This document shows positions 1-64,000 of a stretch of 64,000 nucleotides of DNA, in pieces. Within the stretch, counting starts at the first letter, position 1; every line of letters begins with the position of its first letter. Below the pieces are notes generated by a model. That model was not told the DNA's origin and made no database searches. It saw only the letters and a program-made list of their open reading frames with translations. The position numbers were made by a program, and so were the translations under genes. The stretch is taken from the NCBI GenBank assembly GCA_964475485.1, contig CAYYWY010000002.1:104257-168256 (forward strand). Direction: 5' to 3'. This DNA comes from an uncultured Nitrospiraceae bacterium (lineage in GTDB: Bacteria > Nitrospirota > Thermodesulfovibrionia > Thermodesulfovibrionales > UBA9159).

Positions 1-649
1 CCCTGATCCTCTCCATAGCATTCTCTATCTGTGTCGCCCATCCGGACATTTCTTGTTCGAGCGTGATCGGCATGGCATCCATGAGATGGGTCCTGCCCGT
101 TTTCACTGTTGAATTATACTTTCCATGCGTGTTCCTTATCGCGCCCAGTAGCAAATCGAGCGAGGGCAGCAGGAGTTCTTTTACCTGGAGATATGCGGAA
201 ACGTGGATGGCGGTCGGTATCACGTCATTGGAGGACTGCCCCATATTCACATGGTCGTTGGGATGAACAGGTACTTTGGTATTCTTTATGCCGGTAAGTA
301 TCTCGTTTGACCTCGTAGCAATCACTTCATTGACATTCATGTTCGTGGAGGTTCCCGAGCCTGTCTGGAATATGTCGAGGGGGAATTGGTCGGCGAACTT
401 GCCTTCAATAATTTCATTACATGCCTGAATTACGGCGTCCGCCGGGCCTTTGTCGAGGAGGTGGAGTTCCGCATTCACCTCTGCACATGCGAGTTTTATA
501 TAAGCCATTGAGCGGATGAAGGCGGGTGGAAAGGTTATGCCGCTCACAGGAAAGTTCTCCAGAGCCCTCTGGGTCTGGGCTCCCCAGTAGGAATCTTTCG
601 GGACTTTCACCTCCCCAAGAGAATCCTTTTCTATCCTGTAATCTTTCAT
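1..649 (-). CDS. fumC: Class II fumarate hydratase, N-terminal ~216 codons (gene continues past left window edge)
   Basis: Own reverse-strand translation from ATG (cat at 647-649): MKDYRIEKDSLGEVKVPKDSYWGAQTQRALENF...DIFQTGSGTSTNMNVNEVIA...HPNDHVNMGQSSNDVIPT. It has the GSGTSxNMN and GQSSND signatures of the fumarase/aspartase superfamily; WGAQTQR favours FumC over AspA. Not in the ORF track because no stop lies inside the window. Confidence 0.85.
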   Translation of the reverse strand, partial: MKDYRIEKDSLGEVKVPKDSYWGAQTQRALENFPVSGITFPPAFIRSMAYIKLACAEVNAELHLLDKGPADAVIQACNEIIEGKFADQFPLDIFQTGSGTSTNMNVNEVIATRSNEILTGIKNTKVPVHPNDHVNMGQSSNDVIPTAIHVSAYLQVKELLLPSLDLLLGAIRNTHGKYNSTVKTGRTHLMDAMPITLEQEMSGWATQIENAMERIR

Positions 650-720
650 TGAACCAAAAAGCAACCGCGGGCTTCCTCGGCGGGGCGCCCGGGCAACAGC
701 CCATCAGAATCGAGTAACAC

Positions 721-855
721 CCGAATCCAACGATAAGCAGGCTAATTGTTTGTCCAGTCTGTCATTGCGAGCACCCGGCGGGTTCGTGGCAATCTCATTA
801 AGAAAGCCGAGATTGCTTCGTTTCACTCGCGATGACATTTCTTATCGCTGGATTT
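721..855. mobile_element. 135-bp MITE-like palindromic element, copy A
   Basis: Terminal inverted repeats ccgaatccaacgataag (721-737) and cttatcgctggattt (841-855). Flanked by a perfect 9-bp direct repeat GAGTAACAC (712-720 and 856-864). Core hairpin gtcattgcgag...ggcaatctc / gagattgcttcg...ctcgcgatgac at 761-836. The reverse complement of the 76-bp core matches copy D (40610-40685) at 67/76 positions by manual alignment. Confidence 0.7.
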
Positions 856-1286
856 GAGTAACACGTAACGCGCACGAGTGACAGTTATCTAAGTATATCA
901 ATTTCGCAGTTCCATTGCCAGAGGTTTTCCCGTGATTTGCCGATCCTCATTTCGTTATGTACTCCCTCGCTGGAAGGGGATGGGTCGAAATCCACTCACC
1001 GAAAGGGTGGAAGAAGGGTGGAAGGTTGTAAGGAGAAAGAGTTAAGGAGTAGTATTACGGAAAAGGGAAAGGGGGGTGGAACGATGCAGGAAGTGCGGAA
1101 ATTTCTTGCAAAAAAAGGTCTTGAGGCAACCCTGAGACCGGCTGTGCCTGTGGATGCAGGCTCTATAGTAAGGACGATAGAATCAGCCTCGATGGAAGAG
1201 GTATATTTGTTTGACGACCTTGACAGCAGTACATTTTGTGCGATACTTCTCTTATAGGTAAGACCCAAACCGAGGAGGGCTTTTCT

Positions 1287-2057
1287 GTGTCTGGGAAGGC
1301 GATCTGGAAGGGGTATATCAATTTCGGAGATGTCAATCTGCCGGTTGGGCTGCACGCAGCCATTAAAGAAGAGCGGATTCAGTTCCACCTCCTTCACAGG
1401 CGGGATCATGTGAAATTGCGTCAGCAGATGATCTGTGCTTATGAAAAACTACACGTTGCCGTGGAAGAGCAGGTCAAGGGTTTTGAAGTGGAGGATGGGA
1501 AATACATCATCGTCGATCCGGATGAGCTGGAACAAACGGCTCCCGAAAGAAGCCGATTGATCGAAGTGCACGAGTTTGTCAAAATCAGGGAGATCGATCC
1601 AGTCTTCCTTGAGAGAGCCTATTACCTGGCGCCGGGTATTAACTTAAAAGGGTATAACGCGCTTGTCGCGGCTTTGAAGGAAACAGACGCGGCGGGCATC
1701 TGCACCTGGGCCATGAGAAAGAGGTACTATTTCGGAGCCTTGCATGCAAGCGGGAAGATTCTTCGCCTGAATACCCTGCGGCATGCGGACGAGGTTGTTT
1801 CCGTAAGGTCGCTTGAACTGGAGCAAGTTCCCTTGCCTGAAAATGAGCTGAAGATAGGGATCGAACTGATCAATCAGCTGACCGTACCTTTTGAGCCGCA
1901 GAAATTCATAAACGAGCATCGGGCGAAGCTGCATAGTTTGATTGATAAGAAGGCCCGTGGAGAAAGGATAGCAATCCTGCGGCCCAGGCGTCTGAAACCC
2001 ACTGCACCGGATAAGCTGCTTCAGGCTCTTGAGGCAAGTTTGAAGAAGGTCGCATAG
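1287..2057 (+). CDS. ku: Ku protein (NHEJ DNA end-binding), paralogue 1
   Basis: KAIWKGYINFGDVNLPVGLHAAI...KGFEVEDGKYIIVDPDELE...IEVHEFVKIREIDPVFLERAYYLAP: bacterial Ku core. Likely start is GTG 1287, 6 nt after GAGGAGGG. The ORF-track start at 1236 is an upstream extension in the same frame. Confidence 0.85.
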   Translation: MSGKAIWKGYINFGDVNLPVGLHAAIKEERIQFHLLHRRDHVKLRQQMICAYEKLHVAVEEQVKGFEVEDGKYIIVDPDELEQTAPERSRLIEVHEFVKIREIDPVFLERAYYLAPGINLKGYNALVAALKETDAAGICTWAMRKRYYFGALHASGKILRLNTLRHADEVVSVRSLELEQVPLPENELKIGIELINQLTVPFEPQKFINEHRAKLHSLIDKKARGERIAILRPRRLKPTAPDKLLQALEASLKKVA

Positions 2058-2172
2058 AGCAAGAAGCGACGAGCAGGAGTAAGGAGCGAGAAACCGCTTG
2101 GTGATTGCTTTGCTTTGATTTTACTTCCCACTTCTTAATTCATATTTCTTAGTTGTTCGGTGGAGGGATGAG

Positions 2173-2952
2173 ATGGCTGTGCAGGGTATATGGAACGGAA
2201 CTATCAGTTTTAGCCTCGTTGCGATTCCGGTACAACTGGTTAAGGCAGTCGAACCGGGCCGCGTCTCATTTCGTATGCTCCACGACAGGGATTACTCTCC
2301 CCTCCGGAGAAGAATGTTCTGTCCCGAAGAAGAAAAGACGGTTTCTCCGGACGAGATTGTCAGGGGATACGAAATCGGTCCCGGGAAATACATACTGATA
2401 ACCGACGAGGAACTGGAATCACTGTCGCCCGAACGGAGCCGCACTATCGAAATTACGGAGTTTATCGATATAAATGAATTGGATCCGATCTATTATGATC
2501 GCCCTTATTATCTTGTACCTTCGAAGGGGGGCGAAAAGGCATATCGGCTGCTGGTCGAGGTGATGAGCCGGACAAACAGGGCCGGCCTGGCAAAATTCGC
2601 GCTGGGGGAGCGCGAGTATCTAGTGGCGGTCAAGAGCACGGAGGGAGCGCTGGCTTTGTTCACCCTTCATTATCGCGAGGAGATAATTCCTGATGAAGAC
2701 ATCTCTCCGAAGAAAGGGGAATTCGAAGCCGAACAGAAGAGCCGCATAAAGAAATACATCAGGGAAATGATGGCAGATTTTAACCCGGGAAAATACGCGG
2801 ACGAACGCCGGAGACAAATCATGGGTATCCTTAAGAAGAAGGCGAAAGAAAAGGTGCCGGTGGAGGCACCTCAAGTCGAAGGGGAAGAGGCGCCGGCCGA
2901 CCTTGTAGCAGCGCTCAAGGAGAGCATGCGCAAAGTGAAAAAGAACCTGTGA
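2173..2952 (+). CDS. ku: Ku protein (NHEJ DNA end-binding), paralogue 2
   Basis: MAVQGIWNGTISFSLVAIPVQLVKAV...RGYEIGPGKYILITDEELESL...IEITEFIDINELDPIYYDRPYYLVP: bacterial Ku core, clearly diverged from paralogue 1. Its stop overlaps the next gene's start (GTGA at 2949-2952). Confidence 0.9.
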   Translation: MAVQGIWNGTISFSLVAIPVQLVKAVEPGRVSFRMLHDRDYSPLRRRMFCPEEEKTVSPDEIVRGYEIGPGKYILITDEELESLSPERSRTIEITEFIDINELDPIYYDRPYYLVPSKGGEKAYRLLVEVMSRTNRAGLAKFALGEREYLVAVKSTEGALALFTLHYREEIIPDEDISPKKGEFEAEQKSRIKKYIREMMADFNPGKYADERRRQIMGILKKKAKEKVPVEAPQVEGEEAPADLVAALKESMRKVKKNL

Positions 2953-3854
2953 GCCGAAGAGCCATCGACTTGGCGGGGAGGAGACTTTCTTTATCGAACC
3001 TTGAAAAGGATCTCTATCCCTCCTACGGCTTTACGAAAGCCCATGTTCTGGAATACTACCGCCGGGTCGCAGTGTTCATCTTGCCCCATTTGGAGGACCG
3101 GGCATTGACTCTGAAGCGATATCCCGGAGGCGTGGATAAGGAGTTCTTTTTCGAGAAACGTTGCCCGGCTCACCGGCCTAAATGGGTAAAGACGGCGGAA
3201 CTCCTCAGGGAGGAAGGAGATCGGATGACGGTCTGCCTGGTCAATGATCTGGAAGCGCTGATATGGGTTGAGAACCTTGCGTCTCTTGAACTCCATGTGC
3301 CCCTTGCCAAAGCGCGTTCCCCTGAAAAACCCGATTCCATGGTTTTCGATCTCGATCCCGGCGATGGATCTGGCATTGTGGATTGCACAAGGGTGGCGCT
3401 TATACTCAGGGACCTTCTCTCCAATCTGAGGCTTGCAAGCTACGTAAAGACCTCGGGCAAGAGAGGTCTCCATCTCTATGTCCCCCTTAACCGCCTGGAA
3501 ACGAATTTTGAGGATACCCGAGCGTTTTCGAAGACCGTAGCGGAAATGATGCAGAGGAATTACCCGGACCTGGTGACCGCAAGAACGGCGAAGCAATACC
3601 GGAGGGGAAAGGTCTTTATCAACTGGTCTCAAAACGACTCAAGAAAGACGATGGTCTGCGTTTATTCCCTGCGTGCCTGCGAAAAACCGGTCGTTTCTTT
3701 CCCCTTTGCATGGAAGGAGTTGGAGAGTTTGGCCCAGCTGGGTGACCCGGATAAGTTCCAGATCATTCATTCGGAAGCCTTAAGCAGGGTCAAAAAACAG
3801 GGCGACCTTTTTCGGGAGGTGCTCGTGAAAAGGCAGAAGCTTCCTTATCTGTGA
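2949..3854 (+). CDS. Stand-alone LigD polymerase/primase domain protein (NHEJ PolDom)
   Basis: LSNLEKDLYPSYGFTKAHVLEYYRRVAVFILPHLEDRALTLKRYPGGV...MVFDLDPGDG...YVKTSGKRGLHLYVPL...GKVFINWSQN: archaeo-eukaryotic-primase-type LigD Pol motifs (DxD, SGxRGxH). GTG start overlaps the Ku2 stop. Confidence 0.85.
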   Translation: MSRRAIDLAGRRLSLSNLEKDLYPSYGFTKAHVLEYYRRVAVFILPHLEDRALTLKRYPGGVDKEFFFEKRCPAHRPKWVKTAELLREEGDRMTVCLVNDLEALIWVENLASLELHVPLAKARSPEKPDSMVFDLDPGDGSGIVDCTRVALILRDLLSNLRLASYVKTSGKRGLHLYVPLNRLETNFEDTRAFSKTVAEMMQRNYPDLVTARTAKQYRRGKVFINWSQNDSRKTMVCVYSLRACEKPVVSFPFAWKELESLAQLGDPDKFQIIHSEALSRVKKQGDLFREVLVKRQKLPYL

Positions 3855-4203
3855 AGAAGAAAGATCGATATGCAACCGTTGGGGACATTCTCAGGGAGGA
3901 TCATTCAGTAGTCTCCGGTAAGAGTCTTAATGCGGTTTCCGGAGCCAAACAGGGGAAATCCTCCGGGCTGAAGAGGATAAGCCGAATTCGTTTGAGCGAG
4001 ACAATTGAAAGGGAAGACTTAAAGGATGCGCCGGTTAGACCAAGATGCCGGTTGCATGGGTGAAGCCGGAGCTTGTCTGCGAGGTTGTTTTTCACGGCTG
4101 GACCGTCGAGAGGCTTCTGAGACAGCCTTTTTTCCTGCGTTTGCGCGAGGATAAGACCGCGCGCCAAGCGGTTCGCGAAATACCCGGAGAAGACAAAAGG
4201 TGA
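3851..4203 (+). pseudogene. Decayed remnant of an ATP-dependent DNA ligase (LigD ligase domain, C-terminal OB-fold end only)
   Basis: A 70-codon ORF (3851-4063, GTGA-coupled to PolDom) has no ligase adenylation motifs. After a frame change, a 52-codon ORF (ATG 4045 to TGA 4201-4203) reads MPVAWVKPELVCEVVFHGWTVERLLRQPFFLRLREDKTARQAV. This matches the conserved extreme C-terminus of LigD/ATP-ligase OB domains (WV.PELV.EV.F.EWT..G.LR.P.F.GLR.DK). No KxDG region is present. Confidence 0.6.
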
Positions 4204-4244
4204 CAGGTTCACTGATTAAACAAGAATACACGGCTGCTGCATAT

Positions 4245-4271
4245 TTGACTTTTCGGTGCAAACTGTATAAT
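4245..4271 (+). promoter_or_regulatory. Candidate sigma70 promoter (TTGACT, 15 nt, TATAAT)
   Basis: TTGACT at 4245-4250 and a perfect TATAAT at 4266-4271, about 30 nt upstream of ATG 4303. The spacer is short (15-16 nt), hence the modest confidence. Confidence 0.4.
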
Positions 4272-4302
4272 CTTGCTCTATCACTGTTCAGGAGGTATCT
4301 TT

Positions 4303-4695
4303 ATGGCTGATAGGATAAGGGTGGCTCTCATCGGGGCGGGGAGAACCGGCACCCCTCTTCTCAAGGAGTTCCTCAAGTACAGGTATGTGGAGGTTGTCGG
4401 AGTCGCAGACATAAACCCTGCTGCGGAGGGCATAAGGCTTGCAGCAAAGAAGGGGATATTCACGACGACAAAACCCATGGATATCGTGAGGAGGGCTGGT
4501 GACATCGATATCCTGATCGAGGTTTCGGGCGACAGGAAACTCAAGAGGAGTTTGAAGAACCACTTTGAGAAAACCGGGAACAAGAAAACGATCATTATGC
4601 ACGACCTCATAGTGCGTCTTTTTATCAGCGTCTGCACAAAGAAAGCGAAGCTGATCCCGGGCTTCCACCCGGAGGACATAGGAGTAGGAAGTTAA
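4303..4695 (+). CDS. Small NAD(P)-binding Rossmann-fold protein, function unknown
   Basis: MADRIRVALIGAGRTGTPLLKEF...VEVVGVADIN: GxGxxG dinucleotide-binding N-terminus. ATG 4303 is preceded by CAGGAGGT; the ORF-track start at 4273 is an upstream TTG. Confidence 0.55.
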   Translation: MADRIRVALIGAGRTGTPLLKEFLKYRYVEVVGVADINPAAEGIRLAAKKGIFTTTKPMDIVRRAGDIDILIEVSGDRKLKRSLKNHFEKTGNKKTIIMHDLIVRLFISVCTKKAKLIPGFHPEDIGVGS

Positions 4696-4754
4696 TTCGG
4701 GCCGTTTCGCAAAGGTAAATGGGGAAGGGAAGCGTTCATGCTCTCCTTCCTCTT

Positions 4755-5558
4755 TCACTTCAAACCCAGCACGTCCTGCATATCATAAAGGCCGGCCGGT
4801 TTACCATGGACCCATATGGCCGCCTTCAACGCCCCTCTCGCGAAGGTATCTCTACTGGATGCCCTATGGGTGATCTCGATCCTTTCACCCATGCCGCCGA
4901 AGAGCACCGTATGCTCGCCCACTATGTCTCCCGCGCGGATGGTCTGGATCCCTATCTCTTTCTTTGTCCTCTCTCCTATCATCCCCTTTCTCGCATATAC
5001 CGCCACATCATCGAGATCCCTCTTCATGGCATCGGCGATTACCTGCGCCATTTTCATCGCTGTGCCGCTTGGGGCATCTTTCTTCATCCTGTGGTGGGCT
5101 TCGATTATCTCAATGTCGTAGTCGTCCCCCAGAACCCTCGCCACGTCCCGCAGTACCTTCAAGAGAAGGTTCACACCGAGGCTCATATTCGACGCCATGA
5201 CGCAGGGAGTCTTCTTGGCAAGAGCCTCCACTTCACTCATCTGATCCTTTGTAAAACCTGTTGTTCCTATCACCATCGCCTTTCCTCTTTCAGCGGCTGC
5301 CCTCAGGTGTTCGAGAGTCGAGGTGGTGTGGGTGAAGTCAATTACGACATCAGTTTCGTCGAGTACTTCTTCAATGTTGTCACGTAAAATCACGCCTGTA
5401 TCACCTATGCCTGCGATAATCCCGGCGTCTTTGCCGATATCCTTATGGTCCTTTTTTTCGAATGCGCCGGTGAGTTTGAGAGACCCATATTCGCGGGAAA
5501 GTGCTGCAATCCTGCTCCCCATCTTTCCCATAGCGCCCGCAACAGCGATCCTTGTCAT
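4755..5558 (-). CDS. dapB: 4-hydroxy-tetrahydrodipicolinate reductase
   Basis: MTRIAVAGAMGKMGSRI...VVIDFTH...VIGTTGF...EIIEAHHRMKKDAPSGTA...GGMGERIEITHRASSRDTFARGAL. Start at 5558 (cat 5556-5558) with GAGGAGGT upstream. The longer ORF-track version reads through repeat B. Confidence 0.95.
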   Translation of the reverse strand: MTRIAVAGAMGKMGSRIAALSREYGSLKLTGAFEKKDHKDIGKDAGIIAGIGDTGVILRDNIEEVLDETDVVIDFTHTTSTLEHLRAAAERGKAMVIGTTGFTKDQMSEVEALAKKTPCVMASNMSLGVNLLLKVLRDVARVLGDDYDIEIIEAHHRMKKDAPSGTAMKMAQVIADAMKRDLDDVAVYARKGMIGERTKKEIGIQTIRAGDIVGEHTVLFGGMGERIEITHRASSRDTFARGALKAAIWVHGKPAGLYDMQDVLGLK

Positions 5559-5591
5559 GATGACCTCCTCCTTATCAATATCTTTACAGCC

Positions 5592-5682
5592 GTCATTGCG
5601 AGCGGAGTGAAGCAATCTCCGGAGCAAGTAATAATCGGATTGCTTCGTCGTCCCGAACGTCTTCAGGACTCCTCGCAATGAC
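5592..5682. repeat. GTCATTGCGAG...CTCGCAATGAC palindromic repeat, copy B
   Basis: gtcattgcgagcggagtgaagcaatc ... gattgcttcgtcg...cctcgcaatgac. It shares the same terminal and inner motifs (gtcattgcgag, gaagcaatc/gattgcttc) as copies A, C and D. Intergenic between dapB and yacG. Confidence 0.7.
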
Positions 5683-5705
5683 AGCGAGGAACGCCGCTCT
5701 TGTCG

Positions 5706-5903
5706 CTATTGGTCCTTCTTGTCCTTTTCTGCCTTTTCTTGTCTCTCCCCTTCCTCTTCTTTCTTTTCTTCACATTCAATCCTGTAATCTCCCGAAGCCC
5801 ATTTCCCCAGGTCAATGAGCTTGCAACGTTCGGAGCAGAAGGGTCTCCACGGGTTTTCCTCCCATGTGGTAATTCTCTTGCACATGGGGCACGTAATTCT
5901 CAT
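5706..5903 (-). CDS. yacG: DNA gyrase inhibitor YacG (zinc-ribbon protein)
   Basis: [38 protein letters not shown] matches the YacG pattern CPxC...NxxRPFCSxRCxxIDLGxW. Acidic/lysine-rich tail. Confidence 0.85.
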
Positions 5904-6427
5904 TCCGCAGTATTGTGAACCGTTCTGTTAATATTTTTCAAGCCTTTGATAAGGAGGTCCGAGGCGAGACCGTTCACCAGACCCGTTATCGTCCCGATGA
6001 GTACGAGGATGGGCGCTATAAGAAGTACCGGCTCGATCTGCCGGACGAACAGTGCATAGGCGAGGAAGAGCTGCGCGAGGTTGTGTAAGAGCGAGCCTAT
6101 GAGGCTCAGCCCTACTGGGCCAAAAATCCCCGGAAACAGGGAGAATGCAGAACCCATGGCAAGAAGGCTTGCCAGCCCCCCGCCCAGGCTCAGGAAAAAA
6201 CCTGGCCCGAGGAACGAACCTGAGAAAATGGAGGCAATTACAACACGGATGAGCGTCACCATCGCTGCGGCCCTGAACCCGAAAAGCATGAATGCTGTCA
6301 AACTTATGATGTTAGCGAGACCTGCCCTTACCCAGGGTATTGGCATAGGGATCAGACTCTCGAACCCGTGAAGGGCAAGCGCATAAGCCGAGAGTATGGC
6401 GATCCGGTATTTATCCTGAGACTGCAT
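5900..6427 (-). CDS. Gx transporter family membrane protein (heptaprenyl diphosphate synthase component I-like)
   Basis: Polytopic Gly-rich membrane protein ([22 protein letters not shown]...[18 protein letters not shown]). It shows the conserved genomic association with NusG-II and ApbE genes, which lie directly upstream here. Confidence 0.7.
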
Positions 6428-6803
6428 CCACTTTCCTGTCCTCCGGTCTTCCCGGCTCCCCCACTATTATATATATCCTTGCTGGAAGGCAGAGGATAAC
6501 CCCCCTGATTATCCACCCCTGGCGCTCACAGAGCCTGTTGGGACATGTGGGATTCACTACCCTGACCTTTCCATTACGTATCTCAACCGTTAAACGGCCC
6601 GAGGCTCCTTCCACATTTACCTTCCTGTCGGACTGCAAAGGATATCTGTAAGTGGCCTTCCCCTCCACTTCTATGATCACCCATTGTGATCGGGGAAGAA
6701 CTTCCTTTATAAAGAAGATGCCGGCGATTGAAGCGCAAAGCAGGAGCAGGAGGAGAATCCTGTCCCCGGGAGTTGTTCCGTTAATTGTTTCCCTGAGGCT
6801 CAA
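6411..6803 (-). CDS. NusG domain II-containing membrane-anchored protein
   Basis: N-terminal TM segment followed by VIIEVEGKATYRYPL...LTVEIRNGKVRVVNPTCPNRLCERQGWI, the typical PF07009-like CPxxxC region. Overlaps both neighbours (operon). Confidence 0.7.
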   Translation of the reverse strand: MSLRETINGTTPGDRILLLLLLCASIAGIFFIKEVLPRSQWVIIEVEGKATYRYPLQSDRKVNVEGASGRLTVEIRNGKVRVVNPTCPNRLCERQGWIIRGVILCLPARIYIIVGEPGRPEDRKVDAVSG

Positions 6804-7776
6804 TGCCGCCCTTCATGGCCGGGCTTGTGTGCATTCTCCCGTCCCTGTCTATGATGAGCCCCTCAAAGCCCATTCGTTTCAAGACGTCCATCCCTTTATC
6901 CGGACCAAGGACGAAGACCGCAGTGGAGAAGGAATCGGCGAAGACCCCCTCGGGCGCCATTACGGTAACACTCCTGCATCCATCAGCAGGGTATCCTGTC
7001 CTCGGGTCGAGAATATGATGGTATCGCTTGTCTCCGATAAAGAAATACCTTTCATAATCCCCTGAGGTTGAGATCGCCATATCCCTCAGCTCCACCGTGG
7101 CCACTATCTCATCATCCTTCCCTTTCTGTCTCGGATTTCGTATTCCGACCCTCCACGGTTTCCCGTCGGGTTTGCTCCCGAAGGCCTTTATGTCACCGGC
7201 AACGGCGACAAGGCCAGACCCGATCCCTGCTGCCCTGAGCGTTTCTACGGCCTTGTCGGCGGCATACCCCTTTGCGATAGCACCGAGGTCCATGAGCATG
7301 CCCTTCTTCCCCAGACCCACGGAGGATTTCTCCCTTTTGACGGTAATCCACCTGTAATTGACGAGGCCCAGCCTTTCCCTGACGGACTCTTCATCGGCTT
7401 TCCTGCCTCCCGGGAAGTCCCACAGCGAGATCTCTGGCCCTATTGTGATATCGAAGGCGCCTCCGGTTTTTTCAGACGTGTAGAGCGCCTTTTCGATCAC
7501 CTCGATTGTCTCAGGAGAAACAGGGGTCTCCTGTACGCCCGCGTTTCTGTTTATGAGAGAAAGCTCGCTCTTTTCCGAGAAGAAGTTGAACAGTCCATCA
7601 AGTCTTCTCACCTCTCCAAATGCCTTCTCCATCGCCCTGTCCGCCTTTTCGGGCGAATCAGCCACCACGGTAACAGTGACAAGCGTATCCATGAGAAGCA
7701 TGGATTTCTTGTAAATACGGTCTTTCTTGGGGGAACATGAAAAAAGAATAGTGGAAACCAGAAAGAAAAAAAGCAT
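6781..7776 (-). CDS. apbE: FAD:protein FMN transferase (ApbE family) lipoprotein
   Basis: LMDTLVTVTV...GGAFDITIGP...DLGAIAKGYAADKAV...ISTSGDYERYF...YHHILDPRTGYPA. Probable start is ATG 7776, giving the lipoprotein signal MLFFFLVSTILFSC. The ORF-track N-terminus (FKVQSLKFKVKG) is translation of the heptamer repeat. Confidence 0.9.
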   Translation of the reverse strand: MLFFFLVSTILFSCSPKKDRIYKKSMLLMDTLVTVTVVADSPEKADRAMEKAFGEVRRLDGLFNFFSEKSELSLINRNAGVQETPVSPETIEVIEKALYTSEKTGGAFDITIGPEISLWDFPGGRKADEESVRERLGLVNYRWITVKREKSSVGLGKKGMLMDLGAIAKGYAADKAVETLRAAGIGSGLVAVAGDIKAFGSKPDGKPWRVGIRNPRQKGKDDEIVATVELRDMAISTSGDYERYFFIGDKRYHHILDPRTGYPADGCRSVTVMAPEGVFADSFSTAVFVLGPDKGMDVLKRMGFEGLIIDRDGRMHTSPAMKGGIEPQGNN

Positions 7777-7782
7777 TCCCTT

Positions 7783-7814
7783 GACTTTGAACTTCAAACT
7801 TTGAACTTTGAACC
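7783..7814. repeat. Tandem heptamer array (AACTTTG-like, ~4.5 copies)
   Basis: gactttg aacttca aactttg aactttg aacc. It fills the short uvrA-apbE spacer just upstream of the apbE start. A related array lies at 43092-43119. Confidence 0.7.
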
Positions 7815-7820
7815 TGTTAA

Positions 7821-10379
7821 TCACGCCACCCTCATCATTCCGGCAGAGAGCTTGTGTTTCAGGAACTTCCCCGTGTACGAATCAGGATTGAGGGAGACAT
7901 CCTCGGGGCTCCCCGATGCGATCAACCGTCCTCCCCCTTCCCCTCCTTCAGGACCAAGGTCGATGATGTAATCGGAGGACTTGATCACGTCCAGGTTGTG
8001 TTCGATCACGATCACAGTGTTGCCCCTGTCCACGAGACTGTTCAGGACATCGAGGAGCTTCTGGATGTCGACAAAGTGAAGACCTGTAGTGGGTTCATCG
8101 AGTATATAGAGGGTGTTGCCGGTCGACCTCTTAGCGAGTTCCCTCGAAAGACGGAGTCTCTGTGCCTCACCGCCGGAAAGGGTGGGCGCCGGCTGTCCCA
8201 GCTGGAGATATCCGAGTCCCACATCCTCAAGTATCCCGAGTTTTTGCCTAACCACCGGAATGGCTGTGAAAAATTCAAGAGCCTCCGACACGGTCATTGA
8301 GAGTACTTCTGAGATATTCTTTGATTTATACCGTATGTTCAGGGTTTCACTGTTGTACCTCTTTCCTTTGCATATACCGCACTGGACATATGCATCCGGA
8401 AGAAAATGCATCGCGACCTTCAGGATGCCGCCGCCGTGGCACTTCTCGCATCTTCCTCCAGAGACGTTGAAACTGAATCTCGAGGATGTGTATCCTCTCA
8501 CCTTTGATTCCTGGACCTGGGCGAACAGATCCCTGATATGGGTGAAGACCCCTGAATATGTCGCCGGGTTGGACCTCGGCGTCCTTCCGAGCGGTGCCTG
8601 GTCGATGCAGATAATGTTATCTATTTTTTCGATTCCCACGATGGATTCGTGCTTCCCCGGCGTAAGATGACTCTTGTGGATGCTCCGCATAAGCGCCTTA
8701 TAGAGGATCTCGATGATGAGGGTGCTCTTGCCCGAGCCGGAGACGCCAGTGACGCACGTGAAGATCCTGAGTGGAATGCGCACATCAATATCCTTGAGAT
8801 TGAATTCCGCCGCACCCCTGATTTCAAGGAAATCAGCGGGCTTTCTCCTCTTCCGCGGCAGAGGTATTAAGAGTTCCCCTTTGAGATACTTTCCGGTTAT
8901 GGACCTTTCATCGGACTGTATCTGCGCGGGGGTTCCTCCGGCCACAACCCAGCCTCCCCTGGCGCCCGCCCCCGGACCGATATCGATTACATGATCCGCC
9001 CATCGTATGGTTTCCTCGTCATGCTCCACCACGATGACTGTGTTGCCGGCATCCCTGATGGATGAAAGACTCTCGAGGAGCCTTGTACAATCCCTTGGAT
9101 GGAGACCTATGCTCGGTTCGTCAAGGACATATAGCACCCCGGTAAGTGAAGAACCCATCTGGGTTGCAAGGCGTATCCTCTGGGCCTCGCCTCCCGAAAG
9201 GGTGAGGGACATCCTGTCCAGGGTTAGATACCCAAGACCCACCTTCATGAGAAAATTAAGCCTGTCGCTCACTTCCTTCAGTACCCTAAATGCTATTGTC
9301 TTTTCCCTTTCGGTCAGAGCGAGGACATTGATGAATGAAAAGGCCTCCTCAACGGTCAGGCGCGAGAATTCCCCGATATTTCTGCCCTGGATCTTTATGC
9401 TCAAGGCTTCCTTTCTCAGCCTAAGGCCGCCACACTCCTTACATTGCCTCATCTTTGAAGGAAGCACAAGTAACTCTTCGGCATCCATCCCCGCGGCGCT
9501 TGAGACCTCATCGCCTTCTCCTATGCCAAGGATGCCGAGTCCCCGGCAGCGCGGACAGGCGCCGTATGTGCTGTTGAATGAGAAAAGCCGGGGGTTCACC
9601 TCCGGGAAGCTTGCGCCGCAGTTCTGGCAGGCCATCGCCTTGCTGAATGGAATGTCCCTGTCTTCGGACACCAGATTGATTACAACGGTATCAGAATATC
9701 TCAGGGCGAGGTCGATGGCTTCCCTTATCTTCTTCTCTATGCCGTGCTTGATAATGAGCCTGTCGATAACGACCTCTATGGTATGCCTTTTCTGTTTCTT
9801 GAGGCTGAGTTCCTCGGTAAGGTCCGCTATTACGCCGTCTATCCTCGCCCTCACGAAGCCCTCATTCCTCATCTCGGCAAGCTCTTTCTTGTACTCTCCC
9901 TTTCTGTCCCGTACGATAGGTGCGAGGACCTGGAGCCTCGTACCGGGCGGCATGGACATCACGGAGTCGAGGATGCTCCCGATGTCTCTTGTCGAAATTG
10001 TGCCTCCGCAGTTGTAACAGAATGGTCTGCCGATTCGGGTATAGAGAACGCGCATGTAGTCATATATTTCTGTTATGGTTCCGAGGGTGGAGCGCGGGCT
10101 CCTTGTGACGGTCTTCTGATTGATGGCGATTGAAGGAGAAAGGCCCTCGATAGAATCAACATCGGGCTTCTGGAGCTGCTCAAGGAACTGGCGTGCGTAT
10201 GCTGAGAGGCTCTCCACATACCGTCTCTGTCCTTCAGCGTAAATGGTGTCTATGGCGAGGGAGGATTTGCCTGAGCCTGAAGGACCTGTGATGACTGTCA
10301 TCTTTTCCCTGGGGATTGACACGTCGATGTTTTTGAGATTGTGCTCTCGTGCGCCCTTTATGACAATAAAGTTTTGCAT
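7821..10379 (-). CDS. uvrA: Excinuclease ABC subunit A (UvrA), short form lacking the insertion domain
   Basis: [59 protein letters not shown]. Two ABC modules (GPSGSGKSS / GVSGSGKST; LSGGEAQR twice) and zinc modules are present. Start at 10379 (852 codons). Only about 35 residues separate CPRCRGLG from CKECGG. Confidence 0.9.
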
Positions 10380-10484
10380 GACGGCAATTCTTACTATAAC
10401 GTAAAAATGGAATGCTTTCAACGTGGTGCATGGGCGGTTTGCCGCACCAATGCCGCACTTTGGCTAGCCCATTTCAGCCAGATA

Positions 10485-10521
10485 TGACACATCTGTCACG
10501 AAAAACCTGACAGGATTGTCA
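10485..10521. promoter_or_regulatory. Two copies of a 14-bp palindrome TGACA-N4-TGTCA (candidate enhancer-binding-protein UAS)
   Basis: tgacaCATCtgtca at 10485-10498 and tgacaGGATtgtca at 10508-10521. Starts are 23 bp apart, and the sites lie about 45-80 bp upstream of the -24 element at 10563. Confidence 0.5.
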
Positions 10522-10562
10522 CGGCCTTTCGTAAATGATGAGATATTGAATGATTTCTGCAT

Positions 10563-10578
10563 TGGCATAAGGATTGCT
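10563..10578 (+). promoter_or_regulatory. Sigma54 (-24/-12) promoter candidate
   Basis: TGGCATaaggaTTGCT: GG and GC separated by 10 nt, close to the consensus TGGCAC-N5-TTGCW. About 225 nt upstream of ATG 10805. Confidence 0.6.
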
Positions 10579-10804
10579 TTTATGAAGTCCCGATTAGGAC
10601 TTGCTCATTAAGAAATCGCAATGTTGTAAGACAAATTCCTACAACCTTGTAGGATAAATTCAATTGACAATTGTCTGCATCGGTCTAATGCTTATAGTGT
10701 ATGGGAGAGATGAAAGCTGTGTTCGGGTGATGCCTTAGAACCGAGGACAAGGCCTTTTTGAAAGACAGGTTTTTCAGGGAAGGAAACAGGAAAAAGGAGG
10801 TTTC

Positions 10805-13800
10805 ATGAGAAACAGGCGAATCAGTTATTTCAGGGGACCGGCGATAATGTTTCTGGTTGCGGCAGCGTTTTTTGGCTGCCTCTTTTTTCAGACCGGCGTC
10901 CAGGCTTTTACCCTAAATGTAATTGACGGAAACGGCAACCCCATTGTCGGTGGTTTCAGATGGCTCCTTGAAGAAGACAACACCAATCAGTCTCCTCCAG
11001 GCGTACGGGTGAACAACAGCATAGGCGTCGATATACACAAGAGCCATGCACCTCTTGTTTCCAAAGGAAATGCCGCCGGGGATTATGTGATTATCAACTC
11101 AGACATCAACGGCTCTCCCCTTGATCCCGGAAAAAAATATTATGTCTCAGTTGTTCCCGACTCAGGATACACGATGAGCGGCGCGATGGTCGCTCCTGGC
11201 CAGGCAGCGGTGACGGTCAAAGTGCACAGCCTTCCCATACCTACAGCACAGATATCCGTTCTTGTCTTTGAAGATCATAACACCATTAATAACGTCTATG
11301 ACCCCGGCGAGCGTGGACTTGAAGGGTTCACGATACTCATCTCCGACCTTGCGGGGCCTGTTTCCCAGGACGCATTCGGGAACCCGCTCGGAACCGAGTA
11401 CGATGCAGGCGGCAATCCCATCCCGGGATCGGGCAACGGAGTGATCATGACGTGCACTGCCGCCGAGGTGGCAGGAGGATTGAGGGGATGTACCACCGTC
11501 GGTGAGGTGGTGATCAAGAACCTGCCGCCTGGGAAATACGGAGTCAGGGCGGTGCCACCTGCGGGTTCGAACTGGATCCAGACCTCCACTATCGAAGGAA
11601 CGCTTACGGTGGACGCATGGGTGAAAGCAAATGAACCGAGGAAGTTTTTTGAAGGTTTCGGCACAGGGTTCTATCATGTATTCCTCGGCTTTGTGGAACC
11701 GGGGAGCTTGCCTTGGGCGACTAATCCTCCCGGCGGGTCGGGTACTATTCAGGGCAGGAATGTCTTCAATCACTTCTCCCGCCCACCCACTCTTCAGGGG
11801 TTCTTCCCCGGACCCCCCGTGGAAGGCTGCTGGGTCGGCCTGAACGACCTCGTGACCAAGAGAGGTCTCATCGCCGTTCCCTGCGATGGAAACAGCAATT
11901 TCACAATTGCCGGAGTGCCTCCCGGAACATATCAGCTCGTGACATGGGACAAGAACCTCGACGCCCTGTTCGGGTTCAATCTTGTGACCGTCCCGGCCGG
12001 AGGCGGAATTGTGAATCTTGGTAATGTGCTTTCCTACAGGTGGTTCGGTACTTTGATGGGGACAGTGTTTTATGATGCCAACCAGAACGGGTTCCGCGAG
12101 CCCACAGAAACCGGGCTGCCGGATCAGGTGCTTAACATTCGTTTCCGCGACGGCTCGATGTACCAAACGACAACCACCGATATGATGGGGGAATACGCCT
12201 TTACAGAGGTCTTTCCTTTTTTCAAGTGGCTCATAGCTGAGGTGGATTTCGCCCGATATAAGGCAACAGGCATGACAACTGCCGTGGATTACGGCGGCGC
12301 GATCCCTCTTGCAAGCGGCTGGACCGTGCCTTCCTTTGATATGCTTAACCCTCAGCCGCAGGCGAGAGTTAACCCGAATACCGGCAACAACCTTTCAAGG
12401 ACAGAGAAGGGGCCTGTTCTTACTCAGGCCATGCACCTCTTTCTCAATCAGACTAACATAATCGATTGGGGTAAAGCTGACTATAGCCTCGGCCAGAACG
12501 GAGGTATTACAGGCGTTGTATATTATTCCACAACGAGAGCTGAGAACGATCCGCGATACGGAGCACCGGAACCATGGGAGCCGGGAATCCCGAGGGTTCA
12601 GGTCAATCTGTACAAAGATACGGACGCGGATGGCCTCATTGACGATATAAATGGGGTACCTGGAATCCAGCTGGCCGATGTCGATAACTTTCCCCTGGAT
12701 AATTTTCCGGGGCCTGAAGACATCGACAGGAACGGCAACGGGATATTCGATTTAGGCGACGCGATAGATGTTACCCACACAGACAGCTGGGACGACAATA
12801 CTCCGACAGGATGCATCCAGAATCTCCCGGTAATCAACGGCAAGCCCGTGAGGGAATGCTTCGACAACTTCGGCACATGGAACCAGGTGCGTCCGGGCGT
12901 GTTCGACGGCGGGTACGCTTTTCCTACCAGCACGACCATAGTTCTTTCACAGGGCACATATATCGTGGAGACTGTTCCGCCTCCTGGGTATGAGATCGTG
13001 AAGGAGGAGGACAAGAACGTTGATTTCGGTGAGGATTATATTCCCCAGTTGCTTCCTCCTGCCTGTGTCGGGGACGACCATGTAGTGCCCCCCGAACTAG
13101 CCCTCTTCCCGGGTGTGCCGGGTGCTTTTGCGGGCCAGACCAGGCCCCTTTGCGATAAGAAACAGGTTCTTGTGACGCAGAGCAGAAACGCTGCTGCCGA
13201 CTTCTTCCTTTTCACAGAGGTACCGAAGGCGGCGCGTGCAGTGGGTTTCGTCAACAACGACCTCGCGGCCGAGTTCGACAAGAACAGCCCTATTTATGGA
13301 GAGAAATCTGCCCCTGCCTGGATACCCATATCGATTCAGGACTGGACAGGACATGAAGTTGCAAGGGTGTACGCAGACGAGTGGGGTTCCTATAACGCCA
13401 TGATACCTTCCACCTATACCATGAATGTCCCGGCTCCTTCAGGCGTTTCTCCGAATATGCTGACACTTGTGCTGAATCATCCTATCCGTCCTGACGGCTC
13501 TATTGATCCCTTCTATGACCCGAACTACGCCACATCACCTTGGACGTTCCAATTCATGCCTGCGACCACGAGCTATCTCGACACGCCGAATGTCCCTCTT
13601 GCCGCATTCGTCGGCTATCCCAGAGGACAGGTTGATATGGAGCCCGCGGACAAAACGCCGGTAATATCGAAGGTGAGCGGGCCTGAAGGAGGACCTCTCG
13701 TATGCAACACGGGAGGCTCCCTTACCATTAGCTCTTCAGGTTCTGTGCAGGTGCCCAACCCTGACTATAATCCTTCGGTTCCGGGAAGTACCGCTCTTAT

Positions 13801-16423
13801 TACGCGGGATTACGGATTCGGAGCAACGCAGGGAAGTGTGAAGGTGGGCAATACGAGCCTCGCAATTACAAGCTGGAGCAACACGGTCATCTCTGCCACG
13901 GTACCGGCAGGAACGCCCACCGGACAGCTTGCAGTCACAAGGGCTGACAATAGCAGGTCTTCTGAAATAGGAGTGACCGTCCATGTCGTTGACTGCGCGA
14001 CTGTGACAAGACATCACGTTTCGCCAGGACAGTCGATTCAAGCGGCTATCGATGCGGCTTCCCCCGGAGATATCATCCTTGTTAATCCGGGAACATACCA
14101 TGAGAACGTCATCCTTTATAAGAACGTTGTTCTGCAGGGCTCGGGAGCAGGCGCATCCATGGGGGATTTGAATGCGACGATTATCTATGCAAATCCAAGC
14201 CCTGCTGACAGTCTTGCGGCATGGCACAATAAGGTTAGTCTGATAAGGGGCAATGACCCGTTCATTGCGAATGAAGCACCCGGAATAATGGTCTTCGGTG
14301 ACATAGCAGGCTCAGGCTTCTCCCTCACACCGGCGACTACTCCCCGTATCGACGGTTTCCAGATATTCGGGGCCATTCAGGGAGGCGGTATCTACCTTTA
14401 CAATCAGGCCCATCAGATGGTGATCAGCAATAACAGGATAAGAGGCAATCAGGGAAGCTACGGCGGCGGTATCACCGTTGGGGTGCCTGATGCCGGGACC
14501 GGGGCGTTCAGTAACTCTAATGTTACTGTCCAGTTCAACAGGATTACCGGCAATGGGGGAGTTTTCGGTGCAGGCGGAGTGGAGCTTGCCGCCGGTTCCG
14601 ACAATTATATTGTTCAGAACAACATAATCACCGGCAATCTGTCCCGCTGGAACGGCGGGGGCATAGCCCATTATGGGTTGAGCGACAATGGGCTTATTGC
14701 TAAGAACAAGATCACTTTTAACGAAGTGTTCTTCGGTGTGGCGGTCGGCGGCGAAGGAGGGGGTATCTTCATAAGCGGCGAGATCGCCAACGGAAATCTG
14801 CCTGGCGCTCTTGGGGACGGGGCCGGCAATGTGACGATCAACGGAAACCTGATCCAGGGCAATCTTGCAGGTGCAGGAAGCGGCGGAGGAATCAGGGCGC
14901 TCTGGTTCAATGGCGCCGATGTCCCCGACCCAATGCCGGACTACGCCCTTAACATCTTTAACAACGTGATGGCGAATAATGTAGCCGGATTTGCAGGCGG
15001 AGGCATTGCGCTGCAGGACGTGGCGGCGGCCAATATCATCAACAATACCATCGCATACAACGACAGCACGGCCACAACAGCGAACGCCTTTGCTCCCGGC
15101 AGCCTGAGTTCAACGCCCCAGGGAGCGGGCATTGTCTCGAATGTTCATTCAGCAGAACTTGCGGCAGCCACCGGCCAGACATTTTCCAATCCCCTTCTTG
15201 CAAACAATATCATCTGGCGCAACCGTTCATTCTATAACAATCATACCCTCAACGCGGGCGCAGGGGGGCTGGCTCCCAACCCGGCCGGTCCCTATTGGGA
15301 CCTTCAGGTTTCAGGGACTGCCGGAACCATGAATCCAATGTATTGCCTCCTTACGAGTACGACCGGCTATGATCCTTCCAACGTCTCCGGGGATCCGATG
15401 TTCGTCCTTGGATACACAAATTCACTTGCATCGTCAACGGTCCTGGATGAAGCCGGTAACGCGATCACGGTGCGGTACACGCCCCTGAGGGAAAACGCAG
15501 GAAACTACCACATCCTCGGAACATCGCCGGCTGTTGACAAGGGAGCCAATACCTATCTCGCATCTTTCCCTGTGCTGAACAGTGACTATGACGGAGACGT
15601 GAGGCCGAGTCCCGGAACGGGGATTTCAGACATAGGAGCAGACGAAATCAGCAAGACCACGGGTCTCCTTACAATCCAGAAAACAGGCACGGGAACGGGC
15701 ACGGTGACGAGCGGCGACGGTCTCATCAACTGCGGGGCCAGCTGCTCGGCGAATTATCCCCTGGGGACAGTGGTGACCCTCAATGCGCTACCCACTACGG
15801 GATCTGTTTTCGCAGGGTGGTCGGGCGCCTGTACGGGCACGAATCCGACATGCCAGGTCACAATGAATGCCGACAAGACGGCAACGGCAATGTTTAACGT
15901 AGCACCGGCGTGTACTTATTCCATTACCCCGACTTCCCAGAACTTCGGCTCCGGAGGAGGCACCGGTAATGTGAATGTGACAGCCACTGCCGGATGCAAC
16001 TGGACCGCTGTAAGCAACGCGGCGTGGATCACGGTCACCGGAGGTGCAAGCGGGACGGGCAACGGTGTTGTCACTTACTCCGTGGCTGCGAATACAGGCG
16101 GCGCAAGGACGGGGACGGTCACGATCGCAGGCCAGAATTTCACTGTGTCGCAGGCAGGAGCAGGCGTTACCTGTACATACTCGATCACCCCGACGTCCCA
16201 GGTGTTCCGTTCAGGCGGAGGCACCGGCAGCGTAAGCGTGATAACCACGTCAGGGTGCGAGTGGACGGCAAACAGCAACGCCGGATGGATCAAGCTCACC
16301 GGAGCAAGCAATGGAAAGGGCAGTGCGACGGTGACCTACTCGGTATCGGCGAATATCACCGGTATGACGAGGACAGGAACGATAACTATCGCGGGAAAGA
16401 CGTTCACTGTTACCCAGTATTAG
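10805..16423 (+). CDS. Giant (1872 aa) secreted multidomain protein: Ig-like/SdrD-B-like repeats, IPT/TIG, right-handed beta-helix, InlB B-repeat, 2x BACON-like
   Basis: Signal peptide [34 protein letters not shown]. SdrD-B-like segment [48 protein letters not shown]-like [12 protein letters not shown]...[18 protein letters not shown]. PbH1 repeats [46 protein letters not shown]. InlB B-repeat [25 protein letters not shown]. Two modules of [10 protein letters not shown]...GCxWTA.SNAxWI...VTYSV.AN...RTGT.TIAG..FTV.Q. Confidence 0.85.
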
Positions 16424-16505
16424 GATGGCTATGTTTCAGACACTATTCTTAAAGGATGCTTCCCCCGGTTCGACCGGAGGCGCGGGCCTGAAAAGGAGTG
16501 ATGAT

Positions 16506-17729
16506 ATGAGACTGAATTGTCGTTACGTGCAATACCTCTTTGCATTGCTTTTTGTGGCAGTGTTGATGATGCCGGCGGAAGGCGCGGTAAATATTCAGTG
16601 TCCCTGTCCCCCCGGCACCCCTGTTCAGCCCCCACCACCCGTGGGATCAGGGAATATTGAATGCACCATCGGCTTGAGGAATATCGCCTGCAAACATCTC
16701 ACCGCGGGGGATGGTTTTGTAAAGATGGCGGACGGCAGCGATATCTATATCTTCGGGTTCTCCGACGTCACGGGGCTTCAGGCGGACCAGGTTATGAACG
16801 CCGGGATGCTGGCGGCGAATTTCTCCGCGCCTACAATCATCGTGAGGGAAGGGCAGGAACTGTATCTGACCCTCACCAATGTGGGCATGGTGATGAGGCC
16901 GGACCTCTTTGACCCTCATACTGTCCATTATCACGGATTCCCTAATGCCTCTTCGGTATTTGACGGCGAGCCTATGGCGTCAATATCAGTCAATATGGGG
17001 GCGAGCCTCACTTATTATTACAACATTGTCGAGCCGGGTACGTATATGTATCACTGTCATGTCGAGGCCACGGAGCATATGCAGATGGGCATGCTCGGCA
17101 ATCTCTTTGTGACACCCGCACAGGACGGGACTACCATCAACGGTTTTTCGAAGTTCGCCTATAATGATACGGACGGCTCCACAGGGTATGATGTTGCATA
17201 CCCCGTTCAGATCGTAGCCTTCGATCCCATATTCCATGAGGCGGACCTTATCATTCAGCCTTTGCCTTTTGCTTCAATGTTCGATTCCTACGGGATGCTG
17301 AACGGAAGGGGATATCCGGACACAATAAACACCTCGGTGATCTTCAACAAAGACGGGATGCCTTCTCAGCAGATGAACGCGTTGATTACAGCAACCAAAG
17401 GTCAGAAAATACTCCTTCGGGTCTCCAGCCTCTCCACAGTCGATTTCAATACGTTGATATCTCCCTCTATCCCGATGAAAGTGGTGGGAAGAGGTGCGAG
17501 AATAGCCAGGGGCCCGGACCCCGACGGCGCCGGGCCGCTTCAGGGAAAGAACCTCTACTACACCACGAACTCCCTTACCCTCGGAGGCGGGGAGTCGTTT
17601 GACGTAATCCTTGATACATCCGCTGTTCCCGCAGGAACATACTTCCTGTACTCTTCAAATCTTCACAACCTTAGCAACGACAGCGAGGATTTTGGAGGGA
17701 TGATGACTGAAATCGTTGTGAACCCGTGA
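16506..17729 (+). CDS. Two-cupredoxin-domain multicopper-oxidase subunit A (domain 1 carries T1 site plus four T2/T3 His; domain 2 ligand-free)
   Basis: ATG 16506 after AAAGGAG; signal peptide MRLNCRYVQYLFALLFVAVLMMPAEGA. DPHTVHYHGF (HxxHxH) and GTYMYHCHVEATEHMQMGMLGNLFV (HCH..H....M). No HxH motif in the C-terminal half. Confidence 0.85.
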   Translation: MRLNCRYVQYLFALLFVAVLMMPAEGAVNIQCPCPPGTPVQPPPPVGSGNIECTIGLRNIACKHLTAGDGFVKMADGSDIYIFGFSDVTGLQADQVMNAGMLAANFSAPTIIVREGQELYLTLTNVGMVMRPDLFDPHTVHYHGFPNASSVFDGEPMASISVNMGASLTYYYNIVEPGTYMYHCHVEATEHMQMGMLGNLFVTPAQDGTTINGFSKFAYNDTDGSTGYDVAYPVQIVAFDPIFHEADLIIQPLPFASMFDSYGMLNGRGYPDTINTSVIFNKDGMPSQQMNALITATKGQKILLRVSSLSTVDFNTLISPSIPMKVVGRGARIARGPDPDGAGPLQGKNLYYTTNSLTLGGGESFDVILDTSAVPAGTYFLYSSNLHNLSNDSEDFGGMMTEIVVNP

Positions 17730-17753
17730 GTGAGAATGATCAGGAGGAAAGAT

Positions 17754-19058
17754 ATGAATAATCAAGCTCAAAAGCACAAGAGGATGCTCATTATGCTAAT
17801 GGCTGCGCTCCTGGTCGCTATTCCCGCGACCGGGGTGGCTGTTATTGATGGCATCAGCGGAACAACATTCAGCCTGACGGCAAAGGATGGTTATATCAAC
17901 ACAGGGGACGGAGATTCGGTTTACATGTGGGGATATGCCGACGGGGCAGGTCCAATGCAGTATCCCGGACCAACCCTGATCCTCAACCAGGGAAGTGTTG
18001 TTACGGTGACCCTGACTAACCAGCTGGCCGTTCCTGTTTCGATTGTTTTTCCCGGGCAGGATGTCACTGCCACGGGAGGGATGCCGGGGTTGATCACCCG
18101 GGAAGCGCCTCCCGGCGGTAGCGTCACTTATACGTTCACAGTCTCACAGCCTGGGACGTACATGTATCACAGCGGAACGCGTCCTGACCTTCAGGTCGAG
18201 ATGGGGCTAATAGGTGCGATAGTCGTTAGACCGGCACCAGGGCCAAATTGTCCAGCTCCGGCCCCGGACCCTTCGAAGCCGAGCAGGGGATACGCCTATT
18301 GCAGTCCTGATGCCTACTTCGACAGGGAATACCTCTTTCTCCTTTCCGATATGGACCCGTCGATCCATCAGCTTGTGGAGACGGGTAAAATGGAGAACGT
18401 AGACAATACGATGCGCTATCCGGTTTTATGGTTCATCAACGGGAGAAATCTTCCCGACACGCTGGCACCTGCCTTTGCATCCTGGCTTCCGAACCAGCCG
18501 TATAACATCTTTCCTCAGATGCATCCGTTTGAGAAGGTGCTGATGAGGATCATCGGCGGCGGAAGAGATCCACATCCATTTCACACTCATGGCGCAAACC
18601 ACCTCATCATCGCGCGCGACGGCAGGCTTCTGAAAACCACGGCGGCCACTTTACCGGACCTGGCCGAGTCCGATTTCACTACAACCTCCGTTCCCGGAGA
18701 GACAGTCGATGCTATTTACGTATGGACCGGCGAGAAGCTGGGCTGGGACATTTACGGCCATACTGATCCCACGTCTCCTTGCGATCCGACAGTGGAGTAC
18801 TGTCCTGACCACGGCAAGCCTTTTCCCGTAGTCCTCCCCAATCAGCTGGACCTGACCAATGGGATGTTCTGGAGCGGGAGTCCTTTCCTCGGAATTGAAG
18901 GTACTCTTCCTCCCGGTGAAGGCGGCTTTAATCCCTATGCCGGAATATTTATGATGTGGCACTCCCACAATGAAAAAGAATTGACGAATAACAATATTTT
19001 CGTCGGTGGCATGGCAACAATGGCGGTAATCCAGCCACCCGCCGCGCCGATCCCGTAA
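17754..19058 (+). CDS. Two-cupredoxin-domain multicopper-oxidase subunit B (domain 1 ligand-free; last domain has two HxH motifs, no T1 Cys)
   Basis: ATG 17754 after AGGAGGA; signal peptide. Domain 1 has VSIVFPGQ and GTYMYHSGTRP where MCOs have HWHG and WYHSH. The C-terminal domain has RDPHPFHTHGANH and IFMMWHSHNEKEL (HSH instead of HCH). Confidence 0.85.
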   Translation: MNNQAQKHKRMLIMLMAALLVAIPATGVAVIDGISGTTFSLTAKDGYINTGDGDSVYMWGYADGAGPMQYPGPTLILNQGSVVTVTLTNQLAVPVSIVFPGQDVTATGGMPGLITREAPPGGSVTYTFTVSQPGTYMYHSGTRPDLQVEMGLIGAIVVRPAPGPNCPAPAPDPSKPSRGYAYCSPDAYFDREYLFLLSDMDPSIHQLVETGKMENVDNTMRYPVLWFINGRNLPDTLAPAFASWLPNQPYNIFPQMHPFEKVLMRIIGGGRDPHPFHTHGANHLIIARDGRLLKTTAATLPDLAESDFTTTSVPGETVDAIYVWTGEKLGWDIYGHTDPTSPCDPTVEYCPDHGKPFPVVLPNQLDLTNGMFWSGSPFLGIEGTLPPGEGGFNPYAGIFMMWHSHNEKELTNNNIFVGGMATMAVIQPPAAPIP

Positions 19059-19071
19059 TGAGGAGGATGAA

Positions 19072-21717
19072 ATGAAAATGAAGGACATCTTGTCGGTCGG
19101 CAAACTCGGAGCGGTTGTTCCTATGCTGATGGTCGTCACCATTCTTGCGGCGGGAATATCCCATGGCGCCAGTGTTGACGTTTATCTCAAAGCAGGGGTG
19201 ACCACAAAGACTATTAACGGTGCTGCAATTGCTATGTGGGGCTTTGCTCAGTGTACGGACGGAACCTTTGCCTCTTGCGGGGCCGTATCAGTGCCAGGTC
19301 CGGCCCTGACGGCTACCGAAGGTGATGCTCTGAATATCCATCTCAGAAACGATCTTACCGGGCCATTCACCGAGCCTGTTTCGATCGTTATACCTGGCCA
19401 GATTACTGCCATGAATCCGGTCTGGATTGACGGCCTCGGAAATGTTGTCTCCACCGGCTCACGGTTGCCGGGCGACGTCACTTCGAGGGTGAGGTCTTTT
19501 ACGGCGGAGACGCCTGTAGGTGGAACCTCGACTTACACCTGGAGTAACGTTAAGTCGGGAGCGTACATATATCAGAGTGGTACACACCCGGCGGTTCAGG
19601 TACAGATGGGCTTATATGGAGTCCTCGAAGTCTTGCCGGTGACACCAGCCCGGGCTTACGAAGATCCTTCAACCGCTTATGATGCAAGGGTGGCACTTTT
19701 ATTCAGTGAAATCGATCCCGCCCTTCACAACGCAGTTGCGACAGGCACATACGGCCCCCCAGCTGGACCCGGAAGGATGACGAGCACAGTCAATTATAAT
19801 CCCGCCTACTTCCTCATTAATGGAGAACCGTACACGGCCGGTCTTGCGCCGATACCAGCTGGCCTTCCCGGGCAGAAGGTGCTTGTCCGTTTCCTTAATG
19901 CGGGGCTGGAATCGAAGGTTCCTACGCTCCAAAATCAATATATGACAGTGATCGCTGAAGACGGCAACCTCTATCCCAATCCGAAGGAACAGTACTCTGT
20001 ATTTCTGCCCGCAGGGAAAACTCTCGACGCAATTATGTCTTCTGCAAGCGCAGGATATATTCCAGTATATGACAGAATGCTGAACCTGACAAGCGGACCT
20101 GCATCGCCTGGAGGCATGCTGAGGTACCTGGAAATTGCCTCGCTTAACAAGTATGTTCTTACGGTGAACAAAGCAGGTTCAGGGACCGGGATAGTGGAGG
20201 CGACGAGTCTTCCCGGAGGCATAAGCTGCGGACTAACCTGCAATAGGGCATACAACGAGGGTACTATGGTTAAACTCAATGCGACACCTGCGGCAGGTTC
20301 GGTATTCGCCGGCTGGTCCGGGGCATGTGCCGGCACTGGTCCGACGTGCATTGTCACCATGGACGCCGCCAAGACAGTTACGGCAACTTTCAATGTTTCC
20401 GGTTCATGGATCACGGTGCTATCACCTAACGGAGGAGAGAACTTCCAGATTGGTACTACCCAGACGATTCGGTGGTCCTACAGCGGAACTCCCGGTACTG
20501 CTGTGCATATTCAGCTGCTCAAGGGGGGGGCGATTTATTCGACTATCACTAACAGTACCCCTATAGGTTCCGGTCAGTACAACTGGAACATCGGCAGATA
20601 CGCTGCCGGTAGTACGTACACGATAAAGATAACAAGTACGACAAACAGTCTTTACACAGACACGAGTGACGCTGCGTTCACTATATCCGGGGCTGGATGT
20701 GTCTATTCGATCTCGCCCACATCCATCTTCTTCCCAGTTGCAGGAGGCACTGGAAACGTGAATGTTACTGCATCTGCCGGATGTGCCTGGACGGCTGCAA
20801 GCAATGTGCCGTGGATAGCGATAACGGCGGGTGCAACCGGGACGGGCAGCGGGACAGTGACATACACTGTCTTTGCCAACACGGGAAATCTGAGAACCGG
20901 CACAATGACCATCGCAGGGAAGACCTTTACAGTGACACAGGACGGCAGTGGAGCCTGCACATATGCCATAGTTCCGACAAATCAGATCTTTAATGCAGCC
21001 GGAGGCTCAGGGAGTGTTACTGTAACCGCCCCTGCAGGATGCGCCTGGACTGCCGTGAGCAATGCTGCATGGATCACCGTTACAGGCGGAGCAGCCGGAA
21101 GCGGCAATGGTACGGTCACCTATTCGGTGGGCGCTAATGCGGGCGGTGCAAGAACCGGAACAATGACTATTGCAGGGCAAACGTTCACGGTGAATCAGTT
21201 GGCGCCGGTTGCTTGCACATATTCGTTGTCTCCAACGAGTCAGGCGTTTCTTGGTGCTGGGGGTACCGGCAGTGTGGCCGTGACAGCGCCGGCAGGTTGT
21301 GCATGGACCGCGGCGAGCAACGCCGCCTGGATCGCTGTTACCGGCGGGGCCGGGGGTAACGGCAACGGGACGGTGAATTATTCCGTAGCGCCGAACGCCG
21401 GGAATCAGAGGACAGGGACAATTACTATCGGAGGACAGACATTCACGGTGATTCAGGGCGGCGTTACAGTATCGGGCAAGATATTGAACGCCTCCGGTAT
21501 TCCAATTCCCGGGGTTCTGCTTACTCTTACAGGCCCGGTGACGACAACCACCACTACCGACAGATCGGGCGAGTACCAGATCAGGGGCGTGCCCGACGGC
21601 GGCTATATATTGACGCCGAGCCTGACAGGCTACGGCTTTACGCCTGCAAGCAGGTCATTCACTGTAAGCGGAAACAATGTTGAGGCACAGAACTTTACCG
21701 GAGCCAGATTGAGATAA
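19072..21717 (+). CDS. Copper-ligand-free two-cupredoxin-domain protein (subunit C) fused to InlB B-repeat, Kre9/KNH-like, 3x BACON-like and CarboxypepD_reg-like domains
   Basis: Signal peptide. MCO-like fold markers PGPALTATEGDALNIHLRN, VSIVIPGQ, GAYIYQSGTHPAVQVQMGLYGVLEV and YFLINGEPY..GQKVLVRFLNAG, but no HxH or HCH anywhere. Then [28 protein letters not shown]; WITVLSPNGGENFQIGTTQTIRWSYSG; three C.Y.I.PT...GC.WTA.SN..WI modules; VSGKILNASGIPIPGVLLTLTG...GEYQIRGVPDGGYILTP. Confidence 0.8.
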   Translation: MKMKDILSVGKLGAVVPMLMVVTILAAGISHGASVDVYLKAGVTTKTINGAAIAMWGFAQCTDGTFASCGAVSVPGPALTATEGDALNIHLRNDLTGPFTEPVSIVIPGQITAMNPVWIDGLGNVVSTGSRLPGDVTSRVRSFTAETPVGGTSTYTWSNVKSGAYIYQSGTHPAVQVQMGLYGVLEVLPVTPARAYEDPSTAYDARVALLFSEIDPALHNAVATGTYGPPAGPGRMTSTVNYNPAYFLINGEPYTAGLAPIPAGLPGQKVLVRFLNAGLESKVPTLQNQYMTVIAEDGNLYPNPKEQYSVFLPAGKTLDAIMSSASAGYIPVYDRMLNLTSGPASPGGMLRYLEIASLNKYVLTVNKAGSGTGIVEATSLPGGISCGLTCNRAYNEGTMVKLNATPAAGSVFAGWSGACAGTGPTCIVTMDAAKTVTATFNVSGSWITVLSPNGGENFQIGTTQTIRWSYSGTPGTAVHIQLLKGGAIYSTITNSTPIGSGQYNWNIGRYAAGSTYTIKITSTTNSLYTDTSDAAFTISGAGCVYSISPTSIFFPVAGGTGNVNVTASAGCAWTAASNVPWIAITAGATGTGSGTVTYTVFANTGNLRTGTMTIAGKTFTVTQDGSGACTYAIVPTNQIFNAAGGSGSVTVTAPAGCAWTAVSNAAWITVTGGAAGSGNGTVTYSVGANAGGARTGTMTIAGQTFTVNQLAPVACTYSLSPTSQAFLGAGGTGSVAVTAPAGCAWTAASNAAWIAVTGGAGGNGNGTVNYSVAPNAGNQRTGTITIGGQTFTVIQGGVTVSGKILNASGIPIPGVLLTLTGPVTTTTTTDRSGEYQIRGVPDGGYILTPSLTGYGFTPASRSFTVSGNNVEAQNFTGARLR

Positions 21718-21763
21718 CGATCGGAGCCGGAGAATGCAAGTTCACCCTTGGTTCGATGTGAGG

Positions 21764-21797
21764 AAAGGGCCGGGTTGCTTTGGCAACCCGGCCCTTT
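21764..21797 (+). terminator. Strong hairpin after the four-gene operon (15-bp perfect stem, 4-nt loop)
   Basis: aaagggccgggttgc tttg gcaacccggcccttt. It is followed by aaaacc rather than a U-tract, so it is an atypical intrinsic terminator or an RNA-stabilising hairpin. Confidence 0.55.
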
Positions 21798-21869
21798 AAA
21801 ACCGGGAGCAGATATTTTCTCTCCTCAAGAATGCTATAGTAATTATTGTATTGTAAGAAGCGATTTCTT

Positions 21870-22322
21870 ATGAAGACACGTAATCTTGCAGCGATAACTT
21901 CTTTTCTGTTTCTCTTCCTTGTTCCTCCTCAGGTCTTCTCCGAAGGCGGAACTAAAGAAGCTCCGGCTGCCGTGCAAAAAGGAGACCATGGCATTGAAAA
22001 GAGGTGGGGTGTGCAGATAATATCCTTACGGCTGTCTGCAGGAGGTGCCATGCTCGATTTCAGGTACAGGCTTACGGATCCTGAAAAGGCCAGGCCCCTC
22101 TTCGACCGCGGGATCAAGCCCTATCTTATCGATGAGACGAGCGGCGCCAAGCTTCTTGTGCCTAACGCCCCCAAGCTGGGAGCCCTCAGGCAGACCCCGA
22201 AGAATCCGGTTGCAGGCAAGAATTATTTTGTCCTTTTTACGAATCCGGGCGTTGTTAAGGCAGGGAACAAGGCGACCGTTGTTATCGGTGATTTTAGGGC
22301 TGAAAACCTCACCGTGGAATAG
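21870..22322 (+). CDS. Secreted hypothetical protein
   Basis: ATG 21870 gives MKTRNLAAITSFLFLFLVPPQVFSEG (signal peptide). I do not recognise any motif. Coding-like composition and no competing ORF. Confidence 0.5.
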   Translation: MKTRNLAAITSFLFLFLVPPQVFSEGGTKEAPAAVQKGDHGIEKRWGVQIISLRLSAGGAMLDFRYRLTDPEKARPLFDRGIKPYLIDETSGAKLLVPNAPKLGALRQTPKNPVAGKNYFVLFTNPGVVKAGNKATVVIGDFRAENLTVE

Positions 22323-22328
22323 ACAGAG

Positions 22329-24692
22329 TCAAGCCAATGTGACAACAGTCACGCCTGCCCCGCCTTCCGACTGTTCGCCCTTCCTGAAATGCTTTACAAG
22401 AGGGTGGTCTATGAGGTGTTCACGAACGGCCTTTGCAAGTATTCCAGTTCCGACCCCATGTATGATGGCAACCTCGGGGAGGCCCGCAAGGGAAGCGCGG
22501 TTCAGGAATGGTTCAAGACTCGACAGCGCCTCATCCACTCTCATCCCCATAAGGTTTAACCTTAAGGGAACCTCCTCTGCTCCCTCAATCCTCACTGCCC
22601 CCTCTTTCTCTTCCTTGATCCTCCCTCTCTGAGGCCCCGCATCAGCAGCCGGAACTTCTATTTCCTTTCCACCTGATCTCACTCTCAGACGCCCGCGTCT
22701 TTTGTCCACTTCGGTCACAAATGCGTCATAACCCAGGGATCTGACGAAGACCGTGTCTCCTGTCTTTATGGTCTCAAGAGGCAGGACGACAAGGTTGGCG
22801 GGGTTGAGTTCGAGGATCTTCTTCAGGATCTCCTCATGTTTTATCTCGACCTGCTTCATCAGATCGCGGCTCTTCTCTCTGTCTCTTCTCCTGATCTCTT
22901 CCAGGAAAGCATGCATCTCCCTCTTTGTTGCCGAGATAATCCCGGATGCCTCCCTGTATGCCTTGGCAAGTGTCTCTTTCTGCCGTCTTTCCGCCTCATT
23001 CAGTTGCTGCTCCAGAATGCGATTCTTCTCCTCCGCCTCCCTCTGCCGGATCATGAGTTCTTCAATGGCGCTTTCATAATGAGCCCTCTTTGCATTGAGG
23101 TCGGCAATGAGAGTGTCGAACTCAACCCTGATTTCCCCGAGGAGAGTTCGGGCCGATTCAATGACATGTTCCGGAAGGCCGTATCTCCTCGCTATTTCAA
23201 GGGCATGGGACCTTCCAGGCTCACCTATCCTCAACCTGTACAGAGGCGTAAGAGTACTTTCGTCGAATTCCATCGAGGCGTTGATCATACCCTCTGAGCG
23301 GTGCACGAACCCCTTTATATCGGTAAGGTGGGTAGTGGCAAAGAGAAGGGCGCCTCTTGCTTTTATCTCCTTGAGGACGGCGCAGGCGAGGGCGGCGCCT
23401 TCAGAGGGGTCGGTGCCGGTGCCGAGTTCGTCGATGAGCACAAGGGACTTAGCGTGAGCCTCCTTCAGGATCTCAGAGATATTCGAGATATGTGCCGAAA
23501 AAGTGGAGAGGCTGTTTTCGATGGACTGTTCATCGCCAATGTCGATGAGTACGGTATGGATGAAGGGGAAGCTCGATGACGAATCTGCAGGCACTGGCAT
23601 GCCGGAGAGAGCCATGAGCTGAAGGAGCCCTATGGTCTTGATTGCGATGGTCTTCCCTCCTGCGTTGGATCCCGTGATGACCATCACAGTATTTTCCCCT
23701 CCTATGGCTACGTCAAGGGGCACAACTTCCCGTTCCGCCGCAGTCTTCCGGAATGCCAGGGACAACAAGGGATGACGAGCATTTACAAGACTGAGGATGC
23801 CCGAATCATTTATTCTCGGGGAGGCCATGTCGAGCTGGTCAGCAAACATCGAGATACAGTTCAGAACGTCAAGTGTGACTACGATCCTGAACTCGACGTC
23901 CACCTCATCAGCCGCCACCCTTATTCTTGAAGAGATATCCCTGAGGATACGTATCTCCTCCGCCTTCTGCTCTGCAATGAGGTTTTCGAGTTCATTTGAA
24001 AGGCTGATAATGGCGAGGGGCTCAATGAAAGCGGTCTCTCCCGAGCGCGACACGTCATGCACCACTCCGGGTACCTGTCCTTTGGAATCCATCCTCACCG
24101 GGATTACCCATCTACCGGAGCGCTGAGTGACAAAGTTATCCTGTAGGAAAGATGATATCCTTTCGTCCCTCATCATCTCCTCGAGCTTCTTTGCGATCCT
24201 GCCCTCGAGGCGGCGCACCTGCGCCCTCAACTCGGAGAGCGCGACCGAGGCGGAATCAAGGATATTACCCTCGCTGTCGATGGATCTCAGGAGCAAGGAA
24301 AGGATGTCCGGGAGGCCCGTAAGGGGGGCTGAAAGTTCCCTGAGCGAGGGGAGGTCTACCCTGCCCGAAAGCTGAGCGGATATGTCGGAACATATCGTGA
24401 AAAGGGGGATGAAATAGGAGAGTTCCTTCGATTCAAGGACAGCGCCTTGGGGCCTGATCTTTTCCAGAAGGGGGGAGATATCCTCGAAGTGAGTGAGCCT
24501 GAGGGGGCTCCCCTCATTGGAAATCCTCCGTATCTCTTCAATCAGGACAAGTCTCTTTTCGATCTCCTCAACGCTCCCTGAGGGAAGGATGCCGAGCACT
24601 GCCCTTGCGGAAGCGCTGCCGTGAGAAAACACGGCGATCAACCTGAGGAGCTTGGGAAACTCAAGGAGATTAAGAGAGTTTTCCTTTATCAT
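22329..24692 (-). CDS. mutS2: Endonuclease MutS2 (MutS family ATPase with C-terminal Smr domain)
   Basis: ITGSNAGGKTIAIKTIGLLQLMALSG (Walker A), LIDELGTGTDPSEGAALA, and C-terminal Smr LNLMGMRVDEALSSLEPFLNRA...IIHGVGTGILAKAVREHL. Confidence 0.95.
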   Translation of the reverse strand: MIKENSLNLLEFPKLLRLIAVFSHGSASARAVLGILPSGSVEEIEKRLVLIEEIRRISNEGSPLRLTHFEDISPLLEKIRPQGAVLESKELSYFIPLFTICSDISAQLSGRVDLPSLRELSAPLTGLPDILSLLLRSIDSEGNILDSASVALSELRAQVRRLEGRIAKKLEEMMRDERISSFLQDNFVTQRSGRWVIPVRMDSKGQVPGVVHDVSRSGETAFIEPLAIISLSNELENLIAEQKAEEIRILRDISSRIRVAADEVDVEFRIVVTLDVLNCISMFADQLDMASPRINDSGILSLVNARHPLLSLAFRKTAAEREVVPLDVAIGGENTVMVITGSNAGGKTIAIKTIGLLQLMALSGMPVPADSSSSFPFIHTVLIDIGDEQSIENSLSTFSAHISNISEILKEAHAKSLVLIDELGTGTDPSEGAALACAVLKEIKARGALLFATTHLTDIKGFVHRSEGMINASMEFDESTLTPLYRLRIGEPGRSHALEIARRYGLPEHVIESARTLLGEIRVEFDTLIADLNAKRAHYESAIEELMIRQREAEEKNRILEQQLNEAERRQKETLAKAYREASGIISATKREMHAFLEEIRRRDREKSRDLMKQVEIKHEEILKKILELNPANLVVLPLETIKTGDTVFVRSLGYDAFVTEVDKRRGRLRVRSGGKEIEVPAADAGPQRGRIKEEKEGAVRIEGAEEVPLRLNLMGMRVDEALSSLEPFLNRASLAGLPEVAIIHGVGTGILAKAVREHLIDHPLVKHFRKGEQSEGGAGVTVVTLA

Positions 24693-24725
24693 TAAAGAGG
24701 GCGGTCAAACCCCTGTCAAAAGCGA

Positions 24726-25067
24726 TTAAAGCCCGAGCCCTTCAATTATCCTCTTTTTCTGCTTTTCTATTATCTTCTGGCCGTAATCAAGGGACTTGAT
24801 GACTTCCCTTTTGGCACTGTCGGAGAGCTCGACACCCCTCTCAATAATATCGGAGGCGGTGTCCTTTACCGTGCCGACGAAATCATCCACGGTCCGGATC
24901 GTATCCTCCACAAGCTCCACCGCGTCACGCCTTATTCGCTTCGCCGCCTTTGAAATATCCTTTCTTGTTTCGCGTCCGGACTTGGGCGCATAGAGAAGAG
25001 CAATCCCTGCTCCGATGAGTCCTCCCAGCAAAAAAGCGCCTGCAACGGCCCTGGTATCGTTATGCAT
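24726..25067 (-). CDS. YtxH domain-containing protein
   Basis: AFLLGGLIGAGIALLYAPKSGRETRKDI, followed by a helical/charged region typical of YtxH-like general-stress proteins. Confidence 0.8.
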   Translation of the reverse strand: MHNDTRAVAGAFLLGGLIGAGIALLYAPKSGRETRKDISKAAKRIRRDAVELVEDTIRTVDDFVGTVKDTASDIIERGVELSDSAKREVIKSLDYGQKIIEKQKKRIIEGLGL

Positions 25068-25284
25068 AATCGGTCTCCTTTCCGCGATTCCTTATGATTT
25101 AACTCTATCAGGAATGGGCGTAAGAGTCAATTCCACTCGAGAGAGGTATCGGATGGGAAGAGTTCCTTGCCTGTCCGGCTTCCGGCTTGCTGTGAGGCGC
25201 AGAAAAAGCCGCAGGAAAGCGGAAATTGACTTTTCAGCGGTGAGTATGTCAAAGTACACCTGCTTGGAAGTTTTTGTCAGACGA

Positions 25285-25323
25285 AAGACCGCAAGAACTT
25301 TTGACGTTGCGGTCTTTTTTTTT
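25285..25323 (+). terminator. Orphan Rho-independent terminator in the leader of the RRM-protein gene
   Basis: aagaccgcaa (25285-25294), 12-nt loop, ttgcggtctt (25307-25316), then a T-run to 25323. No upstream + strand CDS (ytxH is divergent). The RRM gene starts at 25366. Confidence 0.65.
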
Positions 25324-25365
25324 GCATGGGCTTACAAACCCATGAAACATAAGGAGGGCAAGAGG

Positions 25366-25686
25366 ATGTCGAAAAAGATCTATGTGGGGAATCTTCCGTA
25401 CAAGGCAGATGAAGAGACCTTGAGGGACGCTTTCGGGAAAAACGGAGAGGTACTGTCAGTGAGGATTATTACTGACGTGATTACAGGCCGCTCAAAGGGC
25501 TTCGGCTTTGTCGAAATGGCTTCAGAGGAGGAAGGTGAGAAGGCTATTTCAAGCCTCAACGGGACCACACTGTTTGACAGAACCCTGACGGTTAGCGAGG
25601 CAAGGCCCCAGACAGAAAAAGGCGGCAGGGGGGAATGTAGAGGAGCCCATGGCAGGGGTGGAAGGAAACCGGGCAATTGGAGATAA
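25366..25686 (+). CDS. RNA-binding protein (single RRM with Arg/Gly-rich tail)
   Basis: MSKKIYVGNLPYKADEETLRDAF...RSKGFGFVEMASEEE: the RNP2 (IYVGNL) and RNP1 (KGFGFVEM) motifs. ATG 25366 after AAGGAGGG. The ORF-track start at 25015 is spurious. Confidence 0.9.
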   Translation: MSKKIYVGNLPYKADEETLRDAFGKNGEVLSVRIITDVITGRSKGFGFVEMASEEEGEKAISSLNGTTLFDRTLTVSEARPQTEKGGRGECRGAHGRGGRKPGNWR

Positions 25687-25883
25687 GGGTAAACGGAAAT
25701 GACCTTGAGAGGGCGCTAAAGCTTCTCAAGCGTCAGCTCCAGAAGGACGGTCTTCTCAGGGAACTGAAGAAGAGGCGTTTCTACGAGAAGCCCTCTGTCA
25801 AAATGAAGACAAAGCAGAGAGAAGCCCAGAAAAGAAGAGTGAAGAACGCGAGGCAGATGAGGAAAAACAGCCATCTCGGTTAG
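25677..25883 (+). CDS. rpsU: 30S ribosomal protein S21
   Basis: EIRVNGNDLERALKLLKRQLQKDGLLRELKKRRFYEKPSVKMKTKQREAQKRR is the S21 family pattern (..FYEKPS..). TTG start at 25677 overlaps the RRM gene end by 10 nt. Confidence 0.85.
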   Translation: MEIRVNGNDLERALKLLKRQLQKDGLLRELKKRRFYEKPSVKMKTKQREAQKRRVKNARQMRKNSHLG

Positions 25884-25985
25884 AGCTGTGCGATCCTCTC
25901 CGCATTGTTCGCCCACTTCTTACCGCACGGCCCGCATCAGGCCATTCATCGACAGATAAAACACACATACTTGGACAGGAGAGAA

Positions 25986-27590
25986 ATGGATTGCAGGAAA
26001 TTCTATGAGTTCGGGCTTTCGGACGAGGTGCTGAAGGCCCTTTCAGACATGGGGTTTGAGGAACCTACCCCTATACAGAAGGCAGCAATAGGTCATGCGC
26101 TGAAGGGCAAGGATATTATTGGCCTGGCTCAGACAGGCACAGGTAAAACCGCTGCGTTCGGAATACCGGTTATCGAAGGATGCAGGAGCGGAAGAGGCAA
26201 GAACCCCAGCGCCATCGTGCTTGCTCCGACGAGGGAACTTGCAGTGCAGGTAGCCCAGGAGTTGAACAGGATCGGCAGATACAGAGGGATCGTGTCGGTT
26301 CCCATCTACGGTGGGCAGTCGATCGAAAGACAGATAAAGAGTCTGCACAGAGGTGTGGATGTTGTAGTCGGCACGCCGGGCCGCGTGATAGACCATGTGC
26401 AGAGAAAAACCCTTATTCTCAGGGATATCCGTATAGTTGTTCTGGATGAGGCTGACGAGATGCTTAACATGGGGTTCATCGATGATATTGAGAGGATACT
26501 GAGAGAAACCCCTAAAGAGAGGCAGACCATGCTGTTTTCGGCCACAATGCCTGAAGAGATTCTTCGTATCTCGGGGAAATATATGCGTGAGCCTGAAAGA
26601 GTCTTTGTAGACCCCAAGAAGATGGTGGTCTCGAAGATAAAGCAGGTCTTCTATGAGGTGAGGGAAGAGGACAAGTTGAAGGCGCTGACAAGACTGCTGG
26701 ACGTGGAATCACCCTCAATGACGCTCGTCTTCTGCCATACCAAGAGGGAGGTCGATGACGTCTCGGTAAAGCTTCAACAGATGGGCTACAGCGCAGGGGC
26801 GATCCATGGTGATTTCACTCAGTCCTTCAGGGATGAGACGATGGAGAAGTTCAGGAACGGAGAGACCGATATCCTTGTGGCCACAGATGTGGCTGCACGC
26901 GGACTGGACATTCCGGATGTGAGTCACGTTATCAATTACAGCATCCCCCAGAACCCCGACGGCTATATCCACAGAATAGGCCGGACCGGCAGGGCAGGGA
27001 AGTCCGGTATCGCAATAACCTTTGTGACACCGAGGGAATACAGGCAGCTGAGGCTTATAGAGAAATCGGCTAAGACTACTATAAACAAAGCGAAGTTGCC
27101 TACAAAGGACGAGGTGAAAAAGGTAAAGGAAAAGGAACTCGCCGAGGCGCTGGAAAGCATAATCGGAAGAGATGACCACAAGGAGTACTTGCCCCTTGCT
27201 GAACGGCTTTCTTCTATGTACTCGCCCATGGATATTGCTGCTGCAGCATTCAGCCTTGTTGCAGGCAATACGGAGGTGGAAGACATCTATGAGTTGGAAA
27301 GAGGGGGGTTCTCAGAACGCGCGGAAATGACGAGGCTTTTCGTGACCATCGGTAGAAAAGACAAGATCAATGTCGGCGACCTTGTGAAGTCGATTTCCGT
27401 CGAGGCCGATATCCCGGGCAGAAAGATCGGCAATGTCGCCCTCTTTGATACGTTCAGCTTTGTGGAGGTTCCTGCAAGCCTTGCCGACAGGGTTATCAGT
27501 TCACTCAACGATATGGTACTCCATGGCAGGAGAATACGCGTCCAGCCAGCCAGGAAAAAGAAAGGGCAGGTCACTCGGAAGACCGCCTGA
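25986..27590 (+). CDS. deaD: DEAD-box ATP-dependent RNA helicase (DeaD/CsdA-like with DbpA-type C-terminal RNA-binding domain)
   Basis: FEEPTPIQ, AQTGTGKT, VLDEADEM, FSATMP, HRIGRTGRAG. C-terminal ...RLFVTIGRKDKINVGDLVKSI...FVEVP. ATG 25986 after GGAGAGA. Confidence 0.9.
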   Translation: MDCRKFYEFGLSDEVLKALSDMGFEEPTPIQKAAIGHALKGKDIIGLAQTGTGKTAAFGIPVIEGCRSGRGKNPSAIVLAPTRELAVQVAQELNRIGRYRGIVSVPIYGGQSIERQIKSLHRGVDVVVGTPGRVIDHVQRKTLILRDIRIVVLDEADEMLNMGFIDDIERILRETPKERQTMLFSATMPEEILRISGKYMREPERVFVDPKKMVVSKIKQVFYEVREEDKLKALTRLLDVESPSMTLVFCHTKREVDDVSVKLQQMGYSAGAIHGDFTQSFRDETMEKFRNGETDILVATDVAARGLDIPDVSHVINYSIPQNPDGYIHRIGRTGRAGKSGIAITFVTPREYRQLRLIEKSAKTTINKAKLPTKDEVKKVKEKELAEALESIIGRDDHKEYLPLAERLSSMYSPMDIAAAAFSLVAGNTEVEDIYELERGGFSERAEMTRLFVTIGRKDKINVGDLVKSISVEADIPGRKIGNVALFDTFSFVEVPASLADRVISSLNDMVLHGRRIRVQPARKKKGQVTRKTA

Positions 27591-27837
27591 CGAACTTGAA
27601 ATCCCCTTTTTCCATATTCCGCTGTAAGGCATTGTCTAACAGGATGCTGAAAAAGCCTCTGAGTTGCATCCCTGCAAAGGTCTACGGCTCGCAGAGCTGG
27701 GGTGCTGAGGCTCTTCGCCGCAAGAACTCTCATTAATAATTCTTAATGACAGGTCATGGCTGTTTCTGCAGACTATAGATCAAAATGGAGACCAAGGGAG
27801 GGGAATCCGGCGAATAGATTCATCGAAGGAGGAAAGC

Positions 27838-28629
27838 ATGAAAAATCTTCTTTTGGGAATTCTTGCAGTATTCTTAGTTGCAGGGTGCGGAGGTGAGATC
27901 AAGCAGCTTCAGATGAAGGATAGCGCTGGCGCCGTAAAGACTGTAGATTTTCCTAAGGGCACGATTACCGGTGCGGCTTCAAAGGAGCAGGCAAGCACAT
28001 TGGCTCAGATTTTTGTTGAGTCTCATAATATGGCAATGGATGAGCTTGCCGGCATAAAGGGAGACGGTGAAACAATAAGAAAGTCGGCGCAGAGGATTGA
28101 GGAGGCAATCCAGAGGCTGGAAGAGGCGAGTCGGAAGACCCTTGAGGCGAGCAGGAGCAATCTCGAAACTGCCCAGAAGTCGCTCAGTATGATTGAACAG
28201 CTCTCGAAAAGACAGGGAACAGGGGAGATTACCTTGTTCTTCCCCGCCGGCGTAAGCACAGTAAGAAAAGATTCCCATGAATACAAAAGGGCGGTAGACT
28301 TTGCCGATTTCCTGGCAAGAGAAAGCCGCGGGCGGAAGGTACTCTTTATCTCTGTGGGCAGCGCCTCAGCATTCGGGGACAGGAAGCTCAATCAGAAGCT
28401 TGCGAAGAAGCGCTCCGAGACTTCAGCTGAGATACTGGAAAAGTATCTCGTCAATGTCCCGCATGAGTTCTTCAAGGTTTACGGCACCGGTGATACTTAC
28501 AGCCCGAGGAACGTCACAATGAAGGAGCATCAGAGATATCAGCACGCACGCGTAATCGCATTCTTTGAAAGCGACCAGATCCCTTCCCTTCCAGTGGAGC
28601 CGGCAGGAGAGAAGCCAGGGCAGAAGTAA
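27838..28629 (+). CDS. Lipoprotein, function unknown (possible divergent OmpA-like C-terminal domain)
   Basis: Lipobox MKNLLLGILAVFLVAGC. Coiled-coil-like middle region. The C-terminal region ITLFFPAGVSTV...FISVGSASAFGD..LNQKLAKKRSE is weakly OmpA-like. Confidence 0.6.
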   Translation: MKNLLLGILAVFLVAGCGGEIKQLQMKDSAGAVKTVDFPKGTITGAASKEQASTLAQIFVESHNMAMDELAGIKGDGETIRKSAQRIEEAIQRLEEASRKTLEASRSNLETAQKSLSMIEQLSKRQGTGEITLFFPAGVSTVRKDSHEYKRAVDFADFLARESRGRKVLFISVGSASAFGDRKLNQKLAKKRSETSAEILEKYLVNVPHEFFKVYGTGDTYSPRNVTMKEHQRYQHARVIAFFESDQIPSLPVEPAGEKPGQK

Positions 28630-28654
28630 GAAAGCTGAGAAAATATTGCATATG

Positions 28655-28691
28655 GAGGGCATCTGATTATTGTTTAGATTGGCCCTCTTTT
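28655..28691 (+). terminator. Rho-independent terminator candidate after the lipoprotein gene
   Basis: gagggcatct ... agat(tg)gccctc followed by tttt. Confidence 0.45.
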
Positions 28692-28739
28692 GCAAAAGGC
28701 ACCACCGCCGTTGCGGCGCGTTACTCGAACAGGAAAGAA

Positions 28740-28816
<77 letters not shown>

Positions 28817-28926
28817 AATAGAGAAGTTTAAACAGTTTCAAAAGCTCAAATAGTTCAAAAAGCAATAAAACAACTCACTCTTGAAGCTATTGTAACTTTT
28901 TACCCTTTCGCAACGCTGGATAAGAG

Positions 28927-28999
28927 TAGGCGGAACAGGGATCGAACCTGTGACCCCAGCCTTGTAAGGGCTGTGCTCTCCCAGCTGAGCTATCCGCCC
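28927..28999 (-). tRNA. tRNA-Val (TAC), CCA not encoded
   Basis: Reverse complement: GGGCGGA ta GCTC agctggga GAGC a CAGCC cTTACaa GGCTG gggtc ACAGG ttcgatc CCTGT TCCGCCT a (73 nt). Confidence 0.95.
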
Positions 29000-29061
29000 G
29001 AAACAGAATATTATTAAAATACAGCATGAGGTAATTTGTCAACCGTCCGGCGCGGAAATAG

Positions 29062-29090
29062 TTGACATCATTCCAAATGAATGTTATAAA
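29062..29090 (+). promoter_or_regulatory. Sigma70 promoter of the cold-shock protein gene
   Basis: TTGACA (29062-29067), 17-nt spacer, TATAAA (29085-29090). Predicts a leader of about 65 nt before ATG 29163. Confidence 0.6.
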
Positions 29091-29162
29091 AAAAGCGAGT
29101 CTAACCGGGAGGTCTTTGATTCCCGGTATTCTGTGATTTAATTCAAGGAGGAAGTGAGAAGC

Positions 29163-29366
29163 ATGTCGTTGGAAGGAAGAGTGAAGTGGTTTAATGATGC
29201 AAAGGGTTATGGTTTCATCCAGCAGGACAACGGTCCGGATGTCTTTGTCCATTATTCAGCCATTAAGACGGAAGGGTTCAAGACCCTGGTGGAGGGCCAG
29301 AGGGTGCAGTTCGATATCATCGAGGACGAAAAGGGACTAAAGGCGGCGAATGTCGTAAAGATATAG
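29163..29366 (+). CDS. cspA: Cold-shock protein (CspA family)
   Basis: [30 protein letters not shown]: RNP1 (KGYGFI) and RNP2 (VFVHY) motifs of the CSD. Confidence 0.95.
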
Positions 29367-29381
29367 GAATATGCCCGTTCC

Positions 29382-29420
29382 GGGTGAGGTGGTGATGAAT
29401 TTCCCCTCACCCGTTTTGTT
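29382..29420 (+). terminator. Rho-independent terminator after csp
   Basis: gggtgagg (29382-29389) ... cctcaccc (29405-29412) followed by gttttgtt. Confidence 0.6.
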
Positions 29421-29429
29421 GTCGAAGCT

Positions 29430-29912
29430 ATGCTTATAGGAGTACTCTCGGACACTCATGATGACATGTCCGCCATACGAAAGGCGGTGGACCTCTTCAA
29501 TGAGCGGAACGTCTCGCATGTGATTCATGCCGGTGACTTCACCTCTCCATTCACCTTTGAGATATTCCGCGATTTGCGCTGCGGGATGAGCGCGATCTTC
29601 GGAAACAACGACGGAGACAGGCTCCTCCTTAAAGAGAAATCGGGTGGGTGCATCCTCCCCCAGCCGTACATTATGACCTTGGAGGGCAGAAGGCTCGTGG
29701 TCCTCCACGAACCCGATGTCGTGAACGCCCTTGCCGACAGCGGGCATTTTGATCTGGTAATCTATGGACACACCCATCGGCCCGACGTGAGGAAGTTAAG
29801 GGATACCCTCATTGTGAACGCAGGGAAGGCGGCGAAGCTCCATAAAGGCGAATCCACGCTCGCCTTTGTTAACTTGGAAAGGATGGAGGCCGAAGTCCTC
29901 CCTATCCTGTAG
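29430..29912 (+). CDS. YfcE/MJ0936-family metallophosphoesterase
   Basis: MLIGVLSDTHDD...HVIHAGDF...FGNNDGD...VIYGHTHRP are the canonical metallophosphoesterase motifs. Confidence 0.85.
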   Translation: MLIGVLSDTHDDMSAIRKAVDLFNERNVSHVIHAGDFTSPFTFEIFRDLRCGMSAIFGNNDGDRLLLKEKSGGCILPQPYIMTLEGRRLVVLHEPDVVNALADSGHFDLVIYGHTHRPDVRKLRDTLIVNAGKAAKLHKGESTLAFVNLERMEAEVLPIL

Positions 29913-29989
29913 GCATCCATAACGTTGCATTTTCCGGCCGAGTATTTATAGAATTAATAAGGCCCTGGTTAAGGGTCTGAAGGGGAGAA

Positions 29990-31927
29990 ATGAAACTGGA
30001 TGACCTCAGGCTCAGCACCAAGTTCAGCCTCGCCGTGGGGCTTATTCTCCTCATTTTCTGCGTAGTTTTTTCCTTTCTCCTGTACCTCCATCTGAAAAAC
30101 AGGGTAATCGAGGACGCCAATGAGAAGACCCTTATCATCATGGCACAGATGGACGCTGTCGGCAATTACATCAAAGAAGAACTGCGCCCCAGAATGTTTG
30201 AAGTTCTCCCGCAGAACAATGAAGATGATTTCGTGGTCGAGGCGATGTCAACTACTCATGTCAAGCTTGGGGTCATGGAAAGGTTCAACAAAGGTTTGAA
30301 GGATTACATCTACAAAAGGGTATCAACTAACCCCATTAACCCCAGAAACAAGGCTGACTCCCTGCATGAGGAGAAGATCGCTTATTTCCAGGGGGACCAT
30401 AACAGGAAATGGTGGAACGGGGTAATTAAGATAGACGGACTCGAATATATAATGAGAGCGAAGCCGGTAATCACTGAGAGGAGCTGTCTGAAGTGCCACG
30501 GTAACCCTTCCAATGCGCCCCGGGGACTCGTAAGAAAATATGGGATAAAGTCGGGCTTTGGATGGAAGGAGGGGGATGTCATGGGTGTCGACTCGGTTAC
30601 GATTCCCCTTGCCGTAACCCTCGGACAAATTAAGAGTATTGCCATATCGACTTTTGTTTTCGGTTTTGCCACCCTTGTCTTCCTTTTTATATCATTGCAG
30701 GGTGCTTTCTGGAGCCTCGTGAGCAGACCCTTAACCAGGCTGACGACGGTATTCAAGGGCATTGCCAAAGGCACCGAGTCCCTCAATCAGGACATTCCCA
30801 TCGCTGCAAAGGATGAGATAGGAGAGTTGACAGAGTCCTTTAACCAGATGGCATATCATCTCTACAGCGCCCAGGAAGATCTGAGGAAGAACGCAGAGAC
30901 CCTCCATTCGATATTCGAGGGGATAAGCGATCCGATCGCCTTGGTTAATCCCGACTGTTCCCTTGAGATCACCAATACCACATATAGAGAATGGGTCGCA
31001 AACGGGATTACGGCTGTCTTCACAAGTGAATGTTCTTCGAGGGACTGTGATACCGATGCCGTCTGCCCTGCCTGTTTCCTCGAAAGGGTGACTAGGGAAA
31101 AGAAGGCACTGTCGGAATACTGGGATGGAGGCAACGGTCACTTCTATTACGTGCATTTCTATCCCATTTTCGATACAGAAGGGAACGTCATTAAGGCAGT
31201 GCATTACGTAAAGGACATTACCGACAAGAAGAAGATGGAGGAACAGATGAGTATGGCTGACAAGCTGGCCGCCCTGGGGCAGCTTTCCGCTGGCATCGCT
31301 CATGAGATAAACAACCCCCTCGGGGGGATACGGCTTTGCTTCAACAACCTCATGACCACCTCAATGGACGAGGAGACGAAGAGGATACACGTCGATGTAA
31401 TAAACTCGGGACTCATAAAGATCCAGGACATCATCAGTCAGCTGCTGGACTTCTCGAAGAAATCGGACTTAAGTGTTTCGAAAGTTTCCATCAATAAGCT
31501 TATCGAGAATGTAATGAAGCTCACCGAGTATCTTGTTTCCGAGAAGGATATCAGGGTTACGAAAAACCTTGCCCCTGACATGCCTGAGATCATGGTGGAT
31601 CAGAACAAGATGGAGCAGGTCTTTCTCAATATCATGCTGAACGCGGTTCAGGCTATGGACAACGGAAGACCCAGAGAACTGACCATCGAGACGTCATCAA
31701 AGGACGGCTACTGCAGCGCTTCCTTTGCTGATTCGGGACCGGGGATTTCCGAAACAGTTATGCCTCATATCTTTGAGCCTTTTTTCAGCACCAAGCCGGT
31801 GGGCGAAGGAACGGGTCTCGGCCTTTCGGTGAGCAAGTCCATCGTCGAGCAGCACAATGGCAGGATCGCCGTTGAGACCTCGAGTCAGGGAACGAGATTT
31901 ACGGTCAGGATACCTGTCTCGCTATGA
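29990..31927 (+). CDS. Sensor histidine kinase with periplasmic heme-c (DUF3365-like) domain, HAMP, Cys-rich PAS, HisKA and HATPase_c
   Basis: N-terminal TM; ERSCLKCHGNPSNAPRGLVRKYG (CxxCH); second TM plus HAMP (DEIGELTESFNQMAYHL); PAS with ECSSRDCDTDAVCPACFLE; H-box LSAGIAHEINNPL; G-boxes DSGPGI and GEGTGLGL. Confidence 0.85.
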   Translation: MKLDDLRLSTKFSLAVGLILLIFCVVFSFLLYLHLKNRVIEDANEKTLIIMAQMDAVGNYIKEELRPRMFEVLPQNNEDDFVVEAMSTTHVKLGVMERFNKGLKDYIYKRVSTNPINPRNKADSLHEEKIAYFQGDHNRKWWNGVIKIDGLEYIMRAKPVITERSCLKCHGNPSNAPRGLVRKYGIKSGFGWKEGDVMGVDSVTIPLAVTLGQIKSIAISTFVFGFATLVFLFISLQGAFWSLVSRPLTRLTTVFKGIAKGTESLNQDIPIAAKDEIGELTESFNQMAYHLYSAQEDLRKNAETLHSIFEGISDPIALVNPDCSLEITNTTYREWVANGITAVFTSECSSRDCDTDAVCPACFLERVTREKKALSEYWDGGNGHFYYVHFYPIFDTEGNVIKAVHYVKDITDKKKMEEQMSMADKLAALGQLSAGIAHEINNPLGGIRLCFNNLMTTSMDEETKRIHVDVINSGLIKIQDIISQLLDFSKKSDLSVSKVSINKLIENVMKLTEYLVSEKDIRVTKNLAPDMPEIMVDQNKMEQVFLNIMLNAVQAMDNGRPRELTIETSSKDGYCSASFADSGPGISETVMPHIFEPFFSTKPVGEGTGLGLSVSKSIVEQHNGRIAVETSSQGTRFTVRIPVSL

Positions 31928-33285
31928 AGGGAAAGATACTCATCATCGAAGACGAACCTTCCATGAGGCTTGGGATGAGCCACTTCCTTTCATCTTCCGG
32001 ATATGAGGTGAAGGTTTGCGAGGATGGCGCGAAAGGGATTTCGGCCATTGAGAAGGAGGCCTTCGATCTTGTCATTACGGACCTCAAGCTTCCCTATTAT
32101 GACGGGCTCACGATTCTCCACCGGATAAAGACGGTCTCACCCGATACCGGCGTCATTATCGTGACTGCTTATGCGGATGTGAAGACCGCCGTGCAGGCGA
32201 TGAAGGACGGGGCCTTTGACTATATCGCAAAACCGTTCTCCAATGAGGAGTTGGTGATAACCGTCGACAGGTTCCTTAAGTTCCGCACCCTCGAAAGAGA
32301 GTTGCTCCGGCTGAGGAGTTCCTTCCGCGAGGGAACATGTTTCGAGAATATCATAGGTGTAAGCAGCTCAATGAGAGACGTATTTGACCGGATAGAATCC
32401 GTTGCGAAGACTGACGTGCCGGTTCTTATTCAGGGCGAGAGCGGCACGGGGAAGGAACTCGTTGCAAACGCTATTCACAATATGAGCCCGCGCAGGGATA
32501 AACCCTACATAAAGATAAACTGTGCCGCCATTCCGGAGGCCCTTTTCGAGACGGAACTCTTCGGACATGAGAGGGGGACATTCACGGGAGCGACCGAAAC
32601 AAGGAAAGGGAAATTTGAGACAGCCAACGCTGGGAGCATCTTCTTTGACGAGATAGGGGAAATGCCCCTCGGATTACAGGCAAAGCTTCTCAGGGTCATT
32701 GAAGACCACACCGTCACCCGCCTTGGAGGCGACAAGCCTGTGAAGGTCGATGCGAGAGGCATTTATGCTACGAGCAAGAATCTTAAGGAGGTGATCAGGA
32801 CAGGGGGGTTCAGGGAAGACCTCTTTTACAGGATCAATGTCGTACCCATCGTACTCCCTCCTCTCAGGGAGAGGAAGGAAGATATCCCTTATATTATGGA
32901 ATTCTTCATCAAGTATTTTGGAGAAAAGTTTTTAAAACCGGAGTTGAAGATAACCCCGTCGGCCTATGAGGCCCTGATGGCGTACCGTTATCCTGGAAAT
33001 GTACGGGAACTGAAGCATGCCATAGAGAGGGCCGTGCTTCTTTCAAAGAACGGACTGATCGATCTGGGTGACCTTCCCGAAGAGTTTTCCAGCGGGGGGA
33101 GGCCTGAAGGCTCTGTAATTCATGAAGCAACTCTGCAATCAAATGTCGCAGGGCTGGAGAAACAGATGATCATCAATGCCCTTAAAGAGGCGAAAGGCAG
33201 GAGGATTGAGGCATCAAGAATTCTGGGGATCAGCAGAAAGGTTCTCTGGAAGAAGATGAGAGACTACGATATAGGCGCGACCTAA
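31924..33285 (+). CDS. Sigma54-dependent response regulator (NtrC family: REC, AAA+, Fis-type HTH)
   Basis: ILIIEDEPSMR...VITDLKLP (REC); GESGTGKELVANAIH; ETELFGHERGTFTGA (GAFTGA variant); C-terminal EASRILGISRKVLWKKM. Start overlaps the kinase stop. Confidence 0.9.
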   Translation: MKGKILIIEDEPSMRLGMSHFLSSSGYEVKVCEDGAKGISAIEKEAFDLVITDLKLPYYDGLTILHRIKTVSPDTGVIIVTAYADVKTAVQAMKDGAFDYIAKPFSNEELVITVDRFLKFRTLERELLRLRSSFREGTCFENIIGVSSSMRDVFDRIESVAKTDVPVLIQGESGTGKELVANAIHNMSPRRDKPYIKINCAAIPEALFETELFGHERGTFTGATETRKGKFETANAGSIFFDEIGEMPLGLQAKLLRVIEDHTVTRLGGDKPVKVDARGIYATSKNLKEVIRTGGFREDLFYRINVVPIVLPPLRERKEDIPYIMEFFIKYFGEKFLKPELKITPSAYEALMAYRYPGNVRELKHAIERAVLLSKNGLIDLGDLPEEFSSGGRPEGSVIHEATLQSNVAGLEKQMIINALKEAKGRRIEASRILGISRKVLWKKMRDYDIGAT

Positions 33286-33387
33286 GTTCCCAAGAGGGTA
33301 CAAATAACCATGACTAATGTTCCCATAACAGGACATTAATCGCTCACCGGATATTGTAAGCATTCATAAATAAAGGATTCTGTCACA

Positions 33388-33402
33388 TGGCACTGTCCTT
33401 GC
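33388..33402 (+). promoter_or_regulatory. Sigma54 (-24/-12) promoter
   Basis: TGGCACtgtccTTGCg is a near-perfect match to TGGCAC-N5-TTGC. It lies about 100 nt after the NtrC-type regulator gene and about 125 nt before the rhodanese ATG. Confidence 0.75.
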
Positions 33403-33524
33403 GAGCTCTTTACTATGACTATGAGAAGCATCCATCTTTTTCCTGATATTCCCATTCCTTAGAATTCCAATGGCGATACTATCGGGGGCCGGATGTATTT
33501 CACAAAATAAGAGAAGAGGAGGCT

Positions 33525-34502
33525 ATGATGAAGATGAAGAGGTTAACGGCGGCGGTTTCGATTGTTATCTTATTATTGCTGGCTGCCACGACAGCTCTGG
33601 CTGCTGGGTATGCAAATCCGCAACTGCTGGCGACGCCGGCCGAGATCGAGAAGAACATGGGAAAGTGGGTTGTGCTCGATTGCCGCGATGACAAGGCATA
33701 TGCAGAGGGCCATATCCCCGGCGCAATAAACCTGGGCGGCGCATGTGCCAAGGTGATGCGGGACACCACATTAAGGGTGAAGAAGACCGGAGATCTCGAG
33801 AAGATGCTGGGCGAGGCGGGGGTCAGCATGGACAAACCGGTGGTTGTTTATGCCGATGCAAAACTTATAACAGGCGCTTCTGTCGCTTTCTGGGTGCTTG
33901 AATATCTCGGGCACAAAGATGTACGTTTCCTCAACGGCGGTATTGAGGAATGGACCGCAGCCGGCAAGCCTCTTGAGAAGGCGCCTGTAAAACTACCGGC
34001 GACGGCATTCAAGGCGAATGTCGTTAAGAGCAGGATAGCTACTACCGACGAGGTAGTCAAGATCGCCAAGGGAGAGATCAAGGGAGTGCAGGTGATCGAT
34101 TCGAGGACGGAAAAAGAGCACAAGGGAGACGATATTAGGGCGCTGAGGGGCGGTCATATCCCGAACACTACGATGAACGTGTCCCACGTCGATACATATC
34201 ATGTCGAGACGGGAGAGCTCTATTCTGCGGACAGTCTTGAAGCGCTTTTCGGCAAGCTCGACAAAAACAAGAGGACTATACCGTACTGCCAGACCGGTAC
34301 GCGTTCCACCCTCACATATCTTCAGCTTAGGCTGATGGGGTTCAAGGACCCTGCCAATTACGACGACTCATGGATCATCTACGGGAGCAATGTGGATAAT
34401 CCAGTTGCGAACGAGAACTGGTACGACTTTGTGAAGGTGAATGATGCACTCAAGACCATTGATGCATTGAAGAAGGAAATTGAAGGGCTGAAGAAAAAGT
34501 AA
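33525..34502 (+). CDS. Periplasmic tandem-rhodanese sulfurtransferase (thiosulfate/3-mercaptopyruvate type)
   Basis: Signal peptide MMKMKRLTAAVSIVILLLLAATTALAAG. First domain: VVLDCRDDKAYAEGHIPGAINL. Second domain has the active-site loop PYCQTGTRST. Lys-rich coiled tail. Confidence 0.85.
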   Translation: MMKMKRLTAAVSIVILLLLAATTALAAGYANPQLLATPAEIEKNMGKWVVLDCRDDKAYAEGHIPGAINLGGACAKVMRDTTLRVKKTGDLEKMLGEAGVSMDKPVVVYADAKLITGASVAFWVLEYLGHKDVRFLNGGIEEWTAAGKPLEKAPVKLPATAFKANVVKSRIATTDEVVKIAKGEIKGVQVIDSRTEKEHKGDDIRALRGGHIPNTTMNVSHVDTYHVETGELYSADSLEALFGKLDKNKRTIPYCQTGTRSTLTYLQLRLMGFKDPANYDDSWIIYGSNVDNPVANENWYDFVKVNDALKTIDALKKEIEGLKKK

Positions 34503-34514
34503 TGAAATAACGAA

Positions 34515-34543
34515 TTGACACTTGGGGCTTTTAGTGCTCTAAT
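34515..34543 (+). promoter_or_regulatory. Candidate internal sigma70 promoter
   Basis: TTGACA (34515-34520), 17-nt spacer, TCTAAT (34538-34543), upstream of ATG 34579. Confidence 0.4.
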
Positions 34544-34578
34544 ATGCCCGATATTTGCTGAAAGGAGGCGAAGGAGAA

Positions 34579-34851
34579 ATGAAGACAGTTGCAATGTCGA
34601 TAAGCCTGGTATTCATGATGTTTCTTACGGGTGCGGGCTTCGCCGCACATCAGGAGGAAAAGGCGGCTCCAAAAGGAATCGTCACGAAAATAGCGGTTTC
34701 GGAATACGAGGTGACGATTAAGGACGACAAGGGAAAGGAAACTAAGGTAAAAGCCAAGGATATTTCCGATATCCAGGTCGGTGACAGCGTCATTGTCACA
34801 CAGGATGGCAAGATAAAGAAGGCTGTGAAGCCGAAGACAGGGGGGTATTAA
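34579..34851 (+). CDS. Small secreted Lys-rich protein, unknown function
   Basis: ATG 34579 after AAAGGAGG..AAGGAGA. Signal peptide MKTVAMSISLVFMMFLTGAGFAA. The mature part is about 65 aa and beta-rich (VTIKDDKGKETKVKAKDISDIQVGDSVIV). Confidence 0.55.
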   Translation: MKTVAMSISLVFMMFLTGAGFAAHQEEKAAPKGIVTKIAVSEYEVTIKDDKGKETKVKAKDISDIQVGDSVIVTQDGKIKKAVKPKTGGY

Positions 34852-34932
34852 GGATAATTCCAAGGATGAACTTCAATAATCCAATATTAGTTGACCGGTT
34901 TGCTATAGAGATTATCAGGAAAGGAGGAATGT

Positions 34933-36465
34933 ATGGCGGAGAAAAACAAGTTGTCAGCCCTGTGGAAAAATGAAGACTGGCTCGCCGTCTGGATAGGTTT
35001 TTCCCTTATCGTTCTGACCCTCGCAGCCTACCAGTGGAAGATACTGGACCTGAAGAAAGTCAACCCGAGCTTCAGGTGGGCAACGGACGGACAGATCGCG
35101 AGTCGTGTCGACAAATGGTCAGGCGCCATAGACCCGCTTATTAGGGATGCGGAGGCCAAGGGTGAAATGGGCACTGTGAAGCGGCTCCAGGCCCTGAAGG
35201 ATGCCCTTGCAAAAAAGGACAGAAAGGAAATCATGAAGGCTGCCGAGAAGGTTGAACCGATAGGAGGGCTTCCCGCGCAGGTGGCAAAGGAGATAATCGG
35301 GCACGCCAAGGCCGCTACCGGCAAGGTGTTCACAGGGGAAAATATCACAAGAGCCATTAAGATAGGAATTGTCTACCTCATTGTCGCCGCGATAGGCCTC
35401 GTGTTCATGGGGGGCGTCCCGCTGGGGAAATTCATCGTGGGGTTCCCTATAGTGTTCATCCTGGCCTGGTTGTCGCGCTTCATTGCCGGTAATGCGTGGC
35501 CCGTCGACTGGGGATTTGAGTATGTCGTCTTCTGCCTTATTGTCGGTCTTCTCATAAGCAATACCATAGGAGTCCCTGAATGGCTGATGCCTGCTGTGAG
35601 GACCGAGTATTACATCAAGTCTGGGCTCGTTATCCTGGGTGCAGGTATCCTATTCTTCGAGATACTCCAGGGAGGAGCCCTCGGCATAATACAGGGCGTC
35701 CTTGTCGTTGCCGCGGTATGGTACTTTTGCTTCTGGTTGGCGACAAAGGTTATGAAGGTTGACGACGACTTTGCCGCCATGCTTTCATCGGGCGTTGCCA
35801 TCTGCGGGGTTTCTGCGGCTATCGCCACCTGTGGCGCGATAGAGGGGGACAAGAAGAAACTCTCCTATGTGGCTTCTCTCGTCCTGATCGTGGCGGTCCC
35901 GATGATGGTCATCGAGCCATGGATAATCAAGGCCTTCGGGATCCCCGAGCTTGTTGGAGGCGCCTGGATTGGCGGCACTCTCGACACGAGCGGCTCAGTT
36001 GTGGCTGCCGGCGCACTCGTCGGCGAGGCGGCGATGAAGACTGGTGTCATAGTGAAGTTCTCCCAGAACGTCCTGATCGGCGTGGCTGCTTTTGTGCTTT
36101 CCATCTGGTGGACGGTAAAGAGGGGCGCTACTACAGGTCAAAAAGTGAGCGCCGGCATTATCTGGGAGAGGTTCCCGAAATTCGTGCTCGGCTTTCTTGT
36201 TGCGTCTGCATTATTCTCTTTCGTGCTTCACATCGATACAGTCGGCGCCACGAAGAGCGTTCTTGGCGAGTTGAGGACCTGGTGGTTTGCCCTCGCCTTC
36301 ATGTCGATCGGGCTGGAGACGCGCTTTGTCGATCTGGCGAGGATGGAGGGCGGCAGGCCCGCAGCGGCCTTTATCATCGCTCAGACATTTAATGTCCTCT
36401 GGACGCTCATACTGGCCTATCTTCTCTTCGGCGGGTATATCTTTCCGGTGCCGGATATCAAGTAG
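34933..36465 (+). CDS. YeiH/UPF0324-family putative sulfate(sulfur-compound) exporter, long form
   Basis: Polytopic membrane protein with SSGVAICGVSAAIATCGAI...GGAWIGGTLDTSGSVVAAG, typical of the YeiH family. It has an extra soluble insert after TM1. Confidence 0.75.
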   Translation: MAEKNKLSALWKNEDWLAVWIGFSLIVLTLAAYQWKILDLKKVNPSFRWATDGQIASRVDKWSGAIDPLIRDAEAKGEMGTVKRLQALKDALAKKDRKEIMKAAEKVEPIGGLPAQVAKEIIGHAKAATGKVFTGENITRAIKIGIVYLIVAAIGLVFMGGVPLGKFIVGFPIVFILAWLSRFIAGNAWPVDWGFEYVVFCLIVGLLISNTIGVPEWLMPAVRTEYYIKSGLVILGAGILFFEILQGGALGIIQGVLVVAAVWYFCFWLATKVMKVDDDFAAMLSSGVAICGVSAAIATCGAIEGDKKKLSYVASLVLIVAVPMMVIEPWIIKAFGIPELVGGAWIGGTLDTSGSVVAAGALVGEAAMKTGVIVKFSQNVLIGVAAFVLSIWWTVKRGATTGQKVSAGIIWERFPKFVLGFLVASALFSFVLHIDTVGATKSVLGELRTWWFALAFMSIGLETRFVDLARMEGGRPAAAFIIAQTFNVLWTLILAYLLFGGYIFPVPDIK

Positions 36466-36499
36466 TGCATGAAAGGGAGAGTGGGAGAGATTTCTTGAT

Positions 36500-36596
36500 G
36501 TCATCGCGAGGAGCGGTAGTGACGAAGCAATCTCAAGAGTGCGTTGCCTCTTAAACGAGATTACTTCCCCTGGATCAAATCCGTGGTCGCAATGAC
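36500..36596. repeat. GTCATCGCGAG...GTCGCAATGAC palindromic repeat, copy C
   Basis: gtcatcgcgaggagcggtagtgacgaagcaatctc ... gagattacttc...gtggtcgcaatgac. Intergenic between yeiH and the Sec-rhodanese gene. Confidence 0.65.
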
Positions 36597-36631
36597 GGTT
36601 CGATGGTGCAAGAGAAAGGAGGTGAGTGTGG

Positions 36632-37156
36632 ATGACAAACAGATTGAAAGGATGTCTTGTTATTGCAGTAGCCGTCGCATTTCTGGCAACAGGCGTTCAG
36701 GTGTTTGCGGGTGAGTGGTCTGCCGAGGCCATGAAGAAGGTCGAGGAGCTCAAGATCATGTCGAGGGACAAGAAGGACATGGCAGAGTCGATGCCCGGAG
36801 TCAAGAAGATTACTGGTGAAGAGCTCAAGAAATGGCTCGACGAGGGGAAGAAAATCGTAGTCCTCGACAACCGCGTTCCTACCGACTATGAGAAAGAACA
36901 TATACCCGGCGCAGCGCGGCTGGCCCCGGATGATCTTCTGGCAAAGGGGCGAAAGGCTGCCGAGTTCCTGAAAAAGGACGACACAATAGTCTTTTACTGA
37001 AACGGGGTAAAATGCTGGAGGTCTTCCGGCGCAATAGTCCTGTTGCAGGACGCGGGGTACAAGAACCTTCACTGGTACAGAGAAGGTCTCCCTGACTGGA
37101 TTAAGAAGGGCTACGACACGACAGAAGGAAAAGAACCAGGAACTTGGAAGAAGTAA
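36632..37156 (+). CDS. Secreted single-domain rhodanese with in-frame UGA (selenocysteine) at the catalytic-Cys position
   Basis: ATG 36632 (signal peptide MTNRLKGCLVIAVAVAFLATGVQVFAG). Reading through TGA 36998-37000 gives ...VVLDNRVPTDYEKEHIPGAARL...DDTIVFY-U-NGVKCWRSSGAIVLLQDAGYKNLHWYREGLPDWIKKGY...*. This is a complete rhodanese fold of the YCNGxxCxxS type with U replacing the active-site C. The ORF track stops at the TGA (36626-37000). Confidence 0.75.
37014..37030 (+). promoter_or_regulatory. Bacterial SECIS-like hairpin
   Basis: gctgga GGTCT tccggc: a 6-bp stem (one G-U pair) with apical loop GGUCU, beginning 14 nt after the UGA. The loop sequence is the same as in the E. coli fdhF SECIS apical loop (GGUCU). 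Confidence 0.65.
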
Positions 37157-37231
37157 GGAGTGAATGGAGTGCGGGCGCACGACATCTCATGCCCCGCACT
37201 CCCTCTGTTCAATGGTACCGTCTCCTTACAG

Positions 37232-37393
37232 ATGAAGAGAATTATCATCGAGATTGTGCTCATTCTACTGATTTCTATGCTCTTGTCTCTTTTCTATAAT
37301 GCGGTTTCACCGACTGGGATAAAACTATTCCCCGGGAAGGCAGCTAAAGGGGCAGAAATGAAAGAGGGTGTTTGGAGGACGGAGGAGGCATAA
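37232..37393 (+). CDS. Small single-TM membrane protein
   Basis: MKRIIIEIVLILLISMLLSLFYNAVSPTGIKLF... (53 aa). It resembles the membrane-anchor N-terminus found on some rhodanese/MauE-associated proteins. Short, so uncertain. Confidence 0.4.
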   Translation: MKRIIIEIVLILLISMLLSLFYNAVSPTGIKLFPGKAAKGAEMKEGVWRTEEA

Positions 37394-37394
37394 C

Positions 37395-37865
37395 GTGGGA
37401 GCGATTGCATCGTTCATTTTCAGGGTACTCATCGGAGGTATCTTCATAGCTGCAGGTCTTGCGAAAATATCCGATCCGGTCCGGTTTCTCCTTACGCTGA
37501 GGGAATTCGACCTATTTCCCGAAATCACCGTCCGGTTTCTAGCGATCTACCTCCCGTGGCTCGAATTTCTCCTAGGACTCTTTCTCATGCTCGGATTACT
37601 CTACCGAACGAGTTCCCTTCTCCTCATCGTTTTAAATGCGATGTTCGGCATTGCAATCGCATCGGTGATGCTGCGCGGCATGGAGATCGATTGCGGCTGT
37701 TTTGGACTCCTGGCGGATATCCTGAAGATCCCAGACATGGCGGATATGAGAGCGGTTATAAGGAACACCCTCTTTATCGGCATGTGTCTATATATTTTTC
37801 TCTCTAAGAGAACGGTGGTTTCGCTGGAGGGTTATATAAATAGGCTGAGTAGAATGGAGGGATAA
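37395..37865 (+). CDS. MauE/DoxX-family redox-associated membrane protein
   Basis: GTG 37395, 6 nt after GGAGGAGG. FRVLIGGIFIAAGLAKISDP...LPWLEFLLGLFLMLG...MEIDCGCFG (the characteristic DCGCFG motif). Confidence 0.75.
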   Translation: MGAIASFIFRVLIGGIFIAAGLAKISDPVRFLLTLREFDLFPEITVRFLAIYLPWLEFLLGLFLMLGLLYRTSSLLLIVLNAMFGIAIASVMLRGMEIDCGCFGLLADILKIPDMADMRAVIRNTLFIGMCLYIFLSKRTVVSLEGYINRLSRMEG

Positions 37866-37890
37866 AATTCATTGAGGAGAGGAGGAAACG

Positions 37891-38307
37891 ATGAAGGTTC
37901 TTGTGGCTTATGATGGTTCGAAGGCTTCCAAGAAGGCACTTGACAAGGGGGTGGAACTGGCAACGAAGCTCGGCGGAGATCTCTTGCTTCTCTCCGTTAC
38001 CGAGCCTGTATGTCCCATAGGGATTAGTGAAGCGGATTGCGCCAGGATGGATGAGATACTGAAGAACGAGACGGAGGGGATTCTCGACGGCATCAGGGGG
38101 GAACTCGAGAAAAAGGCGATCAAGGTGAAGACACTGGTAAAGAAGGGCAGCCCAGCCGATGAGATAGTTAAACTTGCAGAGAGAGAGGGCGTGGATACCG
38201 TCGTAATAGGGTCTCATGGAAGACACGGCGCAAAGAAATTCTTTCTCGGGAGTGTCTCTTCGAGGGTGGCTGAACGTGCGCCCTGTTCGGTCTTTGTCGC
38301 GAGATAA
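37891..38307 (+). CDS. Universal stress protein (UspA family)
   Basis: MKVLVAYDGSKASKKAL...VVIGSHGRHGAKKFFLGSVSSRVAERAPCSVFV. Confidence 0.9.
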   Translation: MKVLVAYDGSKASKKALDKGVELATKLGGDLLLLSVTEPVCPIGISEADCARMDEILKNETEGILDGIRGELEKKAIKVKTLVKKGSPADEIVKLAEREGVDTVVIGSHGRHGAKKFFLGSVSSRVAERAPCSVFVAR

Positions 38308-38490
38308 GATACATGACAAATCGGTTGCCGGAACCCGTCCCGATCCAGTTCAGCCTTCCATAAATGAGTGAAAGGCCCGGCGGCCTATGTGCTCCTCGGG
38401 GTAAATGGAAGCCCGGAGGGCCAGAAAGTGACCATAGTGTAAGGCTATAGTGGAGTGACAAGTCAATGAGGGTTTTCCTGATGGATAGGC

Positions 38491-38976
38491 ATGTTTAACG
38501 GAGTGATTCGCCTGAAAGCTTTTGCGGCAATTGCCGTGTGTTCGGTAGTCTTTTGCAATGGCATGCAGGTAACAGTCTGACCGGCACAAAGCGGAGAAGC
38601 CATGGTCTCTTACTCCACCTGTCTTGGAGGGAGCACAGACAACGTTGTCCATGGCGTAGCAGTTGACGGCAAGGGCAGCGCCTATGTAAGGGGATGAGGG
38701 ATGCCTTTGTGATCGAAATTGATCCCTCGGGGCATGTCGCCTTCTCTACCTATCTTGGAGGAAGCGCTCACGGGGGGGACCAATGCGTTCGTCACGAAGA
38801 TAGGCACTGAAGGGAGAGAGCTTCTCTTTTTAGGCGGTTCTTCTTATGGCAGCGGCTCGGGGATAATGGTAAGCGCAGAGGAGGATATCTTTGTGGCGGG
38901 CAACACAGAGTTAAAAGACTTTCCGGTGAAGAAGCCCTTTCAGAAGGCTTATTCGGATTACCCCTATTCTTTTTGA
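38491..38976 (+). pseudogene. Fragmented SBBP/beta-propeller-repeat secreted protein (multiple frameshifts and stops)
   Basis: Signal peptide MFNGVIRLKAFAAIAVCSVVFC then stop. Downstream pieces lie in different frames: YSTCLGGSTDNVVHGVAVDGKGSAYV, DAFVIEIDPSGHVAFSTYLGGSAHGG, NAFVTKIGTEGRELLFLGGSSYGSGSGI...IFVAGNTELKDFPVKKPFQKAY. This matches the SBBP repeat pattern (YSTYLGG..D.A.GIAVD..GNAYV.G.T.S.DFP; DAFV.K). A G7 run lies at one frame break. Confidence 0.55.
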
Positions 38977-39023
38977 CAAAAATAAAGCAGGACAAATCGA
39001 ATTTGTGAAAAAAGGAGAGAAGT

Positions 39024-39758
39024 GTGGATTTAGGAATCCTGGGTAAGGTTACATTCGATTTTCAGTTCCTTTCAGGTCTTGTAAGCATTGTTATTATCGA
39101 TCTGATTTTGGCGGGTGACAATGCCGTTGTCATCGCAATGGCCGTGAGGTCTCTGCCCAGAGAGCAGAGGAAAAAAGGGATTATTTTAGGCGCCGGAGCC
39201 GCTGTCTTGTTGAGAGTCATCGTCACGTTCTTTGTGTCGCAGCTGCTTCAGATAAGCTTTATAAAACTTGTCGGAGGCGTGGTGATATTGTGGATAGCAG
39301 TAAGACTCTTTATGGAGGGCGTTCCGGAGGAAGAAATCGAAAAGGAAGCAACAACGATTGCGCAGGCTATAAAGCTCATAGTGATTGCGGATATCACCAT
39401 GGCGATCGACAATATGCTGGCAGTCGGAGGCGCGTCCCACGGCAATCTGTTCCTCCTTCTTTTCGGGCTTGGTCTGAGCATCCCCCTTGTCGTCTTTACG
39501 AGCAACCTGCTTTCTATGCTGATGGATAAGTATCCGGTTATTATATACATAGGCGCTGCGGTGCTCGGGAAGGTGGGCGGTGAGATGATCATAACGGATC
39601 CCTTTACCGCGGGAATTCTGAAGCCCGGCAAATTGGCAATATATTCCGTGGAAGCGTTTTTTGCTGTCGGCGTCATCGTCGCAGGAAAGCTCTGGATGAA
39701 ATGGAAGATATCCAGGGTTGAAAGAGAGGAACGTGTTCATGAGAGCAGCGCAGACTGA
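39024..39758 (+). CDS. TerC-family (YjbE-like) integral membrane protein
   Basis: IIDLILAGDNAVVIAMAV...IADITMAIDNMLAVGGAS: the duplicated DN-containing TerC motifs. GTG start after AAGGAGAGAA. Confidence 0.85.
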   Translation: MDLGILGKVTFDFQFLSGLVSIVIIDLILAGDNAVVIAMAVRSLPREQRKKGIILGAGAAVLLRVIVTFFVSQLLQISFIKLVGGVVILWIAVRLFMEGVPEEEIEKEATTIAQAIKLIVIADITMAIDNMLAVGGASHGNLFLLLFGLGLSIPLVVFTSNLLSMLMDKYPVIIYIGAAVLGKVGGEMIITDPFTAGILKPGKLAIYSVEAFFAVGVIVAGKLWMKWKISRVEREERVHESSAD

Positions 39759-39767
39759 GGAGGTATT

Positions 39768-40571
39768 ATGTCCATCCTGACGATATCGAGAGAATATGGA
39801 AGCGGCGGTAGAGAGATTGGTAAGGCTGTGGCCGATGCGATGCACTATGAATACATCGACAAGGCGAGGATCCTTTCTGACGTAAGCGCACATGGCGGGA
39901 AGTGGGAGAAATGGGGAAGGGACCTTGATGAGCACTGCCCCACCCTCTGGGAGAAGTATGACTGGTCTTTTCGGGGTTTCGGTGCGCTGATTCAGAATCT
40001 TATTCTTGACTACGCGCTCAGGGACAAGGTAGTGATCGTGGGGAGGGGGGGGAATTTCCTGTTAAAGGATATTCCGCATGCGCTCAGGATTCGTGTTGTG
40101 GCGCCCCTCGAAAAAAGGGTGGCGAGGATTATGGAAAGGGAATCCGTCGACAGGGAAACAGCACACTGGCTGGCCGAAAAGACCGACAGGGAAAGGGCCT
40201 GTTTTCTCAATATCCTTTACGGCAGACCCTGGGACGATCCGGCGGAGTATGATGAGGTGTTCGACACAGGCAGTAAGTCCATCGAGGAGATTACGGGTAT
40301 CGTGATAAACGCTCTTACGGAAAGGGAGATATTCAGTACCGCTGAGGCAAGGAAAGTTCTCGAGATGCGTGCGCTTGCAGCAAAGGTTAAAGCAGGGATT
40401 CTAACGGATCCCGGGTTTTTTGTCCCGACCCTTGATGTACAGCACGACGAAAAAGGCCTTATTCTTCGTGGGGTGGTCCATAAACCCGAAGAGCACAAGC
40501 GTGTCGAAGAAGCGGCAAGGGAACTGGCGGGAGAAGTGCCCGTAAGGTGCGAGCTCCACTATCGTGGATGA
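39768..40571 (+). CDS. Cytidylate kinase-like family protein with C-terminal BON-like domain
   Basis: MSILTISREYGSGGREIGKAVADAM...VIVGRGGNFLL...ALRIRVVAPLEKRVARIMERE is the typical Cytidylate_kin2 family. The C-terminus LDVQHDEKGLILRGVVHKPEEHKRVEEAAREL is BON-like. Confidence 0.75.
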   Translation: MSILTISREYGSGGREIGKAVADAMHYEYIDKARILSDVSAHGGKWEKWGRDLDEHCPTLWEKYDWSFRGFGALIQNLILDYALRDKVVIVGRGGNFLLKDIPHALRIRVVAPLEKRVARIMERESVDRETAHWLAEKTDRERACFLNILYGRPWDDPAEYDEVFDTGSKSIEEITGIVINALTEREIFSTAEARKVLEMRALAAKVKAGILTDPGFFVPTLDVQHDEKGLILRGVVHKPEEHKRVEEAARELAGEVPVRCELHYRG

Positions 40572-40590
40572 CAGGAAATAACTATCTTCC

Positions 40591-40725
40591 AAATCCAGCG
40601 ATATAAAGCGTTATTGCTAGTGAAACGAAGCAATCTCGACTTTCTTAATGAGATTGCCACACACCCGTTGGGTGCTCGCATTGACCGTCCTGGCAACGCA
40701 TTGATCCAGTTATCACTGGATCTGG
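40591..40725. mobile_element. 135-bp MITE-like palindromic element, copy D (opposite orientation to copy A)
   Basis: TIRs aaatccagcgatataaag (40591-40608) and gttatcactggatctgg (40709-40725). The core at 40610-40685 matches the reverse complement of copy A at 67/76 positions. Same overall length (135 bp). Flanking 9-mers ctatcttcc/gtatctcta are only partly similar. Confidence 0.65.
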
Positions 40726-41158
40726 GTATCTCTAAACCGCAAGCATCCGTGCATAGCCTCGCGCCTCCCCTTTCTGAGGTAAGAGGAATCCTTGAATTCA
40801 GCGTATTCTTTCTTATTCCATACGGTTTCGAAAGGCTCTCCAAATATATTCCCAAAACTTACTTTTCAAGCCGATGCTCTTTGCCTCAAAAGATCTGCCA
40901 GGCAGAGAAGGATCTTCCGCGAGGCCGGAAAGGAGTGAAACGTCTCAATCACTTCATGATCTCTCCTCTGCCGGTTTAATGGAGAATCCATCATTTAGGA
41001 GGAGTTTCGGAAGGCATGAATCTTCACGATCCGTCCCTGTCACTGAGGATTAAGGCGGAAGGGACCGAAGAGATGTAGTGCGTGCTGGATGTGCTCAAAG
41101 ATACGGCGGGATATGATCCTCCTATCCGTGTGCCGTCAGGAGAAGAGCGAATTTTCTC

Positions 41159-41187
41159 TTGACAAGGATGCGGGGCAGCGGTATTGT
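41159..41187 (+). promoter_or_regulatory. Sigma70 promoter candidate for the Yip1 gene
   Basis: TTGACA (41159-41164), 17-nt spacer, TATTGT (41182-41187). ATG at 41219 after GGAGGGG. Confidence 0.5.
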
Positions 41188-41218
41188 GTATTATCCTGAA
41201 AAAGATGGAGGGGTAACG

Positions 41219-41815
41219 ATGAACTTCATTGAACGTGTCAAAGGTATTTTGCTTCGTCCTAAGGAGGAATGGCAGACGATTGCCGGAGAAACCACGACAG
41301 TTGCAGACTTATACAAAAACTATGTTATTCCCCTGGCAGCCATAGGCCCGATCGCATCTGTTATCGGGATGTCTATTGTAGGACTGAGCCTGCCTTTTGT
41401 AGGCACGGTCAGAATTCCTATAACCACTTCAATCGGCTCCGCCGTGCTCCACTACATCCTCACCCTTGCAGGGGTGTACATCCTGGCCCTTATTATCGAC
41501 GCTCTGGCTCCTTCCTTCTCAGGAGAGAAGAACCTTACCCAAGCTTTCAAGGTGGCTGTCTATTCGTATACGCCGGGCTGGGTGGTCGGGATTTTCTCCA
41601 TAATTCCTTTACTGAGCGTGCTCGGAATTCTGGGGCTTTATGGCCTCTATCTTCTTTATCTCGGACTTCCTGTTCTCATGAAGTCACCCCAGGAAAAATC
41701 CGTGGGATACACGATTGCGGTGATAGCCGCAGCCATCGTTATCTTTGTGGCGATAGGCATTGTATCCCGTGCCTTTATTACTTATCCCACGCCGGGCATA
41801 CCTATGCACGGCTGA
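41219..41815 (+). CDS. Yip1-family membrane protein
   Basis: MNFIERVKGILLRPKEEWQTIAGETTTVADLYKNYVIPLAAIGPIA, followed by five hydrophobic segments. This is the typical bacterial Yip1/DUF1282 architecture. Confidence 0.75.
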   Translation: MNFIERVKGILLRPKEEWQTIAGETTTVADLYKNYVIPLAAIGPIASVIGMSIVGLSLPFVGTVRIPITTSIGSAVLHYILTLAGVYILALIIDALAPSFSGEKNLTQAFKVAVYSYTPGWVVGIFSIIPLLSVLGILGLYGLYLLYLGLPVLMKSPQEKSVGYTIAVIAAAIVIFVAIGIVSRAFITYPTPGIPMHG

Positions 41816-41872
41816 GATTAAGAGAGAGCGTAATTTTTCTCAAAATAGGAGTGGAAAGCAGGACTTCTCTGG

Positions 41873-43399
41873 TTATGCTGTCCTGCGTAGACTGAGCTTC
41901 TCAGCAACCGCCTCCTGGGCCGACCGGGAATCCCAGTAAGCATATATCCTCGGTGTATTCCGCACGTTCCTGAGGACGTAAGGGTTTCCGAAGGATATGA
42001 AAATCTTTGCCCTGCCATCGAGGGTTTCAATTGCCCTTTGCACTCCTGCGGCAGTCTGACCCTTCCATGCCTTTATCTGTGAGAATACGCTTACTATGAG
42101 GTCATGGTCTTTCGGAATGAGAGCCCATGGTATGTCATCTCCCGGCATAGAGGAACAATATTGGAATCCTGCATATCTCTGCTTCAACACATTCACAAGG
42201 CGCTCGCCCTTTTCGACTTTGTCTTCACTCAGGATGATCATGAAGGGCTTTGTTATCTTCATATCTTTTTCCCCCTTTACGGTCACAGCCATCGCTGAGA
42301 GCTCGTCGGAAAGCCGTTGATGCTCAGTGAAGTCAATTTCTTTGCATGTCATGCCCGAAGCCTGCCTACCTGACAGGCAGGCAGGCCCTCGGAGTTCGTA
42401 GCCGGGGGGTCTTAATCGGGCATCCAGAACCTTTCTGGATTTCCCGGTCAAACCGGGGAATGACAAGAATCTGGTCTTACTCATGAAGTCATACTTCTGC
42501 TGGAGATAGGACGCCGTACTGTTCGGGTCTGTAGGATGGAGGATTATATCCACGCCGGCATTGAGGGCCATCAGGGAGGCTTCGTTTTCGGTGTACTGAC
42601 CGATCCCTCCCATATTTATGGCATCCGTGATGACCATGCCCCTGAACCCCATCCTGTCCCTCAAGTAAGAGGCTGCTCTTCCGGAGAGAGATGCCGGTAT
42701 TCCCGAAGGATCGAGGGCAGGGACACTCAGATGTCCGAGCATGATCATGCTTACTCCCTCTCTAATCGCCCTCCTGAACGGCAGAAGTTCGCGGTTTTCG
42801 AGGGAAGAAAGGTCTCTCTTTATCACAGGGAGGCTCATATGTGAATCGACCTCCGTATCTCCATGACCAGGGAAATGCTTCCCGCACGCCATTATGCCAT
42901 TTTCCTGCAGCACTCTTATCATCTCGGCTCCAAAAAAGGAGACCGTGTCAGGGTCTTCACCGAACGCCCTTGTGGCGATGATCGGATTGTCAGGGTTCGT
43001 ATTGATATCCAGAACAGGCGCCAGAATAGCATTTATCCCGGCATACTTAGCCTCAGCCGCAATAGCCTTAAATGCTTTTCTTAGTAGTTTTAACTTGGAA
43101 CTCGAAACTTGGAACTTGAGACCTTTTTTTGTTAGCGCAGATGCGATGGCCATGGCAGGCGGGAAGACCGTGCCTCCTTCTATCTGATGTCCCAGTCCCT
43201 GTTCCAGGTCGGATGCAATAATGAGAGGATGCCCCGACGCATTCTGAAGCTCCTCTATTTTGAATCTCACAGTCTCGACCTCGCCGCCGAACACGATAAA
43301 ACCTGCAACGCCTTTTCTCACAAGGCTGAGATAATACCCGAACTTTTGCTCTACTTCTGCGCCGTTTAGACGGGGTATGAGGCGGGAATAAGGGTTCAT
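41873..43399 (-). CDS. nagZ: Glycoside hydrolase family 3 beta-N-acetylhexosaminidase (NagZ-like) with C-terminal alpha/beta domain; carries two in-frame repeat insertions
   Basis: GINAILAPVLDINTNPDNPIIATRAFG, ACGKHFPGHGDTEVDSHMSLPVI, MLGHLSVPALD are GH3 catalytic-domain motifs. Insertions lie at 42348-42464 and around 43092-43119. Confidence 0.85.
   Translation of the reverse strand: MNPYSRLIPRLNGAEVEQKFGYYLSLVRKGVAGFIVFGGEVETVRFKIEELQNASGHPLIIASDLEQGLGHQIEGGTVFPPAMAIASALTKKGLKFQVSSSKLKLLRKAFKAIAAEAKYAGINAILAPVLDINTNPDNPIIATRAFGEDPDTVSFFGAEMIRVLQENGIMACGKHFPGHGDTEVDSHMSLPVIKRDLSSLENRELLPFRRAIREGVSMIMLGHLSVPALDPSGIPASLSGRAASYLRDRMGFRGMVITDAINMGGIGQYTENEASLMALNAGVDIILHPTDPNSTASYLQQKYDFMSKTRFLSFPGLTGKSRKVLDARLRPPGYELRGPACLSGRQASGMTCKEIDFTEHQRLSDELSAMAVTVKGEKDMKITKPFMIILSEDKVEKGERLVNVLKQRYAGFQYCSSMPGDDIPWALIPKDHDLIVSVFSQIKAWKGQTAAGVQRAIETLDGRAKIFISFGNPYVLRNVRNTPRIYAYWDSRSAQEAVAEKLSLRRTA
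42348..42464. mobile_element. 117-bp GTCATT...GGCATGAC palindromic element inserted in frame in the GH3 gene
   Basis: On the coding (minus) strand: gtcattccccggtttgaccgggaaatccagaaaggttctggat...cctgcctgcctgtcaggtaggcagg...cgggcatgac. Three internal hairpins. 117 nt equals 39 codons, translated as SFPGLTGKSRKVLDARLRPPGYELRGPACLSGRQASGMT between the two GH3 domains. Confidence 0.65.
43092..43119. repeat. Tandem heptamer array (AACTTGG-like, 4 copies) inside the GH3 coding sequence
   Basis: aacttgg aactcga aacttgg aacttga. Translated on the minus strand as part of KKGLKFQVSSSKLKLL, within a loop that looks about 12 aa longer than I expect for NagZ enzymes. Confidence 0.55.
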
Positions 43400-43472
43400 G
43401 AGGTATTATATCAGTTGATGAATGGCGGATAAAGGATTTAGAATCTCGAATAGTATCTGCAAAGGAGAAACT

Positions 43473-44378
43473 ATGGGCTTTTTTGACAGGCTTAAGGAAG
43501 GACTTGCCAAAACGAGAAAGAGCTTAATCGGCAAGGTGGAGGCGATATTCACAGGGAGAAAGATCGACGAAGAGACCCTGGAGGAACTGGAGGAGACCCT
43601 CATCACCTCAGATATCGGGACAAAGGCCACCGCCGAAATTGTGGAGTTGCTCAGAGACAAGGCGAGGAGGGGCGAGATAAGAGATTCGGATAATGTAAGG
43701 GAATTGCTGAAACGTGAGATGACGGCAATCCTCGGGCCTTCACAGCCTCTCGTCCCGTCCGGAGAGAAGCCCTTTGTGATCCTCACGGTCGGCGTCAACG
43801 GGGTTGGAAAAACCACGACCATCGGCAAGCTGGCAGGGCGCTTCATATCTGAAGGGAAGTCGGTACTCTTGGCTGCTGCTGATACCTTTAGGGCTGCGGC
43901 CATAGAGCAGCTCGAGATATGGGCAAGAAGGACAGGTGCGCAGATCGTGAAACATCAGAGCGGATCTGACCCGGCCGCAGTGGCTTTCGACAGTATCGAA
44001 GCTTCTCGAAGCAGGAATATTGACGTGGTGATTATAGATACGGCCGGAAGGCTCCATACAAAGAGCCCGCTTATGGAGGAATTGAAAAAGGTTAGGCGCG
44101 TGATCGACAAGTCTCTGCCGGGAGCTCCGCACGAAACACTCCTTGTGGTAGACGCTACCACGGGCCAGAATGCCATGAAGCAGGCGGAGATGTTTCACAG
44201 CACTGTAGGGATTACTGGCATAGCTCTTACAAAGCTCGACGGCACCGCCAAGGGGGGGATTGTGTTTGCAATAAGGAAGGAGCTCGGCATCCCCATACGA
44301 CTCATAGGTGTCGGCGAGGGTATCGAAGACCTCAGGGATTTTGATTCGAAGGAATTTGTCGAGGCCCTTTTTTCATGA
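43473..44378 (+). CDS. ftsY: Signal recognition particle receptor FtsY
   Basis: MGFFDRLKEGLAKTRKSL...ILTVGVNGVGKTTTIGKLA...LLAAADTFRAAAIEQL...IIDTAGRLHTK...TKLDGTAKGG. ATG 43473 after AAAGGAGA. Confidence 0.95.
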   Translation: MGFFDRLKEGLAKTRKSLIGKVEAIFTGRKIDEETLEELEETLITSDIGTKATAEIVELLRDKARRGEIRDSDNVRELLKREMTAILGPSQPLVPSGEKPFVILTVGVNGVGKTTTIGKLAGRFISEGKSVLLAAADTFRAAAIEQLEIWARRTGAQIVKHQSGSDPAAVAFDSIEASRSRNIDVVIIDTAGRLHTKSPLMEELKKVRRVIDKSLPGAPHETLLVVDATTGQNAMKQAEMFHSTVGITGIALTKLDGTAKGGIVFAIRKELGIPIRLIGVGEGIEDLRDFDSKEFVEALFS

Positions 44379-46224
44379 ACTCTATCCATATCGGAAGTGC
44401 AGCCCTGGCACCTGTCTCTTTTGTCCCGATTGGCTTGTGGTCATCCCTTCCGACCCATACGCCCACCACAAGACTGTCGTCGAATCCTATGAACCAGGCA
44501 TCCGAGTAGTCGTTCGTAGTGCCTGTCTTGCCGTAGTGGGTCTTTCCGAGTTCTCTAGCCTTTTGGGCGGTTCCTTCTTCCACAACGGCGCGGAGAAGCT
44601 TCTTCATCTCCTCCGCATCTTCCCGGGAAATGATATCCACCGCATCGGGTCTGGACTCGCTGAGGGGGATTCCGTCCTTATTGACGATCCACTGGTAGAA
44701 CAGGGGCTTCACGTAAACTCCCGTTGAAAAGGCACCGTAGGCTGAAACCATATCGATAAGCGTCACGTCCGATGCGCCGAGAGCGATCGGGAGATATGGC
44801 TGCAATTTGCTCTTTATGCCGAGCCTCTGAGCGGTATCGATTACGGACTCGATCCCCACCTTGTCGGCGAGCCTTACGGTTGCAGCGTTAAGAGATTTTG
44901 CGAGGGCTGTCTTGAGAGTTACCGTTCCGTGGTATTTCCCGTCGTAGTTCTTGGGAGACCAAAACTGTCCGGACCTTGCTCCCTTAAATGAGATGGGGGC
45001 GTCCATGATCGAGTCGTCGCAGCTCATGCCTTGTTCTATGGCCGAAAGAAAGACAAAGGGTTTGAATGCAGAGCCCGGTTGCCTGAGGGCCTGAGTTGCA
45101 CGGTTAAATTGGTTCTTCCAGAAATCGGAGCCCCCCACCATGGCTTTGATATGACCTGTCTTCATTTCCATGGCTACGAGTGCTGCCTGGACCCCCTTCT
45201 TTGTCCTCTTCTCAATAGAGGATATCCCTTTGGCAACCGCTTCTTCAGCCACTTTCTGCATTCCGTAGTCGATCGTGGAATATATCCTGTACCCGGAAGT
45301 ATAGAGCTCATTATTGTACTTGTTTTCGAGGTCATGACGGAGCATCTCGACGAAATAGGGGGCCTCGTATTTTCGGAAGTGAGGGACGGAAGGCATGGGT
45401 TGCTTCTCCGCCTCTTCGTACTGCGCCTTGTTTATAAATCCGTGGTGGAGCATCAACTTCAACACGGTCGATCTTCTCTCCCTGGCTTTTTCCAGGTTTC
45501 TGAACGGCGAGTAATGAGAAGGCGCCTTTGGCAGGGAGGCAAGGGTGGCCGCCTCGGCTATAGTGACGCTGTCGAGAGGCTTGTCGAAATACGTCTGTGA
45601 AGCAGCCTCTATCCCATACGCCCTCGTGCCGAAATATGCCTGATTCAGATAAAGGCCCAGTATCTCGTCCTTAGTATATCTCTTCTCTATCTGAATAGAG
45701 ATGGCAGCTTCCTTCAGCTTCCTCTTTATGCTCCGCTCGGGTTTAAGAAAAAGCATTTTTGCCAGCTGCTGCGTTATTGTGCTCCCTCCCTGTGCGATGC
45801 TCCTCGTCCTGATGTCGTGGTAAAGGGCCCGAAGGATACCGATGAAGTCAACCCCGGGATGGCTGTAAAACCGTACATCCTCAATGGCGACGAAAGCCTT
45901 TTTCACATGTTCAGGAATCTTATAGTGCGGAATGAATGTCCTCCTCTCCAGGTAGAGTTCTGCAAGAAGCTTTCCGTCCGAAGAGTAAATGAGAGACGAT
46001 TCAGCAGGGGAGTACTGCTCAAGAGCCCTGATGGCCGGGAGGTCGGAGATGCTCCAGTAGACAAACCCGGCAGAACCTCCTATAAGAGAGGAGATAAGCA
46101 GGAATGCGATTTTCCATTTTGTGAGGAGAAAACGGCGCGGCGCACCCTGCCTCTTTCCTTGACTCCTCGGGTCGCCTGCGTTCAGGGGATTCCCCTGACT
46201 ATGGGGCTGCCGAGACACTGGCAT
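44332..46224 (-). CDS. mrcA: Class A penicillin-binding protein (PBP1A; transglycosylase plus transpeptidase)
   Basis: AIEDVRFYSHPGVD, GGSTITQQLAK, RKLKEAAISIQIEKRY (GT51); SAFKPFVF, SLN, KTGTT (transpeptidase). Start is probably ATG 46224 (MPVSRQ...), which sits 6 nt after a TATAAT on that strand. The ORF-track start at 46308 would overlap hom. The 3' end overlaps ftsY by 47 nt. Confidence 0.9.
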   Translation of the reverse strand: MPVSRQPHSQGNPLNAGDPRSQGKRQGAPRRFLLTKWKIAFLLISSLIGGSAGFVYWSISDLPAIRALEQYSPAESSLIYSSDGKLLAELYLERRTFIPHYKIPEHVKKAFVAIEDVRFYSHPGVDFIGILRALYHDIRTRSIAQGGSTITQQLAKMLFLKPERSIKRKLKEAAISIQIEKRYTKDEILGLYLNQAYFGTRAYGIEAASQTYFDKPLDSVTIAEAATLASLPKAPSHYSPFRNLEKARERRSTVLKLMLHHGFINKAQYEEAEKQPMPSVPHFRKYEAPYFVEMLRHDLENKYNNELYTSGYRIYSTIDYGMQKVAEEAVAKGISSIEKRTKKGVQAALVAMEMKTGHIKAMVGGSDFWKNQFNRATQALRQPGSAFKPFVFLSAIEQGMSCDDSIMDAPISFKGARSGQFWSPKNYDGKYHGTVTLKTALAKSLNAATVRLADKVGIESVIDTAQRLGIKSKLQPYLPIALGASDVTLIDMVSAYGAFSTGVYVKPLFYQWIVNKDGIPLSESRPDAVDIISREDAEEMKKLLRAVVEEGTAQKARELGKTHYGKTGTTNDYSDAWFIGFDDSLVVGVWVGRDDHKPIGTKETGARAALPIWIEFMKKGPRQIPSNQNP

Positions 46225-46328
46225 GTTTCTATTATACCGTAACCATTGTGTCGGAAGTATTGAAGTGACGGGTGCTTTTGGCTCATAATATAGGAAACCT
46301 CGAACCAAATCAAGGAGACGAAGCCCGG

Positions 46329-47645
46329 ATGGCGAAAAAGGCTGTAAGAGTCGGTATTATCGGCTTTGGAACCGTGGGAACCGGTACGGTAAGGATACTT
46401 CTCGAAAACAGAAAGATTCTCTCACTGAGAGCGGGGTTCGACGTAATTATCAGGAAGATCGCCGACAAGGACATTCTAAGAGACAGGGGAATTGCGCTTC
46501 CCGAAGGCATACTCACGTCCGGTGCCGAGGACATACTCGATGACCCTGAGATCGACATAGTGGTGGAGCTTGTGGGGGGGATAAATCCTGCCAAGGATTT
46601 CATTCTCGATGCCATACGCAGGGGAAAGCACGTGGTGACAGCAAATAAGGCCCTCCTTGCAACGGAGGGAAACGAGATATTCAACGAGGCGAGGAGGTAC
46701 GGTGTTGACGTGGGTTTTGAGGCCTCCGTTGCAGGTGGGATTCCAATCATAAAAGTGATCCGCGAGGGGCTTGTCGCGAATAATATGATTGCGATATACG
46801 GGATTATCAACGGAACGTCCAACTACATTCTCACCAAAATGACTGAAGAGAAAGTCGGATTTTCAGAGGCTCTAAAAGAAGCCCAGAGGCTCGGTTATGC
46901 AGAGGCCGACCCCACATTCGATATTGAGGGTATAGACTCCGCGCACAAGCTGGCGATCCTCGCATCCCTTGCATACGATATACCCCTCTCATTCCAGGAG
47001 GTATACAAGGAGGGTATAACGAAGATAACTCCGCAGGATATCGAGTTTGCCTCAGAACTGGGATATAAGGTTAAGCTCCTTGCCATAACAAAGGCTTCGG
47101 ACGGCGAGGTGGAGATGAGGGTGCATCCCACAATGTTACCGGACGAGTACCTGATATCGAAGGTTGATGGCGTCTTCAATGCTGTGTATATCGAGGGAGA
47201 CGCGGTCGGGTCGACCCTTTATTATGGGAGAGGGGCTGGGGATATGCCCACCGGCAGTGCCGTAGTGGCCGATATCGTTGACATAGGGAAAAGCGTAATC
47301 ACGGGTGGTACGAGAAGGGTTCCTGTCGTACCAGAGTCCGGAGAGGTAGCCGGACTAAGGCATATCAAGAAGATGGAAGACATCGAGAGCATGTATTACT
47401 TCCGGTTTTCGGCGCTGGACAGGCCTGGGGTGCTGTCCAGCATATCCGGGATTCTCGGGAATCACAACATAAGTATAGCCTCGGTAATCCAGAAAGGGAG
47501 AAGGATCGGCGGTTCTGTTCCTCTGGTTGTCCTCACCCATAGGGCAATGGAAAGGGACGTCCTTCACGCGATAAAGGAAATCGACACCCTGCCGGTCGTC
47601 TCTGACAGAACATTGTTCGTAAGAGTTGAGGGGAAGGAAGAATAG
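46329..47645 (+). CDS. hom: Homoserine dehydrogenase (with C-terminal ACT domain)
   Basis: MAKKAVRVGIIGFGTVGTG...VVTANKALLA...ASVAGGIPII...NGTSNYILT...GYAEADPTFDIEGID...ACT: YYFRFSALDRPGVLSSISGILG. Confidence 0.95.
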   Translation: MAKKAVRVGIIGFGTVGTGTVRILLENRKILSLRAGFDVIIRKIADKDILRDRGIALPEGILTSGAEDILDDPEIDIVVELVGGINPAKDFILDAIRRGKHVVTANKALLATEGNEIFNEARRYGVDVGFEASVAGGIPIIKVIREGLVANNMIAIYGIINGTSNYILTKMTEEKVGFSEALKEAQRLGYAEADPTFDIEGIDSAHKLAILASLAYDIPLSFQEVYKEGITKITPQDIEFASELGYKVKLLAITKASDGEVEMRVHPTMLPDEYLISKVDGVFNAVYIEGDAVGSTLYYGRGAGDMPTGSAVVADIVDIGKSVITGGTRRVPVVPESGEVAGLRHIKKMEDIESMYYFRFSALDRPGVLSSISGILGNHNISIASVIQKGRRIGGSVPLVVLTHRAMERDVLHAIKEIDTLPVVSDRTLFVRVEGKEE

Positions 47646-47742
47646 AATGAGCTTTTCTTTTTTCGGTGCTTGTTGATAAAATGAGTTTGTGAATTAGCAA
47701 GCGACAGCGTGCCGTGAGAAAGAAAGCGGAGGAAAGGGATTC

Positions 47743-47988
47743 GTGGAAGATATCAGAGTGGACAAAAAGATAAACATAAAGGGCCTTGTCTGCCCTTACA
47801 CGTTTGTGAAGTCGAAGCTTGCTGTGGAGGATCTTGAGGTGGGCCAGGTTCTGGAGATACTTCTTGATTATGAAGAAGCGTCGAGGAGCATCCCCAAATC
47901 CATGGAAGATCACGGGCAGAAGGTGCTGAGGGTCGAGAAGATCAACGAAACCGACTGGATAATCCAGATAAGGAAGGAGAAGGAGTGA
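47743..47988 (+). CDS. tusA: TusA/SirA-family sulfurtransferase
   Basis: INIKGLVCPYTFVKSKLAVEDLEVGQVLEILLDYEEASRSIPKSMEDHGQKV: the conserved Cys-Pro motif and fold pattern of TusA-like proteins. GTG start. Stop overlaps the next gene's start. Confidence 0.8.
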   Translation: MEDIRVDKKINIKGLVCPYTFVKSKLAVEDLEVGQVLEILLDYEEASRSIPKSMEDHGQKVLRVEKINETDWIIQIRKEKE

Positions 47989-48788
47989 TGGAATTCACCG
48001 AGGACCAGCTCCAGAGGTACAGCAGGCACATAATCCTTCCGGAGGTTGGTGGTAAGGGGCAGAAGAAACTTCTCCGTGCGAAGGTGTTCATTGTCGGCGC
48101 CGGCGGACTGGGGTGTCCCGTGGGGTATTATCTCGCTGCCGCGGGGATTGGCACCATAGGTATTGTCGACAACGATTCCGTTGAACTCAGCAATCTCCAG
48201 CGCCAGATAGCGCATAATACGAGTCGTCTCGGCGTTCTTAAAGTTGACTCGGCAAAGGAGACTTTCGAGGCATTGAACCCTGATGTGAAGGTGATTGGGA
48301 TACGGGAGAGGATTACAAAGGACAATATCAAGGATCTGATAAGGGATTATGATGTTGTGGTCGACGGCAGTGATAATTTCCCCACGAGGTACCTCGTTAA
48401 TGACGCATGCGTGATGCTCCGGAAACCTCTTGTGAGCGGCGCCATCCTGAGGTTCGAGGGGCAGGTCACCACTATTGTACCAGGGGAAGGGCACTGCTAC
48501 CGCTGTCTCTTTGAAGAAATGCCCCCTGCGGGCCTCGTGCCTTCATGTCAAGAGGCGGGTGTAATCGGTGCCATACCGGGTGTGGTCGGCTCGCTTCAGG
48601 CCATCGAGGTCTTCAAACTGATCCTCGGGAAAGGGGATGTCCTCAGGAACACCCTTCTTATCTTTGACGCCCTCAAGACGACCTTTAGAAGGGTGAAAGT
48701 GCCGAAGAACCAGGACTGTCCCGTCTGCGGAGAGCATCCTTCTATTACGGAGCTGCAGGACTATGACGCAGGATACTGCAGGATATAA
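47985..48788 (+). CDS. moeB: MoeB/ThiF-family E1-like adenylyltransferase
   Basis: QLQRYSRHIILPEVGGKGQKKL...IVGAGGLGCPVGYYLAAAGIG...DNDSVELSNLQRQ...DGSDNFPTRYLVND; zinc CxxC pairs CYRC and CPVC. Confidence 0.9.
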   Translation: MMEFTEDQLQRYSRHIILPEVGGKGQKKLLRAKVFIVGAGGLGCPVGYYLAAAGIGTIGIVDNDSVELSNLQRQIAHNTSRLGVLKVDSAKETFEALNPDVKVIGIRERITKDNIKDLIRDYDVVVDGSDNFPTRYLVNDACVMLRKPLVSGAILRFEGQVTTIVPGEGHCYRCLFEEMPPAGLVPSCQEAGVIGAIPGVVGSLQAIEVFKLILGKGDVLRNTLLIFDALKTTFRRVKVPKNQDCPVCGEHPSITELQDYDAGYCRI

Positions 48789-48996
48789 CCTGAGTCAGTA
48801 ATACTTTCGCCCGGCATGGGAGAACTGTATTTCAGAAAGATTGAATTGGTCGTTGATGCGCTGCAAGGGTTGGATCAAATGGTGATGTATTTGCCTTCAT
48901 GGAAGTTATGGAACAGGGCGTTACCTGCTCCATGGCGAACCCAGACAATCTTGCTGCAAGCCAACCTTCCCATGCCTCGTCGTGGGTCATAGTGAA

Positions 48997-49440
48997 ATGC
49001 GCCGCTTGATTATCCCCGAACATATCTTTGAAGAGATGCTTGCCCATTGCAGGGAAGGCTATCCCGACGAGGCATGCGGCATACTCGCGGGGAGAGGCGA
49101 TGAGGTTCAGAAGATTTACAAAGCTGACAATATTGAGCATTCTCCAGTCAGGTATGAGATGGACTCAAGAGAACTCATCCGCGCCAATAAGGATATGCGT
49201 GAGAACAACTTGTCAATTCTTTCGATCTATCACTCCCATCCGTCCGCGCCTGCATATCCCTCTCAGACTGATATCAGTCGTGCCAAGCCGTGGAACGGCC
49301 TGCCGCCTGTCTATGGGGAAGCTGCTTACATCATTGTCAGTCTTTTCGAAAAAGAGCCTGTCGTAAAAGCCTTTTCGATCGGGGAGGGAATAGGGGAAGT
49401 TGAGGTCATAATAAGGGAGAAATCACCGGGTTTCTCATAA
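48997..49440 (+). CDS. JAMM/MPN+ metalloprotease (Mec+/CysO-hydrolase-like)
   Basis: EACGILAG...SIYHSHPSAPAYPSQTDI is the JAMM motif (E...HxHx7Sx2D). ATG 48997 preferred; the ORF track starts at GTG 48982. Confidence 0.85.
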   Translation: MRRLIIPEHIFEEMLAHCREGYPDEACGILAGRGDEVQKIYKADNIEHSPVRYEMDSRELIRANKDMRENNLSILSIYHSHPSAPAYPSQTDISRAKPWNGLPPVYGEAAYIIVSLFEKEPVVKAFSIGEGIGEVEVIIREKSPGFS

Positions 49441-49714
49441 ACCCGTTATTTCTGTGCCACGCCTCTCTCGAGAAGCATCCAGCTCTCAAGCGGGATAATA
49501 GAAATAAAGATGTCCGCCTCGCCTCTGTCACTCCCGATTGTTTGCACGGTGAGTTGCCGGAGGAGACAGAACAAGTATAGGAACTGTGGTGAGACTGACA
49601 GTCCCGTGATAATCCAATCAATCTATTTTATTTTGTACCCGTTTGGAGTAAAATATACTTTATTTCAACAAAGGATCCGGCAATTCTTCGCATTCAGTTA
49701 GACGGGAGGTGAAT

Positions 49715-50956
49715 ATGGGTTACGTGAGAGGTCTTAAGTGCAGAGAGTGCGGCAGGGAGTATCCTGTCGATCCCATATATGTGTGCGAATTCTGTTTCGG
49801 TCCGCTCGAGGTCGTGTACGATTACAAGAAAATAAAACGCGTTCTTACGCGGAAGAACATAGAGAAGCGAGAAAAGAATCTCTGGCGGTACAAGGAGCTG
49901 CTCCCCATAGACGGCGAACCCCAGGTTGGTCTGAAGTCCGGCTTCACACCTCTCATCAGGGCCGATAGCCTCGCGGAAGAACTGGGCGTCAGGGAACTGT
50001 ACATAAAGGACGACACGGTTGCCCATCCCACGCTGTCGTTCAAGGACAGGGTGGTTGCGGTGGCCCTTACCAAGGCAAAGGAGTTCGGTTTTGATACGGT
50101 TGCGTGTGCGTCGACGGGCAATCTTGCCCACTCTGTTTCGGCCCATGGAGCAAAGGCGGGTTTCAAGCGGTTTGTCTTCATACCGGCCACCCTGGAGCCG
50201 AGCAAGATTGTGGCGTCCCTTGTTTATGAGCCAAACCTGATTGCTGTTGACGGGAACTATGACGAGGTGAACAGGCTCTGCAGCGAGATCGCGAACAAAT
50301 ACAGGTGGGCATTCGTGAACATCAATATACGGCCGTTCTATGCTGAGGGTTCAAAGACCCAGGGATTTGAAATAATCGAACAACTCGGCTGGAAGGCCCC
50401 TGACAACATTGTGGTCCCATGCGCCAGCGGTTCGCTGCTTACAAAGGTCTGGAAGTCGTTCAAGGAATTCAAGGAGATAGGGATATTGAAAGAACTGGAT
50501 ACCAGGGTTTTCGCCGCCCAGGCAACGGGCTGCTCCCCCATATCCGCTGCCGTAAAGCAGGGTACTGATGTGATTAGGCCAGTAAAGCCAAACACTATAG
50601 CGAAATCCCTGGCAATCGGCAATCCCGCGGACGGCTTTTATGCGCTTCAGGCTGTTAAGGAGACTGGAGGATACGGCGAGGATGTCTCCGACGAAGAGAT
50701 CATCGAAGGGATAAAGATGCTTGCGAGGACAGAGGGGGTTTTTGCGGAAACCGCAGGGGGCGTCACTCTGGCCTGCACGAAGAGACTCATCGAGACGGGA
50801 AAGATAAACAGGGATGAGACAACGGTCATGTGTATCACGGGCAACGGGCTCAAGACCCAGGAGGCGCTGAACGGACATACCGCGTCTCCCCACTACATAA
50901 AACCGAACCTTGCGTCCTTTGAGGAAGTGCTTGGAAGGATTCAAAGCACAGAATGA
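49715..50956 (+). CDS. Threonine-synthase-family PLP enzyme with N-terminal zinc ribbon (candidate sulfur-carrier-dependent O-phosphohomoserine sulfhydrylase, MetM-like)
   Basis: LKCRECGREYPVDPIYVCEFCFGPLEV (4-Cys ribbon); HPTLSFKDRVVAVAL (PLP-Lys motif); ACASTGNLA; fold-type II PLP pattern. A separate canonical thrC lies 650 nt downstream. ATG 49715, 5 nt after GGGAGG. Confidence 0.7.
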   Translation: MGYVRGLKCRECGREYPVDPIYVCEFCFGPLEVVYDYKKIKRVLTRKNIEKREKNLWRYKELLPIDGEPQVGLKSGFTPLIRADSLAEELGVRELYIKDDTVAHPTLSFKDRVVAVALTKAKEFGFDTVACASTGNLAHSVSAHGAKAGFKRFVFIPATLEPSKIVASLVYEPNLIAVDGNYDEVNRLCSEIANKYRWAFVNINIRPFYAEGSKTQGFEIIEQLGWKAPDNIVVPCASGSLLTKVWKSFKEFKEIGILKELDTRVFAAQATGCSPISAAVKQGTDVIRPVKPNTIAKSLAIGNPADGFYALQAVKETGGYGEDVSDEEIIEGIKMLARTEGVFAETAGGVTLACTKRLIETGKINRDETTVMCITGNGLKTQEALNGHTASPHYIKPNLASFEEVLGRIQSTE

Positions 50957-51080
50957 AGGGAATCAGCAACAGCGGGCACAGAGACCAGCTGCAGGGTGCT
51001 CAAAGAAAACTGAAAACTAATGTGCAATCTGTGGCGAAAATATATTTGGCCCGGCTCGTCCGGGTTGGGAGGTGAGATAA

Positions 51081-51356
51081 ATGGCTGTAAAAGTGAGGAT
51101 TCCGACTCCTCTCCAGAGATTGACCCAAGGCAAGGAGGAGGTCGAGGGCACTCCTGGTACCATTATGGAACTTGTGACAGACCTTGACAAGAGGTTCCCG
51201 GGCTTGGGAGAGAGGATTTCCGAAGGCGGCAAGATTCGCAGGTTCGTCAACATTTATGTGAACGAAGAGGACATACGCTTTCTGAAGGCGGAGGAAACCG
51301 TAGTGAAGGACGGGGACGAGGTATCCATTGTCCCTGCTATCGCAGGAGGCATATAA
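51081..51356 (+). CDS. MoaD/ThiS-family sulfur-carrier protein (C-terminus ...AIAGG-I)
   Basis: MAVKVRIPTPLQRLTQGKEEVEG...IRRFVNIYVNEEDIRF...VKDGDEVSIVPAIAGGI: beta-grasp carrier with a diglycine followed by one extra residue. Confidence 0.8.
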   Translation: MAVKVRIPTPLQRLTQGKEEVEGTPGTIMELVTDLDKRFPGLGERISEGGKIRRFVNIYVNEEDIRFLKAEETVVKDGDEVSIVPAIAGGI

Positions 51357-51368
51357 AGAGGAGGATAT

Positions 51369-51605
51369 ATGAAACGGCGTGTGAAGTTGACCTTCCCGCA
51401 GCATCTCATTAAAGAACCGGTGATTTTCACCATGGCAAAGAAGTTCGATGTGATGCCGAACATCAGAAGGGCGAGGGTGACCGAGACGGTGGGAGAGATG
51501 GTGCTGGAACTGGAAGGGGCGGAGGAGAATCTCGAGAAGGGGATTCGGTCCCTGAGGGAGCAGGGAGTGGATGTGGAGCTTGTGGAAGGAGACATTATAG
51601 AGTAA
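51369..51605 (+). CDS. Stand-alone NIL-domain protein
   Basis: [66 protein letters not shown] is the NIL domain pattern (as in the MetN C-terminus and methanogen NIL-ferredoxin proteins). Confidence 0.7.
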
Positions 51606-51606
51606 C

Positions 51607-52668
51607 ATGGAATGGCGCGGAATAATAGAAGAATACAGACCATTCCTTCCTGTTTCTGATGCTACGCCGGTCATCACTCTGAAAGAGGGCAATACCCCTC
51701 TTATCAGATCGACGAACCTTGATAGGAAGCTCGGCATGGACCTCGAAGTCTACCTGAAGTTCGATGGTGAGAATCCTACGGGTTCTTTTAAGGACAGAGG
51801 GATGACCATGGCCATTTCCAAGGCGGTGGAAACAGGCTCGAAGGCCGTGATCTGCGCGTCGACCGGGAACACCTCTGCCTCTGCAGCGGCCTATGCGGCA
51901 AGGGCCGGAATAAAGGCGATCGTGATCATACCCGAGGGTAAAATAGCCCAGGGCAAACTGGCGCAGGCGCTAATTCACGGTGCTCATGTGCTCCAGATCG
52001 AGGGGAATTTCGACGATTCGCTCAAGATTGTGAGGGCCCTGTCAGAGATGTACCCTGTAACCCTCGTGAATTCAGTTAACCCTTTCCGGCTCGAAGGACA
52101 GAAATCCGCAGCCTTTGAGATCTGTGACCAATTAGGCTTTGCTCCCGACTTTCATGCCCTTCCGGTGGGAAATGCGGGCAATATAACTGCATACTGGAGG
52201 GGATATAAGGAGTTCAGGGAAAGGGGCAGGATCGCGGAACTGCCCAGGATGCTCGGGTTCCAGGCTGCCGGAGCGGCTCCGATTGTCCTTGGACGTCCCG
52301 TGGAAAAGCCGGAGACAGTCGCCACCGCGATAAGGATAGGTAAGCCTGCCAGCTGGAGGGGCGCAGAGGCGGCGAGGGATGAGTCCGGAGGAAGGATCGA
52401 AGCAGTGACGGATCAGGAGATACTGAATGCCTACGGTCTTATAGCGTCCTCGGAGGGGATATTCTGTGAGCCTGCTTCTGCAGCATCGGTTGCCGGTGTC
52501 ATAAAATTATATAAGGAAGGCTATTTCAGGAAAGGCGCAAGAATCGTCTGCACCCTGACAGGGCACGGACTGAAGGATCCTGATACGGTATTTAAGGTTG
52601 CCCTGGAACCTTTGAGAGTTAAGGCAGAGATAGAGATCGTGTCAAAGGTGATCGAAGAGATACTATGA
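51607..52668 (+). CDS. thrC: Threonine synthase
   Basis: [10 protein letters not shown]...[19 protein letters not shown]...[20 protein letters not shown]...[13 protein letters not shown]. Confidence 0.95.
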
Positions 52669-53876
52669 AATACATTGTAATCATCGGCGACGGCATGGCG
52701 GACAGGCCGCTTAAGGAGCTGGAGGGAAAGACCCCACTTCAGAAGGCATTCACTCCCAATATGGATAAACTTGCCAGGGAGGGCATCATCGGCTCCGTGA
52801 GAACGATTCCCCCCGGTTTCCATCCAGGCTCAGATGTGGCGAACTTGAGTATACTCGGGTATGACCCGAGGGCCTTTTATAGCGGACGTGCGCCCTTGGA
52901 GGCCGCGAGTATGGGGGTCGATCTTGCCGAGGGAGACATAGCCTACCGGTGCAATCTCGTTACTCTGAAATTCGATCAAAAGAGGACCCGGGCTGTGATG
53001 GAGGATTACAGCGGAGGACATATATCGACTGAAGAGGCTGCCGTCCTTATAAGAGACATTGACGCGAAACTGGGGACCGAAGAGATGAGGTTCTATCCTG
53101 GTGTGAGCTACCGTCACCTCATGGTATGGAAGAACGGATCACTGGATGTAGAATGCATTCCTCCTCACGACATCATCGGCAAGGAGATCTCCGATTATCT
53201 ACCTGCGGGGAGAAGCGAAGAGGTTTTGCGGACTGTCATGATGGCCTCTGTCGGAATCCTTGACAGTCATCCACTCAACAAGGAGAGGATTGCCAAAGGG
53301 AGGAAGCCTGCAAACAGTATATGGCTCTGGGGGCAGGGGAGAAAACCCCGGTTGCCGACGTTCAGAGAGAAGTACTCCATTGACGGAGCACTTGTCTCGG
53401 CCGTAGACCTGACAAAGGGGCTTGGTGTTTATGCCGGGTTCGAGATTCTCAAGGTTCCGGGCGTTACGGGATACCTCGATACCAACTACGCAGGGAAGGC
53501 CGAGTATTCCTTGGATGCGCTGGGAAGGCACGACCTCGTGTATATCCATGTTGAGGCTCCGGATGAAGCGGGACACTCCGGCAATTACGGGGACAAGGTC
53601 AAGGCCATCGAGGACTTTGACGCCCTTGTGGTCGGCACGATCCTCAGAGGAGTGAGGGCCTTTGAGGAATACAGGATCTTACTGCTCCCTGACCATGCTA
53701 CCCCTATCGAAGTAAGGACGCATACCGACGAACCCGTTCCCTTCGTCATATACGACAGCCGTGTAAAAAGAAAGAACGAAGGCGCCGCCTTCGACGAATC
53801 CCTCCTCCAAAGGAATGACTTGCTTATGATTGAGGAAGGACACAGACTGATGGATTATTTTATAAAAGGGGAATAA
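52665..53876 (+). CDS. Cofactor-independent phosphoglycerate-mutase-family protein (ApgM/COG3635-like; probable non-orthologous homoserine kinase)
   Basis: [26 protein letters not shown]...[15 protein letters not shown]...[12 protein letters not shown]...LLPDHATP are the metalloenzyme-superfamily motifs. The start overlaps the thrC stop (ATGA). Confidence 0.75.
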
Positions 53877-54042
53877 ACATTGCTGACAAAAGACTGCCGA
53901 TAGGATATGGGCAGGAATTCACAATCGACAATGAGAGTTACTCAGTTGAAGAATCTGACTGCGCTCAGGCCCTGTAAGTCCTTACTCCCGGTATATGCGA
54001 CTTCACAAATTGATTTTGTCGCCTCTGTCCCTGACTTCTCTG

Positions 54043-55059
54043 CTACAGTTTCTTCCCATTGAACTTCGCCAGTCTTCTTAACTGCACCATGAGTTCCGCA
54101 AAGTCCTCGATCCTGAGGGACTGGGGCCCGTCGCATAATGCCTTCTGTGGGTCGGGATGGACCTCCACCATGATTCCGTCCGCCCCGCATGCCATTGCTG
54201 CAAAACAGAGCGGTGCTACGTAGTTTCTTGCGCCCGTTGCATGCGAAGGGTCTATGATTATGGGAAGATGGGAGCGCTCGTGGATCACTGGTACGGCGGA
54301 GATGTCCAGGGTATTTCGCGTGGCATTTTCGAAGGTGCGTATCCCCCTTTCGCAGAGTATGACATCCTTGCATCCCTCCGACAAGACATACTCGGCAGAC
54401 ATGAGGAATTCCTGGATTGTCGTGGACATCCCCCGCTTCAGAACAATAGGCTTGCCGAACTTGCCGACCCGCCTGAGAAGCGAAAAGTTCTGGACGTTCC
54501 TTGCCCCTATCTGGAGCACGTCTGCATATTTACCAACCAGCTCCACATCCTCAGGGTTGATCACCTCTGTAACAAAGGGGATTCCTGCTTCCTTTCTTGC
54601 GGCAGCAAGAAGTTTCAGCCCTTCCTCCTCAAGTCCCTGAAAGGCATAGGGTGAGGTCCTTGGTTTAAATGCTCCGCCTCTGAGCATCCTGGCGCCTGCC
54701 TTTTTGACGCGTATTGCGGTCTCGACTATCTGCTTTTCATTCTCCACAGAGCATGGGCCTGCGATAACTCCGAAGTGTCCTCCTCCGAAGGACGCTCCGT
54801 CAACCTTGACCACTGTCGGTTCCTTCTTGATCTCTCTGCTGGCAAGCTTATAAGGCTGTAGGATCGGAACCAGTTTCTCTACACAGGGAATGGCCTCAAG
54901 GGCGTAAAGCAGATGCTTGTCCCTGTCATCTCCAACGGCACCGATAACTGTTCTTTCGACCCCGAAGATTGCGTGTGCCTTGAATCCCAGATCCTCCACC
55001 TTTTTCATTATGGACTCGACAGTCTTTTTCTTGCAGCCTCTCTTCAGAACTAGAATCAT
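54043..55059 (-). CDS. aroF: 3-deoxy-7-phosphoheptulonate (DAHP) synthase, type I-beta with N-terminal ferredoxin-like regulatory domain
   Basis: VIAGPCSVENEKQ...RGGAFKPRTSPYAFQG...LQIGARNVQNF...VLKRGMS...CERGIRTFE...IIDPSHATG. N-terminal MILVLKRGCKKKTVESIMKKVEDLGFKAH is like the Thermotoga-type enzyme. Confidence 0.9.
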   Translation of the reverse strand: MILVLKRGCKKKTVESIMKKVEDLGFKAHAIFGVERTVIGAVGDDRDKHLLYALEAIPCVEKLVPILQPYKLASREIKKEPTVVKVDGASFGGGHFGVIAGPCSVENEKQIVETAIRVKKAGARMLRGGAFKPRTSPYAFQGLEEEGLKLLAAARKEAGIPFVTEVINPEDVELVGKYADVLQIGARNVQNFSLLRRVGKFGKPIVLKRGMSTTIQEFLMSAEYVLSEGCKDVILCERGIRTFENATRNTLDISAVPVIHERSHLPIIIDPSHATGARNYVAPLCFAAMACGADGIMVEVHPDPQKALCDGPQSLRIEDFAELMVQLRRLAKFNGKKL

Positions 55060-55072
55060 GTAGTCCTCCTTA

Positions 55073-55110
55073 TAAACAAAAGACCACAGGATTCCTGCCG
55101 CCTGTGGTCC
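55073..55110 (-). terminator. Terminator/attenuator hairpin in the aroF leader
   Basis: Minus strand: ggaccacagg cggcaggaat cctgtggtc ttttgttt, a 9-bp perfect stem plus U-tract. It ends 5 nt before the aroF Shine-Dalgarno (AAGGAGG) and 14 nt before the ATG. Confidence 0.6.
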
Positions 55111-55240
55111 TTCTGTTATGGGTTATGTACCTTGTGCCATCAAAAAGCCGGCGACACCCCCTTTAGAAATAACCCTGGAGCCAGCTAAATCGGCCTGATG
55201 CATATTCTCCCAAGCACGATGATCTTTTTTTCATGCTTGT

Positions 55241-55269
55241 AATGTAATATCTTTCCCAAATTAAGTCAA
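55241..55269 (-). promoter_or_regulatory. Sigma70 promoter candidate for the aroF leader
   Basis: Minus strand: TTGACT (55269-55264), 17-nt spacer, TACATT (55246-55241). Predicts a leader of about 175 nt containing the hairpin above. Confidence 0.5.
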
Positions 55270-55397
55270 TGGGATGATTCACGGGAGTCGACTCAAACGA
55301 CCCTATTGGGCATAATCCATCGGAATTACGGGCAGTTGTTTGATGTCATCAGCGTTAACATGTTATAGTAGTTTCACAAAAAAGGAGGCCCTGAATT

Positions 55398-56618
55398 ATG
55401 CTTGTTGTCCAAAAATACGGCGGCACCTCTGTTGCAAACATTGAAAGGATAAAGGCTGTTGCGGAGCGTGTGGTGCAGGCCGCCCGGCAGGGCAATAAGG
55501 TGGCTGTGGTCGTGTCCGCCATGGCGGGGGAGACCGACAAGCTGATTAGCCTGGCCCATGAGATATCCCCTAATCCGAGTGAAAGAGAGATGGACCTGCT
55601 TTTATCTTCCGGGGAGCGTGTAACGAGCGCCCTCACTGCCATCGCGATTGAAGCTCTTGGCCAGAAGGCAATGGCCTTCACAGGCAGACAGATGGGGATC
55701 ATCACCGACACCGTCCATACAAAGGCAAAGATCGAGAGGATAACCGGGGAAAGGGCGAAGAAGGTTCTTGACGAGGGTTATGTGGTTGTGGTCGCAGGAT
55801 TTCAGGGGATAACAGAAGGGCATGACGACGTGACCACCCTCGGCAGAGGCGGATCCGATCTTTCAGCAGTTGCCATTGCATCGGCGCTGAATGCCGATCT
55901 CTGTGAGATTTACACTGATGTCGACGGGGTCTATACCACCGATCCCAATATAGTTCCGGATGCCAGGAAACTCGGGAAGATCTCTTATGAGGAGATGCTC
56001 GAGCTTGCGAGCCTCGGGGCTAAGGTGCTCCAGACCAGGTCTGTGGAGTTTGCAATGAAATACGAAGTTCCGGTTGTGGTAAGATCCAGCTTCAACGATA
56101 ATCCCGGCACGCTGGTTACCAAGGAGGATGAGGATATGGAGAAAGTTGCGGTATCTGGGGTTGCATATGACAAGAACCAGGCTAAGATTACCGTTATGGG
56201 AGTGCCGGACAGGCCCGGTATCGCCGCCAGGCTCTTTAAGGGGATCGCGGATGCCAACATCGTTGTGGACATGATCGTCCAGAATGTGAGCAGTGACGGC
56301 AAGGCCACGGATATTTCGTTTACAGTGCCGAAAACCGACAGCAGGAAGGCGGTAAAACTTACCGAAGAGATCGCGAGGGAGCTGGGGGCGAGGGGCGTAA
56401 CCCAGAGGGAGGATATCGCAAAGATCTCAATCGTCGGGGTAGGTATGAGAACCCATTCAGGTGTTGCAGCAAAGATGTTCGAGACCATGGCAGCACACGG
56501 TATAAATATCATGATGATCAGTACCTCGGAGATAAAGGTATCGTGCGTCATCGAGTCGAAGTTTACGGAACTCGCCGTTAGGGTTCTGCATGATGCCTTT
56601 GAGCTCGGTAAGGGGTAA
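55398..56618 (+). CDS. lysC: Aspartate kinase (monofunctional, two ACT domains)
   Basis: [25 protein letters not shown]...[11 protein letters not shown]...VVAGFQG...TTLGRGGSD...ACT: [19 protein letters not shown]. Confidence 0.95.
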
Positions 56619-56638
56619 GGAGCCTTACAAAAAAGGAA

Positions 56639-58231
56639 ATGATAACGAAGGGGCGGAAGATAGAGATTTATGACACGACCCTGAGGGACGGTGCGCAAAG
56701 CGAGGAAATATCCTTTTCGGTGGAAGACAAGCTTCGCATTACAGAGAAACTGGACGAGCTTGGCGTTCACTATGTAGAGGGTGGCTGGCCAGGTTCGAAT
56801 CCAAGGGATGTGGAATACTTCAGGAAGGCTAGGAAACTCACCTTGAGAAACGCGTGTGTCGCCGCTTTCGGAAGCACTCACAGGCCGAAGCACAAGGTCG
56901 AGGATGACGCGAATATCAGGGCACTCCTGAATTCAAAGGCAGGGGTGGTTACTATTGTCGGGAAGACATGGGATTTCCATGTGAGGGAGGCGCTGAGAAT
57001 ATCCTTGAATGAGGACATAGAGATAATCCATAATTCCGTTTCCTATCTCAAGAAAAATGTTGACAAGGTATTTTTTGATGCCGAGCACTTCTTTGACGGA
57101 TACCGGGATAATCCTGAATTCTCGGTAAAATGCCTCCTTGCGGCCCAGGATGCGGGCGCCGATTGCATAGTCCTTTGCGACACCAATGGCGGCACCCTTC
57201 CCGGCAATGTGAGGGCGATCATGAATGATGTGCGCAAGAGGGTGTCTGTGCGCATAGGGATCCATGCGCACAACGACTCGGAGTGCGCTGTCGCCAATTC
57301 CCTTATTGCGGTGGAACTGGGAGCCTCGCAGGTTCAGGGAACAATCAACGGACTCGGCGAGCGCTGCGGGAATGCAAACCTCTGTTCGGTCATCCCCAAC
57401 CTCCAGATCAAGCTCGGTCTTAAGGCGATCACCGACGACCAGATGAAGAGACTAAGAGAGGTTTCACGGTATGTGAATGAGATCGCCAACCTGCGTCATT
57501 TCAAAAGGCAGCCCTTTGTGGGTGACAGCGCCTTTGCCCACAAGGGTGGGATTCATGTGAGCGCAATCGTGAAGAGGCCCGAGACCTACGAGCACATAAG
57601 GCCTGAACTTGTGGGAAACTCCCAGCGTGTGTTGATCTCCGACCTTGCAGGCAAGAGCAATATCCTGAGAAAGGCTTCAGAGTTCGGGATTAAGCTGGAT
57701 CCTGATTCGCCTCAGATCCAGGATATTGTCACGAGGCTGAAGGATCTTGAGAATCAGGGTTTTCAATTTGAGGGAGCTGAAGCCTCTTTTGAACTCCTGA
57801 TGAAGAAGAACCTCGGACTTCATAAGAGATTCTTTGATCTTATCGGGTTCCGTGTGATTGTAGAAAAACGCAGAGAGAAGGAAGAGTCCCTCAGCGAGGC
57901 CACGATAATGGTGAGGGTTGGCGGGCATGTGGAGCATACTGCCGCAACCGGCAACGGACCGGTAAACGCCATCGACAATGCGCTGAGGAAGGCCCTCGAA
58001 AAATTCTATCCTCAACTGAAGCACGTTAAGCTGCATGATTACAAGGTCAGAGTTCTCGCTGCGGGCAAAGGGACTTCGGCGAAGGTAAGAGTGCTCATCG
58101 AATCTGGAGACGAGGAAAAGAGGTGGGGAACCGTCGGAGTTTCGGAGAATATCATAGAGGCATCATGGCAGGCGCTTGTCGACAGCATTGAATATAAGCT
58201 TCTCAGGGAAGAGACGACCGGAGTGTGTTAG
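56639..58231 (+). CDS. cimA: Citramalate synthase (CimA; LeuA/HMGL-like family, LeuA-dimer C-terminal domain)
   Basis: [20 protein letters not shown]...[12 protein letters not shown]...[15 protein letters not shown]...[13 protein letters not shown]. The length and the GGWPGSNP motif are typical of the CimA clade. The call over LeuA is by family resemblance only. Confidence 0.75.
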
Positions 58232-58259
58232 GCTGCTTATGTTGTTTTACTCAGAATAA

Positions 58260-59285
<1,026 letters not shown>

Positions 59286-59303
59286 AAAAACAATAGTCCG
59301 GGG

Positions 59304-59384
59304 TTAAGGTCAAGGCTGAGGGAGGGTTGAAAAAAGTGGGCATAAGGGATTCTTCCCTGACCTCAACCTCAGCCTTGACCTTAA
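59304..59384. repeat. Long palindromic hairpin (18-bp perfect outer stem) between ilvC and psd
   Basis: ttaaggtcaaggctgagg (59304-59321) pairs perfectly with cctcagccttgaccttaa (59367-59384). The inner arms are partly complementary. No U-tract. The 3' arm ends 7 nt before the psd ATG. Confidence 0.7.
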
Positions 59385-59391
59385 GGTAGAC

Positions 59392-60039
59392 ATGTCTAAA
59401 CTTGCTCCTGAGGGGTTCCCTTTTATCTTCGGATTTCTCGGTATTACTGTCCTTGTGGCTATTTTCTCACCATGGCTTGCAGTGGCTCCCCTCATTCTCA
59501 CCTTTTTCATGGTCTATTTCTTCCGGGACCCTGAAAGGGATATTCCCGAAGGAGAAAATGTCTTCGTATCCCCTGCGGACGGAAAGGTGATCCTGATCTC
59601 TCACAATCCCCCCCTCCCCCTCTTGTTAAGGAGAGGATCGGACGTGAGCGAAGGAGTTTATATCGAGGTAAGCATCTTTATGTCTCCCCTTGACGTGCAT
59701 GTGAACAGGGCCCCATGCGACGGGGTTGTGGAGTCGGTGGTTCACACGCCAGGAAAGTTTCTTTCCGCTTTCAAGCACGAAGCCTCACTCCGTAACGAAA
59801 ATATCGCCATGCTTCTCGACACGAGGCACGGCAAGGTGCTTGTCCGCCAGGTCGCTGGGTTCCTCGCAAGACGTGCAGTTTGTAGAGTGAAACCGGGAGA
59901 TAGCCTTGGGAAGGGCGAACGTTACGGGATCATTAAATTCAGCTCAAGGCTGGATATCTACCTGCCAAAGGAGACCCGTATTAAGGTCAAGCTTGGAGAT
60001 AAAGTGAAGGCAGGGGAGACCGTGATAGGGGAAATTTAA
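59392..60039 (+). CDS. psd: Phosphatidylserine decarboxylase (short, archaeal/alpha-proteobacterial-type proenzyme)
   Basis: FFRDPERDIP...SPADGKVI...SIFMSPLDVHVNRAPCDGVV...VRQVAGFLARR...GERYGIIKFSSRLDIYLP (the self-cleavage region is FSS here in place of G-S). Confidence 0.85.
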   Translation: MSKLAPEGFPFIFGFLGITVLVAIFSPWLAVAPLILTFFMVYFFRDPERDIPEGENVFVSPADGKVILISHNPPLPLLLRRGSDVSEGVYIEVSIFMSPLDVHVNRAPCDGVVESVVHTPGKFLSAFKHEASLRNENIAMLLDTRHGKVLVRQVAGFLARRAVCRVKPGDSLGKGERYGIIKFSSRLDIYLPKETRIKVKLGDKVKAGETVIGEI

Positions 60040-60490
60040 GCGTTGTTTGCTCAGTCAAGCTATTCTTTGCCCGGTGGCTGTCCTGGATATATTGAAATCC
60101 ATGGCACATCGAGAGATTCGCCTTTTCTAGTTCCCTGCCGAGATACGCCGCATGATCAAGCCTTGAGACAAGATTCCGTTCAATGGCTGTAGCAGGCTTA
60201 CACACCGGACCGCAGGTGCTTTTTGCAGCCATGCCGGATATTTCATGAAGGGCGTTAGATACAGGCACAGGATAACAGGGATCACATCCGAGGCAGTCGT
60301 GGGTCACTTCCGATTTCCTGACGATCTCTTGAAGCCTTGCCGCAACTTCTCCGTTTGTCTTTTCCTTCGTCAGCACTTCCCTGAATTCGACGAGCATATC
60401 GTAGAAACACTGGCATGTCCTGCACTTCTCTATCTGAGATATCTTCTCTACTTCATCACAGAGGGTTTTGAAGCCCTTAGTCTCTTCCAT
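59987..60490 (-). CDS. Cys-rich hypothetical protein (putative metal- or FeS-binding)
   Basis: CRTCQCFYDML...THDCLGCDPCYP...STCGPVCKP; the C-terminal LDHAAYLGRELEKA..G..YIQD resembles a DUF4346-like motif. The 3' end overlaps psd by 53 nt. Function unknown. Confidence 0.5.
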   Translation of the reverse strand: MEETKGFKTLCDEVEKISQIEKCRTCQCFYDMLVEFREVLTKEKTNGEVAARLQEIVRKSEVTHDCLGCDPCYPVPVSNALHEISGMAAKSTCGPVCKPATAIERNLVSRLDHAAYLGRELEKANLSMCHGFQYIQDSHRAKNSLTEQTTLKFPLSRSPLPSLYLQA

Positions 60491-60540
60491 TAACCAATCT
60501 CCCGTCCTTTATTAGAAGAACTTTTTCAGCTTTTCTTATA

Positions 60541-62820
60541 CTATCCGCCATCTCTTATATTATAGGTTCCAAGGAAATCTCTTTCTGTCTGCCTCTTTGA
60601 GTCAACCAACAACCTCGAAGCATTGGCCGCTACTGCCAGAGTCGGAAGCTCCTCGAGGGCCGCTGCCAGAACAGGTGTAAGTATACCAATAGAAGCAAGC
60701 CCCATAGTAATTATATCCCATGTTATGCCGAGGGCGATCCCCTGCCTGATAATCTTGTATGTGTTTCTTCCAATTCCTAATGCCTTTGGGATTTGAGACC
60801 AATCATCCCTCATCAAAGCAATATGGGCCGCTTCAATAGCCACATCTGTTCCGGCCACACCCATTGCAATACCTGCATCAGACTGTGCAAGAGCAGGGGC
60901 ATCGTTCACGCCGTCACCTATCATGCAGACTTTATGTCCTTCTTCCTGAAGTCTTTTCACGATTATTATCTTATCCTCAGGCAAGAGATTTGCTTTATAT
61001 TCGGCAATGCCGAGCTTTTTTGATATGCCTGCAGCAACCTTTTCATTGTCTCCGGTTAAAAGAATAAGCCTCTTTATCCCCATCTCTTTCAGTTCCTCTA
61101 TTGCCTTCGGAACCTCTTCCCTTATGACATCGGCAACGGCAATAATGCCTTGTACTGTTGAATCAACCCCTAAGAAGAGGACGGTCTTCCCTTCTGCCTC
61201 AAGCTCTTCTGACTTTGCTATTGCATAATCAGGAATAACGATGCCCTTTTCTCCCATAAGCTTCTGATTTCCGAGAGAAAGGATTTTCCCATCTGCTTTT
61301 CCGGTGATGCCCCGGCCTATGAAATATTCAAATCCCTCAGGCTCAGGAATTTCTATGCCTTCTCGTTCGGCCTTCTCAATAACCGCAGAGGCTATGGCAT
61401 GTTCGGAGTGTTTTTCTATAGAGGCAGCAAGACGAAGGATTTCTGATATTGAATAACTCCCTTTTATTTCCTCCCTTATATTAAGGGGGGATTGAGGGGG
61501 GTTAATTGCTATCATGTCCGTCACCTGCGGTTTTCCAAAGGTTACCGTTCCCGTCTTATCCATAACCAAGCAATCCACCTTTGCGAGAGCCTCCAGATAC
61601 AATCCGCCCTTTATAAGAAGCCCCCGTCTTGCACCACTTCCAACACTCGCAATAACGGAAAGCGGGGTGGCAAGACCGACCGCACATGGACAGGCTGCGA
61701 CAAGAACCGCAATGGAATAGATAGCCTTTCCTGAAATAAGATAGGTGAGAATAGCGAAAGTTACGGCTGACGGCAAAAAATAGGTTGTGAATCTATCAGC
61801 GAATTTCTGAACCGGTGCTTTATGAGCCTCCGCCTCCTCGACAAGCTTGATGATCTTCCCGAGGGTTGTATCCTCACCGATTTTCGCCGTTTTTATCTCT
61901 AAATAACCTGATTCATTCAGTGTGGCGGCAAAGACCTCATCTCCTCTACTTTTCTCTACAGGGATGGACTCACCTGTGATAGGGGCTTGATTCACAGAGC
62001 TTAAACCCTCAACAACGACTCCATCTACAGGTATTTTCTCCCCTGGTCTTACGACAACAATATCTCCCGCCTTTATTTCCTCAATACCGACCTCTATTTC
62101 CCTTCCATCGAGTTTTATCCTCGCCGTCTTAGGCGCAAGCTTTATGAGCTCCTTTATAGCTCGCCTCGACCTCGACACCGTGAACTCCTCCAGATAGTGA
62201 GCAAGATTCATAAAGAAGGCAACGAGCATGGAGGCCGTATATTCGCCAATAGCAGCGGCGCCGATGATCCCAACGGACATCATGAGATCAACGGTAATCT
62301 GTCTGTTTAAAAGACCACCGAGTGCCTTTTTGAAAATAGGATAGCCGCCGAGGAAGATCGCAAGAAGAGTGACATGCAGAGGGATTAATTCCAGTCCCTT
62401 TTCCAGAAGACCAAGATACTCAAGACCTATCTCACCAAGGGCAATAACACCGACAGCAGCGATAAAGGCAAGGCGCAGGGTGCCTGCAATGTCTCGTTTT
62501 TTTGACGGTTCTTCAGCCGGTTTACCAGCTTGAATCTCTGCCTTATGGCCAATCTTCTCAATGTGCCTGATGAGATCTGCCGTATTGATCTCATTCTCAT
62601 CAAAAGTGATGATGGCCTTCTCAGCTGCCATGAGGATTCTTAAATCCCTGACTCCTCTAACAGCTTTCAAAGCCTTCTCCACCTTAGACGCACAATCGGC
62701 GCAGCAGAGACCTTCTACTTTTAGCTCGATGGTTTTCATGTTCCCATCCTCTTCAACTGTAAGTCTTGAGTCATTAACCGCCACTGCAATGGTTGAGGTT
62801 TCCTTAACGGCTGACGCCAT
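60541..62820 (-). CDS. Heavy-metal-translocating P1B-type ATPase
   Basis: N-terminal HMA domain (KVEGLCCADCASKVEKAL); TM CPC motif (VAACPCAVGLATP); DKTGTVT; GDGVNDAPAL. The metal specificity determinants in the last TM helices are atypical, so the metal is not assigned. An alternative start is MKTIELKV at 62739. Confidence 0.9.
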   Translation of the reverse strand: MASAVKETSTIAVAVNDSRLTVEEDGNMKTIELKVEGLCCADCASKVEKALKAVRGVRDLRILMAAEKAIITFDENEINTADLIRHIEKIGHKAEIQAGKPAEEPSKKRDIAGTLRLAFIAAVGVIALGEIGLEYLGLLEKGLELIPLHVTLLAIFLGGYPIFKKALGGLLNRQITVDLMMSVGIIGAAAIGEYTASMLVAFFMNLAHYLEEFTVSRSRRAIKELIKLAPKTARIKLDGREIEVGIEEIKAGDIVVVRPGEKIPVDGVVVEGLSSVNQAPITGESIPVEKSRGDEVFAATLNESGYLEIKTAKIGEDTTLGKIIKLVEEAEAHKAPVQKFADRFTTYFLPSAVTFAILTYLISGKAIYSIAVLVAACPCAVGLATPLSVIASVGSGARRGLLIKGGLYLEALAKVDCLVMDKTGTVTFGKPQVTDMIAINPPQSPLNIREEIKGSYSISEILRLAASIEKHSEHAIASAVIEKAEREGIEIPEPEGFEYFIGRGITGKADGKILSLGNQKLMGEKGIVIPDYAIAKSEELEAEGKTVLFLGVDSTVQGIIAVADVIREEVPKAIEELKEMGIKRLILLTGDNEKVAAGISKKLGIAEYKANLLPEDKIIIVKRLQEEGHKVCMIGDGVNDAPALAQSDAGIAMGVAGTDVAIEAAHIALMRDDWSQIPKALGIGRNTYKIIRQGIALGITWDIITMGLASIGILTPVLAAALEELPTLAVAANASRLLVDSKRQTERDFLGTYNIRDGG

Positions 62821-62896
62821 GACAGGTGTGTGTCCCGCTTCTCCCTTTGATGAGTCAACTAGAGGGTGGAAGCATTAACCCTCAGGAAAATGTCGA

Positions 62897-63427
62897 TTAT
62901 TTGGAGAGAGAGTTCTTCCACCAGAATAACAGCTTGTCCCTATGCCCATATCGTTTCATTTCCTCATAGGCCTTCTCGAAGTTCCAGCCGTTTAACCGTA
63001 TACGATACGCTGCTATGACGACACCTGTCCTGTCGCTGCCACGGTCACAATGGACAAAAACGGGATGGTTCGCAGGATCAGTGATATATGCCAATGCTCT
63101 CTCTATTTCCTCCTTCTTCGGCGCAAAGAACGGGTGCATTGGAACATGGAAGAATTTTATTCCCGCTTCTTCTGCCCATTGTTTCTCCTTTTTCACCTCG
63201 CCGGGCACTTTTTCAAAGATTTCTCTTTCAAGATTGACGATAGCCTTTATTCCTATCTGCTTCAGCTCTTTAATGCCCTGCTCCCTCGGACGTGCGCCCC
63301 TGTAAATACCCGTATCCACTTTATGAAAATTTGGAATGCTCATCTCCCCGGACTGCACATAATTCCCAAAAAGAAAAAAGAAGCCGCCCATCATAAGAAT
63401 TATGAGAATGAGGCCTTTGTTTTTCAT
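62897..63427 (-). CDS. Membrane-anchored/secreted protein-tyrosine (dual-specificity) phosphatase-like protein
   Basis: N-terminal hydrophobic segment. VFVHCDRGSDRTGVVIAAYR is the HCx5R(S/T) P-loop. Confidence 0.8.
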   Translation of the reverse strand: MKNKGLILIILMMGGFFFLFGNYVQSGEMSIPNFHKVDTGIYRGARPREQGIKELKQIGIKAIVNLEREIFEKVPGEVKKEKQWAEEAGIKFFHVPMHPFFAPKKEEIERALAYITDPANHPVFVHCDRGSDRTGVVIAAYRIRLNGWNFEKAYEEMKRYGHRDKLLFWWKNSLSK

Positions 63428-63430
63428 ATC

Positions 63431-64000
63431 CTACTCTATCACCTTTCCATCTTTTATTTCATATACCCTCTCCGCCCTTTTTGCTATTTCATGGTTATGA
63501 GTAACGATGACGATTGTTTTGCCTTCCCTGTGGAGTTTGAAGATCGCCCCCAGGACCTCTGCCTCTGATTCTGAATCAAGATTACCCGTAGGCTCATCCA
63601 TCAATAAAATCTCAGGGTCGTTTGCCAGCGCCCTTGCGATGGCAACTCTCTGTTGCTGCCCGCCTGAGAGTTCGGATGGTTTTGCATTGAACTTTTCCGA
63701 AAGCCCTACCATTGATAAAAGACCTCTTGCCTTTTCCTTCTGCGCCTTTTCATCTGTTTTTAAAAACATCATGGCAGTCTCCACATTCTCTTTAGCAGTG
63801 AGATGTGGCAAAAGGTTGAAGAATTGAAAGACAAAGCCGATCTTTCTTGCCCTTAAGCCTGCAAGCTCACCATTGTTCATTTCTGTAATATCTATGCCAT
63901 CAATAAAGACACGACCTTCTGTAGGTCTGTCGAGGCCTCCCATCAAATGCATCAATGTACTTTTTCCATGACCTGATGGCCCTGTAATGCATGAAAACGT
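63431..64000 (-). CDS. ABC transporter ATP-binding protein (MacB/LolD/FtsE-like), N-terminus beyond right window edge
   Basis: Own translation to the window edge gives ...[22 protein letters not shown] (Walker A). Also [15 protein letters not shown] (signature), [12 protein letters not shown] (Walker B) and VTHN (H-loop). Confidence 0.9.

What the first reader, a model, noticed from the sequence alone, without database searches (positions are those of the whole stretch)
10485..21797. Putative sigma54- and enhancer-controlled operon coupling a 1872-aa secreted beta-helix/Ig-repeat protein to the MCO trio
- A -24/-12 element (TGGCATaaggaTTGCT, 10563-10578) is preceded by two copies of the palindrome TGACA-N4-TGTCA (10485-10498 and 10508-10521, 23 bp apart). 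This is the classical layout of a bacterial enhancer-binding-protein UAS.
- Four ORFs follow with short gaps (82, 24 and 13 nt using my start calls) and end at a 15-bp perfect hairpin (21764-21797).
- All four products have signal peptides.
- The first combines SdrD-B-like and IPT/TIG Ig folds with a PbH1 beta-helix, a fold used by polysaccharide-active enzymes and by the copper-site assembly factor NosD.

A tightly regulated extracellular oxidase machine is implied; metal or polymer oxidation is only a guess. The substrate cannot be read from the sequence. The long leader (~215 nt) also contains a 16-bp palindrome CCTACAAccTTGTAGG (~10639-10654) and a 10-bp palindrome GACAATTGTC (~10668-10677).
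Basis: partly seen in the sequence, partly recalled or inferred. Interest (0 to 1): 0.7.

Follow-up and report, generated by a model that had tools for sequence, protein, structure and literature searches.

The report
Sigma-54 operon for split multicopper oxidase
A sigma-54-type promoter precedes a widely conserved, uncharacterised gene cluster that appears to build an extracellular copper oxidase from three related subunits, only two of which together can form one active site, mounted on a giant scaffold protein.

Summary
Two TGACA-N4-TGTCA palindromes, a perfect -24/-12 element, four Sec-signal ORFs and a 15-bp hairpin lie at the stated coordinates and exceed chance.

**Regulation.** The promoter is identical in a close relative whose flanks have diverged. 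The nearest orthologous clusters carry similar elements next to enhancer-binding-protein genes. The leader palindromes are not conserved.

**The gene module.**
- Giant protein, MCO1, MCO2, MCO3 and a 150-aa protein encoded beyond the hairpin occur together in 41 of 42 fully covered loci.
- Carriers span more than 10 phyla, and at least 583 species genomes encode an MCO1 relative.

**The oxidase.**
- MCO1 keeps the type-1 copper site and half of the trinuclear-cluster histidines.
- MCO2 keeps only the other half.
- MCO3 keeps none.
- I infer one heterotrimeric two-domain multicopper oxidase with a single catalytic centre. This is not shown.

**The scaffold.** Natural giant-MCO1 and MCO3-giant fusions indicate that the giant protein is a physical partner.

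**Prior work.** A likely related cluster in Sideroxydans lithotrophicus is induced on magnetite (Keffer et al. 2025). I could not compare those sequences.

**Verdict.** The substrate is unknown; a solid-phase or metal electron donor is my leading guess. This is a new variant of a known kind.

The parts
10485..10523 (+). Tandem 16-nt repeats TGACAcatcTGTCACG and TGACAggatTGTCACG, each holding a 14-bp palindrome. They start 23 bp apart and are centred about -97 and -74 from the predicted start site. Candidate enhancer-binding-protein site.
   Evidence: These are the only two matches in the window (expected 0.04). Repeat structure. In relative L085 the second copy keeps both half-sites and the first has two changes. 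Function is inferred.
10563..10578 (+). Sigma-54 -24/-12 promoter TGGCAT-aagga-TTGCT. The predicted start site is near 10589 and the leader is about 216 nt.
   Evidence: Unique in the window (expected 0.06). It lies in a 19-nt block identical in L085 while both flanks diverge. Equivalent elements occur in L090, L022 and L006.
10619..10661 (+). A 23-nt tandem duplication in the leader. Its junction creates the palindrome TCCTACAA-cc-TTGTAGGA (10637-10654). Probably not functional.
   Evidence: Direct repeat D1 and inverted repeat I6. L085 has only one copy, seen as a 24-nt gap.
10671..10698 (+). Sigma-70-like site TTGTCT-16-TATAGT inside the leader. Possible alternative or basal promoter.
   Evidence: It matches 9 of 12 positions, and the scan found no excess of such sites over shuffles. 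The -10 hexamer and most of the -35 hexamer are conserved in L085.
10805..16423 (+). Giant secreted protein of 1872 aa. It has a conserved core of about 1615 aa made of Ig-like beta-sandwich arrays, a TIG-like domain and a right-handed beta-helix. Its variable tail has Flg_new_2 and two BACON domains. Proposed scaffold or substrate-contact subunit.
   Evidence: Pfam domains. The N-terminal region is 50-70% identical across phyla over its first 1042 aa. AlphaFold model: pLDDT 79, pTM 0.72, all-beta, with only Ig-array matches in the PDB. It is fused to MCO1 or MCO3 in other genomes.
16506..17729 (+). MCO1, a two-domain cupredoxin protein. Domain 1 carries a full type-1 Cu site (H139, C185, H192, M197) and four trinuclear-cluster His (H142, H144, H184, H186). 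Domain 2 has no ligands.
   Evidence: Pfam Cu-oxidase domains. The ligands are invariant in 79 of 79 orthologues. The best PDB matches are the homotrimeric two-domain MCOs 3G5W, 3GDC and 2ZWN, followed by NirK.
17754..19058 (+). MCO2, a two-domain cupredoxin protein. Domain 1 has lost its ligands. Domain 2 keeps HPxHxHG (H274, H277, H279) and WHSH (H403, H405), and has no type-1 Cys. A conserved insertion of about 75 aa lies in domain 2.
   Evidence: Ligand conservation is 76-77 of 77. These motifs align to the domain-2 motifs of 3G5W and 2ZWN. Reciprocal ligand loss relative to MCO1 is seen by profile-profile alignment.
19072..21717 (+). MCO3, 881 aa. It has two ligand-free cupredoxin domains (about the first 360 aa) and a variable tail of Flg_new_2, Kre9_KNH, three BACON and CarboxypepD_reg domains.
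   Evidence: Pfam domains. No conserved HxH or HCH motif in 70 orthologues. It is a full-length paralogue of MCO1 and MCO2.
21764..21797 (+). A 15-bp perfect hairpin with a 4-nt loop, 46 nt after the MCO3 stop. It may be a weak terminator, an attenuator or an RNA-stability element. It is not the end of the functional module.
   Evidence: Energy -36.9 kcal/mol, z = -6.8. It failed the terminator scan for lack of a T-run. Stable hairpins are common in MCO3-to-fifth-gene gaps of other loci, and also in giant-to-MCO1 gaps.
21870..22322 (+). Fifth conserved gene, 150 aa. It is a secreted small beta-sandwich protein with no Pfam family, and an apparent lipobox occurs in some orthologues. Accessory role unknown.
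   Evidence: Present in 49 of 50 loci with enough downstream sequence. 374 homologues, none named by their sources. Alignment and LxGC lipobox motifs. Model pLDDT 80 with no significant PDB match.

Best explanation
The region is a sigma-54-dependent transcription unit. An unidentified enhancer-binding protein probably activates it by binding the tandem TGACA-N4-TGTCA(CG) repeats, centred about 74 and 97 bp upstream of the start site.

It encodes a conserved five-protein extracellular oxidase module. All five proteins are exported by the Sec pathway.

The three cupredoxin paralogues descend from a type-C two-domain multicopper oxidase, an enzyme that works as a homotrimer with its trinuclear copper cluster at subunit interfaces. 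Here the ligands have been lost reciprocally. I infer that MCO1, MCO2 and MCO3 form a pseudo-six-domain heterotrimeric ring with one type-1 copper in MCO1 domain 1. The single trinuclear O2-reducing cluster would sit at the interface of MCO1 domain 1 and MCO2 domain 2. MCO3 would close the ring and carry surface-binding tails.

The giant protein is a physical partner that scaffolds the oxidase or presents substrate to it. The 150-aa protein is an accessory factor.

Electrons from an extracellular donor would enter at the type-1 copper and reduce O2 to water. A solid-phase or metal donor such as mineral Fe(II) is my leading guess.

**Shown:** the sequence elements, their conservation, the synteny, the ligand pattern and the fusions.

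**Inferred:** sigma-54 dependence, activator binding, heterotrimer assembly, extracellular location and substrate.
For: **Promoter**
- The consensus -24/-12 element is unique in the window. It is identical in L085 within diverged flanks.
- L090 (giant protein 70% identical) has a histidine kinase, a REC-sigma-54 activator, TGGCATTAGTCTTGCT, a stand-alone receiver and then the cluster. L022 has the same arrangement and L006 has a similar promoter.
- Strong elements are 6.7-fold enriched upstream of the giant gene. Seven of the nine loci with one also have an adjacent activator gene (p = 1.3e-5).
- The window encodes an activator and a second -24/-12 element, so the genome uses sigma-54.

**Module**
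- MCO2 follows MCO1 in 76 of 76 loci, MCO3 is present in 69 of 70, the fifth gene in 49 of 50, the giant gene in 42 of 42, and all five in 41 of 42.
- Carriers span Nitrospirota, Desulfobacterota, Gamma- and Betaproteobacteria, Acidobacteriota, Planctomycetota, Verrucomicrobiota, Myxococcota, Bdellovibrionota and Binatia.
- Isolates that carry it include Geobacter sp. DSM 9736 and Cupriavidus metallidurans CH34. Dissulfuribacter thermophilus has the giant-protein homologue.

**Split site**
- The MCO1 ligands are invariant in 79 of 79 orthologues and the MCO2 ligands in 76-77 of 77. MCO3 has none.
- The losses are reciprocal in profile alignments.
- The MCO2 motifs align to the domain-2 cluster motifs of trimeric 3G5W and 2ZWN.
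- The distant CH34 branch shows the same pattern.
- Two-domain MCOs are trimers; the SLAC trimer holds three trinuclear clusters and three type-1 coppers (PMC3918160).

**Physical coupling**
- Giant-MCO1 fusions without an internal signal peptide occur in L042, L056, L072 and L083.
- MCO3-giant fusions occur in L031, L053, L059 and CH34.

**Secretion**
- No Tat motifs were found.
- Type II secretion genes lie directly upstream in CH34.

**Function hint**
- The three-cupredoxin cluster Slit_1816-1818 of Sideroxydans is more abundant on magnetite than on Fe(II)-citrate, and similar clusters are reported in Ralstonia and Paraburkholderia (PMC12016527).
- Those genera, with Cupriavidus, are the only ones my plasmid search hit.
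Against: - There is no transcript or start-site data.
- No rpoN gene and no cognate activator lie next to the cluster in the window.
- The window's own activator (31924-33285) has a different candidate target next door. It is no closer to the cluster-linked activators than they are to each other, at 37-38% identity.
- The first palindrome has two changes in the close relative. The palindrome motif is not found in other loci except L085 and one chance site in L070.
- Only 9 of 58 loci have a strong sigma-54 element. Many instead have a NarL-type two-component system and a stand-alone receiver.
- A conserved sigma-70-like site lies in the leader.
- Heterotrimer assembly was not modelled or tested.
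- Many carriers belong to lineages known (my knowledge) as strict anaerobes, which fits poorly with an O2-reducing enzyme.
- The link to the Sideroxydans cluster rests on shared architecture and taxa, not on a direct sequence comparison.
Confidence: 0.55

Rival explanations
1. Transcription starts from an ordinary sigma-70 promoter, for example TTGTCT-16-TATAGT at 10671-10698. The upstream palindromes would then be operators for a repressor or activator unrelated to sigma-54, possibly acting on the divergent uvrA gene. The -24/-12 match would be a conserved coincidence.
For: The sigma-70-like site and the block after it are conserved in L085. The palindromes lie between two divergent genes, with a uvrA promoter-like site at 10421-10393. 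No activator gene is adjacent. Most orthologous clusters lack a strong -24/-12 element.
Against: The sigma-70 scan shows no enrichment over shuffles (11 found against 8.6 expected). The -24/-12 element is a full consensus match, unique in 64 kb, and conserved within diverged flanks. The closest orthologous clusters have the same element next to activator genes. The palindromes lie 64-100 bp from the uvrA promoter-like site, which is too far for typical repression.
Confidence: 0.2
2. The three cupredoxin proteins do not form one enzyme. MCO1 would work alone or as a homotrimer, like copper nitrite reductase or a cuprous oxidase, using its type-1 site and a smaller interface copper site. MCO2 and MCO3 would be copper-binding or structural proteins.
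For: NirK enzymes are among the best PDB matches of MCO1 and MCO2. MCO1 has extra invariant His residues (H65, H245) that could complete a different site. No assembly data exist.
Against: MCO2 keeps exactly the four canonical domain-2 cluster histidines in 76-77 of 77 orthologues while lacking any type-1 site, which is hard to explain without a partner supplying the other four. MCO1, MCO2 and MCO3 are adjacent in nearly every locus. The pattern is retained in the distant Burkholderiales branch.
Confidence: 0.15
3. The giant protein is the substrate rather than a subunit. The oxidase would cross-link or oxidise it, for example through Tyr or Cys, to build a surface layer, sheath or matrix, as laccases do in spore coats and cuticles.
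For: The giant protein folds like adhesins and pilins. The tails of the giant protein and MCO3 are variable surface-display domains. A subtilisin-like protease is linked in 48 of 87 loci, which suggests processing.
Against: The 1600-aa core is 50-70% identical across phyla, unusually constrained for a matrix protein. Covalent fusions to MCO1 or MCO3 in several lineages argue for fixed stoichiometry in a complex.
Confidence: 0.12
4. The complex is as proposed, but its role is defence rather than energy metabolism. It would scavenge O2 or detoxify Cu(I) outside the cell in microaerophiles and anaerobes, using soluble reductants.
For: Many carriers are Thermodesulfovibrio, Desulfatibacillum, Desulfococcus, Syntrophobacterales, Kiritimatiellia, Geobacter and Dissulfuribacter. 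Tight signal-dependent control fits a stress response. Cupriavidus metallidurans CH34 is a metal-resistance specialist.
Against: Nothing in the cluster resembles known copper-resistance partners, and NCBIfam CopA and CueO scores are far below cut-off. The large scaffold, surface-binding tails and type II secretion linkage suggest contact with an external solid or polymer. The Sideroxydans cluster responds to magnetite.
Confidence: 0.2

Closest known systems
Type-C two-domain multicopper oxidases (Nitrosomonas europaea blue copper oxidase, PDB 3G5W; metagenomic mgLAC, 2ZWN)
   Same: Two cupredoxin domains per chain. The type-1 site and HxxHxH/HCH motifs are in domain 1 (as in MCO1). The HxxHxH and HxH motifs are in domain 2 (as in MCO2). 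These are the best PDB matches, and the motifs align.
   Different: The known enzymes are homotrimers in which every chain carries all ligands; the SLAC trimer holds three type-1 and three trinuclear centres (PMC3918160). Here the ligands are split between two paralogues, a third has none, identity to solved structures is low (E about 1e-12 to 1e-16), and export is by Sec rather than Tat.
Sideroxydans lithotrophicus ES-1 three-cupredoxin cluster Slit_1812-1818 (Keffer et al. 2025, PMC12016527)
   Same: Three adjacent cupredoxin genes. Two have MCO motifs. The third is larger, lacks motifs and has adhesin-like and polysaccharide-lyase-like domains. All are predicted extracellular, and similar clusters are reported in Ralstonia and Paraburkholderia. 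My search found the Ralstonia, Paraburkholderia and Cupriavidus versions to be homologous, with an MCO3-giant fusion.
   Different: I could not compare the Slit sequences directly. That cluster also has a SCO1/SenC protein and a cytochrome, which are absent here. In the window the adhesin and beta-helix part is a separate 1872-aa protein. The paper does not propose a split-site heterotrimer or sigma-54 control.
Six-domain multicopper oxidases (ceruloplasmin; MnxG of the Bacillus Mnx complex)
   Same: The predicted end product is six cupredoxin domains in a ring with a single trinuclear cluster. Like Mnx, the oxidase would work with accessory subunits (my knowledge; Mnx is cited in PMC12016527).
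   Different: Those are single polypeptides. This would be three chains. No MnxE or MnxF homologues were seen.
Geobacter OmpB/OmpC and Leptothrix MofA extracellular multicopper proteins
   Same: Large secreted multicopper proteins tied to metal oxide redox chemistry. OmpB is secreted by an atypical type II system (PMC5566968). Here type II secretion genes adjoin the cluster in CH34.
   Different: Those are single large MCOs with mofB/mofC-type neighbours. Homology beyond the cupredoxin fold was not tested.
NtrC-type sigma-54 promoters with tandem upstream activator sites (for example glnAp2)
   Same: GG/GC elements with canonical spacing and two dyad-symmetric sites about 70-100 bp upstream. 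REC-AAA+-HTH activators are encoded beside the orthologous clusters.
   Different: The activator for this copy is unknown and not adjacent. The site sequence matches no activator motif I know (my knowledge).
NosD copper-site assembly factor
   Same: A periplasmic right-handed beta-helix.
   Different: Only a 42-residue N-terminal cap matches, 24.9 bits against a cut-off of 300. This is generic to PbH1 beta-helices.

Membership tests
Sigma-54-dependent promoter | GG at -24 and GC at -12 with fixed spacing, matching TGGCAC-N5-TTGCW | tested here: met
   TGGCATAAGGATTGCT at 10563-10578. Unique in the window, expected 0.06.
Sigma-54-dependent promoter | Conservation under selection in relatives | tested here: met
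   A 19-nt block is identical in L085 amid diverged flanks. Equivalent elements occur in L090, L022 and L006.
Sigma-54-dependent promoter | rpoN and an AAA+ activator present in the genome | tested here: inconclusive
   rpoN is not in the 64-kb window. A REC-Sigma54_activat-HTH_8 protein is encoded at 31924-33285, which implies that sigma-54 is used.
Sigma-54-dependent promoter | Upstream activator sites bound by the cognate activator; start site about 12 nt after the GC | not testable with these tools
   The candidate sites (10485-10523) sit at a suitable distance. Binding and start site need experiments.
Two-domain multicopper oxidase (type C) | Two cupredoxin domains | tested here: met
   Pfam Cu-oxidase, Cu-oxidase_2 and Cu-oxidase_3 in all three proteins. 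Best PDB matches are 3G5W, 2ZWN and 3GDC.
Two-domain multicopper oxidase (type C) | Type-1 copper site (His, Cys, His, Met) in domain 1 | tested here: met
   Met in MCO1 only: H139, C185, H192 and M197, invariant in 79 of 79. Absent from MCO2 and MCO3.
Two-domain multicopper oxidase (type C) | All eight trinuclear-cluster histidines (four HxH motifs) in one polypeptide | tested here: not met
   MCO1 has only the two domain-1 motifs, MCO2 has only the two domain-2 motifs, and MCO3 has none.
Two-domain multicopper oxidase (type C) | Trimeric ring with clusters at domain-1/domain-2 interfaces | not testable with these tools
The heterotrimer is inferred from ligand complementarity.
Six-domain multicopper oxidase (ceruloplasmin/MnxG type) | Six cupredoxin domains in one chain | tested here: not met
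   There are three separate ORFs with their own signal peptides. No MCO1-MCO2 or MCO2-MCO3 fusion was seen among 87 loci.
Sideroxydans-type three-cupredoxin cluster (Slit_1816-1818) | Three adjacent cupredoxin genes, two with MCO motifs, the third motif-free and linked to adhesin and lyase-like domains | tested here: met
   The architecture matches. The CH34 homologue has the motif-free copy fused to the giant protein.
Sideroxydans-type three-cupredoxin cluster (Slit_1816-1818) | Sequence homology to the Slit proteins | not testable with these tools
Indirect support: homologues occur in the taxa the paper lists.
NosD family | Full-length match to the NosD model | tested here: not met
   TIGR04247 scored 24.9 bits against a cut-off of 300, over residues 1078-1119 only.

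The most novel reading that the evidence does not exclude
This would be the first example of a multicopper oxidase whose single catalytic centre is assembled from two different, mutually dependent two-domain subunits, with a third inert paralogue. Such an enzyme is a living intermediate between homotrimeric two-domain oxidases and six-domain enzymes such as ceruloplasmin.

The oxidase would be permanently docked on a scaffold of about 1600 aa. Together they would form a widespread bacterial extracellular machine that takes electrons from solid or polymeric donors such as Fe(II) minerals and passes them to O2. It would be present even in lineages regarded as anaerobes.
Probability: 0.35. Interest if true: 0.8.

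Novelty: new variant of a known kind. Interest (0 to 1): 0.66.

Why it matters
If the heterotrimer is real, it shows how gene duplication and reciprocal ligand loss can turn a homotrimeric copper oxidase into an obligate hetero-oligomer with one active site. That is a step long postulated on the way to six-domain oxidases.

The module is found in at least 583 species genomes across more than ten phyla. Many come from groundwater, sediment and soil, and nearly all copies are annotated only as 'hypothetical' or 'multicopper oxidase domain-containing'. A function in oxidising mineral Fe(II) or Mn(II), or in extracellular O2 scavenging, would bear on iron and manganese cycling and on how anaerobes survive at oxic interfaces.

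Cultured carriers make it directly testable: Geobacter sp. DSM 9736, Cupriavidus metallidurans CH34, Ralstonia, Paraburkholderia and probably Sideroxydans lithotrophicus ES-1.

Tried and rejected
**Searches that found nothing**
- Rfam scan of the leader (10380-10900): no riboswitch or known RNA.
- NCBIfam: no specific family for any of the five proteins.
- Literature searches for a heterotrimeric or hetero-oligomeric two-domain MCO, MCO with SdrD and beta-helix, and MCO with sigma-54: nothing relevant. The Manganitrophaceae and Nitrospina papers mention other MCOs only.

**Structure work with limited yield**
- Model of the giant N-terminal region: a confident all-beta multidomain body, but Foldseek found only generic Ig-array matches (SdrD, TIE, pilins, alpha-2-macroglobulin) at TM-scores of 0.3 or less. 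No enzyme fold emerged.
- Model of the fifth protein: a small beta-sandwich with no significant match.
- I considered predicting the heterotrimer from a paired alignment of the 80 loci.

**Regulator identification**
- Identity of 37-38% between activators does not discriminate.
- The window's own activator has its own likely target at 33388-33403, with no TGACA-N4-TGTCA site.
- The palindrome motif was not found upstream of other clusters.

**Readings rejected**
- The leader palindromes as regulatory elements: one is a duplication junction and neither is conserved.
- The cluster as a compositionally foreign island: GC is 0.52-0.55, like the flanks.
- Intergenic hairpins as a feature specific to the MCO3-to-fifth-gene gap: they are equally common in giant-to-MCO1 gaps, and I made no GC-matched control.

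Full report
**1. The observation**

- The two TGACA-N4-TGTCA palindromes (10485-10498 and 10508-10521) are the only exact matches in 64 kb, against 0.04 expected. Each is part of a 16-nt repeat ending in CG, and the copies start 23 bp apart.
- TGGCATAAGGATTGCT (10563-10578) is the only match to TGGCAY-N5-TTGCW, against 0.06 expected.
- Four same-strand ORFs follow, with gaps of 82, 24 and 13 nt.
- All four begin with Sec-type signal peptides. None of their orthologues has a twin-arginine motif.
- The hairpin at 21764-21797 has a perfect 15-bp stem, at -36.9 kcal/mol and z = -6.8. It lacks a downstream U-run and failed the terminator scan.
- Pfam confirms SdrD_B, Beta_helix, Flg_new_2 and BACON in the giant protein, and cupredoxin domains in the other three.
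- IPT/TIG is sub-threshold. The NosD hit is a 42-residue cap far below cut-off.

**2. Regulation**

*Evidence from a close relative.* L085 has MCO1 96% identical and the same ApbE-uvrA-giant context. Its intergenic region is informative.
- The 19 nt containing the -24/-12 element are identical, while the 30 nt upstream are almost unalignable and 17 nt downstream are deleted.
- The second palindrome keeps both half-sites. The first has two substitutions.
- The 16-18-bp leader palindrome is missing. In the window it lies at the junction of a 23-nt tandem duplication (10619-10638 and 10642-10661).
- GACAATTGTC is broken.
- No Rfam family matches the leader.

*Evidence from the next-closest clusters.*
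- L090 (giant protein 70% identical) reads: histidine kinase, REC-AAA+-HTH activator, TGGCATTAGTCTTGCT, stand-alone receiver, giant, MCO1-3, fifth gene, S8 peptidase.
- L022 (65% identical) is organised the same way, with TGGCATTTTCCTTGCA.
- L006 has TGGCATCTTTTTTGCT 71 nt before its giant gene.

*Evidence across all loci.* Among 58 non-redundant loci, elements matching at least 10 of 11 positions occur in the 1.3 kb upstream of the giant gene in 9. That is 6.7 times the background rate. Seven of those nine have an adjacent activator gene (Fisher p = 1.3e-5).

*The window itself.* It encodes a kinase and activator pair (29990-33285) and a second -24/-12 element at 33388-33403, so the genome uses sigma-54. 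That activator probably serves its own neighbouring rhodanese operon. No TGACA-N4-TGTCA site lies there, and its 38% identity to the cluster-linked activators is no higher than theirs to each other.

I conclude that sigma-54 control is likely (about 0.8). The palindromes are a reasonable activator site (about 0.6). The activator is unidentified.

*Caveats.* A sigma-70-like TTGTCT-16-TATAGT site at 10671-10698 is also conserved in L085 and cannot be excluded as a basal promoter. Many other lineages use a NarL-type two-component system and a stand-alone receiver instead.

**3. The gene set is a conserved module and extends beyond the hairpin**

- MCO1 relatives carrying the signature peptides EHMQMGM and [FY]GGMMTEI occur in at least 583 species-representative genomes.
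- Carriers include Nitrospirota, Thermodesulfovibrionales, Desulfobacterota, Gamma- and Betaproteobacteria, Acidobacteriota, Planctomycetota, Verrucomicrobiota and Kiritimatiellia, Myxococcota, Bdellovibrionota and Binatia. All 80 loci kept from that scan are metagenome-assembled genomes.
- In loci with enough sequence, MCO2 follows MCO1 in 76 of 76. MCO3 is present in 69 of 70, the 150-aa fifth protein in 49 of 50, the giant protein in 42 of 42, and all five in 41 of 42.
- In the window the fifth gene is 21870-22322, 72 nt after the hairpin. Its product has 374 homologues, none named by their sources, and no Pfam family. An apparent lipobox occurs in some orthologues. Its model is a small beta-sandwich with no significant PDB match.
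- A subtilisin-like S8 peptidase follows the fifth gene in 48 of 87 loci but is absent from the window.
- Isolates that carry the module include Geobacter sp. DSM 9736 and Cupriavidus metallidurans CH34. Ralstonia and Paraburkholderia have MCO1 homologues, and Dissulfuribacter thermophilus has the giant-protein homologue.

**4. The 'MCO trio' is one catalytic centre split between paralogues**

- The three proteins are full-length two-domain paralogues, 25-27% identical.
- Their best solved relatives are the homotrimeric two-domain oxidases 3G5W, 2ZWN and 3GDC, followed by trimeric NirK.
- MCO1 domain 1 has H139-x2-H142-x-H144 and H184-C185-H186-x5-H192-x4-M197, invariant in 79 of 79 orthologues. 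Its domain 2 has no ligand motif.
- MCO2 domain 1 has lost these. Its domain 2 keeps H274-P-x-H277-x-H279 and W-H403-S-H405, in 76-77 of 77.
- MCO3 has neither set.
- The MCO2 motifs align with the domain-2 motifs of 3G5W (HAIHTHG, HDH) and 2ZWN.
- The Burkholderiales branch, at about 40% identity, shows the same split.

Two-domain oxidases are trimers, and the SLAC trimer holds three trinuclear clusters and three type-1 coppers (PMC3918160). That the clusters sit at subunit interfaces is my knowledge. The simplest reading is therefore an MCO1-MCO2-MCO3 ring. It would have one type-1 copper and one trinuclear cluster at the interface of MCO1 domain 1 and MCO2 domain 2.

This is an inference. 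I could not model the complex.

**5. The giant protein is a partner**

- Its first 1615 residues or so are 50-70% identical across phyla. That is far more constrained than typical adhesins.
- The model of residues 34-1075 is a confident all-beta multidomain body (pLDDT 79, pTM 0.72). It resembles only generic Ig arrays.
- In L042, L056, L072 and L083, the giant protein and MCO1 are a single ORF with no signal peptide between them.
- In L016 and L027, one ORF reads through an internal transmembrane segment and signal peptide.
- In L031, L053, L059 and C. metallidurans CH34, MCO3 is fused to the N-terminus of the giant protein.
- Independent fusions in two topologies argue for a physical complex.
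- In CH34 the cluster is immediately preceded by type II secretion genes: T2SSF, T2SSE, a secretin and two pseudopilins. Secretion-system parts also lie near several other loci. This supports an extracellular location.

**6. Comparison with what is known**

- No paper in the searchable library describes a heteromeric two-domain oxidase.
- Keffer et al. 2025 (PMC12016527) report that S. lithotrophicus ES-1 Slit_1816-1818 are three extracellular cupredoxin proteins. Two have MCO motifs. The third is larger, lacks motifs and has adhesin-like and lyase-like domains. All are more abundant on magnetite than on Fe(II)-citrate, and similar clusters occur in Ralstonia and Paraburkholderia.
- Ralstonia and Paraburkholderia, with Cupriavidus, are the only taxa my plasmid search hit. 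The CH34 locus has the described architecture.
- The Sideroxydans cluster is therefore probably the Burkholderiales branch of this family. I could not compare the sequences directly.
- OmpB and MofA are single large oxidases with different neighbours (PMC5566968).

**7. Mechanism and rivals**

My best explanation has confidence about 0.55. An activator bound at the tandem palindromes drives sigma-54 transcription of giant-MCO1-MCO2-MCO3, with the fifth gene read through the hairpin or separately expressed. The Sec-exported products assemble with copper into a scaffolded heterotrimeric oxidase at or beyond the cell surface. That oxidase passes electrons from an external donor to O2.

The rivals are listed with their refutation tests:
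- sigma-70 control;
- independent action of the three MCO-like proteins;
- the giant protein as a cross-linking substrate;
- an O2 or copper defence role.

The presence of the module in many lineages regarded as anaerobes is unexplained under an O2-reducing model.

**8. Verdict**

The finding is real. The system is a new variant of a known enzyme kind, and it is widely distributed and essentially uncharacterised.

Noticed in passing
window 29990-34502: A sensor kinase (Tll0287-like, HAMP, PAS, HisKA) and a REC-sigma-54 activator (31924-33285) are followed by a second -24/-12-like element, TGGCACTGTCCTTGCG (33388-33403). An imperfect dyad TGTTCC-N6-AGGACA lies about 60 nt upstream of it. Next come a double-rhodanese gene (33525-34502) and a YeiH-like membrane protein gene (34933-36465). 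This is probably a separate sigma-54 regulon for sulfur handling.
   Followed up: partly
The close relative L085 has a single copy.
   Followed up: yes
L016:4892-11272, L083:3659-11098, L031:12504-19700, L091:15022-23118: Natural fusions of the giant protein with MCO1 (C-terminal) or with MCO3 (N-terminal) occur in unrelated lineages. In L016 and L027 the fused ORF retains a Gly-rich stretch, a transmembrane helix, basic residues and then the MCO1 signal peptide, with no stop codon.
   Followed up: yes
L089:10484-12550 and 47 other loci; absent from the window: A subtilisin-like S8 peptidase, 43-64% identical between loci and often carrying the same Ig-like tails, follows the fifth gene in 48 of 87 loci. 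It may be a maturation or release protease. The window's copy of the cluster lacks it.
   Followed up: partly
L091:2140-11028 (C. metallidurans CH34 chromid); also L004:22-1780: Type II secretion-like genes (T2SSF, T2SSE, secretin, pseudopilins, PilN, T2SSM) lie directly upstream of the cluster in some genomes. This recalls the atypical type II secretion of Geobacter OmpB.
   Followed up: partly
window 17754-19058, MCO2 residues about 326-400: MCO2 has a highly conserved insertion of about 75 aa in domain 2 (…GWDIYGH…EY.PDHGKP.PV.LP…SGSPFLG…LPPGEGG…). Its invariant residues are D332, Y334, G335, E348 and H353, and it is absent from MCO1 and MCO3. It could be a substrate-binding or extra metal-binding element.
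   Followed up: no
MCO3-to-fifth-gene and giant-to-MCO1 intergenic gaps of L009, L023, L026, L034, L050, L053 and others: GC-rich stem-loops at -20 kcal/mol or below occur in 85% of MCO3-to-fifth-gene gaps of at least 50 nt, and in 72% of giant-to-MCO1 gaps. This may reflect differential mRNA stability or attenuation within the operon. I made no GC-matched control.
   Followed up: partly
window 10379-10421: The uvrA ORF is listed from a TTG at 10421. The conserved N-terminus ([15 protein letters not shown]) starts at the ATG near 10379. A sigma-70-like site (TTGAAA-17-TATAGT, 10421-10393, minus strand) then sits just upstream, implying a very short uvrA leader. A direct repeat TGCCGCAC occurs twice, at 10440 and 10451.
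   Followed up: no
window 25015-27590: A 223-aa protein with a eukaryote-type RRM_1 RNA-recognition motif lies next to a DeaD/DbpA-type DEAD-box helicase.
   Followed up: no

Follow-up and report, generated by a model that had tools for sequence, protein, structure and literature searches.

The window analyzed here is a 64,000-nucleotide stretch of DNA from an uncultured Nitrospiraceae bacterium. On its plus strand lie three separate ORFs, A, B, and C, each with a signal peptide and a ribosome-binding site, which a preliminary description of the same DNA had read as three tandem proteins with complementary copper ligands. These ORFs and every motif quoted for them were recovered from the window sequence (Table 1). 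Cu-oxidase domains were found in all three proteins, all above Pfam gathering scores (Cu-oxidase, Cu-oxidase_2, and Cu-oxidase_3 models). Alignment to two-domain oxidases, proposed earlier alongside the domain models, gave ligand positions matching those of 3G5W and 2ZWN.

Table 1. Genes, domains, and motifs of the locus, with positions counted from the first nucleotide of the window.
Feature	Position	Strand	Description
G	10805..16423	+	1,872-aa secreted protein; ORF and Pfam
A	16506..17729	+	407-aa two-cupredoxin protein, Sec-type signal peptide; alternative ATG at 16425
A domain 1 HTVHYHG	16917..16937	+	Residues 138-144; aligns with HTIHWHG of 3G5W
A domain 1 HCHVEATEHMQMGM	17052..17093	+	Residues 183-196; aligns with HCHVNVNEHVTMRGM of 3G5W
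B	17754..19058	+	434-aa two-cupredoxin protein, signal peptide; start at 17784 in a public record (424 aa)
B domain 1 SIVFPG	18039..18056	+	Replaces HxxHxHG; alignment to 3G5W and 2ZWN
B domain 1 YMYHSG	18159..18176	+	Replaces the H-C-H segment; alignments including hhalign
B domain 2 HPFHTHG	18573..18593	+	Residues 274-280; aligns with HAIHTHG (3G5W) and HAMHSHG (2ZWN)
B-specific insertion	18729..18944	+	About 70 residues, conserved, between the two domain-2 His motifs
B domain 2 WHSH	18957..18968	+	Residues 402-405; aligns with IHDH (3G5W; segment MIHDH) and FHDH (2ZWN)
C (whole ORF)	19072..21717	+	Core and tail
C core	19072..20136	+	Two cupredoxin domains, no copper ligands; Pfam
C motif SIVIPGQ	19381-19401	+	Within the C core
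C motif YIYQSGTHP	19564-19590	+	Within the C core
C tail	20149..21717	+	Flg_new_2, Kre9/KNH Ig-like, three BACON, one CarboxypepD_reg; Pfam
D	21870..22322	+	150-aa secreted protein, unassigned family; alternative TTG start at 21846

The flanking genes G and D also encode secreted proteins. Comparison with homologues placed the end of the conserved G core near residue 1615 (DIGADE). This core combines SdrD_B/Ig-like regions with a right-handed beta-helix (approximately residues 1078-1450) and is followed by a variable tail bearing Flg_new_2 and two BACON domains (Pfam). A sequence search of the PDB returned no relative of G. The tail of C also varies by lineage, being different or missing in homologues, and its BACON repeats are 61-64% identical to those of the G tail. 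D is a lipoprotein in most other genomes, with an LxGC lipobox in most aligned members; its family alignment contains no conserved His, Cys, or Met, and searches of the PDB and Pfam gave no match. Neither SCO1 nor cytochrome c genes occur within the window.

Ligands were assigned by alignment to two type-C two-domain oxidases, 3G5W (the Nitrosomonas europaea blue copper oxidase) and 2ZWN (the metagenomic mgLAC). The HTVHYHG motif of A provides H138 as a T1 ligand and H141 and H143 as ligands of the trinuclear cluster (TNC), while HCHVEATEHMQMGM provides H183 and H185 to the TNC and C184, H191, and M196 to T1. The T1 site is confined to A, whose domain 2 contains no HxH motif; there, hhalign found no His where B has HPFHTHG and WHSH. 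Domain 1 of B is ligand-free. All three His are gone from SIVFPG, where the replacement motif is itself conserved (S96 and G101 invariant), and in the YMYHSG region Cys is replaced by Ser, the second His by Gly, and the downstream T1 His by Gln. Domain 2 of B holds half of the TNC, with H277 and H279 in HPFHTHG and H403 and H405 in WHSH; H274 sits at the ancestral T1-His position, and the T1 Cys has become Ser. The insertion between these motifs was not detected in A or C by hhalign, and its invariant residues include W331, D332, Y334, D352, H353, and P358. No HxH motif occurs anywhere in C.

These assignments agree with the preliminary description, which gave A a T1 site and four His in domain 1 with an empty domain 2; B no domain-1 ligands, four His in domain 2, and a Cys-to-Ser change (upheld by alignment to 3G5W and 2ZWN); and C two cupredoxin domains without HxH plus a surface-type tail (upheld by Pfam). 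No protein carries more than two HxH motifs, and the eight His plus T1 are present only in A and B combined, a claim that holds across phyla, with neither protein alone having four HxH. The alignments show the ligands to be partitioned: domain 1 of A has T1 and four cluster His, domain 2 of B has the other four, and the remaining domains have none. Judged from sequence, a homotrimer of any one of the three proteins could not assemble a complete cluster.

Several comparisons relate the three proteins to one another and to known oxidases. Over both domains, hhalign related A to B with 99.8% probability and B to C with 100% probability and 30% identity. A profile search of the PDB aligned both domain-2 motifs of B with the domain-2 TNC motifs of 3G5W and 2ZWN, and A aligned with residues 31-126 of 3G5W, including both domain-1 motifs. 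An AF2 model of A (pLDDT 70.7, pTM 0.72) gave Foldseek target TM-scores of 0.68 for 3G5W, 0.72 for 3GDC (an Arthrobacter enzyme), and 0.69 for 2ZWN. AF2 and Foldseek together confirm the cupredoxin fold in A and in a homologue that fuses B to C. Judged by their sequences, A, B, and C are shown to be ancient paralogues derived from a type-C two-domain multicopper oxidase. Assignment to NirK was rejected for both ligand-bearing subunits: the best single-sequence PDB matches of B are NirK, but the Cys and the domain-1 His are missing, and A has the oxidase-type pattern of HxH and HCH when aligned to 3G5W.

We then assessed conservation in 81 sequences of A, 77 of B, and 73 of C. At least ten phyla are represented, including Nitrospirota, Desulfobacterota, Gammaproteobacteria, Planctomycetota, Acidobacteriota, Myxococcota, Bdellovibrionota, and Hydrogenedentes. 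All eight ligands of A (H138, H141, H143, H183, C184, H185, H191, and M196) were 100% conserved, as were H274, H277, and H279 of B, with H403 and H405 at 99%. None of the 73 C sequences contained an HxH motif. The same complementarity is kept in Cupriavidus metallidurans CH34 at 38-40% identity. Because SIVxPGQ and YxSGT are conserved in B as well as C, these copper-free motifs argue for a structural role rather than decay. Tandem paralogues often degenerate, and B and C could in principle be meaningless pseudo-enzymes left beside a formerly complete oxidase. We regard this as very improbable and effectively refuted: the three families remain 45-70% identical between phyla, their members typically have intact ORFs with a signal peptide and retain the conserved "dead" motifs, and no locus examined contains a complete single-chain oxidase within the cassette.

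Gene order was compared across 80 loci. A, B, and C were all present in 72 of the 72 loci with sufficient contig, the remaining 8 being contig ends or a frameshift, and they also occur together in Dissulfuribacter and Cupriavidus, so that homologues standing alone are not the pattern. In most of the 80 loci the gene immediately preceding A is G (37-64% identity), and D follows C in 64. The co-occurrence foreseen for an A-B-C cassette is therefore real, but the conserved unit comprises five genes in the order G-A-B-C-D, of which G and D had been overlooked. The cultured Dissulfuribacter thermophilus carries the same cassette, with C reduced to its core as a 339-aa protein.

Because the split-ligand pattern is conserved across so many phyla, A, B, and C most likely function solely as a mixed complex. 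A different account would have them form three separate homo-oligomers, each with a degenerate site. A would then be a T1 electron-transfer protein whose copper site is incomplete, B and C would bind copper or be structural, and all would act sequentially with G in an extracellular pathway. The presence of cytochrome c and SCO1 in some proteobacterial loci would suit such an electron-transfer chain, and the fact that many hosts are anaerobes also favors this account. Yet four partnerless His on one face correspond to no known copper site, and the long invariance of complementary TNC halves in two proteins, in register with 3G5W, is hard to explain in this way; we judge separate homo-oligomers improbable. 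In the loci themselves, SCO1 and cytochrome c accompany the cassette in Gallionellaceae-type genomes, where SCO1 was confirmed. SCO1 was not confirmed in CH34, whose locus encodes A, B, a C-G fusion, D, LolA-like proteins, and cytochrome c.

Natural fusions argue for physical association of the products. G is fused to A without an internal signal peptide at seven loci (L062, L069, L074, L077, L080, L028, and L073), C to G at L021, L071, and in CH34, and B to C in proteins P0393 and P0402. The fusion linkers are long, and ring order is not fixed by them. For a natural B-C fusion, AF2 gave a model with pTM 0.67 and a pLDDT of approximately 90 in each module. Its highest-ranking Foldseek matches were six-domain proteins (factor V/VIII, ceruloplasmin, and MnxG), but their geometry fitted poorly (query TM-score 0.38-0.40, rmsd 15-18 Å), so a ring is not confirmed by this model. 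In a divergent branch, other stoichiometries are suggested by a protein with C in tandem with itself (P0476).

This protein also bears on the position of C. The ligand logic forces only the pairing of A with B, and C has variable, adhesin-like tails. A and B might share the cluster with C outside the ring as a cupredoxin-scaffold adaptor or adhesin. Another copy of A or B would then take the third position, or A and B would form an open pair mounted on G. Such an arrangement is unlikely, though the most serious of the alternatives in our estimation. The two-domain core of C is universal and approximately 50% conserved with or without a tail, as in the tail-less Dissulfuribacter protein; C is found fused to B and to G; and the relatives, two-domain oxidases and NirK, are closed trimers.

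We consider it probable that G-A-B-C-D forms a single conserved operon encoding a secreted multicopper oxidase, heteromeric and with a B-A-C ring. The reading that best fits the sequences is a putative heteromeric ring in which A and B together build one composite copper cluster. One A, one B, and one C would join in the cyclic order B-A-C, creating a single complete site at the interface of B domain 2 and A domain 1; the other two interfaces would be copper-free, with C closing the ring. Ligand counts would thus give one TNC per six domains. Electrons would enter at the T1 copper of A (His138, Cys184, His191, and Met196) and reach the composite cluster by way of the Cys-His bridge H183-C184-H185; there, O2 would be reduced to water. 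G, which is joined to A or C in some genomes, may anchor the ring to the envelope, to the matrix, or to a solid substrate, a role that the variable tails could also play. Our leading guess for the substrate, a speculative one drawn from magnetite proteomics in Sideroxydans lithotrophicus ES-1, is a metal ion or mineral-bound Fe(II).

Enzymes of the type-C class form a ring of six cupredoxin domains, with each TNC between domain 1 and the domain 2 of a neighbor. Two-domain laccases assemble as homotrimers whose active site lies at the junction of monomers (PMC3192119). The cassette proteins share with the type-C oxidases 3G5W, 2ZWN, and 3GDC the two-cupredoxin fold, a domain 1 with T1, HxxHxH, and HCH (here in A), a domain 2 with two HxH motifs and a replaced T1 Cys position (Asp in 3G5W, Ser in B), and a cluster expected between domains 1 and 2 of adjacent chains. 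In contrast, the known enzymes are homotrimers with all ligands in each chain and three complete sites, whereas here the ligands are spread over two paralogues, the third has none, and a ring would hold at most one site.

In ceruloplasmin, T1 coppers occupy even-numbered domains, and the cluster sits at the junction of domains 1 and 6. Like ceruloplasmin, hephaestin, and MnxG, the cassette would have six cupredoxin domains, a single TNC, and copper-free pseudo-interfaces. These are single polypeptides, however, while the cassette has three genes, a domain-1-type T1, and type-C ancestry. The ceruloplasmin-like layout proposed earlier survives as one predicted TNC per six domains, but as an analogy it is loose. 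MnxG alone carries every catalytic ligand of its complex, and MnxE and MnxF are small accessory proteins rather than ligand-giving oxidase paralogues. Bacillus Mnx (MnxG with MnxE3F3; PDB 9BXA) is similarly an oxidase from one operon that is functional solely as a multi-protein complex, but its ligands are not divided between two oxidase paralogues. Nitrosopumilus maritimus Nmar_1354 (PDB 9CCK) forms a trimer of two-domain oxidase chains that has been termed an alpha-alpha-alpha-prime "heterotrimer"; it differs in that a single gene product, in some copies bearing a dangling extra cupredoxin domain, accounts for the heterogeneity, and in having complete clusters at all three interfaces.

A related published system is Slit_1812-1818 of ES-1, noted as "three tandem MCO / three cupredoxin" genes and found by proteomics to be induced on magnetite, with similar clusters listed for Paraburkholderia and Ralstonia (PMC5566968; PMC12016527). 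There, Slit_1817 and Slit_1818 were treated as canonical oxidases, with no split site or heteromer proposed. We found no description in the multicopper oxidase literature of copper ligands split between paralogous subunits. The earlier view that such a heteromer was undescribed needs one qualification: the related ES-1 cluster had already been noticed (PMC5566968; PMC12016527), without the idea of a split site. By its published description, this cluster resembles the CH34-type variant, with two oxidase-motif proteins, a larger motif-less cupredoxin protein, small proteins, and cytochrome c, and it additionally includes SCO1; the adhesin- and lyase-like parts of the motif-less protein would make it the counterpart of the C-G fusion. 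The window differs in having G as a separate upstream gene and in lacking SCO1 and cytochrome c.

Multicopper oxidases are textbook enzymes, and structures have been the sole basis for arguing that asymmetric three- and six-domain forms evolved from symmetric trimers of two-domain chains. If real, a natural heterotrimer in which one interface is live and the other two are dead would be the missing subfunctionalized stage, and we know of no earlier case of a TNC shared by different gene products. The fuller picture joins an obligate heterotrimer, a two-gene TNC, a copper-free paralogue closing the ring, and a giant beta-helix carrier into a widespread extracellular machine, an extant link from symmetric trimers of two-domain chains to asymmetric oxidases of six domains, possibly using solid or mineral-bound electron donors; taken whole, it is as apt to fail as to hold. 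Members are now annotated as independent "multicopper oxidases" or "manganese oxidases", and genome-based laccase, Mn-oxidase, and Fe-oxidase potential is therefore probably miscounted.

The family is large, with at least 577 species matched in a genome scan and 621 clusters (50% identity) at E ≤ 1e-30; Paraburkholderia and Ralstonia have B homologues at 40-42% identity. Given the host range and the induction of the ES-1 cluster on magnetite, the cassette may serve extracellular metal or mineral redox chemistry. Several hosts are cultured, making direct testing feasible. Hosts include iron oxidizers, metal-resistant Cupriavidus, plant-pathogenic Ralstonia, and many anaerobes; many of the lineages are strictly anaerobic, an odd setting for an enzyme that would reduce O2.

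Five open reading frames, G, A, B, C and D, lie head to tail on the + strand; the genes flanking them, one UvrA-like and the other mutS2, run on the opposite strand. The five are separated by 13-152 nt, with GGAGG-type ribosome-binding sites upstream of B and C. Each of the five proteins begins with a Sec-type signal peptide, and none contains a twin-arginine motif. Promoter and terminator scans gave the same counts as shuffled sequence. The preliminary description had read A, B and C as two-cupredoxin-domain proteins with complementary copper ligands. Every motif that it quoted was recovered in the gene to which it had been assigned, and the observation now extends beyond these three to a five-gene cassette, G-A-B-C-D. 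Pfam Cu-oxidase domains span A, B and the first ~350 residues of C, the remainder of which comprises Flg_new_2, Kre9/KNH Ig-like, three BACON and one CarboxypepD_reg domain. Elsewhere in the window, two tandem Ku genes followed by a LigD primase-polymerase gene form an unrelated bacterial non-homologous end-joining set.

Positions of the cassette genes, of segments within them and of features in homologous loci (L-numbers)
Feature	Sequence	Positions	Strand	Length
G	window	10805-16423	+	1,872 aa
A	window	16506-17729	+	407 aa
B	window	17754-19058	+	434 aa
C	window	19072-21717	+	881 aa
D	window	21870-22322	+	150 aa
G tail	window	15600-16423		
C tail	window	20150-21400		
Cys pair in A	window	16596-16718		
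Insertion in B	window	18729-18944		~70 residues
Ku genes and LigD primase-polymerase gene	window	1236-3854		
Cassette of Cupriavidus metallidurans CH34 (L082)	NC_007974.2	1331440-1356957		
S8 subtilase, SCO1 or cytochrome genes	L067	14961-18954		
S8 subtilase, SCO1 or cytochrome genes	L061, L043, L042, L063, L037			
S8 subtilase, SCO1 or cytochrome genes	L081	9822-11552		
N-terminal extension on A	L058	8633-10000		~440 residues
N-terminal extension on A	L079, L051			

A phmmer search of the PDB identified the type-C two-domain oxidases 3G5W, 3GDC and 2ZWN as the nearest relatives of A. In these alignments HTVHYHG of A pairs with HTIHWHG, and HCHVEATEHMQMGM with HCHVNVNEHVTMRGM. A profile built from 32 B sequences placed HPFHTHG opposite HAIHTHG (3G5W) and HAMHSHG (2ZWN), and MWHSH opposite MIHDH and IFHDH, thereby accounting for both domain-2 cluster motifs of type-C enzymes. 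Domain 1 of B lacked any ligand in the same alignment, with HxxHxH replaced by V-S-I-V-F-P and H-C-H...H by Y/H-S-G...Q. Profile-profile alignment established A, B and C as paralogues across both domains (A-B, 99.8% probability and 26% identity; B-C, 100% probability and 30% identity) and revealed no His at ligand positions in domain 2 of A or in either domain of C. Together, the PDB and paralogue alignments assign the type 1 (T1) copper site and four His of the trinuclear cluster to A, the remaining four to B, and none to C.

Modeling of A alone (25 sequences) gave a pLDDT of 70.7 and a pTM of 0.72, with lowest confidence in the copper loops. Target TM-scores of this model against 3G5W, 3GDC, 2ZWN and NirK were 0.68-0.74. 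Between its domain-2 His motifs, B carries a strongly conserved insertion, absent from A, C and 3G5W, whose invariant residues include W331, D332, Y334, D352 and H353. This insertion may act as a cap or gate of the copper cluster.

Thousands of relatives, at 45-70% identity, were retrieved in each of the separate searches with A, B and C. A genome scan in which every species was represented by one genome gave matches in at least 577 species, and all ORFs of the best 80 loci were classified. These loci came from Nitrospirota, several orders of Desulfobacterota, Gammaproteobacteria (including Gallionella, Sideroxyarcus, Thiobacillus, Sulfuricella and Methylococcales), Planctomycetota, Acidobacteriota, Myxococcota, Bdellovibrionota, Hydrogenedentes and Bacteroidales. 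Gene order was nearly always G-A-B-C-D. Homologues of A, B and C did not routinely occur alone, the pattern that the preliminary description had named as evidence against its proposal: 72 of the 80 loci encoded all three, and the remaining 8 were interrupted by contig ends or a frameshift. The cassette is widespread and mis-annotated.

The ligand partition is conserved across the families. All eight ligand residues of A were 100% conserved, as were H274, H277 and H279 of B, with H403 and H405 of B at 99%; no C sequence in the family alignment contained an HxH motif. Complementarity of the three proteins, initially noted from the sequence, is borne out by PDB, paralogue and family alignments alike. 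The motifs that replace ligands in the dead sites, SIVxPGQ and YxSGT, are themselves conserved in both B and C, which speaks against decay.

Even a distant branch, represented by the second replicon of the metal-resistance model organism C. metallidurans CH34, keeps this ligand pattern. Its A (38% identity) contains HTVHFHG and HCH...H...M, its B (40% identity) contains HPFHEHG and WHSH, and its C module has no ligand motifs. The genes are ordered A, B, C-G fusion, D, two LolA-like genes and a cytochrome c, and the region has no annotation in the plasmid gene table. The cultured anaerobe Dissulfuribacter thermophilus encodes G(1721)-A(403)-B(425)-C(339)-D(140) followed by an S8 peptidase. Such cultured hosts make the A/B/C system testable.

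Among the partners in the cassette, the most conserved is G, which lay outside the region first described; about 1,615 of its residues are conserved across phyla, at 37-64% identity. It combines SdrD_B/Ig-like regions, a right-handed beta-helix and a tail of Flg_new_2 and two BACON domains. Its N-terminal ~1,000 residues gave only weak or local Pfam matches, and we detected neither sequence relatives in the PDB nor a cupredoxin region. In the window, Flg_new_2 and BACON modules occur in the tails of both G and C and are 46-64% identical between them; in other lineages these tails are built from different domains. The two tails seem to be swapped or to co-evolve within one genome.

In 64 of 80 loci, C is followed by D, which had no relatives in the PDB or Pfam and whose alignment contained no conserved His, Cys or Met. 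A lipobox (LxGC) is present in D from most genomes, but not in that of the window. An S8 subtilase lies directly 3' of D in about 36 of 80 loci, and proteobacterial loci additionally encode SCO1/SenC and a cytochrome c fused to a periplasmic-binding domain. None of these accessory genes occurs within the window.

Gene fusions linked neighboring subunits. True G-A fusions were found at seven loci (L062, L069, L074, L077, L080, L028 and L073), with Ig- or cadherin-like spacers in place of the signal peptide of A. An apparent eighth, at L010, was discounted because A retained its signal peptide. C-G fusions occurred at L021, L071 and in CH34. Searching 1.84 billion representative proteins with the B-family profile yielded 621 matches at E ≤ 1e-30, and the top 150 included two natural B-C fusions, P0393 (1,156 aa) and P0402 (884 aa). 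Each joins a B module with ligands to a C module without them through an Ig-like linker, and neither has a second signal peptide. Four other long matches, P0455, P0488, P0489 and P0512, seem to result from frameshifts that run adjacent genes together, and were discounted. Across all fusions, the linkages were B-C, C-G and G-A.

The P0402 model had a pLDDT of about 90 in both modules, ~130 disordered residues and a pTM of 0.67, which by our own arithmetic would exceed expectation for independently placed modules. Its top Foldseek ranks were six-domain proteins (factor V/VIII, ceruloplasmin and MnxG), with query TM-scores of 0.38-0.40 versus 0.28 for a single two-domain chain; at an rmsd of 15-18 Å, these matches say nothing either way on ring geometry.

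Two-domain laccases have been described as homotrimers whose active site is located between monomers (PMC3192119). For the present proteins, a putative A/B/C heteromer is the most economical reading. Domain 1 of A would lie opposite domain 2 of B, jointly forming one trinuclear cluster fed by the T1 site of A, and C would be the third member of the ring. Anchoring or targeting of the complex may fall to G and the variable tails. The likeness to ceruloplasmin that had been proposed holds for the count of one cluster per six domains, but not for ancestry or T1 position, which mark the system as a type-C two-domain oxidase that has undergone subfunctionalisation.

The searchable literature, outside which most subscription journals lie, yielded no proposal that a multicopper oxidase could be heteromeric or have a split site. 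The Nmar_1354 'heterotrimer' differs in that all its chains come from one gene, some carrying an extra domain and others not. A link to OmpB/MofA was rejected, since PMC5566968 assigns these large, single-chain oxidases to a different family. A related cluster in Sideroxydans ES-1 has been recorded as three tandem multicopper oxidase genes (PMC5566968; PMC12016527). Keffer et al. 2025 (PMC12016527) reported higher abundance of Slit_1812-1818 on magnetite than on Fe(II)-citrate. These authors labelled Slit_1817 and Slit_1818 canonical oxidases, described Slit_1816 as a cupredoxin protein of larger size that lacks the motifs and has parts resembling adhesins and lyases, and noted similar clusters in Paraburkholderia, Ralstonia, Anaeromyxobacter and Steroidobacteraceae. 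Compared by description only, this ES-1 cluster fits the CH34-type variant (A, B, C-G fusion, D, cytochrome). The substrate might, speculatively, be mineral or dissolved metal ions, to which only the ES-1 proteomics and host ecology point.

Several variants were observed among the homologues. A Cys pair in the N-terminal segment of A (QCP ... C-x-HL-x-x-GDGF) is present in 89% of sequences. Both residues are missing from some G-A fusion proteins (L069, L074 and L077), suggesting that a disulfide is needed in the free A subunit only. A divergent high-GC branch contains the B-C fusions P0393 and P0402 together with a tandem C-C protein, P0476, that has a dockerin-like end; this combination suggests alternative subunit arrangements. 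In three Planctomycetota loci, the N-terminal extension on A matches the PAP2 superfamily and contains motifs that recall those of vanadium haloperoxidase or acid phosphatase.

Follow-up and report, generated by a model that had tools for sequence, protein, structure and literature searches.

A TGA codon within a rhodanese gene of the window (the whole stretch of 64,000 nucleotides of DNA analysed here) most probably specifies selenocysteine (Sec) at the catalytic site of the enzyme, a reading drawn from comparative sequence data to which we assign a probability of about 0.88. The decisive evidence is the comparison of homologues, that is, the pairing of Sec with Cys, the orthologues that carry the same codon, and the selection acting on the codons beyond it, rather than a lone hairpin. 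Database entries that stop this rhodanese at 122 residues are almost certainly wrong. The gene, its elements and its neighbours are listed in Table 1.

Table 1. Coordinates, in the window, of the rhodanese gene, its predicted elements and the neighbouring genes.
Feature	Position	Strand	Remarks
Two-component system	29990..33285	+	Histidine kinase with periplasmic Tll0287-like domain and CLKCH haem-c motif; sigma-54-dependent response regulator
Sigma-54 promoter-like sequence TGGCACTGTCCTTGCG	33388..33403	+	Intergenic, after the activator gene and before the operon's first gene
Secreted tandem rhodanese, 325 aa	33525..34502	+	Classical CQTGTRS loop; also in locus L006
YeiH/PSE-family membrane permease, 510 aa	34933..36465	+	PF03601; adjoining upstream gene
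Shine-Dalgarno-like sequence AAGGAGGTG	36616..36624	+	7 nt 5' of ATG 36632; read from sequence
Probable selenoprotein gene, 174-codon single-domain rhodanese precursor	36632..37156	+	122 aa + Sec123 + 51 aa; TAA 37154-37156
Predicted Sec-type signal peptide MTNRLKGCLVIAVAVAFLATGVQVFA / GE	36632..36709	+	By-eye inspection
UGA, probably read as selenocysteine	36998..37000	+	Residue 123, catalytic Cys position; homologue column and 6mxv alignment
Codon of partner Cys128 (U-NGVK-C)	37013..37015	+	Inside the 5' arm of the hairpin; TGC in all Sec forms
SECIS-like hairpin GCUGGA-GGUCU-UCCGGC	37014..37030	+	U37013-G37031 extends the stem to 7 bp; loop 19 nt after UGA
Conserved 53-aa single-TM peptide gene	37232..37393	+	Overlaps the start of the MauE gene; 44% identity to L006:5250-5405
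MauE/DoxX membrane protein	37368..37865	+	DCGCFG motif; downstream neighbour
TerC/YjbE-family membrane protein, then cytidylate-kinase-like/BON protein	39024..40571	+	Frequent, non-universal downstream neighbours

The rhodanese reading frame and its product

The list of open reading frames gives the gene product as 124 residues from a GTG at 36626, or 122 residues from the ATG at 36632, both versions ending at the TGA at 36998-37000. Past this codon the frame stays open for exactly 51 codons, NGVKCWRSSGAIVLLQDAGYKNLHWYREGLPDWIKKGYDTTEGKEPGTWKK, before the TAA; a preliminary description of this DNA had reported both the 124-residue frame and its continuation, and the coordinates proved correct on re-reading. 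The public protein P0002 likewise begins MTNRL, as from ATG 36632. The predicted signal peptide has, by eye, a basic n-region, a hydrophobic core and a V-F-A cleavage motif, and is of a type kept across the homologues; judged in this way, the rhodanese is predicted to be periplasmic or secreted.

In the read-through product, residues 63-158 align to positions 3-101 of the 102 in the Pfam Rhodanese profile (PF00581), with a score of 64.4 bits (cutoff 22.2). Because this match spans the TGA, the 51 codons beyond it are needed to complete the domain, as the preliminary description had supposed. The AlphaFold model of the nearest Cys homologue, P0010, has a pLDDT of 89.5 (about 97 over the mature domain), with values below 50 in the first 22 or so residues (segments 8-12 and 14-22), which align with the signal-peptide region. 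In this model the active-site loop follows strand 118-121, the residue equivalent to Sec is at the strand-loop-helix junction, and all Foldseek matches to the model are rhodanese or Cdc25 folds. The profile score above threshold and the alpha/beta fold, with the catalytic Cys column at the start of the loop, identify a rhodanese domain, at about 20-28% identity to any solved rhodanese. The loop itself, U-N-G-V-K-C-W-R, comprises eight residues, two more than in the solved rhodanese 6mxv, and departs from the classical six-residue CRXGX[R/T] loop of sulfurtransferase rhodaneses; loops of the CxGxxCxxS type are also seen in other multi-rhodanese proteins.

Pairing of selenocysteine with cysteine

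Among unique homologues, pooled from genomes and metagenomes, the alignment column of the TGA holds TGC or TGT in 61 sequences and TGA in 45. Full-length Cys homologues (165-178 aa) read V[NF]YCNG[IV]KCWRS here and run another 44-52 residues beyond the position of the UGA; about 30 protein clusters terminate exactly at ...V[FN]Y, and in loci L001 and L002 read-through of the TGA recovers the conserved C-terminus. The residue of 6mxv that falls in this column is the Cys of YCGGGFRS. The earlier placement of the UGA at the active-site Cys therefore holds, since the Cys homologues (YCNG[VI]KCWRS) share the column and the residue in 6mxv is the catalytic one, and the possibility raised with it, that homologues truly end at this point, is answered by the Cys homologues, which continue, none ending there. 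All 45 Sec forms carry the motif U-N-G-[V/I]-K-C-W-R-S, and the Cys noted earlier at five residues past Sec occupies an invariant column.

Selection on the downstream codons points the same way. Over 44 codons past the TGA in the Sec forms, pS is 0.672 and pN 0.113 (pN/pS 0.17), and this strong purifying selection indicates that the codons are translated. The 51 codons are highly conserved in Cys and Sec forms alike, which settles a doubt expressed in the preliminary description about their conservation in Cys homologues, and every form has its terminal stop at codon 44, 51 or 52 after the UGA, the normal C-terminus of the family. Both a Sec/Cys pair and TGA orthologues with conserved flanks on the two sides of the UGA, which are among the published criteria for bacterial selenoproteins (PMC13188914), are found here.

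Of 72 loci from species-representative genomes, 9 have the TGA form, which was also recovered from dozens of metagenome contigs. The DNA-pattern scan of metagenomes returned many chance matches, and two loci that fit the peptide pattern without family context (L086 and L197) were removed. The U-x4-C form is widespread among Nitrospirota (Thermodesulfovibrionia) and Desulfobacterota from groundwater and sediment, and a rough tree implies at least nine switches between Sec and Cys within the family. All public records of TGA forms that we encountered are either fragments of 118-124 aa or are called 'hypothetical protein', an NCBI example being MBF0328391.1, a 'hypothetical protein' with a 121-122-aa product.

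The SECIS-like hairpin

Separated from the A of the TGA by 13 nt is a hairpin composed of gctgga (37014-37019), the loop ggtct (37020-37024) and tccggc (37025-37030). The bSECIS criteria (PMC13188914) are a loop of 3-9 nt, a stem of 4-16 bp, G at loop positions 1-2, 16-37 nt from UGA to loop, and a minimum free energy of -7.5 kcal/mol or below; the hairpin has a 5-nt GGUCU loop, a stem of 6-7 bp, a spacing of 19 nt and an energy of -8.3 to -8.9 kcal/mol, and so lies within the published model. The preliminary description had proposed an fdhF-like hairpin at a SECIS-compatible distance, and its sequence is as stated there; its weight as evidence is the part that did not fully stand. The hairpin fits the model and GGUC is in the loop in 45 of 45 Sec forms (hairpins across the family having 6-8 bp), but taken alone it is weaker than had been implied, as the codons for C-W-R-S-[S/P]-[G/A] in part impose the stem and a similar hairpin, sometimes with GGUC, is found in some Cys forms.

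Hairpins fitting the SECIS model follow 75 of the 2315 TGA triplets in the window (3.2%), those as strong as 37014-37030 follow 0.4%, and none was seen after the TGA stops of the window's longest ORFs (0/19). The lone-sequence fold is unremarkable (z = -1.3, 66 nt). A search with Rfam yielded nothing at the gathering threshold in the whole window, and only two meaningless matches in 36950-37120 at E values up to 10.

Support for the hairpin is chiefly its conservation. Synonymous change is lowered across it in the Sec forms, with pS at 0.48 over codons 1-13 versus 0.76 over codons 14-44, a ratio of 0.63 that compares with 0.86 in close Cys forms, and NGG encodes the Arg in 45/45 Sec forms versus 8/17 close Cys forms. 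Variants with S-P-A in place of S-S-G retain the stem in a shifted register, GCUGGA-GGUC-UCCAGC, and in locus L014 an A-U pair has become C-G through two synonymous changes; true compensatory changes are nevertheless few. RNAalifold found zero compensatory pairs in the codon alignment because the register of the S-P-A variants is shifted by one nucleotide, and hairpins were therefore enumerated sequence by sequence.

The likeness to the E. coli fdhF SECIS consists of a coding-sequence hairpin just 3' of the UGA, the hexamer AGGUCU and a GGUC in the loop, which starts 18 nt after the UGA in fdhF and 19 nt after it here; the fdhF SECIS sequence used for this comparison has exact (100%) matches in fdhF from 5419 E. 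coli genomes. The stem sequences are unrelated, however, and whereas the fdhF element has a bulged U on its 5' arm, an extra U here, if any, would belong to the loop or the 3' arm. SelB is predicted to bind the present hairpin.

Gene neighbourhood

The YeiH/PSE permease gene is upstream in all 23 Sec-form loci with enough flank, and a MauE/DoxX gene is downstream in 28 of 34, being missing from about a fifth. TerC-family genes accompany 12 of 20 Sec-form loci and cytidylate-kinase-like/BON genes 8 of 15, and the same two-component pair is found 5' of the module in L002 and L003. The promoter-like sequence TGGCACTGTCCTTGCG has a single mismatch to TGGCAC-N5-TTGCW, at the final W position; since counts of this pattern over the whole window are not above chance, the promoter call rests on its location. 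SoxZ, sat and aprAB are among the genes that flank the module in L002 and L004, and YeiH of Hyphomicrobium, a proposed sulfite exporter, shows 526-fold induction by thiosulfate. The rhodanese, the YeiH/PSE permease and the MauE/DoxX protein make up a conserved module, putatively sigma-54-controlled.

Relation to known rhodanese selenoproteins

The preliminary description had counted rhodaneses among the rare families of selenoprotein surveys, and they are indeed named in those by Zhang, Gladyshev and co-workers; five forms are catalogued (PMC13188914, PMC9312934, PMC1976440). Forms 1, 2 and 4 (PF00581; UxxS, UxxG and UxxG), set apart here by their published motifs (example accessions WP_010941598.1, MBM9537886.1 and MCY3690685.1), come mostly from anaerobic sulfur-cycling bacteria and share with the present protein a single rhodanese domain, Sec at the catalytic Cys and Cys homologues; like it, they were predicted through Sec/Cys pairing and a bSECIS element (PMC13188914, PMC9312934, PMC1976440). 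Here, in contrast, position +3 is V or I in 45 of 45 sequences, giving neither UxxS nor UxxG, the loop is two residues longer with an invariant second Cys, and the protein is predicted to be secreted. The LYCAU type (form 3, CxU; NF041203) is likewise small, has one rhodanese domain and pairs Sec with Cys in its active-site loop, but its Sec lies two residues past the catalytic Cys rather than at it, and the present protein scores 51.1 bits against its cutoff of 115.

The best-scoring curated model is that of TsoB (NF045694; E = 4.5e-15, residues 45-165 against profile 32-158), described in PMC13188914, after Haft & Tolstoy 2025, as a rhodanese/DsbD fusion-like selenoprotein, form 5, with the motif UxxxxU. 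As far as that description goes, the two appear alike in having two chalcogen residues four apart (UxxxxU there, UxxxxC here, the columns being equated from the motifs) and in combining a rhodanese with a membrane thiol-redox module, with DsbD fused there and MauE/DoxX (CGC) alongside here. They differ in that the score of 54.7 bits is far from the cutoff of 805, and in that the present protein has 174 aa, no DsbD or membrane domain, one Sec, and no TsoA or TsoC neighbours.

Judged by its sequence, then, the U-x4-C form matches no motif or curated model of the five catalogued rhodanese selenoprotein forms. Among Cys enzymes, Sud of Wolinella, PspE of E. coli and the DoxX-SseA complex of M. tuberculosis are rhodaneses that handle sulfur in the periplasm or at the membrane, and the secreted single-domain rhodanese, the DoxX-type partner and the tandem SseA-like rhodanese of the operon here appear comparable to them; they differ in using Cys in a six-residue loop, and are not known to have a second loop Cys or to be selenoproteins. 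The rhodanese at 36632-37156 is most probably a genuine selenoprotein, a well-founded if expected addition, selenium forms of this enzyme type being already known.

Proposed decoding and chemistry

By analogy with E. coli fdhF, SelB carrying Sec-tRNA(Sec) would bind the hairpin while the ribosome stands at the UGA, and the complete protein would then leave through the Sec translocon. Sec123 may attack a sulfane sulfur (of thiosulfate, polysulfide or a persulfide) to give a Se-S adduct, which Cys128 of the same loop could resolve to an intramolecular selenenylsulfide; alternatively Cys128 might cap Sec in the periplasm. The adjacent MauE/DoxX protein, with its CGC motif, is a likely membrane redox partner that would reset the Sec123/Cys128 pair, and the YeiH/PSE permease may carry a sulfur oxyanion (putatively sulfite, sulfate or thiosulfate) across the membrane, the module probably being transcribed from the sigma-54 promoter under control of the periplasmic haem-c sensor kinase. 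We offer the specific sulfur-redox mechanism of the Sec123/Cys128 rhodanese tentatively, as a possibility that is rather less than even. The eight-residue loop is unlike that of proven sulfurtransferases, and the substrate could therefore be another anion.

Alternative explanations

If the TGA were a true stop, the gene would be truncated or decaying, or would encode a product of 122 aa, with the downstream frame a relic. Gene callers and NCBI do give 121-122-aa products (MBF0328391.1, for instance), and the machinery for Sec insertion was not seen within the 64-kb window: ARAGORN found no tRNA-Sec there or in the related loci L001-L078, Pfam found no SelA, SelB or SelD among the 29 ORFs of the window, and the flanks of related loci contained no selA, selB, selD or tRNA-Sec. 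Such a stop, however, would remove the active-site loop, two helices and one strand, as predicted from the model; the same TGA recurs in 45 independent sequences, beyond which the frame is open, under selection (pN/pS 0.17) and closed by the usual stop of the family; and the sequence 3' of the TGA offers neither a start in frame nor a ribosome-binding site from which the remainder could be expressed separately. The neutral evolution expected of a relic is not seen, and we consider this reading extremely improbable. Only a little less remote is read-through without selenium, whether by near-cognate Trp or Cys insertion, by programmed read-through stimulated by the hairpin or by local reassignment of TGA, with which the occurrence of the hairpin in Cys forms and its being partly a by-product of the peptide would be compatible. 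TGA is, however, the ordinary stop of 19 other ORFs in the window, which have no SECIS-like hairpin, and is the terminal stop of six of the Sec-form orthologues themselves, and it is thus not reassigned. Moreover, the residue is the catalytic one, for which no amino acid other than Sec or Cys would make chemical sense; the invariant GGUC loop at fdhF-like spacing is a signature of SelB recognition; and Sec decoding is known in the clade, Sec-decoded proteins and selB/selC having been reported from Nitrospirota, Thermodesulfovibrionia included. In Nitrospirota selC may lie inside selB. The IlvC encoded in the window has its nearest relatives in Thermodesulfovibrionales MAGs. The window holds other candidates for ORFs split by TGA, namely a multicopper-oxidase pair (17727), TerC with the kinase-like gene (39756) and a further one at 40569, which are coincidental same-frame neighbours and were rejected as selenoproteins because each half has a complete domain or orthologues stop there.

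A further explanation accepts the selenoprotein and questions its chemistry, in that the enlarged loop may bind another oxyanion (selenite, tellurite or arsenate) and the protein, with its TerC neighbour, may reduce or detoxify metalloids in the periplasm. Loop length governs substrate in the rhodanese family, Cdc25 and Acr2 having CX5R, and the C/U-x4-C-W-R-S loop is two residues longer than that of sulfurtransferases; a TerC-family gene is downstream in 12 of 20 loci, and the tandem rhodanese is weakly similar to ExtH of a selenite/tellurite operon. On the other side, the TerC neighbour matches the YjbE subfamily, whose members are putative metal transporters, the ExtH score is 39.8 against a cutoff of 200, the universal partner is the YeiH/PSE permease, which is tied to sulfur oxyanions, and other loci adjoin SoxZ, sat, aprAB and sulfate transporters. 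We regard a role in metalloid chemistry as unlikely.

Significance

Recognition of the Sec codon corrects a systematic annotation error for the TGA forms of this rhodanese, and provides the prokaryotic selenoproteome with a well-supported subfamily that is possibly a new form. With slightly less than even confidence, we propose that it represents a sixth rhodanese form (secreted, Sec-x4-Cys) which, with the YeiH/PSE and MauE/DoxX proteins, makes up a periplasmic module for sulfur redox chemistry that depends on selenium and is controlled by a haem-c sensor kinase and sigma-54, with a codon-built near-SECIS pre-existing in Cys forms. A selenoenzyme would thereby be placed in the periplasmic sulfur chemistry of the Thermodesulfovibrionia, a group to which, with the Desulfobacterota, most homologues of the experimentally demonstrated Sec-dependent polysulfide reductase of Geobacter belong (PMC13510729), and the conserved pairing with YeiH/PSE and MauE/DoxX offers a testable handle on two poorly understood families of membrane proteins. 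The SECIS stem may be made by the codons of C-W-R-S-[S/P]-[G/A], with GCUGG pairing with CCRGC, such that a near-SECIS is already present in Cys forms, and this could explain the unusually frequent switching between Sec and Cys. A codon-encoded proto-SECIS of this kind would provide a simple model for the repeated conversion of a Cys protein into a selenoprotein.

A UGA codon at the catalytic position of a rhodanese

The rhodanese gene with an in-frame TGA is very probably (about 0.88) a genuine selenoprotein gene that is currently mis-annotated. In the window sequence this TGA terminates a 124-aa ORF opening at GTG 36626, for which ATG 36632, with AAGGAGGTG just upstream, is the better start; beyond the TGA the same frame stays open for exactly 51 further sense codons, up to TAA 37154-37156. 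The preliminary description had proposed that this continuation completes the rhodanese domain, and both sequence and Pfam confirm it: the 174-aa product, with Cys at the TGA, is hit by Pfam Rhodanese from residue 63 to residue 158, which covers profile positions 3-101 of 102 (64.4 bits, cutoff 22.2), and since the match spans the TGA the domain is complete only with read-through. An N-terminal signal peptide was recognised by inspection.

Homologues found in a search across 5.8 billion proteins fall into two classes, one of 165-178 aa with ...V[N/F]YCNG[I/V]KCWRS... and running on to ...KKGYxTxEGK(EPGTWKK), the other of 118-124 aa and ending exactly at ...V[F/N]Y. Translation past the stop in two loci of the short class, L001 and L002, recovers the conserved C-terminus, and the Cys homologues, which might have ended at the UGA position, continue past it. 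The Sec/Cys column is invariant in a 20-sequence alignment, as are the Cys five residues on, already remarked upon from the single sequence, and then a W and an S. A profile search of PDB sequences aligned YCnGvkCWRS to YCGG--GFRS of rhodanese 6mxv, which places the TGA at the catalytic Cys and makes the active-site loop two residues longer than usual; together with the long homologues this supports the original assignment of the UGA to the active-site position. The closest Cys homologue is modelled confidently by AlphaFold (pLDDT 89.5 overall, ~97 over the mature domain), with the loop between strand 118-121 and helix 129-139, and a TGA-truncated product would be left without the loop, two helices and one strand. 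Foldseek matches were to rhodanese and Cdc25 folds only, at 18-29% identity.

Selection and Sec/Cys switching

Scanning a single genome for each species identified 72 related loci, nine of them with TGA, and a DNA-pattern scan of metagenomes yielded many more; after duplicates and two chance matches were dropped, the unique forms number 45 with TGA and 61 with Cys. Over the 44 codons past the TGA the TGA forms have pS = 0.67 and pN = 0.11, and their frame always ends at codon 44, 51 or 52; the downstream codons, whose conservation had been proposed as a check, are thus constrained, which shows that the region is translated. Nor has TGA been reassigned; 19 ORFs in the window end in it, and it is also the terminal stop in six TGA-form orthologues. 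Sec and Cys forms are intermixed in a rough neighbour-joining tree, which needs at least nine Sec/Cys switches and whose deep branches, Sulfurimonas among them, carry only Cys forms.

The Sec-form genes of metagenome loci L089, L109, L118, L120, L127, L143, L168 and L174 use TGA twice, at the catalytic position and as the stop directly after ...EGK. Context-dependent decoding thus has a built-in natural control in these genes.

A SECIS-like hairpin

The hairpin gctgga/ggtct/tccggc has the position and sequence first reported for it, and it conforms to the published model of bacterial SECIS elements on all four counts, with a 5-nt loop beginning GG, a stem of 6-7 bp, 19 nt from UGA to loop and an energy of -8.3 to -8.9 kcal/mol. 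In isolation the hairpin is weak evidence, as the z-score of the 66-nt fold is -1.3, Rfam gives no match for the region, and 3.2% of the window's TGA triplets have a model-compatible hairpin after them. Seen in comparison it is strong. No such hairpin follows any of 19 terminal TGAs in the window. All 45 Sec forms have GGUC, the Arg codon that provides the two leading bases of GGUC is AGG or CGG in all 45 as against only 8 of 17 close Cys forms, and the Cys128 codon (the second loop Cys) in Sec forms is always TGC. Synonymous divergence among Sec forms is 0.48 over codons 1-13 and 0.76 over codons 14-44, compared with 0.71 and 0.83 in close Cys forms, a ratio much nearer 1. Where S-P-A replaces S-S-G, a 6-bp stem survives with the register shifted by one nucleotide (GCUGGA-GGUC-UCCAGC), and in one sequence the closing A-U pair has become C-G through two synonymous substitutions.

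A caveat is that the two arms of the stem coincide with the codons for C-W (UGC UGG) and for [S/P]-[G/A] (NCC GGC or CCA GCN), and the stem is therefore partly imposed by the peptide. A similar hairpin is kept in several Cys forms, because the C-W-R-S-[S/P]-[G/A] codons are self-complementary, and true covariation is sparse; the hairpin of the Cys forms could be the relic of a former SECIS, or else a pre-adaptation easing the gain of Sec. In the Cys forms L009, L010, L020, L023 and L031 the equivalent of 37010-37035 retains much of it, some with a GGUC loop. The proposed likeness to the E. coli fdhF SECIS, a sequence that fdhF carries with 100% identity in 5419 genomes, lies in the common AGGUCU and in spacing (GGUC 18 nt past UGA there, 19 nt here).

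Sec decoding in the clade

The window's only tRNAs are tRNA-Asp and tRNA-Val, and none of the 29 window ORFs tested is SelA, SelB or SelD. Its IlvC shares 85-90% identity with proteins from Nitrospirae/Thermodesulfovibrionales MAGs, and 86% with the Dissulfurispira thermophila protein. A selB with embedded selC has been reported in Nitrospirae, and the clade, which is the level of this evidence rather than the source genome, is therefore competent for Sec decoding.

Operon and proposed function

Features of the window and their occurrence at Sec-form loci with enough flank
Feature	Position	Strand	Remarks	Sec-form loci
Multicopper-oxidase-like ORFs (434, 442 aa)	16425-19058		context 10805-21717	
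Histidine kinase	29990-30730 (sensor domain)	+	periplasmic Tll0287-like domain with CLKCH haem-c motif between two transmembrane segments	
Sigma-54-dependent response regulator	after histidine kinase	+		
TGGCAC-N5-TTGC element	33388-33403		gap after regulator gene	
Secreted tandem rhodanese	after element	+	classical CQTGTRS loop	
Small conserved secreted protein, ~90 aa	34555-34851	+	ends KPxTGGY; 46% identity to L006:2665-2937 (related locus)	
YeiH/PSE-family permease, 510 aa	between ~90-aa protein and Sec-rhodanese	+		23/23
Sec-rhodanese	36632-37156	+	TGA 36998-37000	
Hairpin	37014-37030			
Conserved 53-aa single-TM peptide	37232-37393	+	MKRxxxEI...SLxYNxVSPTGIK; 44% identity to L006:5250-5405; overlaps MauE gene start	
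MauE/DoxX protein	after 53-aa peptide gene	+	DCGCFG motif	28/34
Universal stress protein	after MauE/DoxX gene	+		
TerC/YjbE-family protein	after MauE/DoxX gene	+		12/20
Cytidylate-kinase-like/BON protein	after MauE/DoxX gene	+		8/15
ThiF/MoeB-like and PALP cluster	47985-52668			
Heavy-metal P-type ATPase	60541-62820	-	ORF uninterrupted	

The dedicated operon envisaged in the preliminary description fits with a conserved gene module, in which the permease and the MauE/DoxX protein are the most constant neighbours of the Sec-rhodanese. Neighbours at other loci include SoxZ in L002 and sat, aprAB and sulfate transporters in L004. Thiosulfate induces YeiH more strongly than any other gene in Hyphomicrobium, where it is a proposed sulfite exporter. 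The architecture of the kinase points to a periplasmic, haem-based sensor of redox state or ligand that governs the sigma-54 operon.

We propose that Sec would be inserted at the UGA by a SelB-dependent route and the protein then exported, that Sec123 would attack sulfane sulfur to give an Se-S adduct, and that Cys128, in the same enlarged loop, would resolve or cap this adduct as a selenenylsulfide. The MauE/DoxX protein, through its CGC, may be the membrane redox partner, and the permease may serve in transmembrane transport of the sulfur oxyanion. In view of the enlarged loop and the TerC neighbour, the protein might instead act on a different oxyanion, for example selenite, tellurite or arsenate.

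Other features of the window

The two multicopper-oxidase-like ORFs share a frame, with TGA and then directly ATG between them, and were considered as one read-through protein; since an N-terminal cupredoxin domain is found in each of them, they are probably paralogous neighbours instead. They are flanked by a 1872-aa ORF and an 881-aa BACON/CarboxypepD_reg protein. A further cluster combines two PLP-dependent (PALP) enzymes with a 152-aa ORF and a ThiF/MoeB-like adenylyltransferase; one of the PALP enzymes has a NinF-like zinc-ribbon match at its N terminus. The cluster resembles those for sulfur-carrier-protein-dependent cysteine or homocysteine biosynthesis. The P-type ATPase has an N-terminal HMA domain; its family includes selenoprotein members (UxxC).

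Relationship to known rhodanese selenoproteins

Rhodanese-type selenoproteins are established predictions already present in surveys, as had been stated at the outset, and a 2026 review gives five forms: UxxS, UxxG, CxU, UxxG and TsoB UxxxxU (PMC13188914). By this motif listing U-N-G-[V/I]-K-C is set apart, fitting none of them. The TsoB UxxxxU is the listed motif most like it, and in TsoB, too, a rhodanese domain is linked with a membrane thiol-redox domain. The best NCBIfam matches, with 54.7 bits for TsoB (cutoff 805) and 51.1 bits for the LYCAU family (cutoff 115), are under cutoff, and the protein is therefore a member of neither.

An exhaustive profile search found only 19 clusters at E <= 1e-30, several with truncated representatives, and CxGxxCxxS loops in other multi-rhodanese proteins as well. 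In the distant relatives P0215 (loop YCNGDRCWR), P0194, P0304 and P0188 such rhodanese domains are fused to CarboxypepD_reg-like modules or to AhpC/TSA peroxiredoxin or thioredoxin-like ones, or are repeated in tandem as many as six times. Judged from domain composition, these fusions point to a putative thiol-redox role for the wider group. The Sec-rhodanese belongs to a known kind of selenoprotein, of which it is possibly a new form.
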